Source: Thermodesulfobacteriota bacterium
GTDB taxonomy: Bacteria; Desulfobacterota; Desulfarculia; JACQYL01
DNA: 64,000 nucleotides
Direction: 5' to 3'
Assembly (NCBI GenBank): GCA_963675595.2
Contig: CAXXLZ010000001.1
Location: 1,440,001 to 1,504,000, forward strand
Part shown: one piece after another, positions 1-64,000 of the stretch
How the letters are laid out: the number at the start of each line of letters is the position of its first letter
Numbering within the stretch: position 1 is the stretch's first letter
Notes under the pieces: model-generated
Told to the model about the DNA's origin: nothing
What the model saw: only the letters and a program-made list of their open reading frames with translations
Databases searched by the model: none
Position numbers and translations under genes: made by a program

Positions 1-786
1 CATTACGACCTCGATCTTATGCTCGGCAATTCGCCCTTCCAGCCTCTCATGCCTGTGGAAGCGTTGAAGCGCGCTCAAAATCATCCCTGGCTCTCGAAGA
101 AGCTGAAAAGAACCTTCGAGGAAAACGTGGCCTGCGGCATGAACTCGGTTCTGGAAAGATGGCCTCTCCAGGCTGAAACGCGCCTCTGCAAGGCTCTTCA
201 GGCCTTTGACGACGACAGGATCAAGCGGGTCACAGGCACCTTGAAGAAAGTCTATTACAACGGCGGCCTCATGGGACACGTGCAGTCGCTTCAGCCTCCC
301 ATCCGACTCAAAGGAAAGGACTTCGTCTGGCACGGCGAGTTGGTGGGAGGAATGCGGGAATTCACCAGGGACGATCAGGTCATTCCGTTCAAGATTCACG
401 AAAGGATCGTGTACCTCAGGGAAGCCGGTATTCGGTTCCCGGAATACGCGATGTTCGTTCCCGGTGAATCCTATGACCCCTCCAAGAAGGAACTGGCCAG
501 GCAGGAACTCGGCAAGATAGGCAAGGAACTCGTCCTTGCCGCCAAAGCCACGGGTACCGCTGTGAAGGTAACGGCCAAGGCCGTGTTCGACGGGACCAAG
601 GCAGCGGCAAGAACGGTCGGAAAAGCACCTGGGCTTTTCGCCGGCGCATTTGCCGCCGTGCCCGCTGCCATTGCAATCCCCATGGCTCTCGCGGCGGTTC
701 CCGACCCGATCTTGTGCGGGGTCATTCGTCTGTCCAATCCCAAGACCGGAGGCTACGTCCTCATCAACCTCGGCAAATGGATCTAA
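1..786 (+). CDS. Hypothetical protein, probably 5'-partial; C-terminal Ala-rich hydrophobic segment
   Basis: Frame is open from base 1 (HYDLDL-MLGN...) to TAA at 786, followed by a GC hairpin. No recognisable motif. Confidence 0.6.
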   Translation, partial: HYDLDLMLGNSPFQPLMPVEALKRAQNHPWLSKKLKRTFEENVACGMNSVLERWPLQAETRLCKALQAFDDDRIKRVTGTLKKVYYNGGLMGHVQSLQPPIRLKGKDFVWHGELVGGMREFTRDDQVIPFKIHERIVYLREAGIRFPEYAMFVPGESYDPSKKELARQELGKIGKELVLAAKATGTAVKVTAKAVFDGTKAAARTVGKAPGLFAGAFAAVPAAIAIPMALAAVPDPILCGVIRLSNPKTGGYVLINLGKWI

Positions 787-795
787 CGCCTGAAG

Positions 796-820
796 CCCGC
801 CCCTCGATTCGGGGGGCGGG
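796..820 (+). terminator. GC-rich stem-loop between ORFs (terminator or stabiliser)
   Basis: CCCGCCCC...GGGGCGGG stem directly after the stop at 786; no clear U-tract. Confidence 0.4.
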
Positions 821-840
821 TGCGGGAAAGGAGGTTCGGT

Positions 841-1545
841 ATGGCAGGATTTGAAGACTTTCCGTCGGGAGTGGTCCTGGGAAGAAACGGCAGGCCTGAA
901 GCGGATTCATGGAGCGCCTGGTATCTGCGAGCGCTCCATTGGCAGGTCATGATTCTCTTCTTTGTCGTTGTCGCCCTAATCGGTCACTATATGATCGCCC
1001 GATACGGCATCGCTTCCAAGGACTTCCTGGTGTTCGTCCTGGTCTCGGGTCTGGTCTTCTGGGCCTTGATCCTAAGGGCGTTTTTCATCCTGAGAGGTTT
1101 TTTGCAGCCGCGAACAAGGCTCATCGCAAGCATCCTCTGTAGCGCCCTCATCCTGACGCTTCCCTATCTCTACTTCGTCAATTCCGGAGCCGGGTTTTCT
1201 TTCGAGGGTCTGCTGAACGCCATTCGCCTGCCGGATTATGTCTTCCGTAAGGAACCCGTGCATTCGGTGCCCTACGATCCTTGGGACCCGACCCACGGTT
1301 ACGTGACCTATAAACTCGATCCCTATGCCGAAGTCGTTCTCCGCGACAAGGACGATCATGTGATCTCTTACTTCGAGACCCACTACCGCTTCAACCAGAA
1401 GCTTCCGGCGGGTCGTTATACCCTGGAGATGAATTACCTGGGACGAAACATCCAGGACAAGATCATCGTCCGGGCCGGGGAAAGGTACGTGGTCAAAGCC
1501 AACATGTTCAGAATGGACACCGAGATCTTCGGAGAGGGAGGATGA
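841..1545 (+). CDS. Hypothetical membrane protein (about 3 TM helices plus a soluble beta-rich C-terminal domain)
   Basis: RBS AGGAGG before ATG 841; three hydrophobic stretches in the N-terminal half. Confidence 0.65.
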   Translation: MAGFEDFPSGVVLGRNGRPEADSWSAWYLRALHWQVMILFFVVVALIGHYMIARYGIASKDFLVFVLVSGLVFWALILRAFFILRGFLQPRTRLIASILCSALILTLPYLYFVNSGAGFSFEGLLNAIRLPDYVFRKEPVHSVPYDPWDPTHGYVTYKLDPYAEVVLRDKDDHVISYFETHYRFNQKLPAGRYTLEMNYLGRNIQDKIIVRAGERYVVKANMFRMDTEIFGEGG

Positions 1546-1551
1546 GTCGCC

Positions 1552-1992
1552 ATGAAAAAGACATCGTTGGTCGCCCTGTTCCTGATCATCTCCCTCGGCT
1601 GCGGAAAACGAACCGTGGTGAGGGAACGAACGATCATCCGATACCAACCCGTTCCTGTGAAAGAGGAAGTGCGGGTGGTGGAAAAGTCGCCGGTGAACCA
1701 TTTTACGGTGAATTATCCCAAGCAGACCGCGGACGGCTATTTTGAGACCGGCAAGATCGCCTACGGAAACTGTAACTTTCAGGAAGCCATGCGATGTTTC
1801 GCCGTTGTGCTGAACAGCTCGGCTCCGCCGGAGATCATCGCTGAGTCCTACGCCTACATGGGAGCCTGCTGTTTCTACGAAGGAAGAATGCGAGAGGCTG
1901 AGATGTTTTGTGAAAAGGCCAGGAAGACCCATCCTCAAATCAGACTGCGCCGGGAGGAATTCCCCAGAGAGGTGATCGAATTCTGTAACTGA
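1552..1992 (+). CDS. Putative lipoprotein with TPR-like repeats
   Basis: Signal/lipobox MKKTSLVALFLIISLG-C; TPR-like helices (YFETGKIAY..., AYMGACCFYEGRMREAE). Confidence 0.65.
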   Translation: MKKTSLVALFLIISLGCGKRTVVRERTIIRYQPVPVKEEVRVVEKSPVNHFTVNYPKQTADGYFETGKIAYGNCNFQEAMRCFAVVLNSSAPPEIIAESYAYMGACCFYEGRMREAEMFCEKARKTHPQIRLRREEFPREVIEFCN

Positions 1993-2012
1993 AAAAGCCT
2001 CCTTTCTCCCTC

Positions 2013-2040
2013 AAAAGGGCTCCAGCTGAGCCCTTTTCTT
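2013..2040 (+). terminator. Rho-independent terminator, possibly bidirectional
   Basis: AAAAGGGCTC-cagct-GAGCCCTTTT-CTT just after the operon end. Confidence 0.7.
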
Positions 2041-2197
2041 ATGCCCGAAAGATGGGAAATAATCTCATTATTACTCCAATATAAACTTACATAAACCTGC
2101 ATAAACTCACCAAAGACATAAAAAACCATACGAAAACTTGTTTTCGTGTGATATAACCTCATAGCTTTAATTATCTCACATAATCGACGACACAACC

Positions 2198-2218
2198 AAA
2201 AGCCCGCCGGAGGCGGGC
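2198..2218 (-). terminator. Rho-independent terminator on the minus strand
   Basis: Minus strand reads GCCCGCC-TCC-GGCGGGC-TTTT. Confidence 0.55.
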
Positions 2219-3020
2219 CCCGCCCGCAGGGCGAGGGGCGTTGGGTTCGTTAGAACCCGACTCACCGTGAACCCCATGGGGTTCACCAACCCATTCCCAT
2301 CAAATTTCCATCGAACCGCTCCGATCCGAAAAGACCCCGAAGTTCCTTCTCCGGTCTTCCTCGGATCATAAGGTGACGATTTCCCAATCCCTAAAATCCG
2401 AATCTTCGGACATACCAAAACCAACCCCACCCGATCACACCACCGTCGCGGAACCAATCACTCATCTTCCCGGCGGTAGGATACTCCAACCGGAAGCAGC
2501 CGCTCCGGACCACTCTCCCCTTCCAAAGAAGCATGCAAGCACCCGTTCAACGGATCGCATGCGCAACCCAAGTGTTCTTCCCGGTCACCGGCACACTTCG
2601 GAACCAGGGTCTTCAGTGTCACACGAAACCCGCCCTTTTACATGAATAGCGCCACCCGGCTCGTACCGATACGACCCGGCATGGCCGCTTCATCGAGCGC
2701 TTGCCCAAACGAAAGCCGCAACGGCTCGCCCTTCTTGAAAGCGCTCAACGGTAATTCCCGCTCGCGGCACGAATTGCCGGCGACAATCATTACCACAAAC
2801 ATGGCCATGAAAAGGACGCCACTGACCGGCCTCATGGCCTTGCCCATCTCGCTCCGAGATGAAAAACTTTCGGCCGATGCCCGGAGCACCGGACATCCGA
2901 CCGCAAAGCTTATTAAGGAGCCGTCCTCAACTCTCCATACGCAGAGCGCATAGAGGAGAGCAACCATTCAAACGACTCCGTCGCCGCTCTGCCGAAAAAC
3001 CGACGTTCTAACACAACGAA

Positions 3021-3575
3021 TCAGGGGCCCTGCTGCCCCTGCCAAATCTCCGCCGCTTTCTCGACGAGCCCGACAAGCTCCCTTGCCTTGCTGCGATGCT
3101 CGAAAGCCTGCTCATGATCGCGAGTTACTTGGGACAGTCTCATGTGCTCCACTGCCGGGCCCATGAACTCATCCTCGATAAGAAACATCGCTCTCCCCAG
3201 CGTGTTCCGCTTTCCCTCTTCATGGGAAAGACAGCTGTGCATGATCGCCAAGTCCCGAATCCCCTCGAGCACTTTCCCGATCCTGTAGCGCCGTTTGTCC
3301 ACTTCGAACTTCCCGCAGACTCGCTCGAAGTCCCAGGTATTGAAAGCGCTCTCAGAATCCGACCAGTCGAACCATGCTCGGGTCTGGCCCTGTTCAGCTA
3401 CCCGCATGATGGGCTCGTGCTCGCTCTGCACATACCAGGCGATGAATTCCAGGGTCTCGTCTTTCTCGTCGTCGCTGTATCCAAGCCAAGGATCGCTGTT
3501 TCGTAAAATCTTCAGTCCTGCGGGTACCGGTGCGTCGAGTACGCTATATTCAACTACAACTTGTTCTTGTTTCAT
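3021..3575 (-). CDS. Hypothetical protein
   Basis: 184-aa ORF, RBS GGAGGAAGG upstream, protein-like composition. Confidence 0.65.
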   Translation of the reverse strand: MKQEQVVVEYSVLDAPVPAGLKILRNSDPWLGYSDDEKDETLEFIAWYVQSEHEPIMRVAEQGQTRAWFDWSDSESAFNTWDFERVCGKFEVDKRRYRIGKVLEGIRDLAIMHSCLSHEEGKRNTLGRAMFLIEDEFMGPAVEHMRLSQVTRDHEQAFEHRSKARELVGLVEKAAEIWQGQQGP

Positions 3576-3825
3576 GATGCCTTCCTCCCGGGGTCCGATT
3601 CATTGACCGGACTCTCTCGGCTGTGTATTCACCGAGAGAGTGGAGTTCTGCATCCAGGAAAACAGCAACGCCAAACCCTGATAAACCGATCCGCCAACGG
3701 ATGGAACTTGTTTTCAGGCGACCCTTGAAGAGGGGAAAGGCTTAAATAGGGCTTTCGGCGATGGGGCCGAATCCCATTTATGCCTTTAGCCGTGAAGAAA
3801 ACGGTAGTTACTCGTCACCGATACC

Positions 3826-4110
3826 ATGTCGATACGCCTATCCTATAATCCGGAAGAGCTTCTTCGCTTTGATCCAGAAACTGGATATGCTACAATCGAC
3901 TGCATGGACTATACCAGACAGCGCCTCAAGCCCTGGCAACGCCTCGGCATTACCAAAAGGCAGTACCTCATCAGTAAGCCATGGAAAGGGACCGATCTGT
4001 CCAGAGAGAAGTACGAGGAAGTTATCTCGGTCGTACCACAGGAGCATTTGAATGATCTGAAGATCGAGGCAGAAGCTGAAGCTTTGGTCGAAAGGTTGTT
4101 TGGCGTATAA
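3826..4110 (+). CDS. Small hypothetical protein, possible HTH-like DNA-binding motif
   Basis: 94-aa ORF; KPWQRLGITKRQY resembles the KPWxxLGISRxxYY motif at the C-terminus of some plasmid replicases. Confidence 0.55.
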   Translation: MSIRLSYNPEELLRFDPETGYATIDCMDYTRQRLKPWQRLGITKRQYLISKPWKGTDLSREKYEEVISVVPQEHLNDLKIEAEAEALVERLFGV

Positions 4111-4169
4111 TCCCTTGCAATGCCTTTCATCTTGAATCATAGCAGCACTTTTCTGGATGCGGGGATAGG

Positions 4170-4487
4170 ATGTGGGTGATCGATATTAGACATTGGCTCA
4201 ACGAAGACAAAACAGGCCCGGCGGTTCCGCAGCTGAGATCAAAGGTCGGAAAAATGGCTGAAATCATCATCTTTGCCACCTCGTTTGACAAGGGCCTAAC
4301 GACCGCCCATTCACCCACCTGTTGGCGAAAGCCAAACCGAAAACCCTGCAAGGGACAGTTGGAAATTCATTTCACAGCAGAGGATCGGATACACTGGATT
4401 TGTCCGGTCTGCGGGGATGAAGGAGTGCTCATGGGATTTCGAGGTCTCATCTGGGACATGACCAATGGGATAGGGACGGCTCACTGA
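4170..4487 (+). CDS. Small Cys-containing (putative Zn-binding) hypothetical protein
   Basis: C-x8-C ... WICPVCGDEG (CxxC) motifs; purine-rich RBS upstream. Confidence 0.65.
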   Translation: MWVIDIRHWLNEDKTGPAVPQLRSKVGKMAEIIIFATSFDKGLTTAHSPTCWRKPNRKPCKGQLEIHFTAEDRIHWICPVCGDEGVLMGFRGLIWDMTNGIGTAH

Positions 4488-4569
4488 CATTACGGAAGAA
4501 CCTTGGTGAGTCCAACGGCACAACTAGGAGGTTACCTAAATGCAATTAGCTGGAATTAGGAAATAAATA

Positions 4570-7500
4570 TCAAGTAGAAGCGGCAAGAGCCTCTCTGACC
4601 TTTGTCGCAAGATTGCTAATCGAGAAGGGCTTCTGAATGAAATGTACCCCCTCGTCCAACACACCGTGATGAGCGATGACGTCGGCTGTATAACCTGAGA
4701 TAAAGAGTGTTCGCACGCTTGGATACATGGTGAATATCCGTTCCGACAATTCTCGCCCGTTCATTTCCGGCATGATCACGTCGGTAATGAGCAGGTCGAT
4801 CCTGCCGTTGTAATTTTTTGCTATTTGTATGGCCGACTCGGGAGTCGAAGCTGAAAGAACGGAGTAACCCAAACGTGTAAGCATTATCTTTGTCAAATCG
4901 AGTATCGCCGGTTCATCCTCCACCAACAAGATCGTATCACTGCCCCGAACAACGTGCTCCACCGATTTGAGACCATCGAATGGCTTGATTTCGTCAATCT
5001 GCCTTGGCAAGTATATTTTGAATGTCGTACCCGATCCAGGCTCACTGTATACGTTGACGAAGCCTCGATTCTGTTTGACTATGCCGTAGACCGTCGCCAA
5101 ACCCAGTCCAGTACCTTCTCCAGGTGCTTTGGTGGTAAAAAAAGGCTCAAATAGATTATTCAGGGTTTCCTTGTCCATCCCGTACCCGTTATCGCTCACG
5201 GCCAGAACGACGAAGTCTCCAGGCAACACATCCGGGTTTTCAAAGTGGCATTGGTCATTGAATGCCATGTTCCCCGTTTCGATTATGACCTCACCTGCGC
5301 CGGAAATGGCATCACGCGCATTGACACACAGGTTGGCCAGAATCTGGTCTACTTGGGAGGGATCCAGTTTGACGTGCCACAAGTTATCGCCCGGCAGCCA
5401 CGATAGTCTGATATCCTCCCCGATGAGTCGTCTCAGCATCTTGAGGGTTCCTTCCACCGTCGCATTCAGGTCGAGAACTCTCGGTGTGATGGGCTGCTGA
5501 CGGGCAAAGGCAAGGAGCTGACGAGTGAGATCTGCGGAGCGCCTTGCGGCTTTCGCAACCTCCATCAGGTGACCTGAGAGCGGCTCGGATGCATCCATGT
5601 TGCCCAAAGCCAGTTCGGTGTGACCCAATATGACGCCCAGCATGTTGTTGAAATCGTGGGCCACGCCCCCGGCCAAACGACCAATTGACTCCATCTTGTG
5701 TGCCTGTGTCAGTTGCGCTTGCAACCTTTCCCTCTCCCGTTCTCCCAGTTTGCGATTTGTGATGTCCGAATCCGTACCGACCATTCGGTATGCCCTTCCA
5801 TTCGTATCACGTATCGCCGAACCGCGAGCAAGAAAATATCGAATACTTCCGTCTTTACAGGTCATTTTGTGTTCCGCGAAGAGCTCCGGAGTATCCCCCC
5901 TAATAGCCTCACGTACTGATTGTAAAACTCCTTCGACATCATCTGGATGAATATGTTTGGCCCAATCTTGTATGTGATTTCGAATCTCGTGATCTTCGTA
6001 CCCCAATAGCTGTTTAAGTATCGGGTCAATGTACATATCACCAGTACTCATATTCCAATCCCAAACTCCCACCCTACCTGCTTTTGTAGTTAGGCGATAT
6101 CGCGATTCCCTTTCTTTAAGGTCTGCCATCATGTCTTCATGCTCGAGAACGATGGCAGCCCTTGCGGCAAAGCTTCTAAGTACATCCAAGGCGGGTGTCT
6201 GCTTATGCATGTCATTATTACTCATGACTGCGAAAATACCTATGACATTATCATGGGAATTTCGGAGAGTTGTGCCCCAATAACTATTGATATTTAAGCC
6301 AACAAGCATTGAATTGTCAGGAAACAGATTTTTAACGTTGCTGGGATAAAAACATGTCCCCTGTAGCATCAAATGCTGGCAGGGCCCTCCTTCCAAAGAA
6401 TAGCTAAAATTGTCCACAAAGCCATCGACTGAATAAGCAACTTTTGTATCGGCTTTACAGGAATTTATAGGATTTATTCGAGCAATCAATGCCATGCGGG
6501 CCTTCATCAGGTCTGCCGCTTCCCTTACCATGACTCGGCAGATGGCGTCTCCTGAACGGTCTCCACACTCTGCCAGAACCTGTAGAGCTTTTTCTATTCG
6601 GCGTCTCTCCGAGATGTCATTGATGCTCGAAAGTACGCAGACTTCGTTATCGATGTTAATGGTTTGAGCTGAGAACAACCCTGTAATAACTTCACCATCC
6701 TTCCTTCGGAAGAGAAACTCCTCACCACTGACGATCTCTCCTTTGGAAAGGGCCGACACTACTCTATTTCGGTCATTCTCGTTGACCCATAATCGAAGTC
6801 CGATTGACGAATCTGAGATCGCCTCTTCTCGAGAAAACCCACTGACCGCCGAAAACGCATCATTCACGTCAATGAATCTACCATCTTCGGCACGCGTGAC
6901 AGTGACGATGTAGGGCGAGGTCTGAAAAGCCTTGGAGAACTTTTCCTCGCTTAAGCGTAGCGTATCCCCGGACTCAATCTTATGAAGGCCGAAACTCAGA
7001 TCACGCGAAAGCTCTTCAAACAAAGCTTTCTCCTCGGCATCCGAGGCCAGACTCTCAGGTATGGACACGGCCAGAGTCCCATAAATTTTTCCGCCATGAT
7101 CGAGCCTGCACACTAGTACGGAACGTCCGATAAATTGTGCAGAGGCAAAATGACCCGGAAGCTTAGGAGGCCTTTTGAGCACCAAAGCTCGGTCATGTTC
7201 CAGCGCTCGTTTCAGATAGTCCGGCACATCTCCCTTTTCGAGCCGAACCCTCGCGTTCCCCGTCTCTACATCAAAGTAAGAACAAGCCGAAGTCACCGAC
7301 CGGCCGTCTGCATCCAATAGTACAATCCAAACATTGTGGTAGCCCAATACCATGTCTGTCAGTCTTGCACAGGTTTTCCGGATCAGCTCCAGCGAATCTA
7401 CTTCTTGAACAATGAGTTGGTTCACACTGCGTATGGCCATCAGCACCCGCTCGAGGTGAGCCTTTCGTTCTTCGGCCCGTTTTCGATCTGTTATATCGGT

Positions 7501-8037
7501 AACAGTCAGCAGCAGGGTGCGAGGTTGATCGCCCACCGAGATGCTTGCGTGGTCGGCTGTCCTGGCCTGCAATTGGACCCAAAGAGATTGATCACCGGAA
7601 AGAAGCTCTACCTCGGCATGTTTTCCCAAAGGTTTCTTGAAAAGCGCCTTATATCGTGCCCGGAAAGGTCCTCGGTCCGCCTCCCCCACAAAAGCAACGA
7701 AAGCTCGTCCTTTCACCTTGGCCATGGGGCGTTGGACCATTTCCAGGAAAGTGCGGTTGGCCTCCAATATTCGATTGGTATGGTCAAGAACCACGTATCC
7801 CACGGGAGCAAAGTGGAAAAGATCATGGAACTTGTCCAGCGACTCTCTAAGAGCCTCCTGGGTGCACCGGAGCTCTTCATTTTGAATTTCAAGTTCGGAC
7901 TGATACACCCTCAGTTCCTGAAGCAGCCTTTCGCTGCTTTCATGATGTCGTTCGGTACGGCACGGAGGTTCCGCCACCTCACTCGCCTCAATTCGTTCCT
8001 CAAGGCTCTCTTCCTCTCGACGTTCATCTTTTTTCAT
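4570..8037 (-). CDS. Cytoplasmic hybrid sensor histidine kinase (PAS-GAF-PAS-GAF-PAS-HisKA-HATPase-REC)
   Basis: H-box [10 protein letters not shown]-box [25 protein letters not shown]-terminal REC (LLVEDE...TDVIMP...KPF). Confidence 0.95.
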
Positions 8038-8472
8038 GCCGTTCCCTTCAAGAACCCAACGAAAGCCTTCTTTCCCCGTTCGTGTTCACAGGGTCAAAGG
8101 GAGAACGCTCTTACCGCCGGACCCCCGGTACTAAATTCCCGCCTGTAGGTGACGAAGCCGAAAGAGGGAGCTTCTTTGCCGATTCAGGGGATGTAAGTAA
8201 CGATGGAAATCAGCGAGGAAACCTGTTTTCCCTCAGCCTTTCCGCCGAAGGCGGTGACGCCTGCTTGAACCGTTTCAAGGGGGGTGCACGGGGGGAGCTT
8301 CTTCAAAAGTTCCCCCGTGAACGATTACCTTTCTCCGGTCCGCCATATGCTGCACCGTCATCACGCATGCTTTTCATCCCCTAAACGAACCATGAGATTG
8401 ATTCCAACGTCATTCCCAGTAAGAGCCCATATTGCCGCCTCGCTTGTTCCGGCAACCCGTTAAAAAACTAAG

Positions 8473-10134
8473 CTAAACCCGAAAGCGTCCGACCATATTG
8501 CCCAGATCTTCGGACAGCCGATATAATTCTTTGGCGCTGTCATCCACCCGCCGGCTGCTTTCCGTGATGCCGGACGCAGTCCGGCTGACCTGGATGATGT
8601 CTTCAGCAATTCGTCCCGATGCCGCCGAGCCCTGGACCACGTGCTGGTTCACTTCGTCGATGCCCGCTGCAGCCTGGTTGGCGTTCTTCGCGATATTGCG
8701 AGTCGTCGCCGACTGCTCTTCAACAGCCTCGGCAATTCCCGATACAATATGGTTGATTTCCTCGACAACCTTGGAAATTTCGCCCATACCACTCACCGTG
8801 TCGTCGGTTACAAGCTGAACCTGTGCGATACGGGTCTTGATTTCGTCGGTAGCCTCAGCCGTCTGCCTTGCCAGTTTCTTAATCTCGGTCGCAACCACCG
8901 CAAACCCTTTGCCCGCTTCGCCGGCTCTGGCAGCTTCTATAGTGGCGTTCAGCGCCAGGAGTTTGACCTGCTCGGAGATATCGGTAATGGTCTCCACGAC
9001 TTCACCAATGGAATCGGCGGACTTTCCCAGTTCTCGTACACCCTCCGAAAGGCTCCGAGCGCGATCAACCGCCCCGGTCGTGAAAACACGTGCCTTTTCC
9101 GTTCTTTCTGCGATCCCGCCGATGGTTGCCGCCATCTGATCCGCAGCGGAACTCACCATGCCCACACCGCCTGAAGCCTGCAACATAGACGCCGCAACCG
9201 AGTTCATGTTCGCGCTCATCTCCGTGGCGTTGCCCGCAAGCATATCGGATTTGTCCGCCACGAGTTCGGCCTCTGCCGACATTTCCTCCGATATGGCGGA
9301 AAGAGCCTTTGACGCAGTGTTGAGCAAGTCGGAGCCTTTCGAAATCTTTCTCATTTCACACCGCATGGTTTCAGAGAGCGAATTGACGGAAAGAGACAGG
9401 CGGCCCATTTCGTCATCGCTGCGAACATCGCACCGTGCCGTCAAATCACCCTGCGCCAAGGAGCTCATGGCTTTTTCGATCCATTCTACCGGACGCGAGA
9501 TGGAGAAATAATTGATTATGGACAAACACACCACGATCGGAATCACGGCGAGCGTGAGCCACAGTCCGAACTGGGCTCTGCGTTGCGACATCATCGCAGT
9601 TTTCTCCAACGCAGACTCCAGCTCCTCGGTCGCCGCCTTTTGCATTTCCGAAACCAAATTCAGGTATTCATCCTTCTTCTTTCGGAAGACTCCCGTTGCC
9701 TCAGCTATCCGGGCAAAATCCTGATCGATGGTCAGGTCAACGAGAGCGGTTCCGACTCCCAATACCTCATCCGTCATCCCGGAAGCCGTCCGGCAAAGTT
9801 CCTGGAACCGTTCGTCCTGTGACTTCTCCCCCGCTTCCAACAGCTTCTTCTTGAGTTCTTGGGCCAAATCCCGGGCTGTTGCCATCCCGGCGTCCGTGGC
9901 GGCCAACGCACTCGATTCGATATGATTGACGATGGAGCGGGCGGTTGATGCGGCCTTCTCGGAAATCATTGCCAGGACGAATTTGACTTCCTTCACACTC
10001 GTCACCACCTCCACGTTTTTCTTCAACGCCGTGTATCCACTGATGGAAAGGATCAGAAGCGCCAGCAAACAAGTGCCGGATGCTATGAGCAGTTTCCATC
10101 GTATTGAAAGTTTCTTCAACATCCCGCCCCCCAT
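8473..10134 (-). CDS. Methyl-accepting chemotaxis protein (TM-periplasmic helical-TM-HAMP-MA)
   Basis: Signalling hairpin [24 protein letters not shown]; HAMP (DEMGRL); two TM segments. Confidence 0.95.
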
Positions 10135-10189
10135 AAGAATCTTCCATCCGCAGCCGATTACCCCATACCCCGACGTAGGGAAACATGAA

Positions 10190-10213
10190 GGCCGCCGGGA
10201 GGTCCCGGCGGCC
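10190..10213 (-). terminator. Strong stem-loop between the rhodanese and MCP genes
   Basis: Perfect 11-bp inverted repeat GGCCGCCGGGA-gg-TCCCGGCGGCC, followed on the minus strand by TTCATGTTT. Confidence 0.5.
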
Positions 10214-10218
10214 GCGGT

Positions 10219-10944
10219 CTACTTCTCCAAAGCGAAACCTCGAGTCATCCAGGCCATCAGGCCGCCCTGCAAGCGTTCGACGTCTTCGTACCCTTTGGTC
10301 TTGAGAAAGCGTCCGGCGACCAGCACCTGCTTCCCGGCATGATCCACAACGATGATCTTCCTTCCTTTCGGAATTTCGGAAAACCGGTCGGATAGATGCT
10401 CCAGTGGGATTCGATAACTGCCTTTAATGCAACCCATGCCATACAAGGACGGTGTCCGAACATCCAATATGATCGCTTTGTCCAAAAGGCCTTTCACCTC
10501 ATCCGCCCCAAGGGATGAAACCTCCAAACCCGGCAATGCATGTTGTGTGTCTAGGGAAAAGCCCGCCTTGACCCAACCGGGTATGCCTTCCTTGAAAGTC
10601 ATGACTCTTGTGTACCCCCTCTTGGCCGCCAGACCGGCGGCTTCTTTGTACATCACTCATTTGGGCCCTAAACAGTAGGTGATGATCGGCACATTCAAAT
10701 CCGAAGGCAATCGATCGCTGCTCGAGATCGTTTCGAGTGGAACATTTATGGATCCGGGAATATGCCCCTCGTTAAATTCAAGATCACTTAACGGATTCAG
10801 TATGAAGACTTTCTCCCCGGCGTCCATCTTGCTTTTTAGCTCCTTGGCCGTCAGGTCCGGAAAATCCGACGATAAAACCAAGCCGGATTTTAGCGTAAAG
10901 GCCGCAATAAATAGCATACAATATAGTAAAGTCTTGCTTCGCAT
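10219..10944 (-). CDS. Exported tandem rhodanese-domain selenoprotein (in-frame TGA at 10657-10659 read as Sec)
   Basis: ORFs 10657-10983 and 10219-10656 are in the same frame, separated by one TGA inside the rhodanese active-site loop YCLGPK-U-VMY. A SECIS-like hairpin follows. RBS GGAGG before ATG 10944; N-terminal signal peptide. Confidence 0.85.
10625..10641 (-). promoter_or_regulatory. Bacterial SECIS element
   Basis: mRNA reads UGA-GUGAUGUACAAAGAA-GCCGCC-GGUCU-GGCGGC: a 6-bp stem with a G-led apical loop starting 21 nt after the UGA. Confidence 0.8.
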
Positions 10945-11111
10945 TAATATGCCTCCAAAAAGGAACATAACATCAAATGACACACAACCAAGCGAACCAT
11001 ATCACAAGATATGTCCAATGTAGCATATTCCGTCTATATCACCTCCCCCGCTCTTATAGGATATTGTGTCGCTTGTTGAGTAGAGTCCAAAGATAATAAA
11101 ATACTGAAATT

Positions 11112-14100
11112 TCAGTGTCCATCGGTCAACGCCTCCCTCACCTTTGCCGCCAGTCTTTTTGCCGAAAAGGGTTTCTCAATGAAATGCATCCCGGTTTCCA
11201 AAACCCCGTGTCGGGCAATCACATCCGCCGTATAACCTGAAGAGAACAGGACGTTCAGTCGTGAATATCGTGATAGGAGACGCTCCGCCAGTTGTTTTCC
11301 GTTCATTTCCGGCATGATCAGGTCGGTCATGAGCAAGTCTATCCCGCCCGCATGTTCGTCCGCCAATTGCAGGGCCTTCTTTGGGGAGTTCGCTTCCATC
11401 ACCCGATATCCCAGTCTTTCAAGAAGCCTCTTGGTCACCGTGCGTACGGCTTCCTCATCTTCCACCAAGAGGATGCTCTCCCACCCCCCCGGCACGGATT
11501 TCATCTCTGCTGTTTCTCGAGTCGATCCTTCTTCTCCCAAGTATCTCGGGAGATGGATATTGAATGTCGTTCCTTTGCCCGGTTCGCTTAGAACATCAAT
11601 GAAGCCCCCGTTCTGTTTGACGATTCCGTCCACCGTGGCCAAGCCGAGGCCCGTGCCTTCCCCTACCCCTTTGGTGGTGAAGAACGGTTCGAAGAGATTA
11701 CCGACCGTTTTTTCATCCATGCCGCAGCCGTCGTCGATTACGGCGATCATCACGCAATCGCCGCGTATCGAGCCTTCACGGCATGCGTCCTGTTGATCGC
11801 CAAAGGCGACATTCTTCGTCTCTATGACGATGCTACCCGTTCCCGAAATGGCGTCCCGCGCGTTGACACACAGATTGGCGAGCATTTGATGGATCTGGGA
11901 AGGGTCGATTTTGACGGACCACAAACCACCACCCGGGAGCCAGACCATCTCGATGTCCTCACCGATCAGACGCCGCAGCATTCTGAGCATGTCCTCCATG
12001 ATCTCGTTCAGATTCAGCACCTTGGGGCTCACAATCTGTTTTCGTGCAAAGGTCAGAAGCTGCTGTGTCAGATCCGCGGACCGTTTGGCCGCCTTTTGGA
12101 TTTCTAGGAGGTCGGAATAGATTGGTTGGGGCGGACTTGTCTCGTCCATAGCCATTTCAGTGTGTCCCAGGATCACTCCCAGCATGTTGTTGAAGTCGTG
12201 GGCCACACCGCCGGCCAGTCGACCCACCGACTCCATTTTCTGAGCCTGGGCCAACTGGACCCGCAACCTTTCCCGATCCGCTTCGGCCTTCTTGAGTTCG
12301 GTAACGTCTTCCGAGACTCCTTCAATCCAACCTTTGCTCGGCACGAGTCTGGCGGAATTGCGCATCCAGAAAGTCGAACCATCTTTTCTCTTGAAACGCG
12401 CCTCATAATCTCGGACTTCGCCGTGGGCCTTCAAAAGCCGAAGCATCCTCACACGATCTTTGGCGTCGACATATTGATCGGCGATGCCGAAAGGTTCGGC
12501 GAGCAACGAATCCCTGTCCGGATATCCCAGAAATGCGGCTTGCGCGTTGTTTGCCTCCAGCAGCATCCCTGATTCCATCTCCAACCTGAAAAGACCGATC
12601 TGAGAATTGATAAAGATGTTTCTGTAGGTTTCCTCAGCGGTCCGGAGCGCCTCTTCCATTTGTTTGCGCTCCGTCACATCGACCATGACCGTCAAGAAAT
12701 ACCGCCGCCTCTGAGCATCAACGACCTCACCCGAAAAGAGACCCTCCAATATCTTCCCGTCTTTGCGCCTCACCTGCAGCTCAAAGCCGCTGATTCGTCC
12801 TTCATGTTCAAGTTTCTCCGCTATCACCGCCTGTTGCCGCGAGTCCGGAAACAACCCGAGTTCCGCGGAACTCCTGCCGATGACCTCCGAAACATCATAC
12901 CCGAGGGTCTTGAGGAACGCGTCGTTGACATCCACAAAACGACGATCCGGTGAGCTGGAGAGCGCCATTGAGGCGGGGTTGTGCCGAAACAGGCTTTCGA
13001 ACCGCTGTTGCGCTTCCCGTTCCGCGGTCAGGTCCTTGCTGATGCCGAAGACACAGTCCCGCTCATTCCACTTGCCGAGCCACGCACGGGTCTCGACCGC
13101 AAAGATCGCACCGCCCTTGGCGACTATGGGCAGGGGACAAGTATCCCGTTCGCCTCGCAGCATGGCTGCGAATATCCTCTCCGCCTCCCCTCGCACCTCT
13201 CTCGGATGAAGGTCCGGAATGTGCATGGCGATCAGTTCTTCCGAACGGTAACCCAGCTTCTTCTCGACCGCGGAATTGCAGTATAATATCCGCCCTTCCG
13301 GAGTCGCCACCATGACCATGTCGGTCATGGTCTCGAAAAAAGTGCGGAAGTTGGTCTCGCTTTCCTTTAATCTGCTTTCCGTCCGCTTGAGCTCGGTGAT
13401 GTCCGTAGTGGTGCCGAAAGCCACCACATGGCCGTTCGGCTGTCTGCGGGCGGATCCGTGGGAACGCACCCACACTGGGGCGCCGTCGGCTCTGCACAGC
13501 CGGTACTCGACACTCTCATGCTGCTTGAGCGACGCCAGCCCGGATTCCAGCGTGTCTTTGACCGCCGGAATATCCTCCGGATGCACGTGGGAAAGGAATG
13601 CATCCGGACCGCACCCCACCGTTCCCTCGGGCAGTCCCAAAATCCGGTCCAATGCCGTGGAAATGTAGCTGCCGACAAATTGACCGCATTCATCCACTTC
13701 GTAGCGCCAAACGATGTCGGAGATATTGGAAATGAGCTCTTGATATCGGGCCTTGCTAGCTCTGAGCCCCTCCTCGGCCTCTCGTCTCGCGGTGATGTCG
13801 ATACCCGTGGCCAGAATTCGGTCCACTCCTCCGATGTTCACCGGGACCAGTCGAACCTGCTCCCAGAAGGCTTCACCGGTCCTTTTGCGATTGAGCCATT
13901 CGAACTGCTGAGGTCCTTCCAGAGCCGTCTTCCGAATCCAACCCAAAGCCTCTTCGGCGGAGTAGGGAGGCTCAGCCCAGAAATCATTCGCCTTGAGCTC
14001 CTCGATGGATGAAAACCCGTAGCTGGATACGGCCGTCGGATTGGCCTCGATGATTTCGCCGGTATTCTTATCGTGAATGATGATGGAGACCGGTGATTCC

Positions 14101-15482
14101 ATGAACAATGATTCGAATTGTCGTTCCTTGTCTCGTCGGGCTTCGTCCGCACGCTTGAGTTCAGTGATGTCCATGTGCGTCCCGCACATGCGCACGGGAT
14201 TCCCTTGCGCATCCCGCTCGATCACCCGGCCTTTGTCCAGCACCCAAACCCAGTCGCCGGATTTGTGGAGCAGGCGTTGTTCCGCCTCATAGGCATTTGT
14301 GAGGCCGTCCAAATGGAACTGCAGGGCAGCCATCACACGGGGCCTGTCTTCCGGATGGATCAGGGCCTCCCAGGCCCGTACATGGGGCTCGATCTCCTCC
14401 GGCGAATAACCCAGCATTTCCGCCCATCGCTCGTTGACGATCACCGCCCCGGTAGGAACGTGCCAGTCCCACGTACCGAGGTTTGCTCCCGCAACGACCA
14501 GTCTCAAGCGTTCCTCGCTTAGCCGGAGTTCCCGAGTCCGTTCTTCCAGTCGATCCTGAACCCCAAGGAGGGACCTCTCCCTCCGAGCTTTTGCGCAAAT
14601 CTCTATGAGATACTCCGGATCGAAAGGCTTTCTCAAGAAAGCGGCGGCGCCGCGTTTCATCCAGTCCAGGGCCAATCTCGGGTCCGGATCCGCGGTCATC
14701 ATGACACATACGCAGTCCGGCCGTTCCTTTCGGAACAGATCCAGCAACCGCCCTCCGTTTCCGTCGGGCAGGCGGTAGTCGATGACGGCCACGTCGAAGC
14801 TTGACCGATGGAAAGCCTCTGCCGCCTCTTCCACCGTCCCAACCGCTTCAGGCTGATAACCGCTCTCTTCAAACGTTTCCTTGAGCATAGCAGCCAAGGC
14901 TTCGCCGTCCTCGATGATCAGAACACGGAGGCGTTCCCGGATGCTTGCGCCGCGTAGAAGGCTCCGGATCTTCCCGATGAATCGAACGCCGTCCAACTGC
15001 GAAGACAGGAAACCGTCGGCGCCCAGATCGGCTGCGATCAGTTCAGCCTCCTCGCCCCCATAAGTCGCGGATACCACCAGGATGGGTATCCGGTTGAATG
15101 CGGCATAGTCGGGAGAACGCAGCAGGCGGCAAAGCCGCCATCCGTCGATGCCCGGCATATGAAGATCGGTCACGATGAGGGCCGGCATTGCGTCGGAATC
15201 ACCGTTCGATTCTCGCTCCCATGCGGTCATGGCGGCCAGGGCGACCTCCGCACCGGAGAACAGGCGGGTCTCCAGACCCGCCTTGCGCAACAACACGGAA
15301 ATCAGGTTCAGCTGTGTGGCATCGTCATTGACCACGACTGCAAATGCGTTTTGGGGCATGCGCCCTTCCTCATTCATGAGTTCTTCTTTCGGCTCCTTTC
15401 TTGTTTCGGGGAAACCCGTGGCAACAAACTCCCTCCCATTTTCCCGTGACTCCGTAATCATTATGTTAATTCCATCGGTCAT
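11112..15482 (-). CDS. Hybrid sensor histidine kinase (REC-REC-multi PAS-HisKA-HATPase-REC); true start may lie slightly downstream
   Basis: Two N-terminal REC domains, about 6 PAS/PAC domains, [17 protein letters not shown]-terminal REC. Confidence 0.95.
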   Translation of the reverse strand: MTDGINIMITESRENGREFVATGFPETRKEPKEELMNEEGRMPQNAFAVVVNDDATQLNLISVLLRKAGLETRLFSGAEVALAAMTAWERESNGDSDAMPALIVTDLHMPGIDGWRLCRLLRSPDYAAFNRIPILVVSATYGGEEAELIAADLGADGFLSSQLDGVRFIGKIRSLLRGASIRERLRVLIIEDGEALAAMLKETFEESGYQPEAVGTVEEAAEAFHRSSFDVAVIDYRLPDGNGGRLLDLFRKERPDCVCVMMTADPDPRLALDWMKRGAAAFLRKPFDPEYLIEICAKARRERSLLGVQDRLEERTRELRLSEERLRLVVAGANLGTWDWHVPTGAVIVNERWAEMLGYSPEEIEPHVRAWEALIHPEDRPRVMAALQFHLDGLTNAYEAEQRLLHKSGDWVWVLDKGRVIERDAQGNPVRMCGTHMDITELKRADEARRDKERQFESLFMESPVSIIIHDKNTGEIIEANPTAVSSYGFSSIEELKANDFWAEPPYSAEEALGWIRKTALEGPQQFEWLNRKRTGEAFWEQVRLVPVNIGGVDRILATGIDITARREAEEGLRASKARYQELISNISDIVWRYEVDECGQFVGSYISTALDRILGLPEGTVGCGPDAFLSHVHPEDIPAVKDTLESGLASLKQHESVEYRLCRADGAPVWVRSHGSARRQPNGHVVAFGTTTDITELKRTESRLKESETNFRTFFETMTDMVMVATPEGRILYCNSAVEKKLGYRSEELIAMHIPDLHPREVRGEAERIFAAMLRGERDTCPLPIVAKGGAIFAVETRAWLGKWNERDCVFGISKDLTAEREAQQRFESLFRHNPASMALSSSPDRRFVDVNDAFLKTLGYDVSEVIGRSSAELGLFPDSRQQAVIAEKLEHEGRISGFELQVRRKDGKILEGLFSGEVVDAQRRRYFLTVMVDVTERKQMEEALRTAEETYRNIFINSQIGLFRLEMESGMLLEANNAQAAFLGYPDRDSLLAEPFGIADQYVDAKDRVRMLRLLKAHGEVRDYEARFKRKDGSTFWMRNSARLVPSKGWIEGVSEDVTELKKAEADRERLRVQLAQAQKMESVGRLAGGVAHDFNNMLGVILGHTEMAMDETSPPQPIYSDLLEIQKAAKRSADLTQQLLTFARKQIVSPKVLNLNEIMEDMLRMLRRLIGEDIEMVWLPGGGLWSVKIDPSQIHQMLANLCVNARDAISGTGSIVIETKNVAFGDQQDACREGSIRGDCVMIAVIDDGCGMDEKTVGNLFEPFFTTKGVGEGTGLGLATVDGIVKQNGGFIDVLSEPGKGTTFNIHLPRYLGEEGSTRETAEMKSVPGGWESILLVEDEEAVRTVTKRLLERLGYRVMEANSPKKALQLADEHAGGIDLLMTDLIMPEMNGKQLAERLLSRYSRLNVLFSSGYTADVIARHGVLETGMHFIEKPFSAKRLAAKVREALTDGH

Positions 15483-15677
15483 GGCTCACTGACTGCCAAC
15501 ACAACCGCTCTCATGGATATGGAGAAATCTTGACGCACGATACCGTTGCCGATCCGAGATTCGACGGACACTGCAATCGATTTTCCGTTTCGCGGGTGGA
15601 ACAGCGGGTAGATCGGCGTCAAACATGTGCCGTCATGTCTTCGGCGACGAGGTCTTACTCATTACCTACCGGCTTCA

Positions 15678-16073
15678 TCACCGGATCAAACCCAACTTTC
15701 TCAATTCTTAGAGGAAACGGCTTTTATCAACAGGTTTCACCAGGTAACTATCGCAAAGACCGCCATAGGCCTCGCTTACGGACCTGAAGTCATCCAAAGC
15801 CGTTGTCATGACAATCTTGGCACCATTGGATGAAAGTATGCCTCTAGCTTCCTCGTCCGCGCGAATTTCCTTCAGCGCTCTTTGCCCGTCCATCTTGGGC
15901 ATCATAATGTCCAGACAAACCAAATCGTAAGGCTCTCCCGCCTCCATGGCCGGACGAAATGCCCGGCCCCCTTCCTCTCCGTTGACCGCAATATGCACCG
16001 TGCCGAAACCCTTCAGAAATTCCTGCAGAATCACACGGCTGATGAAATCGTCCTCCACGATCAATGTCTTCAC
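15678..16073 (-). CDS. Single-domain response regulator (CheY-like) with an apparent premature TAA at 15708-15710
   Basis: LIVEDD...LDIMMP...VKP. After the TAA the frame continues ELRKLGLIR-TGA (15678). The GTG start overlaps the upstream kinase stop (GTGA). Confidence 0.85.
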
Positions 16074-18007
16074 AATTCATCCTCATGGTGACTCATTTGT
16101 ATATCCGTTGCATCCTCCATGGCCGCCTTCAAGCTTTCGAATTGCTTCTCGAGTTCGGGTAGGAGCCCCTCCACCTCGTCCAGGTTGCCCAGTTTAGCGG
16201 CTCGCTCCATTTGGAAAGCCGTTGCACGGACTTGCTCTCCGCCCACGCCGGCGGAGGCCCCCTTGATGCTGTGGGCAAGTCGCTCGCATTCCGAATGATC
16301 ACCACGCTCGAGTGAGGACTCAAGAGAACCGATCAGTGTGGGCATGTCGTTAAGGTATACCTCCACAATCGTATTCAAGATATCTTCGTCGTCCAGTAGG
16401 CGTCTCAACAGGTTCTTTCGGTCAAAGACCACATCGGATGGTCTAATCCTGTCTTTCTCGTTTTCCTTTTCCGGTGCCTTCTTTTCCATTGCGAGCCACT
16501 TGCCGAGTTTTTCCGCCAACTCGCGGCCGTTGATCGGTTTGGCAAGGTAGTCATCCATCCCCGCTTTCAGGCATTTCTCGCGATCGCCTTTCAAGGCGTG
16601 CGCCGTCATGGCAATAATGGGCACCTTATGATTGAGAACCGCGGAGCGAGGATTTCGAATGCGGCGTGCGGCTTCCAACCCGTCCATCACAGGCATCTGC
16701 ACGTCCATCAGGACCAGATCGTACGCGGTCCTTCCCAATGCCTGGAGGGCGTCGGCTCCATTCGCGGCCGTGTCGGCTTGAATCCCCAGCTTTCCAAGCA
16801 TGGCCAAGGCCACTTGCTGATTGGTGACGTTGTCTTCGGCAAGTAATACGCGCTTGTTCGCAAAGGCGGACATGGGGGGCGTTTCGATGTTGGAGCTCAA
16901 CAAGGGCTCTGGAGATTTCAACATCGCATCAGCATGACGACCCGCAAGAGCCCTCGAAAGCACTCCAATAAGTTCCTGATGACGCATCGGCTTGGTCAGG
17001 CACGCCGTAACCCCTATTTCCGCCAAGCTGGGACCGTCGAGCCGAATCCCCAAAGATGTGAGCATCACCATGGGAGTTCCGGAAATATTCCGGTCCCCTT
17101 TGACGGCTCTAGCCAAATCCTCACCATCCATGCCCGGCATCTGCATGTCGATTACCGCGAGCCGGAAAGGATCTCCCTCGCCCGCCGCGTGCAACAACCG
17201 CTCGATGGCCGTCGGACCGTCTTCGGCTTCCTGCGGACGCATCCCCCAAAAGGAAAGCCGTTTGGACAGCACTTCCCTGTTGGTCGCATTGTCGTCCACG
17301 ATCAACACCCGTACGTTCCGGAGATTCTTCGTTGAGTCCGATTCCAAACGCTCCTTGGCCGTCTGTTTGCCCAGACGAACGGTGAATTGAAACTCGGACC
17401 CTTGGCCTTCCCGGCTGTTGACTTCGATCCCGCCGCCCATCATTTCGGTCAGCTGTCTCGATATGGCCAAACCCAGACCGGTGCCGCCGAATCGCCGGGT
17501 GGTGGAGGCGTCCACTTGGCTGAACTTGTTGAACAGCAGCCCAAGCTTGTCTTCCGGAATACCGATGCCCGTATCTCGAACGGAAAAGCGCAATACGACC
17601 TCGTCATCGCTTCCAGTTTCCACGGAAACCATGACGGCCACTTCCCCGGAATGGGTGAACTTCACCGCGTTACCGGCCAAATTAACCAAGATCTGTCGGA
17701 GACGTCCCGGGTCACCCCGCAGCAACAAGGGTACTTGAGGATCGGCGCTGCATATCCATTCCAGTCCCTTCTCGTGAGCGCGCAACGCCATAGTAGCGGA
17801 GAAATCCTCCAGCAGATTCTCCAAACTGAAATCCAGTACCTCCAGTTCCAGTTTTCCCGCCTCGATCTTGGAGAAATCCAGGATGTCGTTGATGATGGCG
17901 AGAAGGGATTCGCCGCTGGAACGTACGGTCTCGGCATATCGACGCTGTTCCTCCGACAGGTCGGTATCCAGAAGAAGGTCCGTCATACCAATGACCCCGT
18001 TCATGGG

Positions 18008-19392
18008 CATAAGCGCTAACTTAAGCCTTTTGTTTTGGTGAGGTTTATGGTACCGTTGCCGCCAAAGGAGGTGGCAATGGAGCGTCTCGTTTTTTCCGAG
18101 GAAATGGAAGACTGGGAAGTTCTCCAGGGTTTTCTTCCCGATGGCTGGCAATCCAAAGCAAGGGAACTTGGTGCCGTTGTCAGATACCGTAAGTTCGTGG
18201 ACGCCGAAGGTCTGTTGCGAACGCTTCTGATCCATCTGGCGGAAGGTTGCTCACTTCGGCTGACGGCGGCCAAAGCCAGGTTCGGCAACATTACGTCGAT
18301 TTCCGACGTAGCTCTCCTAAAACGACTGAATAAATGCGGAGAGTGGTTTCGGTGGATGGCCTTAGGGGTCATGGAGAAATGGTTTCGAAAGCTGCCCGCC
18401 GTTGTTTTTGGAGAGAATTCACGCATCAGGTTGATCGATGCCTCCACCATTCAAGAACCTGGAAGTACCGGAACGACTTGGAGGGTCCATTATTCCATAC
18501 AATTGCCTTCGCTGCGCTGCGACGAAGTCTATGTAACAGACCCCAAGATCGGAGAATCCTTCACCAATTTCAAAGTCCATGGCGGTGAACTTCTTGTAGC
18601 GGATAGAGCCTATTGCACACCAAGAGGAATTCACCATGTCATAGACAACGGCGGCGACGTCCTGGTTCGAATGAAACACCGTGTCGCCATGGTGGACAAG
18701 CAAGGGGAACGATTCCAATTACTCCCTCATCTAAGGACGTTACGTGTAAATAAGCTTGGCGACTGGGATGCATTCGTTCCATTTGAACAACGCTTGGTTG
18801 CAGGTAGAATCTGTGCCATCAAGAAGAGCAAAGACGCCACTGAAAAAGCTCGTAAAGCGATAGAAAAAGAGGCGAGGAAAAAAGGTCGCCAAGTTACTCC
18901 GGACACCCTCGAAGCGGCGGCCTACATATTTGTTTTCACAACATTGGGCCGTGAAATCTCGCCCTCTCAGGTCCTCGAGATGTACCGAGGTCGATGGCAA
19001 ATTGAACTCGCTTTCAAGCGTCTAAAGTCCATTCTCGGTTTAGGCCATCTTAGAAAGACCGACATCGAAGGAGCCAAGGCCTGGATCCATGGGAAACTAC
19101 TGGTGGCTTTCTTAGTGGAGGCCATGATCGCCGCAGGCGAATCTTTTTTTCCCTGGGGATACCCACTCCAAAAAGAACCACCGTAGAAATCGATGCTTCT
19201 GGAGAGAGACCATGTTTATGTTACACCTGCTGAAACAAGCCGTGAACCCTAAACTCGGCTTGGCCGAATGCATTGCCGGCTGGGATAACATATCTTTTTA
19301 TTTGCGAGAACCGCCAAGGAAACGAGCACTTCAGCGGCTGATTCCTCAGACGGAAAGAAGCATAGCAAACAATGCTTAAGTTAGCGCTTATG
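18008..19392 (+). mobile_element. IS4-family insertion sequence (1385 bp)
   Basis: 19-bp perfect IRs CATAAGCGCTAACTTAAGC; 11-bp target duplication CCGTTCATGGG at 17997-18007 and 19393-19403. Confidence 0.95.
18035..19186 (+). CDS. IS4-family DDE transposase
   Basis: LIDAS, VADRAY and YRGRWQIELAFKRLK (YREK signature). Confidence 0.92.
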   Translation: MVRFMVPLPPKEVAMERLVFSEEMEDWEVLQGFLPDGWQSKARELGAVVRYRKFVDAEGLLRTLLIHLAEGCSLRLTAAKARFGNITSISDVALLKRLNKCGEWFRWMALGVMEKWFRKLPAVVFGENSRIRLIDASTIQEPGSTGTTWRVHYSIQLPSLRCDEVYVTDPKIGESFTNFKVHGGELLVADRAYCTPRGIHHVIDNGGDVLVRMKHRVAMVDKQGERFQLLPHLRTLRVNKLGDWDAFVPFEQRLVAGRICAIKKSKDATEKARKAIEKEARKKGRQVTPDTLEAAAYIFVFTTLGREISPSQVLEMYRGRWQIELAFKRLKSILGLGHLRKTDIEGAKAWIHGKLLVAFLVEAMIAAGESFFPWGYPLQKEPP

Positions 19393-22300
19393 CCGTTCAT
19401 GGGGGTACGGATTTCATGGCTCATGTTGGCCAGAAATTCGCTCTTGGCGATATTGGCCATTTCGGCCTGAAGGGCCATTTCATTGGCGCGGGCGGTGGCT
19501 TCTTCCAGTTGTCGATTGGATTCCAGCAGTTCTTCTTCGGCCCGTTTACGCTCCGTGATATCACGCCCCGTGGACTGGAATTCAACCACCCGTTCACCCT
19601 CGTCGATAATGACCGTGTCCGTCCACTCCTGCCACATACGGGTACCATCCTGCCGAAAGGACTCATGCACGTATACATGGGTGGGATTCCCACCGTGTAG
19701 CTTGGCGAGAGCCTTGAGAATCGGTGCATGGTCCTCGGTCGGCACGAATTGCAGAAACTTCCGCCCCACCAATTCGTCGGGCCGCCGCTCGAAACACCGG
19801 GCATAGGCTTCGTTCACAAAGGTCAGCGTGGTATCCGGGAGGAAGCGACAGATCATCTCCTTCTGGGTTTCCACTACAGAGGCCAGCATTTGCTCGTTCA
19901 CCATCAGAGCTTCCTCGGCAGCCTTGCGGTCGGTGATGTCCCGGGCGACCGCGTAGATCGTTGTTCCAATCGGCTTGGAGCGCCATTCGATCCAACGATA
20001 GGAGCCGTCATTTCGGCGATAGCGGTTCTCGAATTTTTGCACCTCTTCCTGGTTCACCAGTCGGCTTATGGCGCCGAGAGTGTCTTCCATATCGTCGGGG
20101 TGGACATAATCCAGGAAAACGGTCCCCTCAAGTTCCTCAACGGAGTAACCGAGCACAAGCTCCCATTCCGGGTTCAGCCGAATGAAACGGCCCTTGGTAT
20201 CGGCAATGCACAACAAGTCCAGGCTCGAATTGAAATAGCGGTCCAATTCGTCCTTTTGGGCCTGCAATTCGTCCCGCGTCCGTTTGCGCTCCGTAACATC
20301 GCGCAAGACCCCTACCGCATGCCACCCGTCGGACTGCTTCATGGCCGAGAGGGACAGTTCCACGGGCACTTCTCCGCCGTCCTTGAGCCGCGCCTGCAGA
20401 TCCACAATCTTTCCCACGTCAGGGCCTTCACCCGTCTCACGGAAACGGGCGAATCCTTCCCGATGCCTGGAACGATAACGTTCCGGCATTAGAAGATCGT
20501 GCAGGTCGGCGCCCATAGCCTCATCCCGACCGTATCCGAAAATACGCTCCGCCGCCGGGTTCCAGAACGAGATGTTCCCATCGGGGCTCATCATCACGAT
20601 CGCGTCCTGGGCCGCTTCCGTGATGGCCCTCATTCGAGTTTCACCGGCCCTCAACTCCTCCTCAACTCTTTTTCGCTCCGTAATATCCGAAATCACACCG
20701 ACAATGCCGGTGACCTTGCCTGCATCGTCCGAGATTGCAGCCTTATGGAAGATTACATCCTTGGCAAATCCTTGCTTGCTTATGATTCTTGTCTCATAGT
20801 GCTGCCTTCCTCCCGCTGCCAGCAGCTCTTTATCTCTTCTAAAATATTCATCGGCAAAGTTGGATGGATACAGGTCATAGACTGTTTTGCCTAATATTTC
20901 CTTAAGGTCTCTACCCAAAAACTCCTCAAATACCTTGTTGCAACCCGTATACAGGCCGTCGGAGTCCTTGTAGAACACTGGGCTGGAAATGGTTTGCAGT
21001 AAGGTATCTCTGAATTTCAGCTCCCTGTACAACGCTTCATGCGCACGTTTACGTTCGGTTACGTCAATGGAAATGCCGACAAATCTATGAACACTCCCGT
21101 CCTCGCCGATGATCGGTGAAAGGAGCACCCAAAAACTAATCATGCTCAGATCGAGCTTGAGGAATTCCGCCTCGAAGGAATTTTTTTCACCCTGGAGCAC
21201 CTTGGTCACGGCATCCTGAACAACGGGCCTGGATGAATCGGGCCAAACCTCCGAGAATCGAATCCCGATAATTTCTCTCTCGGATCGGCCGGTGGCTTTC
21301 AGACCGGAGGCATTGATGGACAGGTACCGCCCCTCTTCATCAAACAGGCTCACGCTGTTGGGAGAACTCTCCACCAATATTCGAAATCGTTCCTCGCTTC
21401 CTCTTAGCTCGCAGGTACGTTCCGCGACTAGACGCTCAAGGCTCCTGCGATGATTCAGGACCAAGCCGACCAAAGACCCCAGCGCCAAAGAGAGCAGGAA
21501 CCCCACGGAAGCCACCGTCCATCCGGCTCTTTCACGATTCAGGCGGAGGAATTTTTCTCCGGGAGAGACGGTTACGGCAAGAACTTTGCCAAAGGTGAAG
21601 ATGGGAAGCAGTTTTGCGTTCGTCTCGACTGAAGAGGTGTCAGCGCTGCCTGCACAGTGGAGAACTTCCGTCCCGGCGTCCTTCCGCAGGAGGCAGATAT
21701 TCATGGCCACGGAGTCATCCGGCGCCGCACTTTTCAGCAGAGTCTCCAACTGCAAAACGGCAAGGACGAATCCTGTCAGCCTTTCGGGCGCCGACTTGCC
21801 GAAAACCGGCTGGAACACCAGCATTGCTTGTGGGCCGGCGGATTCCTGAACCAAGGTGATAGGGGCCGTGGCGGTGGCCAAACCGGTCCCGGCCGACTCT
21901 TCCAGGGCGGCTTTCCGCAGTGGTTCCGACCCAAGGTCGTAGCCCACCGCCGCGTCGTTGCCGACCATTGGGTGGACCCACAGAACCGGGTAGTAACGTT
22001 CTCTATTGGTTGCCGGAACCCGCATACCCAGGTCGTCCCTTTGCCAAATTTCGAACCCCGACAAACCCGCCGAACGAGCCCGCTTCTCAAAACCGTCCCT
22101 ATCCTCTGCCGGCACCTCCGGAATCCATTCCCAAGCCCTTACCGAGGCATCCTTGGTGAGATAGGAAGCATACTCCCCAAACTCCTTGAGGTTCACGATG
22201 CTGCTGGCCGAATAGAAGTGCGCCAAACCTTCGAGTTCCCTGTCCCGCAGGTTCCGAAGGTTTTCGGCAATGATCCCCACGCGCCCGGATGCCAATTGCG

Positions 22301-23116
22301 CAAAAGCCTTGTCTCTTTCACGGACTTCCTGTCCATGAATCAATCGGGCGACAAAAATCGTCAGCACCAATCCCACCGCCACAATGGCCGCAGCCTCGAT
22401 GTGCCGCATCCGGTTCGACGGCTGTAAATCATCCCGAGATCTGCGCAACCGCAGATTCCAGGCCGCCATAAGGATTGCGACCAGTACCCCGGTGAGCAAC
22501 AACGGAGAAACCGCAGCCTTGAACAAGCTGCGGTTCCACTCGCCTGCATCGAAATCCATGGCAAGCACGGCGGTCACGGAGTTGGTGAACCTGTCCGGAA
22601 GCGGTGCGGCGCCGCTGACGAAGCGGCCCCATTGGTCTTCATACGGCCCGGCCGCAGTGGGAGCTTTCGTATCGAATACACGGGAGAACTCCTGAGGCGC
22701 ATCCTGGTAGACCATGCCTGCGGGTGCCTCATCCTCGTCCCCGACCGGTACGTCGTCCACGAAAAAGAAGAGCTCCCCGTTGGCCTTACGCCCTATAAGA
22801 TAGACAAAACGGCATCCCGGCAGGGATGCTCGAAGCACGCCAAATTGCTCCTTCAGCCGGAGATAATAGGGATTGGAAACATCCGACTCGGTGCCCGAGA
22901 GCTTGGCGATCTGCTCGATGTTCAATGCCCCGGCCACGAACCGGGTGCGCTCGACCAATTCATCTCGCATCTCCCGATCCGCCTGCGCCACCACCCACCA
23001 CGTCAAAGAAGCACCGGTGGAGACGGTGATTACAAGCAGCAATGCGAACAGCCAAGCATTGCGCTCGGACTGGGGAAGTTCTGTCGGTCCGGACCCGTTC
23101 ATGCGAAATCAACCTC

Positions 23117-23219
23117 TTGACGAGTTCGCAAAATCACTTTTGGCTCATGAGGAACCCAATGAAAGCATTAGGTTAAGCACGACAAAACAGGCCTTTTGGT
23201 TTTTTTGCGGAACCGTCAA
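23117..23219. mobile_element. 103-bp MITE with ends related to the IS at 27174-29053
   Basis: Imperfect IRs TTGACGAGTTCGCAAAA / TTTTGCGGAACCGTCAA, flanked by TC on both sides. Confidence 0.7.
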
Positions 23220-23446
23220 TCTCTTGAGATGATACCTTCTTTGGCAGCCTCGTAGATAGCTGTCGATGATTTATTTCGATTCAGTGAGCCGGCTGTTGCG
23301 ATAGGCGAAAAGCAAGCATTCAACCATAGGCCATAGATTGGTAACGGCTTTAATTATTATCTGTTGGAAATAGATATCCTCCAATTTTTAACAGGCTTCA
23401 AATAATCTCAAAAAACGTATTTATCTGAATGACTATTAGAGATATC

Positions 23447-23647
23447 TTATCTATTAAATATGGTCCCAATCGGAAGCATGTCGTCAGATGGTGGTTTTCC
23501 ATGTTTAGCTCGATACTCTTTTCTTTTACACTCGTCTTGCTTGGGTCCTTTGCAGTACTTGGCAATCAAACCCTTGCACGCGGCTTCGTGTGAATTCATG
23601 TATTTATTGAAGAAACCACACTTTGGCAACAATTCACATTCCTTCAT
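23447..23647 (-). CDS. Small Cys-rich hypothetical protein (66 aa)
   Basis: C-x5-C-GFF ... YC ... C-KR ... PSDDMLPIG; RBS-like AGGAA upstream; lies in an AT-rich tract. Confidence 0.7.
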   Translation of the reverse strand: MKECELLPKCGFFNKYMNSHEAACKGLIAKYCKGPKQDECKRKEYRAKHGKPPSDDMLPIGTIFNR

Positions 23648-23770
23648 ATCTTATTCCTATCTGTACTAAATTAGTTTGTTACAAATAAATAGTAGTTTTG
23701 ACAAAAAATATTCTTTATTAGACAATAAACAAAGGACAACCCATTATAGCATGGGGTTCATCCAAAATAG

Positions 23771-23806
23771 GAAGGCGTGGTGACAGCATAGCGACACCAC
23801 GCCTTC
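23771..23806. terminator. 12-bp stem-loop, terminator-like
   Basis: GAAGGCGTGGTG...CACCACGCCTTC. Confidence 0.45.
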
Positions 23807-26800
23807 ATTCGATTATCATGGTATCCCAGGTTTTCTTTCATTGGTTTCTATCCGAAATCCGGGTGCCATAACAGACCATTGTGCGTTAGCCCGAAGTGGG
23901 CAATACCTGAGGCATACGATCCTTATTCTATCCCAAATTCGATTGGAAAAAGCGATGTAGGGCTCTTGAAAACAGTCGATACGCCGATGAAATGATAGGG
24001 GAATTGACTTAGGGTTTTTCTGGAAAGAAGAGATGTGAGTTCATTTCAGGATATTGCCTATTGGTTTGGTGTGGATTCGTTCCCTTGTGTCTGACGAGAT
24101 CCGAGACGCTCAATAGACGGTTGAGCGCCGCGGATCACACGCGGTTGAAACCGACGAGCCGATGACTCGGTTCGGTTTGTCGTGTTTTCTTTGCTACGGA
24201 CTTCCGACATGCGGCAATGAGACTCTGAGAGGAATCCAGACCCTCCAGAGCAGTGCAACTCAGGCTTCCTGATCCAAAACCGCCCGCACCTTCTCCAGCA
24301 ACCCGAGCATTTGAAAAGGCTTGCTGATAAAGGCGGACGCCCCGCTTTCCAGGGTCTTTTTGAGTTGAGCATCAATGGAATAACCGCTTGAAATCATGAT
24401 TTTTACTGCCGAATCAAGTCGCAACAGTTCTTTGAGACACCTGTGCCCTCCCATACCGGGCATGCCAAGGTCCAAGATGACCAAACTGATCTCATCGGAT
24501 CTTGCGGAATAGACCTCCAAGGCTTCCTCACCGCTGGAAGCGCTTAGGACCGAATATCCAAATCGACCGAGAATTTGGGAGATCACATCCCTCACGGATT
24601 TGTCATCATCAACCAGGAGAATTGTCTCCGTTCCCTCCATGCGTATCGGGATGTCGGGGCTTCGATCCGTAGGGGGGTCAAACTCCTCATTAGCGGGGAA
24701 GAAGACCCTGAAGATCGTTCCATGCCCGACCTCACTACGGCAATCTATGTGGCCGCCGTGGTTTTTCACGATGCCGTATACCGAAGCCAACCCGAGACCG
24801 GTTCCCTTGCCGATTTCTTTGGTGGTGAAAAACGGTTCAAAGATGTGTTCGATGGTCTCTTGATCCATGCCTAGGCCTGTGTCGGAAACGGTTAGAAGAA
24901 CGTAATTTCCGGGGTTCACACCGGCATGGCTGTTGGGCTTCTCCTCTTCAACAACCGTATTTTCAGTTCTGATTACCAGCCTTCCACCGTCAGGCATAGC
25001 ATCGGCTGCATTCGTTCCAAGATTCAATATGATTTGCTTGATTTGCGAAGAATCAGCAATAATAGGCCAAAGTCCCCTTCCAAAATTCACCTCGATACTG
25101 ATCATCTTTGGTATGGTTCGCTGCAGCATATTCACACATTGTTCTATTTCCATATTAATATCGATGGGTTTCTTTTCTGTTTCAGCTTTTCGACTGAATA
25201 AAAGTAATTTCCTTACGAGGTCAATAGCGCTTTCGCATGCTCTTTCGATACCATGCAGATTTGAAAAAACCGGGCTATGTTCCCCTATTTCCATGAACAT
25301 GAGCTCCGTATAGCCCGAAATTACTTGGAGTGTGTTGTTGAAGTCATGGGCGATACCCCCTGCCATTACGCCGATGGACTCCATCTTTTGTGATTGGCGA
25401 AGTTGCTTCTCCAATTCAGCTTTTTCCTTCTCAATTCGTCGACGTTCCGTGATATCACGGCCCACCCCACTAATGAATGGATATTTTCCTTCCTGTTCCA
25501 CAAGGATGTTTCGATACTCGACCAAATGCTCTTCCTTATTTATGTCCTCAAATATGACTACACCATCCGATCTCCTATGTTCGTTCAATTCTTTCATATA
25601 TTCTTCTCGGAATAATGATCGAGTTCTGGGTGATATGAAATCACTAACTTGGCGACCGATCATTTTTTCCTCTGAGTATCCGAGGAGCTTGGTTACTTCG
25701 GGATTAACCTTGAGCAAGCGCCCTCTGAGGTCGTGAACTATGATCAGATCGTTGATATTCTCGAATAGAACCCGATAGCGATTTTCCGATTCTCTTAGCG
25801 ACTCTTCCGCCATTCTGCGAACAACGGTCTCCCAGGCAAAATCCGCGAGTTGCTGAACCGTTTCAAGATCGTTTTGGTCGTAGTCGGTCTTTTTGTTGCC
25901 GACACCGAGGACCGCCACGAGCTGGTCTCCTCGAATGACAGGGACGACAAGTTCTCGATCGATCGGTGGATGCCCTTCGGGGAGTCCTTTCTTATGATGC
26001 AGACTTGGATAATTGTTGTGAATCACGGGCCTGCGCTCACGTACACAGTCAACCCAGACACCGGCTTTGGAGATGGGGTAATGGAGTCCGACGAGTTCCG
26101 CGCAGTCTCTTCTATTCAGCGTATTCGTCGACCATGCCTGGAGTGAAAGCGTTTCTTGATCACTCTCCACGAAGTGATAAAATCCGATATCGCTCTTAGT
26201 GAGCACTTCGGCTTCATCCAGGAATTTTTCGAGCAATTCCTTGATGGAGTGGTTGGCGGAAAACTCAACAAGCCTCAATTGTGCCGCCTGAACCCGCTCT
26301 TTGCGCTTGCGATCCCCAATGTTTCGGGCGGTATGAACGGCGCCGACGACTTGACCATCGGAATCAAGGAGTGGAGAGACCGAGATCAGAAAGTCTCCGC
26401 CCAGACCTTCTTCGAATATTTCAGCTGTCTGCTCCCGACCCTCAATCAGCAACCTTGAGTGTGGACAAAACCAGGGAGGTTCCGCGGTCCCATGCACAAC
26501 GGTGTAACAGTTCAGCCCTACCACCCCTTGTGGTGTAACTCCCAATGCATCGGCCATTGCTTGGTTGGCCCGAACGATTTTGTGTTGTTTGTCCAGGACG
26601 ATCATGGGATCCGATACGGCATTGAAAGTCCGCTCCCATTCCTCTTTTGCCCGGATAATTTCGTTTTCCGCCCGCTTGCGTTCGGTGATGTCAATGAGCG
26701 TGCTCAACATGCCGGTCACCTTCCCGTCGGAATCGGTGAGCGGTCTGGAATTGTTCAACACGGTTATGATCCCGCCGTCCTTACGTTTCAATTGATGTTC

Positions 26801-27173
26801 GTAATTCACCAACCGTTCTCCCTCAAGAAGCCGGCTGTGAGCGGGCAGCACAGATTTCGGATCCGCATCCACATCCGGAATACTCATGTTGAGCAGCTCT
26901 TTCAGGGAATAGCCAAGCAAATCAAGTCCCGCTTGATTCGAGTCGAGAAATCGCTTCTCGGTATCAAATGCATAAACAGCCGCGACGGAATCGTTGAATA
27001 TCCCACGATACTTTTCTTCACTCTCCTTCAGCGCCCTCTCGACGCGCTTGCGCTCGGTAACGTCGAGAATGATTGAGACGAAAAGGGGAATGTCGCCCTC
27101 TATCAGTTGTAGATGCACCTCCACGGGATACCGCGACCCATCCTTACGGCGGTGAACTGTATTGAAAACAATC

Positions 27174-29053
27174 TTGATGAGTTCGTAAAAACCTCTCCGT
27201 AAAGGTATCTAGTTGAAAATATGAATAAAAATGGCATTTATGGGTTGACCTTTCTTTTGGGTCCTGTATGATAAGTATCTGACTTGATTAATAATATGGT
27301 CCTTAGGGGGGTTGTTTTGTTTCGGCCTAAGAGAACGCAAAAGACCATTTTCGACCACGATATTTGCCTTCCCGCAGACAGGATCGAGGCGTTGGAGAAG
27401 ACGTGGGCCGGTCCGTTCCGGCGCCTGGTGCTTCCCATGATCGATGAGGAGTCTTTCCGGCCTTTCTACTGTGAGGACAACGGCAGGCCCAACAGACCCG
27501 TGGCCATCCTTGTCGGAGCGTGTGTTTTGAAGGAAATGAACAGCCTGACCGATGCGGAAGTCTTGGGCGCTCTGGACTTCGATCTGCGTTGGCAATATGC
27601 CTTCAACATCAACGCCTTTGAATCTCACGTCTGCCAGAAGACCCTGCACAATTTCCGGACCTTGATTACCGACAACAAGCAAGCGCGGAGCCTCTTTACC
27701 GGAATCACGGACGCCATCATCGAGACGGCGGCCCTTAGCACGGACAAACAGCGGTTGGACTCCACACAGATCACTTCCAACATGGCTCATCTGAGCCGTC
27801 TGGGGCTCTTTACGCGCACCATCGAGGCGTTCTTGAAACGGCTCCATAAGAAACATCCCAAGTTGTATGAGAAACTGCCCCGACTTTACGACAAGGCCTA
27901 CTTGAAGCGCGCAGGCTATTTTGCCGATGCAAAATCATCGCGGGCCAAGCGTCGTCTGGACAAGTCCGCCCGCCATCTCGCCGACCTGGTGGACCGCTTC
28001 CGAGGTCATCCGGAAATCAGCCGAATGAAAGAATACCGGCTGATGGCCCGACTACTGTCGGAGCAATGCCGTTTCACCGAGGGAGATCCCGACAAAACAG
28101 AACTCGAGAAGCCCAAGGAAATCCCTGCGGACTCCCTGCAGAATCCTTCGGATCCCGACGCCACCTATGGGCGCAAGGGCAAAGGATATAAGGCTTCCCT
28201 CACGGAGACCTGCGTGAAGGAAAATCCCTTCCAGGTGATCACCGATGTGGACGTGGCCCCTTCCTATGACAGCGACCAGAAAGACGTGATGCCCGTTATC
28301 GAACGCCTGGAGGAAACGGGCCGCAAACCCGAAGAGTTGTTCGCCGACGCAGGCTACGGCAGCGGCGAGAACATCCTTCAAGCTCACGAGCACGGAGTCG
28401 AGCTTACCGCTCCGGTGACTTGCGGAAAAGCGCCGGATCTCAATAAGATGCAGTTGAGTGACTTTGAAACGAACGAGGACTGCACCCAGGTCGTTTACTG
28501 TATCCGGGGGCACGCGCCACTTGAATGCAAGATCGTTGACCGCGGCAAAGCGGTGGAAGCCGTGTTTTCCCGCGAGCACTGTCTCCTATGCGAATTTCTC
28601 CCCATCTGTCCGGTAAAACGGATCAAGGGCGGAAATTATCGACTGAAGTACAAGCGCAAGGACATGGCGACCTCCAAGCGCAGACTACAGCAGGAAAGCC
28701 ATGATTTCAAAGAACGCTACAAAATCCGGTCCGGCATCGAGGCCACCATCTCCGAAGCGGATCGGGTCACGGGATTGAAACGATCGTGGACCCGAGGCAA
28801 AAAACGGGTCACCTTATCTGTTTTCATGAAGGCCCTGGCCATCAACATCAAGAGGTTCGTCCAGAGCCGCCTTGATAAGGCCAAGAAGGCCCTTTCCAAC
28901 TCGATAGAGGGAGGCAGCAACGATAATTTCCGTCGTCTTTGTAGCCTATGTCACGATGACAGTAACCTTGGCAGTGTTGCAATGGCCGCTTGAACTTCCA
29001 ATGCTCCAAAAAACAGCCCTGTTCGTAAAGGGGGGTTCTTACGACGGCATCAA
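27174..29053 (+). mobile_element. IS1182-like insertion sequence (~1.88 kb)
   Basis: Imperfect IRs TTGATGAGTTCGTAAAAACC / GGTTCTTACGACGGCATCAA. The duplication is TC, or AATCTT if the ends are drawn 2 bp inward. Confidence 0.85.
27284..28993 (+). CDS. DDE transposase, IS1182/IS5-clan-like (DUF772-type N-terminus, Cys-rich insert)
   Basis: GRPNRP, RLDST, SDPDATY, ADAGYGS, CLLCEFLPIC, YKIRSGIEATIS. Confidence 0.88.
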   Translation: MINNMVLRGVVLFRPKRTQKTIFDHDICLPADRIEALEKTWAGPFRRLVLPMIDEESFRPFYCEDNGRPNRPVAILVGACVLKEMNSLTDAEVLGALDFDLRWQYAFNINAFESHVCQKTLHNFRTLITDNKQARSLFTGITDAIIETAALSTDKQRLDSTQITSNMAHLSRLGLFTRTIEAFLKRLHKKHPKLYEKLPRLYDKAYLKRAGYFADAKSSRAKRRLDKSARHLADLVDRFRGHPEISRMKEYRLMARLLSEQCRFTEGDPDKTELEKPKEIPADSLQNPSDPDATYGRKGKGYKASLTETCVKENPFQVITDVDVAPSYDSDQKDVMPVIERLEETGRKPEELFADAGYGSGENILQAHEHGVELTAPVTCGKAPDLNKMQLSDFETNEDCTQVVYCIRGHAPLECKIVDRGKAVEAVFSREHCLLCEFLPICPVKRIKGGNYRLKYKRKDMATSKRRLQQESHDFKERYKIRSGIEATISEADRVTGLKRSWTRGKKRVTLSVFMKALAINIKRFVQSRLDKAKKALSNSIEGGSNDNFRRLCSLCHDDSNLGSVAMAA

Positions 29054-31545
29054 TCTTCTCTTTATCTCTTGTTCTCAGGGGTTCAATCTGTTCATCGAGT
29101 AATTCAGCGGTCAACTCCGGCTTCAAGTCCAAGGGGGTGAGGCTGCGCAACTCCTCCATTGAATAGCCCAGGTTCTCCCGTGCTCCTCGATTGACATCGG
29201 TGAAATGGAGTGTATGAGCGTCAAATATGTAGATTTCATTGAGGGAATTCTCAAGAACGCGACTGAAGCGTGTGGCCCGCTCTTCCGCTCTTTTCCGCTC
29301 GGTGATGTCCTGGTTGACGCCATAGGTCTCTATGGTGCGGCCTTGACTGTCTTTGACGATGAAGAAACGCACCGTGATGTGGCCGACCTCTCCATCGGCG
29401 TAAAGTATCCGATGCTCGATCCGGCGACTGTATCTGGAATCGCCGGCCTGGATGGCCGCCCGGACCTCCTCGCCCACGATGTGAGCATCGTCCGGATGGC
29501 AGAAACGTCTCGCGTACTCGGCCGAGGACATCCGATACCCACCGACCTTTTCGGCCGTCGTTCTGAATATCCGGTAGAAATTATCGTTGAACGTGAAAGT
29601 GTCTCGGGCCACATCGTAATGCCAGTGCCCGGCGGCGGCCATTCTCATTGCTTTGGCAAGCTGATCCTCACTCTGCCGCAGCGCCTCTTCCATACGCTTG
29701 CGTTCGGTGATATCCCTGCCCAGGATAATGAGGCCTTTTCGGGCTCCGTCCTCCTCGAATAGGGGCACTTTGATGACATCGAACACCCGTTGTGAACCAT
29801 CATCTGGTTGGGCGATGATTTCTTCACTGCGAGAGATGCTTCCTTCCCGCCAAGCCTTATCGTCGGTTTCGCGACTGACCAAGAACGCTTCGCGATGAGC
29901 GGGATCTACCATCTCCGCCAGCTCGACATCGGTCTTACCCTGATAAGCGACCTCGGTAAGTGATAGTGATCTCAATGCAGCGGCGTTAGCCTCCATCCAG
30001 CGTCCCTGTCCATCTTTGAAGGCAACGCAGTCCGGGCAGGCATTGACCAAAGTTTGCAACCGCTGCTCGTTTTCTCCAAGGGTCTTTTCCGCCTGTTTCA
30101 GTTGTGAAATGTCGACAAACGTTTCCACTAGGCAGGAACGATCATTCAGCATTGCCGTGGTTACTGTTTTGATTACCGGAACCTGGGTGCCGTCGGCCTT
30201 CAACAGCACCCGTTCGGCGTTCTCGACTTGTTGGCCCTGATCGAGGATCGGGCAGGCCTGCCCAAAGGCGGGACAGATGAATCGGTGGCACGAGTTACCG
30301 ACAATCTGATCCCGGGGTAGGTCGATCAGCTCGGCGGCGGTAGGATTGGCATCAACAATCTTGCGGGTCCGAGCATCGATAACCAAGATTCCCGCAGGAA
30401 CATGGTCAAACAAAGTGGAAAGGTATGTTTGGCTTTCTTCGAGCGCCGCCTCCGTCTTTTTCTGTTCGGAGATGTCGACCATATAGCCGATCAGCTCCAC
30501 CGGCCGGTCCTTTTCGTCTTTTCTGACGCTGACAATGTCCCTGAGCCACACCGTTTCGTTTTCAGGGGTCAGGCAACGATATTCGAAGTCGTGATCTTTT
30601 CCCTTTGATGTAGAGCCGAGGCAGAACTCAACCGCGGTTCGGCGATCATCGGGGTGAATGCGATTCGCCCAGGAATCCAAATCCGTCCAGGAATCCTGTG
30701 GATACCCGAGGATTGTCTCCACCTGCTTACCGATGAAGGTGAACCGATTGTCACGGCAATCAAATCTCCAAGGGATGGCATTGACGTTTTCCACCAGCGT
30801 TCTGAAGTTGGCCTCACTTTCTTCAAACAGCCTCTCTCTTTGTCTGGACTCGGTGATGTCCCGGGTTATGGTCAGGACCATGGACTCATCGCCTAAATTG
30901 GCCCCACAAGCGGTTACCTCAGCGTCATAGATTGTGCCGTCCTTGCGGCGATGACGTGTTTCGAAGGTCCTTTGCGTTTGCTCAAGATCCGCAAAATCGG
31001 AGCGGATTTCCGCCTCGGTCATCAATGCCTCAAAGTCCCATGTATGGAGGCCGAGAACCTCTTCAGCGCCATATCCCAGCATTTGTGAAAAACTCTTGTT
31101 GGCCTGACGCACCCTGTGGTTCTGATCGATAACAGCTATGCCGTCGAGACTTGCGTCCATGAGCGTTCTTTGGTGCAGCAGCTGCTCATGCAGCACCTTG
31201 TTCTCATTCCGGCACACGGATTCGGCTTTCTCCAATTCGAGAATCCGCTTTTCCAATTCTTCGTAGGTCGGCTTCTCAGACACAGGGACCTCCGCCGGAA
31301 TCTGCTCGATGAGCAAGATACCCGTTTGGTCGGAACTGTAACGTCATGGACTTACCACACCCGCAGCTGTGGCCTGCCCCATCGAGTGGACCGCACGAGG
31401 AGTCAAAACCCTCAGAAAGCCGGCGGGAACGGTCGGTGTGCGGAAAGCGGCCCAATGCAGACATTACAAAACGATCGCCCAAGATACTGATAACCCGCTC
31501 CGCTTCGGTCCGGTTTTCACCGCCCGATGGGGGCGAGGCAGGCCC

Positions 31546-33999
31546 CTAGAAATCCTCCAGGTCATCCTCTTTCGGGAGAATCAACTCCACGGGTTTAGCC
31601 TCTTCCCTTCTATCCCGCCTTTCCGGGCGTCGGCCCGCGGCTATCGGCAGGAGATTGTGCTGTCTTCCTGCATGAGCGCCGTTTTCCGGCTCTCGGTGAA
31701 GCCCGGCTTTCTCGGGGCCTTCGACCAGGCTCATGAGTTCAGCTACGGAGACCTTGGTGGTTCGGCATTGAGCATGCATTTCCTCTGCGGCCCCGGCCGA
31801 CCGCTCGGCGCCGGCCACGTTGGCCTGGATCACCCTGTCCAACCGGCTCACACCGACGCTGATCTGTTCGATCCCTGTGGACTGCTCCTCGCTGGTCACG
31901 GCAATCTCCGAAACAAGATCGGCCGCCTTCTCGGCCGACTCGGCTACTTGCCCAAAGGCATCCCGAGTCCGATTTACCTGCCCGGCCCCCTGGTTGATCC
32001 TCTGGACCGTCTCCTCCACCAGAGACTGGGTATTCTCGGCCGCCTCGGCCGCCTGCATGGCCAGATTGCGGACCTCATCGGCCACCACCGCGAAGCCGGC
32101 CCCGGCTTCTCCGGCACGGGCCGCCTCCACGGCCGCGTTGAGGGCCAACAGGTTGGTCTGGAAGGCGATTTCGTCTATGGACTTGACAATCTTGCCGATT
32201 TGACCGCCGGCCCGTGCGATCTGCTCCATGGCCCGGGCCATCTCCGACATGGACAGACCCGCCTCGGCAATTACGTCCCGGGCTTCCTTCATCAACCTGT
32301 CGGCTCGGCCTGCGTTATCGGCATTGCTTTTTGTCTGGGAGGACATCTCCTCCAAAGAAGATGCGATCTGCTCCAACGACGCGGCCTGCTCACTCGCCCC
32401 CTCGGCCAGACCCTGAGAGGCTGAGGAGACCTGGGTGGAGGCCGAGGCGATTTGATTCGTCCCGTCGCTGATAATCCCGGAGATCCGACGCAAAACGCCG
32501 GTAGTCCCCCGGATGATGCAAAGGGCCAGCAGGATGCCGGTGACAATGGCCACGCCTCCCACTACAAAGACGTTGAGCCGGGTACCTTTCGCCGCGGACA
32601 GCATGGCTTCGTCGGTCATGAGGTGCCTTTTGGCTTCCGCCCTGATCCTGTTCAAAAGCCTTTGCGCCTCGCTGAGGCTTGGTTGGGTCTCGGCGGCATA
32701 GATCGAGGCGGCCTCCTGGGCGGCGGCAACCAGCTTTTCCTCGGCGTCGATCAGCTTCTGGAACTCATTGCGGAGAGCGGACAAACTGGGCAACGTTTCT
32801 CGCTCGTACACGTCAAAGGCCTCGGCAAACCGGTTTTCGCCCACCAGTTCTTCTAAGGCGGCTGCGGAACGGTGCATCCTTTCGTGGGGGCCCGCCACAT
32901 CTTCGAAGAATGCGGCCAGAGCCGGAAAGCGGTTTGCGATGCCCTGGATTTTGGGATCGCTGATGAACTCGGCCAAAGCGCATTTGCCGGGATCCAGCTG
33001 CACTCCAAGCTCGAACGGTCTGCCCGCCACAATGTCCGCGGCTCGCGCCATAAGTCCGGGGTTCTTTTCATCCAGGTAAATCCCGGTGCCGATGACCCAG
33101 CTCCAGGGCTTGAACAGCTTCACAAAGGAGAGTTTGGGCACCGGCTCCTTGGCGTCCGGCTTGGGCCAGTAGTACATGACGAAGCCCTCACCCCTGTTTT
33201 CGGCCACCTCGACAAAATCCATGAAAAGCTTCTTGCCTCTGGTGTCCTTGAAGCCGCTTAAGTCCTTGCCATCGAGTTCGGGTTTGTACGGATGCATCAC
33301 CATGAACGGATGGAGGTCATTGATCCAAAGATAGTCCTTGCCTTCCGGGCCGTACCGTATCTCCTTGATATATTCCATGGCCAGCCGTCGGCGTGCCGCG
33401 GGAGTCAAAGTGGTGTCTCCCGCATACGCGGCTATCTGTTTTACCGCCTGCTCCACCACATTGCGTAGGACCGCCTGATCCGTTCCGAATCTCACCGCCT
33501 CCTCGGCCAGCCCATGGGACACCTTGTTGGCCCAGAATAGATGCTTGATCAACACGCTGTAGAGGCCTTCCATCATTCCAGGATGAGGCTGGCGAAAGAT
33601 CTCGGCAATGTGCGCCGCGGAGTCGTGCAACCTCAAGTGGGGGGCCTCCATATCACCAAGCAACGGCCTCAGGCTCGGCACCTGGGTTTCGGCCGCCTTT
33701 CGGCCTTCTCCATAGTACCATGTGCCGAATCCGCACTTGTGGGGATCGAGTTCCACTTTGAGTTCGGCAATCTTGGGGTCGGTCAGATAGGCGTTGACCT
33801 GCTGGGCCCAGTTCAAATGATCGATTTCTTTCTGGGCCAAAATACCGTCCAACCTGTTCCCGTCGATCACCTCGCCGGCGTTGAGCACTATGTCCCCAAC
33901 CCCGGTAAAACAGAGCAGGGACGACAAAGCCAGAAGCACCAGCACAACCGCAAACCCCAAGGTGATCCTTTTCCCGATGGTTATGCTCCTCCAGGACAT
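31546..33999 (-). CDS. Methyl-accepting chemotaxis protein with extracytoplasmic CZB, Cache and CZB domains
   Basis: [23 protein letters not shown]; CZB motif H..C..H..H (DHLNW, CGFGTW, PHLRLH); single Cache (YLWIND..MHP..WVIGTG). Confidence 0.93.
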
Positions 34000-34544
34000 C
34001 TTTTCCCTCCCATCGATTCAGTTGACTCGCCTCAGCCCTATCGGTTCGAACCCTTTGCGAGGATTCAAGCTTCTATATGTGAGCTCAACCCGTTTGCATG
34101 CTCCGGTTTCCGTGTAATTATGCCGCCCCGCCGGTCCGTCGCGTCACCACAGGTTGCGGGAGTTAGTTGACGATTGAAGATTTGTGTCGGGCTTTTTGCG
34201 AGCACCACGGATAAATCGGCACTTATCCTGTTACCATCGTACGCTGCCGCCGAATTTATCAAGAAGGATCGGATGATGTGGAGTCGCCATCCTCTGCGCA
34301 AAAAGCGGTAAGTCAATCGCGCGTCGAGGAAAGCCGATGCCCGAAAAGACGCGGACTGCAGAAGCGGACCCGGATAAGGGTCCAGTCCCATATATTATTA
34401 TCTAAATTCGATCCAAGAAATCGATAAGAGTCTGCGAGAAACAGTCAATGAGCTTAGGGAAAGATAGGATAAAAGACTTAGGGTTTGGTATTCTTGAAGA
34501 AGAGAGAGGTGTAGGCAGTCATTTCTGGCACAGCGACAGGAAGT

Positions 34545-35204
34545 CTATTCGTTTGAGCGGAACCAATCCACTGCGAAACGCGTCAGGTCGGAGGCGTTCG
34601 CAAAACCAAGCTTTCTGCGCATGTTGAGGCGATGTGTTTCAACGGTCTTGGTGCTGAGAAAGAGTTCCGTCCCGATTTCTCTGGGTTGCAGACCTTTCCC
34701 GATAAGACGGAAGACCTCGAATTCCCGGCCGGAAAGGCGTTCGACCGGGGTCATGGACGCTCCATTCTGATTCGGCCCCACGTGTTGCCGAAGCAAAGCC
34801 GCGTTCATTTCCTCACTGACATAGACACCACCCGCAAGTATCCGGCGAACCGCCGCGATTACCTGTCGGACGGGCTCCTGCTTCATGAGATACCCCCTTG
34901 CGCCGGCGTGCAGGGCCCGCTCAGCATAAAGAGACTCGTCATGCATCGAAACAATCAAAATCGGGATAGGTCCCAAACGCTTGTGGATATCCCGGATCAG
35001 GTCGAGACCGGTGCTCGATTTGTCTTTGAGAGCGATATCGAGAACCACGAAATCCGGGGGACTGGTAGAGACGGCGTCCATGACCTCCGAGCGGGTTCCG
35101 GCTTCCCCGCACACCTCGAGATCGGGTTCTCTTCCAATCAACTGAGCGAGGCCGTGCCGCATGGCCGGATGGTCGTCCACGATCAATATCTTGGTCACCT
35201 TCAT
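34545..35204 (-). CDS. NarL/LuxR-family response regulator
   Basis: LIVDDHP...LDIAL; HTH LSGREFEVF..STKTVETHR; ATGA overlap with the kinase stop. Confidence 0.95.
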   Translation of the reverse strand: MKVTKILIVDDHPAMRHGLAQLIGREPDLEVCGEAGTRSEVMDAVSTSPPDFVVLDIALKDKSSTGLDLIRDIHKRLGPIPILIVSMHDESLYAERALHAGARGYLMKQEPVRQVIAAVRRILAGGVYVSEEMNAALLRQHVGPNQNGASMTPVERLSGREFEVFRLIGKGLQPREIGTELFLSTKTVETHRLNMRRKLGFANASDLTRFAVDWFRSNE

Positions 35205-38200
35205 TGTTCCCATCCAGATTCGGCGTGCACGACTTGTCCGGCGTCACCACCGCCGAGAAGACACCTGACTTCCGTCCCCTCTCCGGGCAGGCTTCGGATA
35301 TGAAAATACGCGCCGATGGCCTGGGCACGCGAGCGCATCACCGTCATGCCTATTCCACCCTCTATTCGGTCGAGATCGTCCATGTTGAAACCCTGTCCAT
35401 TGTCCTTCACCGAGAAAACAAGCCAGCCCCCAACCGTTCCCCAAGAAACTTCGATCTTGGTGGCTTGCCCGTGACGCAGGGAGTTGTTTAGAGCTTCCTG
35501 AAAGATTCGATATAAGTGGTGAGCATGAACCTCGTCAACCGGTTCGAGACCGTCATCAAAGAACGCCCGGATGTCCAAATCAGGCTGCCGGCTATTCTCC
35601 AGACAAGAGCGGTAGACCGCAGCAGAAAAGCTCTTGGCGTCCAAGCCCACGGGAAGCAGCCCGCGAGCAATTTCATATGCTTTTCGAACCGCCAGATTTG
35701 CCTGCCGTCCCACCGACGCCGCCCGCGCCGCGGCCGTTGGGTCGGTATGCGTCAGCATGTCATCCAGAAACGCCGTTTCGAGTTCCAATCCTTTCAGGTC
35801 CTGGCAGAGTCCGTCATGAAGTTCCTGGGCGAGCCGTTTTTGCTCACGCTCCGAAGAGTCCATCAGTCGCCTTTCCAGCTCCTTGCGCTTCGTCACGTCC
35901 CTGCCGACACTTTGATATCCATCAACGGTCCCGTCCGACTTGAGTATGGCCCGGTGGGTCCATTCCAGCAGGCGAACGACGCCGCTCCCGAGTCTTGATC
36001 TATGCTGATAATTCATAATAGGATTGGACGCGTTCAAGGCACCGATTTGTCTCATCACGAAATCCCGATCCTCTTCAGGCATGAGGCAGAAAAAACTGCT
36101 CCCCAGAAGTTCTTCTTCCCGCTTTCCAAAGAATCTGCAGAAGGCATTGTTCATGAAAGCGAGAATGCCGCTCACATTGAATCGACAAATGAGTTCCGTC
36201 TGATCATTGACGACGGCGTTGTAGCGGGATTCGCTCTCTTTCAGCTTCCGAGCGGAGGATCGGATTTGTGTGACGTCGCGAACAATGGCCAAAACCTCGT
36301 TCTTTCCGCAGGGAACCATCCGGCTCTCGAATTCCATCGTTTCGCTTCCAACATTGAGCGCATAGTCGTAAAGCTGGACTTCCCCACTATCTATTGTAGC
36401 CCGGTATTTTTCCCTTGTTAAGCCGACCAAATGTGGTGGAAGCAGTTCCTCTGCTCTCTTTCCCACGATCTCATCGATCGGTGCGAGCAGCAGTTCGGGA
36501 GTGCTTGTCTGTACGTCGACAAAACACATGTTGGAGTCGATCCGAAACAGGAGATCCGGCATGGCCTGCACAATGCTGCGGTAGCGCGCTTCACTGTGCA
36601 CGAGCGCCTGTGTCTGTTCCATTCGCAAAACGAATGCGGCATACAAGCGTGCGGCGACCTTTAAAGCGTCGAGTTCCGACTCGTTCCATTCACGCTCCCG
36701 CCTGCAGTCGTCAAAACCAATGAAGCCCCACCATTTACCCTCCACGTGAATCGGCACAACGGCGATGGATAGAACACCCTGATCGGAGACAAGGTGCCGT
36801 TCTTCCGGCGGCAGAAGGCGAACCGGTGAAGCAATCGTTCGACCGGCCTCTAATTCCCGCCGCCATCTGCCGTAGCTCTGCTCATCGTAAGCAATGCGCT
36901 GTAATTTGGTATTGGCGATCTGTGGAGAAACGTCTCGATGCGCCCACTCGTGGCGTTGGGATGTCAATATACGCCCCAGGTGATCCCGCTGATTCTCAAA
37001 AATATAGACGCGCTGTACGTCGGCCGCTTCACCGATATACCTCAGCGAGTCTTCAACTCCTTCCCAAGTCCGTCTCTTTAATTCAAAATCTGCAATTTCG
37101 CTGATGCCGCTCAATATCCGTTCACGGCGAAGAAGTTCCGAGTGGAGTCGGGTCGCCTCTTCTTCAGCAGCCTTTCTGGCCGTGATGTCCGTGAGCATCC
37201 CCAAGACGCCCTGTAAGCTGCCTTTGTCATCGAGAACAGGATTGGTATTTACGATCGCCCACAACGCCGTGCCATCTTTCCTGCGAAATCTGAAATCGTG
37301 CTGTTCCCTTATCCCTCGACGTCGTCTCTCGAAATAGACTTCCGCCTCGGGCACTTCACCTGCATCCATGAACTCAAGGAAGGAATGCCCCAGCACTTCT
37401 TCTTTAGTATAACCCAGTAGTTCACTCATTTTGCCGTTCAGGAACGTCGTCTCACCTTGACCATCCAACATCCATATGCCTTCTTGAGCCGTTTCCACGA
37501 TATTTCGATATTTCTCCTCACTTTTCCTCAATTCTTCTTCATATGTTCTCCTCAAGGTAACATCACGGTTCACGGTAACGCCGCCGGAGATGCTTCCTCC
37601 CGAGTCCCGAAGCCATGAGACCGATGCTTCAATGTTCAAGTCTTTTCCTGCCTTGTCGCGCTGAAGGATTTCCCCGTTCCAGTGACCGGTCTTTTCGAGA
37701 ATCGTCCTAGCCCCGTCGAGACTTTGGCTACCCCACTGCGTTTGAAGCAAGCCGTCCAAGTGCTTGCCGACGGCCTCCTCAGCACTCCATCCGTAGATTC
37801 TCTGTGCCGCAGCATTCCATGAAGTGACACGCAAACCCAAATCCGTAGAGACTATGGCGTCCGACACCTGATCAAGAAGTGCCGCTTGTGTCCTTAGAAC
37901 CGCTTCTGCTCGTTTGCGTTCGGAGATGTCCCGGACGAAGGCGATGATGCTTCCCCCTGCGTGGTCCATGTAACTGCAGCTCAGTTCAATTTCGATCAAG
38001 CTTCCGTCCCTGCGTCGATGGAGCGTTTCGAAACGATCATACCCTATTTTCTTGATCTCGTTGATGTGTCGGGACGTCTCTTCACTAGATTCACGCCCTT
38101 CGATATCGTGCACGCGCATCCCGATCAGCTCGTGGCGCGGATACCCCAAAATAAAACTAGCTGCTTCGTTGACATCCAAAATTCGACCACCCATATCCAC

Positions 38201-39045
38201 CATCACGAATCCGTCGATGGCCGTCTCTAAAATACCGGCGTATTTGTCGCTCTGTTCCCGAAGTCGCCGTCCCAAAACATCGAGTGGTCTTTCGAGTCCT
38301 TCTACGATGAGCCCCCTGTACAGCAACAGGAAGGAGGCCACTTTGAGAAGATGGCCGATCATGTTCATGATCGCATAAGGATCATCGTACAATGTGAAGG
38401 AAAATTCGGAAAGAATGGTCAGTACGATTGAAGCGAGCAGGAAGGGAACAACGCCCTCTCCGAAAGATTTGCGGCGGCGCCAAATTAGAAGACCCGCAAC
38501 ACATAGCGTGACTATAATGACGTACTCGCTGGTCACCTTGAAAGGGGTGAGCCCGGATTGCTCATCAAAACAAGCGGGAAAAAGGTCCCACCAAAAGATG
38601 GAGCATAGGATAACAGCCGTCGTCAACGACAGGAGGACAACCCCAGTCCACGGCTTTCCAAGACTGCGATGCGGCAATGAGGTTTCGTTGACTGTTGTGG
38701 AAAACGGCAGGTAAAGCAGTGCCCGGCTTCCAAGTACCGAGCGGCAATCCATAGCTGAGTCGCCTTGTCGGCTCCATCATAGGAAAAAACGCCCATCCCT
38801 TTGTAAGCCAGTGTGTGGAGGAGATCCAGACCACCGACAAAGGCATAGGCGATCCCAACGATAACAAAGCCCGGCAACGTATTCAAACGCTGTGCATTCC
38901 ACATCAGCAGAAACACGCTCCAGGCTACGGCCACCGCGCCCAGCTCCACAAGGCTGTGAAACAGCAAATAATTATACCGGCTGAGTAGAAAAGCTCCCGA
39001 TAAAACACCTAGACCTAATACAAGGCGAGCACGGCGGCATGTCAT
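35201..39045 (-). pseudogene. MASE3-PAS-GAF-PAS-HisKA_3 sensor kinase with a frameshift near 38722
   Basis: The MASE3 N-terminus (YLLFHSLVEL..LHTLAYKGM..QLWIAARY) is in a different frame from the rest; one extra G in GCCGGG restores LEAGALLYL. H-box AQELHDGLCQ. Confidence 0.85.
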
Positions 39046-39431
39046 GGGAACGCTCCCCCGTAAACCATTGCTGAAGAAGCCCGAGAGGTCGGTTGGCCGA
39101 AGACATCCATCCATTCGGGTGCCTCAAGGCATTTCATCATCCAACCGCTCATCACACTTAGCTGAAGCGGAATGACACTACCCCGCCTGTTGTGAGGTTC
39201 CTTTTGATGGAAATCCTAGGATCCCGTGATTATGTCGCTCAGCGACATCGGGGTCAACCCGGGGTACTCACTCGCCATTCCGGAGTGCTTCGTAAAAATG
39301 CTATGTACAAAAAGGAGGCGGGTGTGCAAATTCGAAGCTAAAGGAAGATGGAAGCAATTTGAACCGAGGACGGCTTGCCGCCGTCCTCCTTTCAGTGAAA
39401 GCACGCTAAGCAATGTTCTCCTTCCGTGCTA

Positions 39432-39866
39432 CTACTCCTGGAACCCCATTCCCGATCCGGGATTTCTCCACAAAGGTCGGTCGTCGTCCCCCCGCAAGGG
39501 AACCATCTCACCCTCGATGACCACGGCCGTGAGGATATTGCGATCCACACCATTGTAGGATACCGTGAAACCTTCCACCGTCACCGTCTCACCCACCACG
39601 GGTTTGTCCACCCCCAGGGTCTCCCAGTACCAGTCGGGGCCAAGGCCGAAAAAGGTTACGTTGCCCTCGGCAAGAGCGATCTCCAGACCTTCTCCCAGTA
39701 TCCCCACTGTGACCACGTCACCCGTGTATGTAAAAGGGGTCTTCTCCAGGGTGGAGCACGATCCGTCAAGAATCCGGGACCGTTCCCCGGACCAAGCCGT
39801 GGCGGCGGCCAGACACAAAACCAAAACAGCCAACTTCACAACAAACATTTTTCTTCCCACCATCAT
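39432..39866 (-). CDS. Exported hypothetical protein (possible OB-fold)
   Basis: Signal peptide ending ATA; LGPDWY...VGETVTVEG...LRGDDDRPLW; RBS AGGAG. Confidence 0.75.
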   Translation of the reverse strand: MMVGRKMFVVKLAVLVLCLAAATAWSGERSRILDGSCSTLEKTPFTYTGDVVTVGILGEGLEIALAEGNVTFFGLGPDWYWETLGVDKPVVGETVTVEGFTVSYNGVDRNILTAVVIEGEMVPLRGDDDRPLWRNPGSGMGFQE

Positions 39867-40118
39867 TTTTCAAGTCTCCTTATGTTGTTGGATTCATCGG
39901 CTATACCGGCGAGGAAGCCGGAAAGTCACAGTCGGCGGATACATTTTTCACGCGGATATTGCCCCCTCGGCCCCCCCTTGCGAGCCGACCATGGAATAGC
40001 CGGTTCGTATCGCAATCCCACGGTTTCCTCTATTCCGATCCCAGGGCGAGATTCAACGTGGACGGATCGAGAACTCGAGGCGGATTGCCCAACGATTCAA
40101 TAACCTCCGGTAAGCCGG

Positions 40119-40991
40119 TCACGAACCAGCCGCCTGTACGAATTCGATAGGTGCGAGAGGCTCTTCCGTTACTTCTCCCCTGAGAGACTTAAGCAGCACC
40201 ACCGCCTCCCAAAAGGTGCGATGAACCAACTTCTCTTTGAGTCTAATGGCGGACTGCAGGAGTCTAATGGAAGTTTCCTTCTCTTTCATCTCCGCATGTA
40301 CGATTGCCAAGTTGTAGTACAAGTGTGGGTCGAAAGGATTGACCTCCAAGGCTCGAAGGTAGGCCTCAATCGCCCTTTCGTACATTCTCAATCGTCTCAA
40401 TTTGATGCCACACTCGTTGAAGAAATGTTTGTGTGCTTCTATATAAAGTTCCGGATTGTTGCATAGGTCGTCGAATATCACCCGTGCCTCTTCATACCGT
40501 TCCAGTTTGAATAAGGCTTTGGCCTTTCCCAAACCAGCTTCCACGTTCTTTGAATCGATACATAGAGCGCACTCGTATTCATATTCGGAGCTGTAATACT
40601 CTTTGTCCTTGTAATGTTGCTTTCCCGCTCGAATGTGTGATTCCAACATACTGATTTTTTTGATAAGTTCAGTATATTCGGTGACATCTTTGCAGATGTA
40701 TCGACACCGAAGCGCCTGTTCCGTGTTGATTCGATCCTGCAATGGTAGAATACGTCCTGTGTATTCAATAACATAGGCGCAGATCAGACCTTCCTCATCC
40801 GGTAGAAAGTCCTCGATAAAGTAGTCGATGATATGGCTGCTCTTCTTCGAGGTTTCTGCGGTACCGATACTGGAAGCAATTTCCAATCGGTACACACCCG
40901 CTGGTTTTCGCTCAAGAGCCAACTCTGAACATGGCCCTTCCGCAGTGCTTCGGCTTCTCCGTTCGGATTTCTCATCCCCTTCGATTTTCAT
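40119..40991 (-). CDS. TPR-repeat protein
   Basis: Several TPRs (FNECGIKLRR..YERAIEAYLRALEVNPFDPHLYYNLA); RBS AGGAG/AGGA before ATG 40991. Confidence 0.8.
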   Translation of the reverse strand: MKIEGDEKSERRSRSTAEGPCSELALERKPAGVYRLEIASSIGTAETSKKSSHIIDYFIEDFLPDEEGLICAYVIEYTGRILPLQDRINTEQALRCRYICKDVTEYTELIKKISMLESHIRAGKQHYKDKEYYSSEYEYECALCIDSKNVEAGLGKAKALFKLERYEEARVIFDDLCNNPELYIEAHKHFFNECGIKLRRLRMYERAIEAYLRALEVNPFDPHLYYNLAIVHAEMKEKETSIRLLQSAIRLKEKLVHRTFWEAVVLLKSLRGEVTEEPLAPIEFVQAAGS

Positions 40992-41354
40992 TTTGATCCT
41001 ATCTCCTTTTCGGCACGTTGCGAAACGCGCGACCGGAACACCAGATCCAAAGCAATGACATACACGGCGAACAATTTTCCGACAATACAGTCTGTTGAGT
41101 GCCTCCACCCACCGGAAGCATTCACTTCCCGATCTTTGCACAATGAGTGCCAGGCCGTCTGAAGTCTGGGATTGGGAAACGGTCGTGATACCCGCCTACA
41201 ACGAAGCTGGATTTCCGGATATTGCGAGATTGGAAGGTCTCTGTGCCAAGGCAGAGCTCAAGATGTCGAGACTTCGAGGGGGCTGTCCAACGGACCCGCC
41301 ACTATCATTTTGATAGTGGCGGGCAACATCGTGCCATGTCTCGGCCCTCACAGC

Positions 41355-41381
41355 TGCTGGACCAAAAACCGGGGGCTTAAC
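41355..41381 (+). repeat. Solo IS3-family right inverted repeat remnant
   Basis: TGCTGGACCAAAAACCGGGGGCTTAAC is nearly identical to 53496-53522. Confidence 0.7.
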
Positions 41382-41780
41382 TCCGCCGCTCACTCTGAAC
41401 CGGCCGATCGGGAAGAGCCGTGAAGATTCTTATGAATGAAGGTCAAGGGCTTCAGAGCTGAAGGCCTACTCAAGTGGGGGCACTCAGTGTTATCTCGGAG
41501 CGTTGCAGCTCGATAATACAGGTGGTCGCGGGCTCGGCTGATGGGTGCGATAGCTGAAATGAGCCGGGGATCCCCCTGATGATAGCTTGCGGGTTCCCTT
41601 CTCAATCAGAATGAGAGAGCAGCGGGTTGCCGGAGAAGGCGAAGAAGCGGAAAGCGCAAACTGAATGACTCGCTCTTGCGGAATTTCGTGGGACGTCGTC
41701 GTCCAGGTTTGAAGCCGCCTTCAGTGCAATCCCAAACACTTGGCGTTCACACGATCATGACCGTCCCCCATGGCGGGGTA

Positions 41781-42755
41781 TTATCGGCCGTTTTCCAGGA
41801 CGTCGAGAAAAACATCGACCAAACCGGGGTCAAACTGCGACCCTTTATTCTCCACAAGGATACGTTCGACGGTCTTCAGAGGCATCCCCTTCCGATAAGG
41901 GCGATCTGAAGTCATGGCGTCATAAGCGTCCGCGATCGAGATGATCCGCGCGCACAAGTGAATCGACTCGCCGGCCAGTCCGTCCGGATACCCTTTGCCG
42001 TCCCACCGCTCGTGATGCTGTCGAATAAACAGCCCCGCGGTTTTCAGGTGGTCGACTTTGCCGGCCAGTTCGGCTCCCAACACCGAATGCCGTTCAATGA
42101 TCTTCCTTTGGTCCGGATCGAGTGGCCCCCTGGCCAAAAGGATATCTTCCTTGATCCCGATCTTACCGCAATCATGGAGAATGCCGGCATATGTAAGATG
42201 TGACATCATTTCGCGATTTAAGCCAATGCGACGGCCGATCATCAAAGAAAAGTCTCGCACCCGCGCGCAATGGCCCTTGGTGTAAGGATCCTTCAACTCT
42301 ATGGCCTCGGCCAGCGCCAATACCGTCTGAGCCGTTGAGTTCTTCAATCGATTTCGTATCGTAGTGTGGTCCAAACCCACATGTTTTCGCGCCAGTCCTT
42401 CGCTTACAGCACTCTGCAGTTGCCGATCATCCCAAGGTTTGGTGAGAAAACGAAACACTTCTCCCCGATTGACGGAGTCCAGAATGATATCCCGGTCCGC
42501 ATAAGCGGAGAGCATAATTCGGACCACCTCCGGCTGTTCGTTTTTCACCCATTCGATGAGTTCCAGTCCGTCTTTTCCAGGCATTCGAAAATCGCTGATA
42601 ATAAGATCAATGGGCCGGTTCATCATGATGTCTTGGGCTTCAGTGACGCCTCCAGCCTCAAACACCTCATATTCATCCGATAATAATGCTCGGTACAGAG
42701 ATTTTCGAACATTGTCCTCGTCATCTACAACCAAAATACTTCTTCCGAAGTCCAT
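41781..42755 (-). CDS. Response regulator with HD-GYP phosphodiesterase domain
   Basis: REC plus HDCGK...HHERWDGKGYP...DAYDAMTSDRPY. Confidence 0.93.
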   Translation of the reverse strand: MDFGRSILVVDDEDNVRKSLYRALLSDEYEVFEAGGVTEAQDIMMNRPIDLIISDFRMPGKDGLELIEWVKNEQPEVVRIMLSAYADRDIILDSVNRGEVFRFLTKPWDDRQLQSAVSEGLARKHVGLDHTTIRNRLKNSTAQTVLALAEAIELKDPYTKGHCARVRDFSLMIGRRIGLNREMMSHLTYAGILHDCGKIGIKEDILLARGPLDPDQRKIIERHSVLGAELAGKVDHLKTAGLFIRQHHERWDGKGYPDGLAGESIHLCARIISIADAYDAMTSDRPYRKGMPLKTVERILVENKGSQFDPGLVDVFLDVLENGR

Positions 42756-42805
42756 TCGAAGTCTCCATTTTTCTGCAATTCCACAAAAGAATCAGGAGCG
42801 GATCA

Positions 42806-44209
42806 TCAAAAAACAGGCGTAACCGGCAGTAAAATAGTAAATGTCGTCCCGAGTCCCGGCTCGCTTTTGACGGATATGGTTCCCTTGTGGGCTTTTATAA
42901 TATCATAAACAATGCTTAGCCCAAGTCCCGTGCCTTCACCCACAGGTTTTGTAGTAAAAAAGGGATCGAATATTCTGGATATCTGATTCTCCGGGATTCC
43001 TTTACCATTATCTCGAATTGCAATCTCAACAAACTCATCATCCGTAGGCCTTCCGGTGCAAACATGTCTGGTGGTTATGTAGATATCGCCGTTGCCTTCT
43101 ATCGCTTGGGCTGCATTCATGATCAAATTCATGAATACCTGGCTGAGTTTCTGCGGAAGGCACGTCACATCCGGCAGTTTTCCGTAGTCCTTAACGATAT
43201 TGGAGTGGTACTTTATTTGATTCCAAACCATATTTAGGGTGCTGTCGATAGACTGATGAACGTCTATGGGTTTGATTTCAGCTTCATCAAGACGAGCGAA
43301 TGTCTTCATATCGGTGACGATCTTTCCCACACGGTCGGTACCTTCAAGAGATTCATCTATCAACCCCTCGATATCGCTCATAATGAAGTCGATCTTCTTG
43401 TGCTTCTTGAAATCCCGGATTTTGGCAACCGAAGACAGCATCCCTTCGCAGCGATTCGAGACAATCATATCTTCCAGTGCATCATACTGTGACATGAGAT
43501 CAACAATTTTTTCGACATACTTTTTCAGAGCCGATAGGTTACCCTTGACAAATGATATGGGATTGTTGATCTCATGTGCGACGCCCGCAGCCAAAATGCC
43601 GATGGACGCCATCTTCTCCGACTGAACCAGGAGAGCCGTCTGCTTTTCCACCTTCTCCTCGAGATTTCGGTTCATGTCGGCAAGCTGTTCATTGGACGCT
43701 TGGAGCTGTCCGGTCAGAGATTCCCGCTCCCGCTCAAGGTTCCAAAGGCTGGTGAGTGAGCGTGCGAATTGCCGAATTTCTTCAGGATTGAACGGCTTTC
43801 TGAGGTAAAAGACGTCGTCCCTTCCGGTCGTTCGAATGATTTCTTCGGGGGTATATTCACTGAATGCCGAAACGATCACGATCTTTATTCGGGGATCCAT
43901 CGCCCAGATTCGCTCCGACGTTTCCGCGCCGTCCATTCCCGGCATCTTCATGTCCACAAAGGCTACAGCGAAAGGACGGTCTTGTGTAAGGCATTCCTCT
44001 ACCGCGTCAAGCGCGTGTTCTCCCGTCTCGACAACCGTCAGCTCGTAAGGCTCCCTTATGGCGGTCGTCTTCGCCGTCGGAGACTCCCCGAACAGGTCGG
44101 CCCCCATGGAAACGAAGTCTTCCCGTACGTCGGGAGAAAGGATATCCCGATATGAATCCCTGACACCAGGATCGTCGTCAACAATCAAAATGCTTCGGTT
44201 GTTTTCCAT
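42806..44209 (-). CDS. REC-HisKA-HATPase hybrid kinase
   Basis: N-terminal REC; AGVAHEINNP; FDPFFTTK; GTGLGL. Confidence 0.93.
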   Translation of the reverse strand: MENNRSILIVDDDPGVRDSYRDILSPDVREDFVSMGADLFGESPTAKTTAIREPYELTVVETGEHALDAVEECLTQDRPFAVAFVDMKMPGMDGAETSERIWAMDPRIKIVIVSAFSEYTPEEIIRTTGRDDVFYLRKPFNPEEIRQFARSLTSLWNLERERESLTGQLQASNEQLADMNRNLEEKVEKQTALLVQSEKMASIGILAAGVAHEINNPISFVKGNLSALKKYVEKIVDLMSQYDALEDMIVSNRCEGMLSSVAKIRDFKKHKKIDFIMSDIEGLIDESLEGTDRVGKIVTDMKTFARLDEAEIKPIDVHQSIDSTLNMVWNQIKYHSNIVKDYGKLPDVTCLPQKLSQVFMNLIMNAAQAIEGNGDIYITTRHVCTGRPTDDEFVEIAIRDNGKGIPENQISRIFDPFFTTKPVGEGTGLGLSIVYDIIKAHKGTISVKSEPGLGTTFTILLPVTPVF

Positions 44210-44298
44210 AACTGGACTTTCCGGATTCCTTACAACTCACGGCCCGGGCTGAGTTCCTTCTGGGAGTGGCAGAAACCGAACATCGATTCCCGTTCAGG

Positions 44299-45546
44299 CT
44301 ATGCCCTGATACGAATGCGTTCGATGATGCGATCGACCTGGTGGTACTTGAAAAGTTTACTGATGAGTAACGGCGTCAATTCCGTGCCCTCGGCAAGCAA
44401 TAAACGGCCGTGATGACTTCTAATCGGAGAAGCAAGAACCATGCCCGGTTTCAGGTCATCCAGCCCCAGCCTCAAGTCGGACTCTTCGTTGGGGCGCACA
44501 CGTTCACCCAGCTCCAGGAAGGCGATCAATATATCCGGATCATATACCCGCCCCGCGGCGGACTTCAGTTGCTTCAGAGCTTCCTCACGGGGAAGTCCAT
44601 CTTTTTTCGTCAGATTGTCGAAGTCGTTCGCCAAGTGAATAATGCGGGCCCCCACGGGAATCTGAAAGTTCTTCAAAGCATCGGGATAGCCTGTTCCGTC
44701 CATGTTTTCGTGGTGGGCGCGCACCAGCACGGCAACCTCCTTCAATTCCTCGATTGCATCCAACGCCGCATGCCCCAACTCGGGGTGTTGCTGGATCAAG
44801 GCGATTTCCGGGGCGCTCATCTGTTCGCGCTTCTTGGTCAGCAGGTAGGGCGGGAGGCCGAACAGGCCCACATCATGCAGGATCGCGGCGGTTTCGATAA
44901 CCTGAATCTCCTTGTTATTGAAACCGTACCGACGGGCGATTTCGACGGAGAGCGCCGCAGTCCTTCGTGAGTGACCGGGCAAATCGGGGCTGAAAAGCTC
45001 CAGCATCTCGAGAAGTAACCGAAACGACTGATGAAAGCTCTTTTCCAGAGATTTCATCAACGCCCGAATCTGTTTCGTTCGTTGCTCGACCTGTTCTTCA
45101 AGGTCTTGGTTCAAAGCCGAGAGTTTCGCATTCTGTTCCTGCGTTAGGGCCAGCAGTTTTCTGTTTTCCTCGGCCAGCGAGTGGCGTCTGAAGGCGTTCC
45201 TTACCGTGAGCTTGAGCTCCGCGTCATCCCACGGTTTGCGAATGAAACGGTAAACGTGCCCTAGGTTGATCGCCGCCACGGCCGCGTCGATATCCGCATG
45301 ACCGGTCATGATGATACGGACGGCTTCAGGCCGGATTTCGGAGACCTTGGCCAGGAATTCGGTTCCCGTCATTTCCGGCATCAGTTGGTCCGAGACCACG
45401 ACCGCGATATCGTCTTCCCGCACGTGATCAAGGGCCGCCAAGGCGTCCGAGGCGGTCAACACCTCATACGGTTCGTCGACGAACAGCCTGCGCAGGGAAT
45501 TGAGGATGTTGGTTTCGTCGTCCAGAAATAGTATCTTCTCGGACAT
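44299..45546 (-). CDS. Response regulator with HD-GYP-type domain
   Basis: MSEKILFLDDE REC; LHDVG...HHENMDGTGYP. Confidence 0.92.
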   Translation of the reverse strand: MSEKILFLDDETNILNSLRRLFVDEPYEVLTASDALAALDHVREDDIAVVVSDQLMPEMTGTEFLAKVSEIRPEAVRIIMTGHADIDAAVAAINLGHVYRFIRKPWDDAELKLTVRNAFRRHSLAEENRKLLALTQEQNAKLSALNQDLEEQVEQRTKQIRALMKSLEKSFHQSFRLLLEMLELFSPDLPGHSRRTAALSVEIARRYGFNNKEIQVIETAAILHDVGLFGLPPYLLTKKREQMSAPEIALIQQHPELGHAALDAIEELKEVAVLVRAHHENMDGTGYPDALKNFQIPVGARIIHLANDFDNLTKKDGLPREEALKQLKSAAGRVYDPDILIAFLELGERVRPNEESDLRLGLDDLKPGMVLASPIRSHHGRLLLAEGTELTPLLISKLFKYHQVDRIIERIRIRA

Positions 45547-45571
45547 GGCCCGCCCCTTTGAATTATATTGT

Positions 45572-48361
45572 TCATCCAGTCGACAAGACTCCGTCCGGGA
45601 CCGAACCCGCCGATGCCTCGCCGCCTCCCGTCGGGAACCATACCGTGGCTTTCGCACCCTTACCCGGTCCCGGACTGGTCAATTCCATCCTTCCTCTGTT
45701 TGCCTCCACGAACATGCGGCAATAATACAGGCCGAAACCGGACGATCCCTTGCTCGAACGGCCAAACTCGAAAAAACTCTCGGCCTCCTTTGGGTCCAAT
45801 CCCACACCGTTATCCGTAATGGAAAAACCCAGCCTTCCATTTCTGAAAAAGGTTTCAATGCGGATAAGCCGATCATCGTTTGGCCTCTTCGCCTGCTCGA
45901 TCGCCTCGTATCCGTTCTTAATGATGTTGATGATCACCTGCATTAGTCGATTCTTGTTGATCACCAGGGGTGGCACTTGAAAATTGCTTTCATACGTGAT
46001 TTTGATATTTCGTTTCTCCAACGCTCCGGTCTGCATTCGAGCCGCATCTTCTATGAGTCGTCTAAGAACGACACGTTCCTTGTTTTCTTGGTCATTAGAG
46101 GCATAGGACTGCTGCAGCGTCAATACTTCGGAGATGTATACCACACCGTCATCCAACCGGGATAGATTTTCCATGCGCTGCCGTTCGGTCTTTTTAAGTC
46201 CCAAAACCAGAGTGGTCATGTAATCAAAGACTTTACCGCCCCTTTCGTCCTCTCGAACATAATGCTGTAAATCATCCATATGCATGGTCAGGTCTTGGAT
46301 ACACTTCTCGAGGTATTGGACAAGTTGTTCCGTGGAATCTGCTTTCACACGATCCAGTTGAACTCGGATCGGTGTGACCGCGTTGCCTATGTTATGCAAT
46401 ACCATGGCAGCGAGTTGGGCTCGGCCTGCTTCCATCGCCTTGGTTACCAGTTCCTTCTGCGCGTCTTCCAGGTCTTGGGTCCGTTCGGCCACAAGCCGTT
46501 CGAGGTTCTCCCTGTATTCCGTGATTTGAATTTCGGCCGTCTTTTTGGGTGTGATGTCCATGTGGGTGCCCGCCATACGGATCGGCTCGCCCGACTCGTC
46601 CCTTTTCACCACTTGGCCGCGATCCAATATCCATTTCCAGCTCCCCGACTTGGTCTTGAGTCGGTGCTCGGACTCGTAATAAGGAGTTCTTCCCTCCAGA
46701 TGTGCTTCGAGTGTCTCCTCGACCCAGGGCCGGTCAGCGGGATGGACCAGTCGTTCCCATGAGGAAACGTGCGGAGCGATGTCTTCAACCTCGTACCCGA
46801 GCATGGACGCCCAGCGAGGACTGAATGTCACGTGTCCCGTCTGAAGGTCCCAGTCCCAAACCCCCAGGTCTCCTCCCTTTAAAGCCAGATTCAGCTGACG
46901 CCGATTTTCTTCCAGCGCCTCCTGATCCTTCTTCCTCCGCGTGACGTCCCGAAGAACCCCTTCGACGCATGCCCCGACGCCGTTTGGTCCCGGTATCAGC
47001 CTGGCGGTCATGGAGACGTCAATTGTATCGCCGTTCTTCCTGAGAAGTTTGAGTTCGTAATCGCTCACCGAACCCGACGTCTTCAGCGCATCGTTGACTC
47101 GACCCCATTGAGTAGGATCGGCAAAGAAATTCAAGGAAGGTTGTCCAATCAGTTCTTCCGGAACGTACCCGCCCTCGGTTCGAATCGACGGGCTGATAAT
47201 GACGACTCGTCCCTGCTCGTCGGTGCGAATGTAAACATCCTGGAAAGATTCGAAAATGGATCGATACTTGGCCTCACTTTCAGCTAAGGCTGTCTCGAAT
47301 CGCTTGCGTTCATCGATTTCCCGTTTGAGCTCGAGGTTCTTATCATGAATCAGCCCTTCGCGTTTGGCGGTCTCTTCCAGCCTCACTTGCAGGGCCGTAT
47401 TTCGATTACTAAAAAACCACAGACCGATGCCCCCGCCCAACAATAGAGCGGCGGTAATCCCCATGGCCGCCGGCAACACCCAGGGAGCATTCTCACCGAA
47501 AACTTCGCTCTCAGGTGTGATCATGGCTACGGAGAGGCATGTACCCTTAACCGGAGCGTGAACGGTCAGGGTATTTGGCTTCGTTCCTCGGTGGACTTGG
47601 GAAAAGGTTTCCGCGAGCGGTTCACTTCCTTCTATCATGGTGAATTCGGGGAGCGGTAAATAGGTACTTTGTCCCAAATGAAGCGCACCGTCCGGACACG
47701 AGATACCGAATTTCCTTTCGGAGGATGAGTCCTCGGGTTTCAGAAGATACTTGAACACCGGAGTCGGGGATATCCAGGCAAGAAGCCGCCCTTCGTAAGA
47801 ACCCTTGAAGGAGTATGCCATGGACACCATAGTGGTCAGAGCGCCGTCCGTATGTCGGGTCAGCAGAACCGGCAATGGAGTCGCCTGTGCCGCGTCGGGA
47901 GAAAGGTCCGATTGGAATTCCATGCCCCCGTTTGATTCCGGGCCGACATCCACGAGTAAGCTGCCATCCTTCTTCAAGAAAACAATGCGGGAATAGATCA
48001 GGTCGTCGTTGAACCGTTTTCGATCCAGCATCCTTTGAAATCTTTCCGTGATCGCCAACTCGCTGGCTTTGAGACCATACTCCATGGTCATTCCCAACGC
48101 TTGGTTCTCAAAGTACGCGGACAGTTCTCTGCATTCCGACAGGTTTTGTATGTCGTCATTTCGTTCGGCGAAAAAGTAGGCCACCGAAGTCGCAATACGG
48201 TCGCAGTCGGACTGCAACCGATATCCGGCGGATCGGCGAAGGCCGAGCTGAGAGTCATAGGTGGTCCACAACAGGACGCCAATCACGACGGTGAGCAGGC
48301 CTGCCGCAGCCATGGTTGCGGATCTGATTCGGCTTCTGAGGATTCCCCGCATCGGCGTCAT
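45572..48361 (-). CDS. Membrane sensor histidine kinase (periplasmic Cache-like domain, 2 PAS)
   Basis: Two TMs, PAS domains, H-box VLHNIGN, DNGVG, GFGL. Confidence 0.92.
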   Translation of the reverse strand: MTPMRGILRSRIRSATMAAAGLLTVVIGVLLWTTYDSQLGLRRSAGYRLQSDCDRIATSVAYFFAERNDDIQNLSECRELSAYFENQALGMTMEYGLKASELAITERFQRMLDRKRFNDDLIYSRIVFLKKDGSLLVDVGPESNGGMEFQSDLSPDAAQATPLPVLLTRHTDGALTTMVSMAYSFKGSYEGRLLAWISPTPVFKYLLKPEDSSSERKFGISCPDGALHLGQSTYLPLPEFTMIEGSEPLAETFSQVHRGTKPNTLTVHAPVKGTCLSVAMITPESEVFGENAPWVLPAAMGITAALLLGGGIGLWFFSNRNTALQVRLEETAKREGLIHDKNLELKREIDERKRFETALAESEAKYRSIFESFQDVYIRTDEQGRVVIISPSIRTEGGYVPEELIGQPSLNFFADPTQWGRVNDALKTSGSVSDYELKLLRKNGDTIDVSMTARLIPGPNGVGACVEGVLRDVTRRKKDQEALEENRRQLNLALKGGDLGVWDWDLQTGHVTFSPRWASMLGYEVEDIAPHVSSWERLVHPADRPWVEETLEAHLEGRTPYYESEHRLKTKSGSWKWILDRGQVVKRDESGEPIRMAGTHMDITPKKTAEIQITEYRENLERLVAERTQDLEDAQKELVTKAMEAGRAQLAAMVLHNIGNAVTPIRVQLDRVKADSTEQLVQYLEKCIQDLTMHMDDLQHYVREDERGGKVFDYMTTLVLGLKKTERQRMENLSRLDDGVVYISEVLTLQQSYASNDQENKERVVLRRLIEDAARMQTGALEKRNIKITYESNFQVPPLVINKNRLMQVIINIIKNGYEAIEQAKRPNDDRLIRIETFFRNGRLGFSITDNGVGLDPKEAESFFEFGRSSKGSSGFGLYYCRMFVEANRGRMELTSPGPGKGAKATVWFPTGGGEASAGSVPDGVLSTG

Positions 48362-48392
48362 CGCAAATCGGTCCTCCTTGGAATCTCTTGGT

Positions 48393-49289
48393 CTATTGAA
48401 AGAATTCCGGGTAATAGGAGAATACGGCCGGATAGTATTTCTTTACCAAGGCCTGATAGGTTCCGCTCTTTTTGCTCTCACCAAGGAACTGGTTGAATGC
48501 GTGCCTCAAATGGGGAGACGTCTTGGCAAAGGCCGGCGCCATGCCTTGCATGGGAGACAACGGGCCGATGACCTTCACCTTACCGGGCCATTTCTCCAAT
48601 GCGATAAGCGCATCCGGCACGTCCAGCAGGGTGGCTTCCGCTTCTCCGGTGATCACCGCGGGAGCCAGCTCATTCAGATTGCCTGCGAACAATCTCGCTT
48701 CCGCACCGGCATCACCGAGCTTGTAAAGGGACGGCTCCAGGCAGGTGTTGGGCACGCCCAGGACCACGCGTCCCTTCAGTTGCTTCCTGACCAGGGCGAT
48801 ATCTTTGTTGATTTCACCTTGGGATCGGATGGGAGTCAATGCGGAGTCGGCCCCTGCGACCAACCAGATTTGTGTGGGAAAAGTCGGATCGGAATAGTCG
48901 ACCACCTTCTTTCTCCACGGCAACAACGTGAATCCGTTGGCAATGACGTCCCCCTTGATCGGAACCCTGCCTATGATTTCGACGTCGTCTCCAACCGTTT
49001 TGACCCTCTTCCCCGTCAGGTCTCCGATCAAATCCGCCCATGTGGTCTGGACATACTCATATTTCACGTCCAAATACGCTGAAAAGAGCTGCATCAGCTC
49101 CACATCGAGGCCGTCACCGGCGCCGGTGACGAAGTTTGCGTAGGGAACCCCAAGGTGCCGCAGTACGCCCGCCTGCTTCACTCCCGCCAGATCACCGCAG
49201 TAGGCGGCGATGCTCGCACCGAAAATCGTGACCAAAACGAGAAGGATGGTAAACATCCTTTTGGCGGCAAAGCATTTTCCTGTAATCAT
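48393..49289 (-). CDS. Extracellular solute-binding protein, family 3-like
   Basis: Signal peptide; GLDVEL..., DVIANGFT..WRKKVVDYSDP, terminal YQALVKKY. Confidence 0.85.
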   Translation of the reverse strand: MITGKCFAAKRMFTILLVLVTIFGASIAAYCGDLAGVKQAGVLRHLGVPYANFVTGAGDGLDVELMQLFSAYLDVKYEYVQTTWADLIGDLTGKRVKTVGDDVEIIGRVPIKGDVIANGFTLLPWRKKVVDYSDPTFPTQIWLVAGADSALTPIRSQGEINKDIALVRKQLKGRVVLGVPNTCLEPSLYKLGDAGAEARLFAGNLNELAPAVITGEAEATLLDVPDALIALEKWPGKVKVIGPLSPMQGMAPAFAKTSPHLRHAFNQFLGESKKSGTYQALVKKYYPAVFSYYPEFFQ

Positions 49290-49353
49290 CTTGTTTGTTC
49301 CTCCTGATTTGTAGGTTCACTTGAACGGGTTCTTCGCCCATGATGTATTATTA

Positions 49354-49749
49354 CTACCGACTTGCTTCGTCCTTCCGGAAAGCCGTTGAATTACCCGCAT
49401 AGACCACCCTTGTGGCGGCCGCCAGTATTTCCTTGGACAACGCTCGGAACCGTTCAAAGGAACCGAGAAAAACGGCTCCCGCTCTTCGAGCCGAAAACTC
49501 CGTTTGTTCCGAGGGGGGATCGAAGAGACAAATGAGTTTCGCCCGGGGAAACCGTTCATGCATGAGCGGGAAGATGTCCGTCTTGGGCGCAATCGAAACA
49601 ACGACCACGTCATAATCATCCCAAGGGAATGCGCGAGTATAAAGACAACTCTCGTCGATTCGGACAAGCCGATTGAAAAAACGAAACAGTATGGAAGCGA
49701 GAGACGCTTCGTTCTCGGCATCCGTACCAATCACCAATACGCTTTCCAT
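49354..49749 (-). CDS. Hypothetical protein, possibly a degenerate receiver-like fold
   Basis: VLVIG..YDVVVV..FPRAKLICL..ARRAGA pattern; first gene after the sigma-54 promoter. Confidence 0.5.
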   Translation of the reverse strand: MESVLVIGTDAENEASLASILFRFFNRLVRIDESCLYTRAFPWDDYDVVVVSIAPKTDIFPLMHERFPRAKLICLFDPPSEQTEFSARRAGAVFLGSFERFRALSKEILAAATRVVYAGNSTAFRKDEASR

Positions 49750-49828
49750 GGCAGCGGGCAATGCACTTCTTCCTTTATGATTCCCCGGTTAAGTCGCTTT
49801 AGGAGCGAAACCGCTCTTATTTAGAACA

Positions 49829-49844
49829 AGCAAATTCCGTGCCT
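49829..49844 (-). promoter_or_regulatory. Sigma-54 (-24/-12) promoter
   Basis: Minus strand AGGCACGGAATTTGCT matches YTGGCAC-N5-TTGC with correct GG-N10-GC spacing. Confidence 0.75.
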
Positions 49845-50198
49845 GAAAGTAAGTTGGGCACCTACCAAGGAAACATGCGCAACGAGCGGCGTATTCCTTC
49901 AGGGGGCACTCAAATTGATCGAGATGTAGGCAGATAATCCTATCAATATGACAGACCTGCCTGCGCGCCAAGGACGCCGCCATGGCGTTCCGGTCAAGAG
50001 ATCCAACTACGACTTCGGCGCCTCGGATAACGAGTTCGTTCTTCTGTCGAAATATCGGCGTCGGAGAAGTTGATCATAAAACGAAATTGTAGGAGGCGGA
50101 AACGGAAAGAACGTATGGCTCGTCGTCCGGGTTGGACTCGTCTTGCATAAATCGTTTCGAGTTCTGATGCTCCGAGAAGTGGTTTCCGGTTGGGAGGA

Positions 50199-51671
50199 CT
50201 ATCCGGCGATGCGGTATTTCTTCAGCTTGCGATAGAGGGTCGCTTCACCTATGTCGAGCAACGACGCGGCTTTCTTTCTGTTGCCGCCGCTTGCTTCAAG
50301 GGCGTTTCGAATGGCCCGACATTCATATTCGGCGAGGGTCGTACAGGTTTCTTGATCATGGCCGGCGTGAGCGGAATCTCCACAAGCTTGAATCTCCGCG
50401 GGAAGATCGCAAGGCGAAATGGAGACGCCGCGCCCTAAAGCTGCGGCCCGTCGAATTACGTTTTCCAGCTCACGAACATTTCCCGGCCATCCATAGTTTT
50501 CCAGGCAAACCAGGGACTTTTCAGAAATATCCTTTACCGACAGACCGGACGAAGAAAATCGTTCAATGAAGTAGCGCGTCAGAAGCGGAATGTCTCCTCC
50601 CCGTTTCCGCAAGGGGGGAGATTCCACTTTCACCACATTCAGCCGATAATACAGATCCTCCCGAAAACGGGAGGAACGGACCTCTTCCTCAAGGTTTCGG
50701 TTGGTGGCGGCCAGTATCCGGATGTCCACCGGGTGGCTGCGGGTTCCGCCCACAGGCCGGACCTCGCGTTCCTGGATGGTCCGGAGCAGCTTGGCCTGTA
50801 GGCTTAAGGGCAGCTCTCCCACCTCGTCCAGAAACAGCGTACCTTTGTCCGCCGAACGAATCAGGCCCAAGGTCGCCACGTGGGCTCCCGTAAATGCGCC
50901 CTTCACGTGGCCGAAGAGCTCGCTTTCGATAACGGTCTCGCTGATGGCGGCACAATCTACAGGCACAAAGATTTCTTTGGACCTTGTGCTATGATGATGT
51001 ATCGCCCTGGCCACTAGCTCCTTGCCCGTACCGGTCTCACCCTCGATCAAAACCGGTACGTCCGAAGCCCCCACCTGGACGATGGTCTCCTTCAACTTTG
51101 AAATCGCTTCGGAGTTCCCAACCAGTCGGTCAAAACCAAATCGGAAGGCGGCCTGTTCGCGCAGTCGCCGATTTTCCCTCTCCAGACACCAGATTTGGTG
51201 AAGCTGGGCCACTCGTGCCCTGAGCCCCTCGGGGGAAAAGGGCTTTTCCAGGAAATCGGAAGCTCCCTTTTGAATCGCCGCCACGGCCTCTTGAACGCCC
51301 CCGTGCCCCGTGAGCATGATGATGTGTGTCCGGGGATGACGCCTCTTGATTTCCTCTAAAAGCGCCATTCCGTCCATACCGGGCATTTTAAGGTCCAAAA
51401 TGGCTAGATCAACCCTTGTGACCGCAAGACAGGCAAGCGCTTCCTGTGCGTTTTCCGCCCCACGGATAACGAAGTCCGTATCATAGAAGACCCGCTTCAA
51501 AGAACGGATCACGGATATTTCGTCATCGACCACAAGCAGAGAATAGTTCGCGGATTCACCGAGCATAGGGTCTGTAATGCCATGAATGTCACGGGAAATC
51601 AACGGGGGAATCATTTTGATAGACGGCACTTCGGGGCCGTGGATGCGCACAAGGCGACCACCGGTCAACAA
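50199..51671 (-). CDS. NtrC-family sigma-54-dependent response regulator (true start probably ~51566)
   Basis: REC; GETGTGKE; ESELFGHVKGAFTGA; WPGNVRELEN; Fis-type HTH. Confidence 0.95.
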   Translation of the reverse strand: MLTGGRLVRIHGPEVPSIKMIPPLISRDIHGITDPMLGESANYSLLVVDDEISVIRSLKRVFYDTDFVIRGAENAQEALACLAVTRVDLAILDLKMPGMDGMALLEEIKRRHPRTHIIMLTGHGGVQEAVAAIQKGASDFLEKPFSPEGLRARVAQLHQIWCLERENRRLREQAAFRFGFDRLVGNSEAISKLKETIVQVGASDVPVLIEGETGTGKELVARAIHHHSTRSKEIFVPVDCAAISETVIESELFGHVKGAFTGAHVATLGLIRSADKGTLFLDEVGELPLSLQAKLLRTIQEREVRPVGGTRSHPVDIRILAATNRNLEEEVRSSRFREDLYYRLNVVKVESPPLRKRGGDIPLLTRYFIERFSSSGLSVKDISEKSLVCLENYGWPGNVRELENVIRRAAALGRGVSISPCDLPAEIQACGDSAHAGHDQETCTTLAEYECRAIRNALEASGGNRKKAASLLDIGEATLYRKLKKYRIAG

Positions 51672-51707
51672 CTTGATATTTCATGGATTTCTATTCTTGT
51701 TCTTGAG

Positions 51708-51724
51708 CCGGCATTATCTATGCA
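51708..51724 (+). promoter_or_regulatory. Candidate sigma-54 promoter upstream of cheW
   Basis: CCGGCATTATCTATGCA has GG-N10-GC spacing. Confidence 0.5.
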
Positions 51725-51893
51725 TTTCGGCCAGGAAGTAATTCAGAAGAAGGTGGCCATCATCCTGACGAGTTTCAGCTGGATAAGGTAGACAAGCATG
51801 CTCTTATTCAAAACTATTTCAGTCAACCATCTTTAAAGTCACAATTTTGTTGAAATAGTACCATGACTTAAATGGATATGGGGGTCTGTTTTT

Positions 51894-52397
51894 ATGGAAA
51901 CTGAACAGTCAAGATTCGATGAAATTACGTCTTCCGATTCCAAATACTTGGAGTTTTTAATTGATGAGGATTCATATGCAATTGAAATACTTAAAATAAG
52001 GGAAATCATAGGAATGATGGATATAACCAACATTCCAAAGACACCTGAATACATCAAAGGAGTCATTAATTTACGAGGCAAAGTAATACCGATCATGGAC
52101 CTCCGTGGTCGTTTCGGAATGGGCTTAATAGACTATACGGATCGAACCTGCATCATTGTAGTGGATATTTCCGTGAGCGGAGCGCCCCTACGAGTCGGAC
52201 TCGTCGTGGATAAAGTGTCCGAAGTGCTCAACATAAGTGGTGATGAAATTGCCCAACCACCCGATTTCGGCCCCCATTCAAGAATGGATTTCATACTGGG
52301 AATGGCCAAGAATAAAGGGGATGTAAAAATACTGCTCGACATCGATAAGGTGCTTTCGTGCAAGGAGGCGGACCTATTAGGCCAAGCCGGAAACTGA
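51894..52397 (+). CDS. cheW: Chemotaxis coupling protein CheW
   Basis: YIKGVINLRGKVIPIMDLR..GLVVDKVSEV..ILLDIDKVL. Confidence 0.95.
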   Translation: METEQSRFDEITSSDSKYLEFLIDEDSYAIEILKIREIIGMMDITNIPKTPEYIKGVINLRGKVIPIMDLRGRFGMGLIDYTDRTCIIVVDISVSGAPLRVGLVVDKVSEVLNISGDEIAQPPDFGPHSRMDFILGMAKNKGDVKILLDIDKVLSCKEADLLGQAGN

Positions 52398-52535
52398 GTC
52401 GAATAGAATCTATTTAGATGAAATGAGATAGTGATTGATTTATCAAAGTTTTCGTAAACCTATCGATTCCATTCATTTGGAGTCCCATGTTAAGAATCAT
52501 GCGATTCCAAGACAGTCCAAAGGAGAGAACAAATC

Positions 52536-53327
52536 ATGAGAAAGCAGTGGAGTATCGGCAAAAAACTTATTTTATCCTTCGTTTCAGTGGCGTTGATCAC
52601 ATTGGTACTCGGGTTCATCGGCTATTACAGCGCCGTAAAAAGTAGGCAGAGTGTCAACGAGTTGGGAATGGTCAGGCTTCCCAGTGTGAGTGCGCTGTTG
52701 ACCATCGCTCAGGCGCAGACGACCATTGATAGAGTGGAAAACGCGCTACTGAGCCGGTCTCTGGACGTGGCTCAACGGGAGAAACGTTACGATAAACTAT
52801 CCAAGGCGTGGAATCGTATCGAAAAAGCCTGGAATATCTATGAAGCGCTTCCCCAGACGGAAGAGGAGGCAAGGGTTTGGAAGGAATTCGTCCCGGCGTG
52901 GCGGAACTGGAAAAAGGATCATGAGGCCTACCTGGTCCTCTGCAAGGATTATGATCGAGCCGTCTCCATTCAAGACGGAACTGCGGACGGCATGCACTCC
53001 CGAATGTCTCAACAGACACTGGTCGTTAATCCCATCACCTTAGCCAAAGCCGAAGAACTGATCAACAGGCTTGTGGAGATAAACGAGTCGGTAGCGGAAG
53101 CGGCCACCAAGAACGCGAGCGTGAGAGCGAGCTTCGTTCAAGGCCTCAGTCTTGCGGCCATGATCTTGGGCGTGGGCTTGTCCCTTGCCATGGGCATCCT
53201 CATTACCCGAAGCATCACCAAGAATATTCATCGAATCGTATCAGGCTTGAGTGAGGCATCTGAACAGGTGAGTGCGGCCGCCTCCCAGGTTTCTTCCGCG
53301 AGTCAGTCTCTGGCAGAGGGCGCATCG
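52536..53327 (+). pseudogene. MCP (four-helix-bundle sensor) truncated at the start of its signalling domain
   Basis: TM-4HB-TM then EQVSAAASQVSSASQSLAEGAS, abruptly replaced by IS3-end sequence at 53328. Confidence 0.88.
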
Positions 53328-53523
53328 TGTCAAGCCCCCAGTTTTTGGTCCAGGAGTTATGAGAGTTTTATCATGACTCGCGGTTTTCCATCCCCGGCCC
53401 TTGGGGCCTCGGCGAAGCCGAGCTGAGCGAGGCGGAGTCGATGCCCCAAGGACCAAGCAAAGAAATCACAGGGCCTTGAGAAAAACTCTCATAATTGCTG
53501 GACCAAAAACCGGGGGCTTGACA
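53328..53523. mobile_element. 196-bp element made of two outward-facing IS3-family right ends
   Basis: Starts TGTCAAGCCCCCAGTTTTTGGTCCAG and ends CTGGACCAAAAACCGGGGGCTTGACA. The left ~125 bp nearly match the IS3 right end at 61849. No target duplication. Confidence 0.85.
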
Positions 53524-53892
53524 CTGCTCCGCAATCTCGTTCATGCTTTCGAATACCCTGATCACTTCCTTGGCGAAGAATTCGTTGTTCTCGATCGAAG
53601 GCCTTTGAACGCAACCATCACTCCTCACAACGCTCGCCTGGTAGACCAGCTTGAAGGCCATACCAAGCCGAGCCTGCATGGTACGATCATCCTTCCATTT
53701 CCTTCGCACGACAGGCTTCACGTTTTGTGGCGAACCTGGGTCTTCTTTCTCCAGCAGTTCATCGATCATTTCCGACGCTTCTTCCAAGGTCAGGCTTTCC
53801 AAGGCTCGATCAAATCTGGTCTCGGTTCGATTGATCAAGTCAGCCAAGAATTCAACCTGCTTTGGGCTTGCCATTCTACTTACAGCTTCCAT
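53524..53892 (-). pseudogene. Mobile-element-type hypothetical protein, 3'-truncated by the IS3-derived element
   Basis: ASPKQVEFL...LTLEEASEMIDEL motif; RBS GGAGG; frame runs into IS-end sequence at 53523. Confidence 0.6.
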
Positions 53893-54056
53893 TTTCTTTT
53901 CCTCCGAGTGAGCGGCTTTATTGCCCCTCTCCTCAGGTCTTTAGGGAGAGGGGTACATGCGAAACACGAAAAGTCTGTATGATGGGAAGCATTGGTCAGG
54001 AGGGCCGGAACCGAGCACGGAAAGTGCGATCTCCGGTTTGGTTCGGTGCTATTTCT

Positions 54057-54088
54057 GTGTGAGAATCCGTGTGAGACTTTGTGTGTGA
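54057..54088 (+). repeat. Three direct repeats GTGTGWGA at 12-bp period (integrase arm-type site candidates)
   Basis: GTGTGAGA at 54057 and 54069, GTGTGTGA at 54081. Confidence 0.6.
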
Positions 54089-54190
54089 ATTAGGCTTCTT
54101 TTTGGAAAATTGGCAAAAATTTGCAGAATCTGGACCGTGTAATTTCAGCAACTTAAGCAAAATGAGGAAGTTGTGAAGCTAAGAGTCGCT

Positions 54191-54237
54191 GACTTCGAAT
54201 CCGCAGGTCGCACGTTCGAGTCGTGCCGGGCGCGCCA
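54191..54237 (+). other. 3' fragment of tRNA-Arg(TCG), an attachment (att) site
   Basis: GACTTCGAATCCGCAGGTCGCACGTTCGAGTCGTGCCGGGCGCGCCA contains the anticodon loop, T-arm, acceptor strand and CCA. The 5' acceptor strand and D-arm are absent. Confidence 0.85.
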
Positions 54238-54252
54238 ATAAATAGTGCACCA

Positions 54253-54265
54253 TATCAAGAGGTTA
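54253..54265 (+). promoter_or_regulatory. IHF-like binding site (second candidate at 54143-54155)
   Basis: TATCAAGAGGTTA matches WATCAANNNNTTR; TTTCAGCAACTTA lies on the other side of the att core. Confidence 0.5.
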
Positions 54266-55067
54266 GCCGTACAGGTTATCCCCTTTCTTTTGAGTACCAA
54301 TAATGCCCCCTGATTATGACTGAATTTCACCACGGATTACACGGGCTGCATAAGCATGAACATTGAGAAACTGTGCTGACAAACTCATATTCTTCTCGAC
54401 AAGAGTCAAGAGTTGACTTGACCCCTTTCACAAAGCGCTTGGAAGTCCGGACCGAGGTCGCGACACCAGACCCCATGCGCTTATCCCCAACAAGTTGAGG
54501 GCATTTTCGAGAAACGCCGCAAGCTTGGGCACTGCTTGTCGGTCTGCCTCCTCCACGACCCATCGAGCAAGATCATGCTTGTCCTGCTCGCTGATCACGT
54601 AGCGAACGCCCGTAGGTGCTCGAATCTCCAGCTCCGCCTGACGCTGCTGGCTTCCGATAAACTCTTCGATGAGCGACACAGGCAATAGATCCTCGATCTC
54701 GGCGACCTGTCGCACATGGTCGTATGCGCTTTTGGGCAAGTCTATTGCATCGATGGGGACCGAGACGACAGGATGTCGGAACTCGACGAGCTGCTTTCGC
54801 AGCCGCTTCCCGATGACGTCGGAATCAAGAACCGCGACACAGGGTCGGCCTTGGTTACGGAGGGCGATCGCCTGCTCTGCAACGATACTGGCACCGCCGC
54901 AGTCCCGAACATCAACGGCAGATGACGATGGCAGGCCTTGCAGTAGCCATTCGAAATAGACCCTGTCAGTGTAGCCCTCTACGAGCAGGGTCGGTCGTGT
55001 CGGCGGTGGCGACGTGGCCTGTCGATACGCCGAAGCAGCATCTGCTGCCTGTAGATGCCCGGAGAAG

Positions 55068-56365
55068 TGGAATGCCCCCCGATAATTGGTCCATGTATAA
55101 TGAGAGTCTGAATGCCCAAAGAACGGAAGGAGACTTTTTGCATGGCCAAGAGAAAGAGACACAGCGCGGAGCAAATCATCCGGAAACTTGAAGACGCGGA
55201 CCGTCGTCTGACGGCAGGGCAGACGATAGCGCAGGTTTGCCAATCGCTGGAGGTGAGCGAGGCGACGTACCACCGGTGGCGAAACCAGTATGGGGGGATG
55301 AAGGCTGAGGAGGCCAAACGGCTAAAAGAACTGGAAAAGGAAAATGCACGCTTAAAAAAGCTGGTCGCCGATCTGATGTTGGACAAGGCAATGCTGAAGG
55401 ATCTTGCGGAGGGAAACTTCTAAGCCCGGCGCGTCGTAGGAAAGCGGTTGATTATGTTCGAAGTGAACATGCCGCTTCAGAGCGTCGGGCCTGCCGCGTA
55501 GCCGGTCAACACCGATCCACCCAACGTTATGAGCCGAAGGAACGGGACGATGAGGTGGAACTGATCAAGGCTCTTCACCGGTTGGTTGGAGAACATCCCC
55601 GTTTTGGATGCCGTAGGATCACTCGGCTGCTGCGTGATGCGGGGTGGGCGGTAAACTACAAGCGAATTCATAGACTTTGGAAAGAGGAGGGATTCAAGGT
55701 ACCTCGAAAAGCCAAGAAGAAACGCTTCCTGGGAGTTGATGCCAATGCGTGCAACAAGCGTAAGGCGGCTTTTGCAAATGATGTCTGGACGTTGGATTTC
55801 ATTCATGACCGCTTGGTCGACGGCCGTCAGTTCAAGTGCTTGGCCATTGTCGACGAGTTTACTCGGGAAAACCTGGCCCTGAGGATCAACCGCTCCATTA
55901 CGGGTGAAGACGTTTTGAACGAGCTGAGCCGATTGATGGGCGAGCGGGGAGTTCCAACGGGCATTCGATCGGATAACGGTCCCGAATTTATAGCCCAAAA
56001 GGTGAGAAATTGGCTGAAAGACCTGGGAGTGGGAACCTTTTTCGTCGAGCCGGGAGCCCCTTGGCAGAACGGGTACGTGGAAAGTTTCAACAGCCGTTTT
56101 CGGGATGAATTCTTGAACATGGAAATTTTCAACAACATCAAGGAAGCGCAGACTCTGGCCGCCAAATGGCGGAAAGTCTATAACGAGGAAAGACCGCACA
56201 GTGCATTGAATTACATGACCCCGGCCCGGTTCGCGGCGAGCCCTTGGGGCCTCGACTCCGCCTCGCTCAGCTCGGCTTCGCCGTGGCCCCAAGGGCCGGG
56301 GATGGAAAACCGCGAGTCATGATAAAACTCTCATAACTCCTGGACCAAAAACTGGGGGCTTGACA
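55068..56365 (+). mobile_element. IS3-family element (IS407-group-like), copy 1, 1298 bp
   Basis: TG...CA ends with imperfect IRs; 4-bp duplication GAAG; orfA/orfB with a GGGAAAC frameshift window. Confidence 0.95.
55142..56322 (+). CDS. IS3 transposase OrfA/OrfB (programmed -1 frameshift near 55411-55423)
   Basis: OrfA HTH (MAKRKRHSAEQII..LKELEKENARLKK); OrfB rve core (WTLDF, SDNGPEF, PWQNGYVESFN, YNEERPH). Confidence 0.93.
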
Positions 56366-56973
56366 GAAGCCCCAGCCAGCTCCCTTCAAGCCGCCAAGAA
56401 ACCCGTCTACCGTTCGAAACCCCTCTGGCATCCCGCTGGCACAGCAGAACTTGGCGCACTCCTGAATCGCAACGAGATCGCCCGTCAGGCAGTTCAGCAC
56501 GATCCAGCTCTCCACGAAGGCTTCGACGTCTTGGGGCCGCGACACTAGATCATCCAAGAACACCAACGCAGTATCAGGGCGCTTCGCGAGAAGCAGGTTC
56601 CGCGTCCGAGTGGACAGCTCTGTCATTGAAGCGAGAAGCGAGTGGTCTGACGCCACAACAAGCCTGATCAACTCTTCGCGGAGCCCCTTCGAGAACTTGT
56701 CGAGGTCGTCCGCTATGACTGATAGTCCCGAGCGGGACTTGAGTAGCGCGATGGAATCGGTGCAGTCACTTCCGTCTGGAGGAGGCATCACCACGGCATC
56801 AGCTACTTCATGGCCAACTGCAGTCAGAAGGTGCGACTTCCCGGCGCCTACCGCCGCAACGATGACACATGTACTCGGCGTCTCCCCGATCCATGAACGG
56901 ACTGAGGCGACCGCCGCAGACATCGACGAAGAAATTTGTACAGTGTGGCCTGGGTCCAGTAAGCTCATGCTTC

Positions 56974-59900
56974 TCAATCCCCTGAAAGAGCTTTAATTTG
57001 CAGGCCCCGATAGTTGATTGCGATGGCTACCGGCACAAACTCACCGATTTCCAGACCAGACGGCGCCACCTGCATCTCCACCTCCGGATGCATTTCGAGG
57101 ACGGTGCCTAAGGACTCGATGCGTACCACAGCACGGTCTCCTCTCCGAGCCTGGACCCGCGCCGCGTACGACCGTGCTCGCCCGTCTTCGCCACTCACGA
57201 TGGCAAGCTCACCTACTCGCCTCCTCATGCCGATCGACCTACGTTCCAAGCGAGAAAAAGTCTCGCGAGCGCCGTCTGCGTCCCCAAGCTGAAGTTGCGC
57301 CCAGCCGAGCAGGAAGGTGGTCAGAGGGTGCTCCGAGTCCTCCGCTATCGCAAGCCGCCCGCGCGCGACCTGAAGAAGCTGTTCCCAGGCGCTTTCGGGA
57401 GCCCGGCAGCATGCCGCATGCTCTGTGCCGAACTTCGAACCGGCCCACCCGTCGATCCAAAGACGGCATAGGTATCGCAGCACACGGACATCAGAGAGAA
57501 CGACTGGCCCGTAGCCAAGAAACCGCTCCAGCTCGGCCCGGCACATTGCCGGATCATGTTTGGCATCTTCGACCGCCAATCGCGACAGGACAAGCTCGCC
57601 AGCGAAGTTCCCGCGTTCGCGCATTTCGGCCGCACGCTCCTTCGCAAGCGGTGCAGCACCAAGGATCGAATCGAGTTCGATGAGTCGTCCGTCGAGGCGG
57701 CTTTGCTGCTCCTCGTCGACGATCTGTTCGTCGCAGGCAACCTCCAACGCCATCTGCATCGTCGAAAGAAGTTCTGCCTCAATGTCGCCGTCACCTTCCC
57801 CGGCAGCCGCCAGAAGCTTGCATGCGTCTCGGTTCGCCCAGAACAGGATATCCAGCGGGTGGTACTGCGTGTCGTAGGAGCGAGCCATCATCACATCGGC
57901 CTGCAGCGCGTTCAGAACGTCTCGTATACCTTTTGCTGATGGCGTGCCTTCCCGCATGATGATGTTTAGCTCGGTGCCACGGATGTCAGCTGCCAAAGTC
58001 AAGGCTCGCTGCAGTTCGAAGCTCCGCGCTTCGCTCGGGTGCCGCGCCCGGAGAACTTCGATAGCGGAATCCAGGAGTTCCAGCGCTTCGCGGCACTGCT
58101 GCCGCTTCTCTTCGGCTAGAGCCTCAGCGTCGCGCTCTGCGATGTCGCCCCTAATGATCGCCTCAAGACTCAGTAACCCAGGATGGCGCTTCCCATGTGA
58201 TTTCCAAATGCTTGATAGAATGTCCGCGAGCTCCTGGAGGGCCGGGATCGTCCCAAAGTCGGTAGCTGCTTCACCACGCGGTCCGACTTGCCGAAGCAAT
58301 CGGATCATGTAGTCTTGCGTAGGGTTGACACCAGGAAACGCCTCCAAATCCCAGGGAACTCGGTCGACAAGCTTCCGCAGCACGCTAAGCTGCAATGCCG
58401 CGCTTGCGCGAATCGCTCGGAGCAGCCATTGGGCGTGAAGGCGATGGGCCGTCATAAACACGATAGTCCCTTGATGATCCAACTTGACCTCTTGGATAAG
58501 CGCTGTCTCACCCAATGCCCACTCGATGCGCTGGAACGAGCGAAGAAGGTCGCTGCCCAGGATCACGAATAGCGTGTCCGTAGCCACGGGCAGGTCCGTG
58601 GCGGCGCAGAATAGTATGATCTCTATAAGGTCGCGTACGGAAGAATCCGCCTCAAAACGTACGCTGGGCTCGTCGGCGGAAGTATCAGACGTAAGGTCAG
58701 GAAAAAGCGAGCGAAGTTTGGCGGCGAGGGGACCTTCTGCGGTCTTGCTGTCGCCGCTCGTGGGCTGAGCTTTTTGGATCACCCGTTCGTACTCTTGAAG
58801 CAGTGCGGCGGTCGATCCATACCCGACTTCCGGTAGAACTTTGTTAAGACGGCTCAAGAAGTCCCGCCCCCCGCCACCCGGATCGACGAGATCGTGTCTC
58901 GCGAGGAAGCTATCCCACCGAATGGACTCTTCCGGTGAGAAAGTCAGGCTGATCGGATAACGCGTGTATCTACGGTCCAGCTCGCCGTCGTCCACGAAAG
59001 CAGTCTCCGTGCCAACCAGAACCAAGCGCCGGCCGTCCGCGAGCAACTTGTTGAGGACACGGACGTACTCCTCGGGGAGCAGGCCATCTGCTACCAGAAC
59101 CGTCCACGGTATCCCTCGGGACTCTGCCATGCGAACGACACGCTCGAGCTGCGTGCTGTCGATTCCCGATAGACCCGGCAATAGCCAGAGTACAAACGAA
59201 CGGTGGTCGCTGCGGAGCCGCCACGCGACCTCCAAAAGACAAACAGACTTCCCGATGGCTGGTGGCCCCGACAACATGAGTGGACGACGCATCGGCCCGC
59301 CGCCGCGTTGGGTGCGGAGGGACTGCTTCGGGGAGGCTATAAATCCGGCGACATCGTCAACCAGGCTGGTCGTTACATCGCGCGGGAAGCAGTAGCCGCA
59401 AGCTGCAGCGCCCCAATCCGGGATGCCTACGTGAGCCCGCGCGACAAAGCCCGCGAGCCCTCCTTTTTGCCGCTCAGATCCCGAGGTGCGCAATTCATCC
59501 AACTCGGCATCGTCGATGACTGAGCCAACGCGCTGGATTTCCCTCCAGTCCTTTGCGGAGAAGCGCACCGTCTTCGGGTCATTGCCGACGGCGACCGTGA
59601 CTGTGTGGTCGTCTACTCCGAATACGGCTTTGCGCCCTACCGCCAAGTGTCCGAATAGTTCATCGTCAAAGGCCCAGTCGGCGAGTGCGCTCGTAAGCCT
59701 CTGGTCTTCGAAGAAGACCAACCCGTCAAGGTCGTTGCGAAGACTTGGCGGTGCCCAACCGAACCAGTAGACCATTCCGGCAGGGATCTTGCGCAGGACC
59801 TGACCCAGCACGGCCCAAGACACATCGTCGAGCCAGGCATCTGAACTCATGCCCTCCACGACAAGAGCGCCTCGTGTTCCGAGTAGCTGCGGCAGCGCAT

Positions 59901-60396
59901 CGAACGCTTTCGGCAGTTTTAGAAGCAGCTTCTCCGACAAAGTGTCTAAACCAGGGGGTGCGAGGTCCCCCGATAAGCCAGCTCTCCCGAAAACATGAAA
60001 GAGGTGTAGAGTCGCGGGCGAGTGGGCTCCGGCTGTAAGTGCGATCCGCTCTGCTGCGGATTCTACGAGGCGTCTTGATCTTCCCGCGGCGTTCAGGGCG
60101 TCCAGAAAGCCACGATCAATGGCCGTCGAGACCACAGACGTCCATGGCAGGGAAGCGAGTTCGACAAGTGGAACGTGTCGCGTTGCCGTGAACTCGGCCA
60201 TCGACGCTGTCAGAGTGGATGCATCCAGTCGAGACAGGGCCTCTCTGAGCGATGTAAAACGTGTCGTCGCTAGATTGGATGCCTCCCTGACGACGTTTTC
60301 AACGAGCCCCTCAGTGTGGTCCTGGCCGAGCAACAGACAGGCACGGCCTTCGGAAATCGCAGTGACTAGAAAGTGTGCCATTGTCTTCTCCATCAT
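56974..60396 (-). CDS. Large SIR2-like/STAND-like P-loop NTPase with helical repeats and a C-terminal beta (OB-like) domain; candidate defence protein
   Basis: N-terminal ACLLLG..LPWTSVVSTAID..FHVFG (SIR2-like, degenerate); Walker A GPPAIGKS; Walker B LVADG; long helical region; RBS GAGGTGG. Confidence 0.75.
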   Translation of the reverse strand: MMEKTMAHFLVTAISEGRACLLLGQDHTEGLVENVVREASNLATTRFTSLREALSRLDASTLTASMAEFTATRHVPLVELASLPWTSVVSTAIDRGFLDALNAAGRSRRLVESAAERIALTAGAHSPATLHLFHVFGRAGLSGDLAPPGLDTLSEKLLLKLPKAFDALPQLLGTRGALVVEGMSSDAWLDDVSWAVLGQVLRKIPAGMVYWFGWAPPSLRNDLDGLVFFEDQRLTSALADWAFDDELFGHLAVGRKAVFGVDDHTVTVAVGNDPKTVRFSAKDWREIQRVGSVIDDAELDELRTSGSERQKGGLAGFVARAHVGIPDWGAAACGYCFPRDVTTSLVDDVAGFIASPKQSLRTQRGGGPMRRPLMLSGPPAIGKSVCLLEVAWRLRSDHRSFVLWLLPGLSGIDSTQLERVVRMAESRGIPWTVLVADGLLPEEYVRVLNKLLADGRRLVLVGTETAFVDDGELDRRYTRYPISLTFSPEESIRWDSFLARHDLVDPGGGGRDFLSRLNKVLPEVGYGSTAALLQEYERVIQKAQPTSGDSKTAEGPLAAKLRSLFPDLTSDTSADEPSVRFEADSSVRDLIEIILFCAATDLPVATDTLFVILGSDLLRSFQRIEWALGETALIQEVKLDHQGTIVFMTAHRLHAQWLLRAIRASAALQLSVLRKLVDRVPWDLEAFPGVNPTQDYMIRLLRQVGPRGEAATDFGTIPALQELADILSSIWKSHGKRHPGLLSLEAIIRGDIAERDAEALAEEKRQQCREALELLDSAIEVLRARHPSEARSFELQRALTLAADIRGTELNIIMREGTPSAKGIRDVLNALQADVMMARSYDTQYHPLDILFWANRDACKLLAAAGEGDGDIEAELLSTMQMALEVACDEQIVDEEQQSRLDGRLIELDSILGAAPLAKERAAEMRERGNFAGELVLSRLAVEDAKHDPAMCRAELERFLGYGPVVLSDVRVLRYLCRLWIDGWAGSKFGTEHAACCRAPESAWEQLLQVARGRLAIAEDSEHPLTTFLLGWAQLQLGDADGARETFSRLERRSIGMRRRVGELAIVSGEDGRARSYAARVQARRGDRAVVRIESLGTVLEMHPEVEMQVAPSGLEIGEFVPVAIAINYRGLQIKALSGD

Positions 60397-61848
60397 CGGC
60401 TCCCCACCTCTTCAGTTAAAAGACCAGACTCGCTCAACACCTCTGCCGTGCCGGAATGCGCAGCCATCCCACCTCTAATAGAGACAACCAGCATCACGCC
60501 ACATCCTGTGGTCCTCGGCGCTACGGTTTGCGCGCGCATAGAGAGTAGAACCAATTTCAACAAAGAGCTGATCCGGCTCCAGAAGCCAGGACGGCGTCAG
60601 ATTGTTTCTTTGATCAAGACAACGCATCCTCAACCTCGATCAAGCAAGTAGCGGCAGCGGCCGAGAATCTATGATCGGCGGCATGCCGCTTGACGGTACA
60701 CTGCTTCACACGGTCCTCCGCAGCTGAGGAGTAACCTATGTTATGTCCCAGCACTATCATTTCATGCTGACTCTTTGACTATCACAATATGTTGATCTCC
60801 AAAATATTACTTACCATGTTCGATAAAGTTATGTCTATCGTACAAAATAGTGTACCTTATTATACTACTGTCCGGTTATAACTAGTTGAAATTAAGGGTT
60901 AATTGTTGCTGATGTGAAGATGTTTGTTTTAGTGTTCCTGGATCAAATAAGCACCATATGTTTCGTCGGTTGAAGAGGTTCAATTGGAGTAGACGGAGTA
61001 TTTGAGAGAGACTGTTCCCCAAGCGGGCCAGGAATTTGTAGTAGGCCAGCAGAAGCATGGTGATCAGGGCGATCCAGAGCTGAGTGAGTACGGCGTTTTT
61101 AGTAGTCCCGAAGAAGGTTTTGACCTTAAGGTTCTGTTTGATCCACTTGAAAAACAGCTCTATCTGCCAGCGCTCCCGGTAGATATCTGCGATGGTTTTT
61201 GATGAGAGTCGAAAGATATTGGTTAGATAGACATAATGTTTTTTCGTTTCAGGATCCCGATATCCCACCCGTCGAAGTGGGATGGGGCACTCTTTGGCCT
61301 TCGTACCGGTGAGGATGATGGTCTGATCCGAGGTTACTCCTTTGGATTTGAGGACCCTATGACGTTTTACGACCTGGTACTTGATGTTCTTTTTCATCCG
61401 AGTCACGAAGGAGGTGTTGTTCTCGTTGAGATCCCGAAACCAGGCGAAATCAACGTATGCGCGATCCATGGCCACGATGGAGCCCGAAGGCAGCCGAAGC
61501 AACTTGGCTACGGTGAGGTCCGCTTTCTTGGCCTCGGAGACTTGTACGAAAGCCGGAATGTACCCATCGTGGTCCAAGAGCGTGTGTAGTTTGATGCCGC
61601 CCTTGGTGGTCCGAAACTTGGCCCAATCAAACAGCGACAGGCATAAATCCACCACCGATGCGTCCAGGGAGTACAGCTTGTTCTTGAAGCGAAATCGCTT
61701 CCTCGGGGCTACGGACGCGCACATTTTGTACTGATGATGGAAAACGGCTTCGAAAAATCCGGCGTCACGGCTGCTGTTCGCGTCCGCGAGAGTGGAACGC
61801 TTCACCGTACGCGCACCCAAATGATAAAGCCTTCTCGACTGAAACCTG

Positions 61849-63146
61849 TGTCAAGCCCCCAGTTTTTGGTCCAGGAGTTATGAGAGTTTTATCATGACTC
61901 GCGGTTTTCCATCCCCGGCCCTTGGGGCCACGGCGAAGCCGAGCTGAGCGAGGCGGAGTCGAGGCCCCAAGGGCTCGCCGCGAACTGGGCCGGGGTCATG
62001 TAATTCAATGCACTGTGCGGTCTTTCCTCGTTATAGACTTTCCGCCATTTGGCGGCCAGAGTCTGCGCTTCCTTGATGTTGTTGAAAATTTCCATGTTCA
62101 AGAATTCATCCCGAAAACGGCTGTTGAAACTTTCCACGTACCCGTTCTGCCAAGGGGCTCCCGGCTCGACGAAAAAGGTTCCCACTCCCAGGTCTTTCAG
62201 CCAATTTCTCACCTTTTGGGCTATAAATTCGGGACCGTTATCCGATCGAATGCCCGTTGGAACTCCCCGCTCGCCCATCAATCGGCTCAGCTCGTTCAAA
62301 ACGTCTTCACCCGTAATGGAGCGGTTGATCCTCAGGGCCAGGTTTTCCCGAGTAAACTCGTCGACAATGGCCAAGCACTTGAACTGACGGCCGTCGACCA
62401 AGCGGTCATGAATGAAATCCAACGTCCAGACATCATTTGCAAAAGCCGCCTTACGCTTGTTGCACGCATTGGCATCAACTCCCAGGAAGCGTTTCTTCTT
62501 GGCTTTTCGAGGTACCTTGAATCCCTCCTCTTTCCAAAGTCTATGAATTCGCTTGTAGTTTACCGCCCACCCCGCATCACGCAGCAGCCGAGTGATCCTA
62601 CGGCATCCAAAACGGGGATGTTCTCCAACCAACCGGTGAAGAGCCTTGATCAGTTCCACCTCATCGTCCCGTTCCTTCGGCTCATAACGTTGGGTGGATC
62701 GGTGTTGACCGGCTACGCGGCAGGCCCGACGCTCTGAAGCGGCATGTTCACTTCGAACATAATCAACCGCTTTCCTACGACGCGCCGGGCTTAGAAGTTT
62801 CCCTCCGCAAGATCCTTCAGCATTGCCTTGTCCAACATCAGATCGGCGACCAGCTTTTTTAAGCGTGCATTTTCCTTTTCCAGTTCTTTTAGCCGCTTGG
62901 CCTCCTCAGCCTTCATCCCGCCATACTGGTTTCGCCACCGGTGGTACGTCGCCTCGCTCACCTCCAGGGATTGGCAAACCTGCGCTATCGTCTGCCCTGC
63001 CGTCAGACGACGGTCCGCGTCTTCAAGTTTCCGGATGATTTGCTCCGCGCTGTGTCTCTTTCTCTTGGCCATGCAAAAAGTCTCCTTCCGTTCTTTGGGC
63101 ATTCAGACTCTCATTATACATGGACCAATTATCGGGGGGCATTCCA
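61849..63146 (-). mobile_element. IS3-family element, copy 2, 1298 bp
   Basis: Near-identical inverted copy of 55068-56365 with a few substitutions; 4-bp duplication CCTG. Confidence 0.95.
61892..63072 (-). CDS. IS3 transposase OrfA/OrfB, copy 2
   Basis: Same proteins as copy 1; OrfB differs by R to Q near the C-terminus. Confidence 0.92.
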
Positions 63147-63676
63147 CCTGAATTGATTCACAATATCCCGAAGGCCACATCTTGTGGTGATTTGAGCAAA
63201 CATCATCACAACAAACTGTTCCCAGCGGTCAAGCGTTCGATACTTTCGCACAGGACGATAACCTTGGTTCTCAATGCGTCGAAAATCATGTCTATCAACC
63301 AGTTGAAGCAGCTGACCGAATATAGTATTAACATGTGCCATGGCCTGATTCTCCTTTCGCTTCAATTAGTTACAGGCAAAACTAATATAGCACGAAAGGG
63401 CCATTTCAGGCCTATTTTTGTTCGCTTAACCGGACAGTTGTGACCTTATTACAAGGGTAAAAGGTCGTATATATCATGGGACTATTAAATAAGAATGAAG
63501 AAGGTATGCATATGATCATAATAGAGTTGCGATAATTATATTCTGCACATATGAACTTATGGTTGATTATCCTATCTCGCAACTCTTAGTGACACATGAC
63601 CCTCATGCGCTGGCTGTACTGGGCCCTTGCTATACAGTCATACGTCGCACATGTGCCTGCAAATGTGCCTGATCAT

Positions 63677-64000
63677 TCAGCGTCGCCATTCCAAAATGGA
63701 GCGCTTTCTCGGCTTCCCCGTTTTCCATCTTCTTGAAATCGACCGTAACCGTTCTATTTGCTTCTCTTCTTCATGCACTATAAGCTGTTCCAGTTCATGG
63801 TTATCCAGTTTTCCGTCACTTTTCCGTCCGACTATCTTCAGATAATCAGCCAAAGACTTCCCATCGTCCAAATACTTGCTCAAAGGATATACCGGAACCT
63901 CTCGATCGAACTCCAATAGCAACATATGATGCATCGAAGACCATAACGTTCGTATACATCTACGAGCCCAATAACGATCATCATCTGTATGGTTAGAAGA
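63677..64000 (-). CDS. 3' end of a hypothetical protein that starts beyond the window
   Basis: Frame is open from the window edge (SSNHTDDDRYWARR...) to TGA at 63677. Confidence 0.55.
   Translation of the reverse strand, partial: SSNHTDDDRYWARRCIRTLWSSMHHMLLLEFDREVPVYPLSKYLDDGKSLADYLKIVGRKSDGKLDNHELEQLIVHEEEKQIERLRSISRRWKTGKPRKRSILEWRR

Follow-up and report, generated by a model that had tools for sequence, protein, structure and literature searches.

The window, by which we mean the whole 64-kb stretch of DNA analysed here, carries a minus-strand gene that very probably encodes a selenoprotein, an apparently exported tandem rhodanese whose first domain bears a C-x4-Sec loop. Close relatives of this gene mostly lie beside genes for chemoreceptors that share one four-helix sensor domain of an unnamed family, and this conserved pairing is a more interesting result than the selenoprotein itself.

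Gene structure and reading frame

The first-pass annotation had placed a hidden selenoprotein at 10219..10944, naming no strand, and had predicted that standard annotation would split it into two genes. The gene lies on the minus strand and runs from ATG 10944 to TAG 10219, with a sole recoded codon, TGA (10659-10657), in the context ITYCLGPK-U-VMYK (loop C91-LGPK-U96); a plus-strand reading of the same interval was dropped because that frame holds many stops. The expected split is what standard ORF calling (table 11) delivers, as two pieces at 10657-10983 and 10219-10656, and the protein database holds only the C-terminal piece of the window gene, with 145 aa (P0002). The full-length start is preceded by a Shine-Dalgarno sequence (Table 1); none was found ahead of the GTG and ATG codons 3' of the TGA. 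In the window DNA TGA retains its ordinary role, ending 11 of the 21 long genes checked, and a genome-wide reassignment of the codon was rejected on this ground.

Table 1. Positions of the selenoprotein gene, its elements and the neighbouring receptor gene in the window
Feature	Position	Strand	Remarks
Tandem-rhodanese gene, very probably of a selenoprotein	10219..10944	-	241 aa with TGA as Sec; two Pfam PF00581 stretches; AlphaFold2 model
Shine-Dalgarno sequence GGAGG	10952..10956	-	7 nt upstream of ATG 10944
Probable Sec-pathway signal peptide, about residues 1-26	10867..10944	-	predicted from hydropathy and similar homolog leaders
Rhodanese domain 1 with C91-x4-U96 loop	10543..10866	-	
Cys91 (TGT), canonical rhodanese active-site position	10672..10674	-	homolog alignment
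In-frame TGA, very probably read as Sec96	10657..10659	-	Cys in homologs; TGA or TGY in GTDB loci
Bacterial SECIS-like hairpin GCCGCC-GGUCU-GGCGGC	10625..10641	-	
Rhodanese domain 2, Asp201 (codon 10344-10342) in conserved D-H-A/S-G-K-Q loop	10222..10521	-	probably non-catalytic
Intergenic GC-rich hairpin, 10 bp, weak T tail	10190..10213	-	in rhodanese/receptor gap
Sigma-70-like promoter match TGGACA-17-TATTAT	11093..11121	-	some 150 nt upstream; weak (three such matches, chance expectation 1.7)
Methyl-accepting chemotaxis protein (MCP), TM - four-helix sensor - TM - HAMP - MCPsignal	8473..10134	-	co-oriented, next gene downstream
Periplasmic four-helix-bundle sensor domain	9574..10020	-	matches no Pfam family at cutoff; G128 and Q138 invariant

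Probable selenocysteine at position 96

It had been proposed that the TGA occupies the second Cys position of a rhodanese loop, and an alignment had been asked for, in which homologs with a non-Cys residue or a true stop at this position would count against selenocysteine. A homolog search returned 74 proteins, and among the 24 close full-length ones used for the count position 96 is Cys in 23 and Ser in one, the only non-Cys residue; full-length identity to P0003-P0025 is 44-57%, with conservation on both sides of the UGA. The database also contains 21 C-terminal halves, 19 of which begin at residue 97 or 98 and two at residue 105 or 106, and two N-terminal pieces that stop exactly at position 95. 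Gene callers evidently split the CxxxxU selenoprotein, such that fragments (21 C-terminal, two N-terminal) are about as many as whole proteins (24). The codon was traced for two of the 21 C-terminal fragments, P0028 and P0042, which read the same as the TGA loci L001 and L002. Of 41 pattern matches in GTDB genomes, 15 were confirmed as loci (L001-L015), with codon 96 being TGA in five (L001, L002, L004, L006, L015) and TGT or TGC in ten.

The six TGA genes (the window gene and those of the five loci) were rejected as a single clade with a p-AU of 0.0002 on 25 chosen rows; for this tree position 96 and the residues encoded by the SECIS were masked, and it was computed without L009, L010, L013, L014, any of the fragments and a number of nearly identical Cys proteins. 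In a larger tree of the C-terminal part TGA forms are interleaved with Cys forms, and the nearest tree relatives of the window gene are interrupted forms too. As the TGA forms do not make up one clade, the codon has gone from Cys to TGA or back on more than one occasion, in line with Sec/Cys exchange; a single inherited nonsense mutation was rejected by the same p-AU. The one homolog with Ser at position 96, P0022, keeps the Sec-type AAGLVA segment, and a single base change in a TGA form may have given rise to it. The relatives are mostly from Desulfobacterota, described as a selenoprotein-rich group in the accessible parts of PMC13326102 and PMC5029168. Neither a tRNA gene (ARAGORN) nor an Rfam match was found within the 64-kb window, and ARAGORN returned one tRNA-Gly and no tRNA-Sec on the 15 loci.

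A SECIS hairpin at canonical spacing had also been put forward in the first-pass annotation. We coded the bSECIS rules of PMC13188914 (Fig. 2) ourselves, with a loop of 3-9 nt, a spacing of 16-37 nt, a stem of at least 4 bp, an energy of -7.5 or lower and a G in the first two loop positions, and the window hairpin (-11.6 kcal/mol, TGA-to-loop gap 21 nt) falls within every one of these limits, as do 76 of the 2258 TGA triplets in the window (3.4%), so that the hairpin alone is modest evidence for Sec. Its z-score against shuffles is -1.6 over 60 nt and -2.3 over 26 nt. The rule is passed by five of six TGA genes versus three of ten Cys genes (one-sided Fisher p=0.059), and the failing TGA gene, that of L015 (-6.8 kcal/mol), still has the GGUCU loop. 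Over the six genes 94% of stem cells are paired, and covariation does not exceed that of shuffles (72-89 of 500; six sequences); the stem sits on conserved Ala-Ala codons. The GG of the loop is provided by the codon of Gly104, a residue present in 16 of 19 fragments versus none of 23 Cys proteins, where the rows are related and a nominal p overstates the difference. This pattern, at the protein level, is the clearest sign for the hairpin.

Given the Cys opposite the TGA, the same TGA in five other genomes and the maintenance of a SECIS-like hairpin, the decoding of TGA96 as selenocysteine is well supported and, in our estimation, very probable. Were the TGA a true stop, the locus would be a pseudogene or a two-gene split with a C-terminal piece of 144 aa beginning at the Met two codons downstream, and this Met98 (ATG 10651-10653) does occur in all six TGA genes (window and 5/5 TGA loci) versus 2 of 23 Cys proteins, a distribution that could reflect lineage history or re-initiation of the C-terminal half under selenium shortage. 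We consider a true stop highly improbable, however, for in six genomes, which do not form one clade, the interruption coincides exactly with a conserved Cys codon, it would cut domain 1 ahead of helix 98-108 and strand 114-117, the internal start has no Shine-Dalgarno sequence, the hairpin and Gly104 are kept in interrupted forms, and fragments without Met98 also start at 97-106. One base change would likewise suffice to turn the TGA back into TGT or TGC, yet a sequencing or assembly miscall is effectively refuted, since the same TGA recurs in five independent assemblies, and the nearest relatives are interrupted as well.

Protein architecture

The N-terminus has a basic start followed by a hydrophobic run (mean hydropathy 2.0 in the best 19-residue segment) and resembles the leaders of homologs, many of which end in A-x-A, suggesting export of the 241-residue product to the periplasm. 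Pfam PF00581 matches in two stretches with 92.3 bits versus a gathering cutoff of 22.2, and an AlphaFold2 model built from a 30-row alignment, with Cys replacing Sec, shows two domains in a continuous fold (mean pLDDT 92.4, pTM 0.79) whose structural neighbors are rhodanese-fold proteins (VIA Z up to 19.3). The earlier description of an exported tandem rhodanese with Asp for the catalytic Cys in its second domain is thereby borne out: D201, within VVDHAGK, stands in the column of the catalytic Cys of distant rhodaneses.

In a wider two-domain set Cys91 is kept in 72 of 77 rows and the second Cys (position 96) in 67 of 77, the latter thus not being universal. Exported tandem rhodaneses of this CxxxxC/Asp kind make up a large Cys family, with 78 rows of 200-300 aa, to which none of the scanned libraries gives a name of its own. 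The window protein scored 38.1 for GlpE and 32.7 for PspE versus an NCBIfam cutoff of 102, which by score places it outside the active thiosulfate sulfurtransferases of GlpE/PspE/TST type, and no NCBIfam family reached its cutoff with the window protein or with five Cys homologs. A tblastn search of plasmids with the rhodanese found only distant rhodaneses, all below 60% identity.

The chemoreceptor partner

The MCP gene downstream may start at ATG 10122 (the database copy has 549 aa), and the gap of 85 nt that separates it from the rhodanese gene holds the GC-rich hairpin, possibly a partial terminator or mRNA stabiliser; strong hairpins 3' of the rhodanese stop are also seen in L001, L003, L005 and L008-L012. 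No sensor family in Pfam matched the sensor at cutoff, and 4HB_MCP_1 (PF12729) and TarH (PF02203) gave nothing at E<=1; its language-model features (ESM Atlas) compare at 0.95 to the 4HB_MCP_1/TarH clusters. Its model is a four-helix bundle (pLDDT 88.9) in which Q138 falls in the turn that joins helix 3 to helix 4 (turn motif I-D-Q-D/E-F). Foldseek returned no match for the sensor at E<=0.001, and the Z scores of helical bundles do not discriminate. Fold matches include LytS and, equally well, the direct ligand binders Vc1313, MCP2201 and PcaY; the fold consequently leaves docking versus direct ligand binding undecided.

An MCP with the same sensor adjoins the rhodanese gene in 11 of the 15 loci (L001-L003, L005-L012), at a distance of 22-537 nt, and L007, L011 and L012 have a second sensor-MCP copy on the other side of the rhodanese. 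In L004 a convergent MCP runs off the contig at its sensor end, in L015 a CZB-type MCP lies directly upstream and the downstream flank is only 1.3 kb long, and in L013 and L014 the 5-10 kb around the rhodanese hold no MCP. An HMM built from the L007-L012 receptors only matched the window sensor at E=1.5e-17 and left four other MCP genes in the same DNA unmatched at E<=10, from which it follows that the homology is not circular. L007-L014 are one inherited chromosomal locus and therefore count as about one observation. L001, L002, L003, L004/L005 and L006 have no other flanking gene in common at >=40% identity (comparison of the 15 loci), and the window pair is flanked by hybrid kinases. The rhodanese and the sensor MCP thus occur together in some seven independent contexts, where their layout is tandem, divergent or convergent. 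In L001 the order is cheA-rhodanese-MCP-cheW...cheB-cheR.

The sensor is joined to three cytoplasmic lengths or architectures, with or without a Pfam-detected HAMP, so that the rhodanese goes with the sensor domain rather than with the signalling module. As a single query sequence the window sensor region retrieved nothing but itself. With a profile, 27 longer proteins were retrieved, some of them the receptors of the loci; 25 carry MCPsignal, and those with names are mostly from Desulfobacterota. A family model of its own is merited by this sensor. Periplasmic Cys is absent from 32 of 35 receptors, and none is conserved, making a disulfide relay onto the receptor unlikely. The identities of rhodanese and sensor correlate without significance over six independent pairs (rho 0.44, p=0.10), and mirror distances over 11 non-independent pairs are suggestive only (rho 0.84 for the sensor versus 0.46 for the cytoplasmic part, and 0.30 with divergent copies). 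No gene for sulfur metabolism, sulfur transfer or a reductase is conserved beside the pair in the 15 loci. Judged from gene order, a genetic partnership of the rhodanese with the sensor MCP is established.

The loci have further features of their own. The cytoplasmic part of the receptor is frameshifted in the assemblies of L003 (10810-12165) and L009 (5603-6832), with intact sensor domains. In L013 (6275-10726) and L014 (1754-6205), which sit on a long branch, the rhodanese overlaps the end of a sensor kinase and sigma-54 regulator pair, possibly a switch of partner; a second rhodanese gene lies upstream in L013 (4628-5368). Loci from Desulfobulbales have a MauE-like membrane protein 3' of the receptor (L007 12463-12942, Pfam PF07291; L008; L011 12192-12653), which is possibly a periplasmic disulfide-handling partner, and a further exported rhodanese-domain gene (L011 8981-9559, minus strand) separates the divergent MCP from the tandem rhodanese. 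L009 encodes, 4 kb away from the rhodanese, a phosphonate-binding-type periplasmic domain (PF12974; 1-735, minus strand), a domain type known from thiosulfate/tetrathionate sensor kinases; it did not show up as a conserved neighbor.

The window is itself dense in signal transduction genes (4570-53426). Numerous response regulators and PAS-rich hybrid kinases are joined there by CheW (51894-52397), an MCP of CZB/Cache type (31546-33999) and a truncated MCP of 4HB type (52536-53426). Transposases (DDE, IS3-type integrase core) occur at 18035-19186, 27284-28993, 55555-56322, 60882-61820 and 61892-62659; the first lies between hybrid-kinase halves (19221-23102 and 16070-18235) and appears to interrupt the kinase. 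Among the IS elements, the minus-strand interval 54428-60396 encodes a 1140-aa protein (weak nSTAND NTPase5), a weak AAA_16 and a weak OLD-like TOPRIM piece, and is possibly a defence-type locus; PADLOC gave no match for its genes.

Proposed mechanism and alternatives

The periplasmic Cys/Sec redox or sulfur-transfer role assigned in the first-pass annotation is compatible with our results and incomplete, having missed the conserved chemoreceptor partner. With modest confidence, we favor the view that the rhodanese is a periplasmic Cys/Sec accessory sensor of the neighboring chemoreceptor, both the binding and the signal being putative. SelB and tRNA-Sec, guided by the hairpin, very probably read UGA96 as selenocysteine. 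By analogy with rhodanese chemistry, the C-x4-U loop of domain 1 would then act as a redox pair, in which Cys91 occupies the site where rhodaneses usually form the persulfide and Sec96, at the opposite end of the loop, is the resolving or attacking residue, and domain 2, with Asp for Cys and the DHAGKQ loop, may be a non-catalytic binding or docking module. The protein would react with or bind sulfur species (polysulfide, other sulfane sulfur, thiosulfate) or report the periplasmic redox state, and one of its states would dock on the four-helix bundle of the receptor to modulate CheA, as MBP does on Tar and XylFII on LytS. Docking of the modified or liganded rhodanese would be a simpler model than a disulfide relay, and the intergenic hairpin would be in keeping with a soluble partner made in larger amounts than the receptor. 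Because the Cys of rhodaneses forms persulfides and Sec has a higher reactivity at neutral pH, sulfane sulfur or the periplasmic redox state would be the likeliest input. The ligands of most such chemoreceptors are, to our knowledge, unknown, and the sensing of polysulfide or redox gradients by sulfate and sulfur reducers is an open question. A periplasmic polysulfide-reducing selenoenzyme is described for Geobacter in the accessible part of PMC13510729, and four-helix-bundle sensors are presented as a class driven by periplasmic binding proteins in that of PMC8050422; an exported soluble protein conserved beside a receptor with such a sensor is what the window and the 11 loci contain.

All evidence for selenocysteine applies equally to a free-standing periplasmic enzyme, whether a sulfurtransferase or a thiol/selenol redox enzyme (Sud- or ExtH-like), that makes no contact with the chemoreceptor and is only co-regulated with it, the receptor itself directly sensing the same compound or a related one. 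The rhodanese fold and Cys91 are intact, direct ligand binding is common in four-helix sensors, the gene persists without an MCP in L013 and L014, and the scarcity of periplasmic Cys in the receptors, which speaks against a disulfide relay, is also in keeping with a free enzyme. Such an account, the main rival, is nevertheless somewhat unlikely, as it is the sensor domain that is conserved nearby and not a sulfur-transfer or reductase partner, the pair outlasts rearrangement and the exchange of cytoplasmic modules, and the pair of L001 lies inside a che cluster. In a variant of the accessory-sensor model that we hold improbable, the ligand of the C-x4-U pair would be a metal or metalloid oxyanion (selenite, arsenite, tellurite, mercury), and the system would sense or detoxify this in place of sulfur species. 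A selenol beside a thiol is a good soft-metal ligand, and the rhodanese-fold As/Sb reductase 2j6p is among the fold matches (Z 13.1), but this match is generic to all rhodaneses and metal-resistance genes are conserved in none of the 15 loci. The Geobacter rhodanese-like lipoprotein ExtH is linked to selenite uptake in the title of a reference in PMC13510729.

Returning to the accessory sensor, a stronger version, which we advance tentatively, is that the selenoprotein may be the signal-capturing subunit of the chemoreceptor, its C-x4-Sec loop taking up sulfane sulfur or reading redox state and the protein docking on a dedicated four-helix MCP sensor family. If true, this would constitute covalent, chemistry-based sensing outside the cell and taxis to polysulfide or related sulfur species, in the setting of sulfate- and sulfur-reducing Desulfobacterota. 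Natural Cys and Sec versions share the partner, cultured Desulfosarcina cetonica (L003) being included, which makes both the binding and the benefit of Sec directly testable.

Comparison with known systems

A 2026 catalogue of 119 selenoprotein families (PMC13188914) lists in its Table 1 five rhodanese forms, with the motifs UxxS, UxxG, CxU, UxxG and, for TsoB, UxxxxU. As far as that table goes, the CxxxxU motif and the exported tandem-rhodanese architecture are absent from the catalogue, and TsoB is the nearest entry. TsoB (NF045694, rhodanese/DsbD fusion-like, form 5) has in common with the window protein a rhodanese domain and an x4-spaced two-chalcogen motif ending in Sec, and positions 47-161 of its model match window residues 32-136 with E=1.1e-11. 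The window protein nonetheless scores 43.6 bits where the cutoff is 805, has 241 aa versus a 572-position model, contains one Sec (CxxxxU) and not two (the Sec positions being likened by motif spacing), lacks the DsbD-like part, and has a second, Asp-type rhodanese domain and a chemoreceptor neighbor; it accordingly falls outside TsoB. The rhodanese_LYCAU family (NF041203, form 3) likewise has a single Sec and a Cys at the active-site position, but its motif is CxU, and against its 126-position model the window protein scores 51.3 and Cys homologs score 62-75 bits, below the cutoff of 115. Forms 1, 2 and 4 (UxxS, UxxG, UxxG) share PF00581 with one Sec; going by the same table, their motifs begin with Sec, whereas the window Sec lies five residues past Cys91 and is followed by VMY.

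Rhodanese-like selenoprotein families without the CxxxxU motif are also found in the accessible parts of PMC1976440, PMC9312934, PMC5029168 and PMC8318568, and PMC3543383 mentions rhodanese and chemoreceptors separately in its accessible text. The word rhodanese is absent from the main texts of PMC12013277 and PMC13326102, the supplements of which could still hold a Sec form. The titles and abstract openings returned by literature searches contain no description of a CxxxxU tandem-rhodanese family, which the TsoB paper (Haft & Tolstoy 2025), BSepDB or supplementary tables may already list, and none of a rhodanese-chemoreceptor pair.

By structure, the tandem-domain rhodanese 6mxv (Foldseek E=6.9e-15, VIA Z 16.6), BH2092 (3nhv, Z 16.0) and Wolinella Sud (1qxn, Z 12.2) resemble the window protein, but with 12-23% identity and a different domain packing (rmsd about 11 A for 6mxv), and none of the three is known as a selenoprotein or receptor partner. 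The loop motif of BH2092 we take to be of the CxxxxC type. On the receptor side, the closest parallels are MBP-Tar and XylFII-LytS, described in the accessible part of PMC8050422, in which a periplasmic soluble protein acts on a receptor with a four-helix-bundle sensor, an arrangement that is putative here and drawn from genes and models; the word rhodanese does not occur in the text of that review. Among natural fold matches of the window sensor, LytS-N ranks near the top (Foldseek E=0.049, TM 0.69/0.83; VIA Z 13.6, rmsd 2.1 over 120). The partner in the window differs from MBP and XylFII in that it is a rhodanese selenoprotein and not a Venus-flytrap binding protein. Rhodanese-like selenoproteins as such are known already, and what appears to be new here is the motif (CxxxxU) and the architecture (exported tandem), in a redox-active selenoprotein tied to a specific chemoreceptor sensor family.
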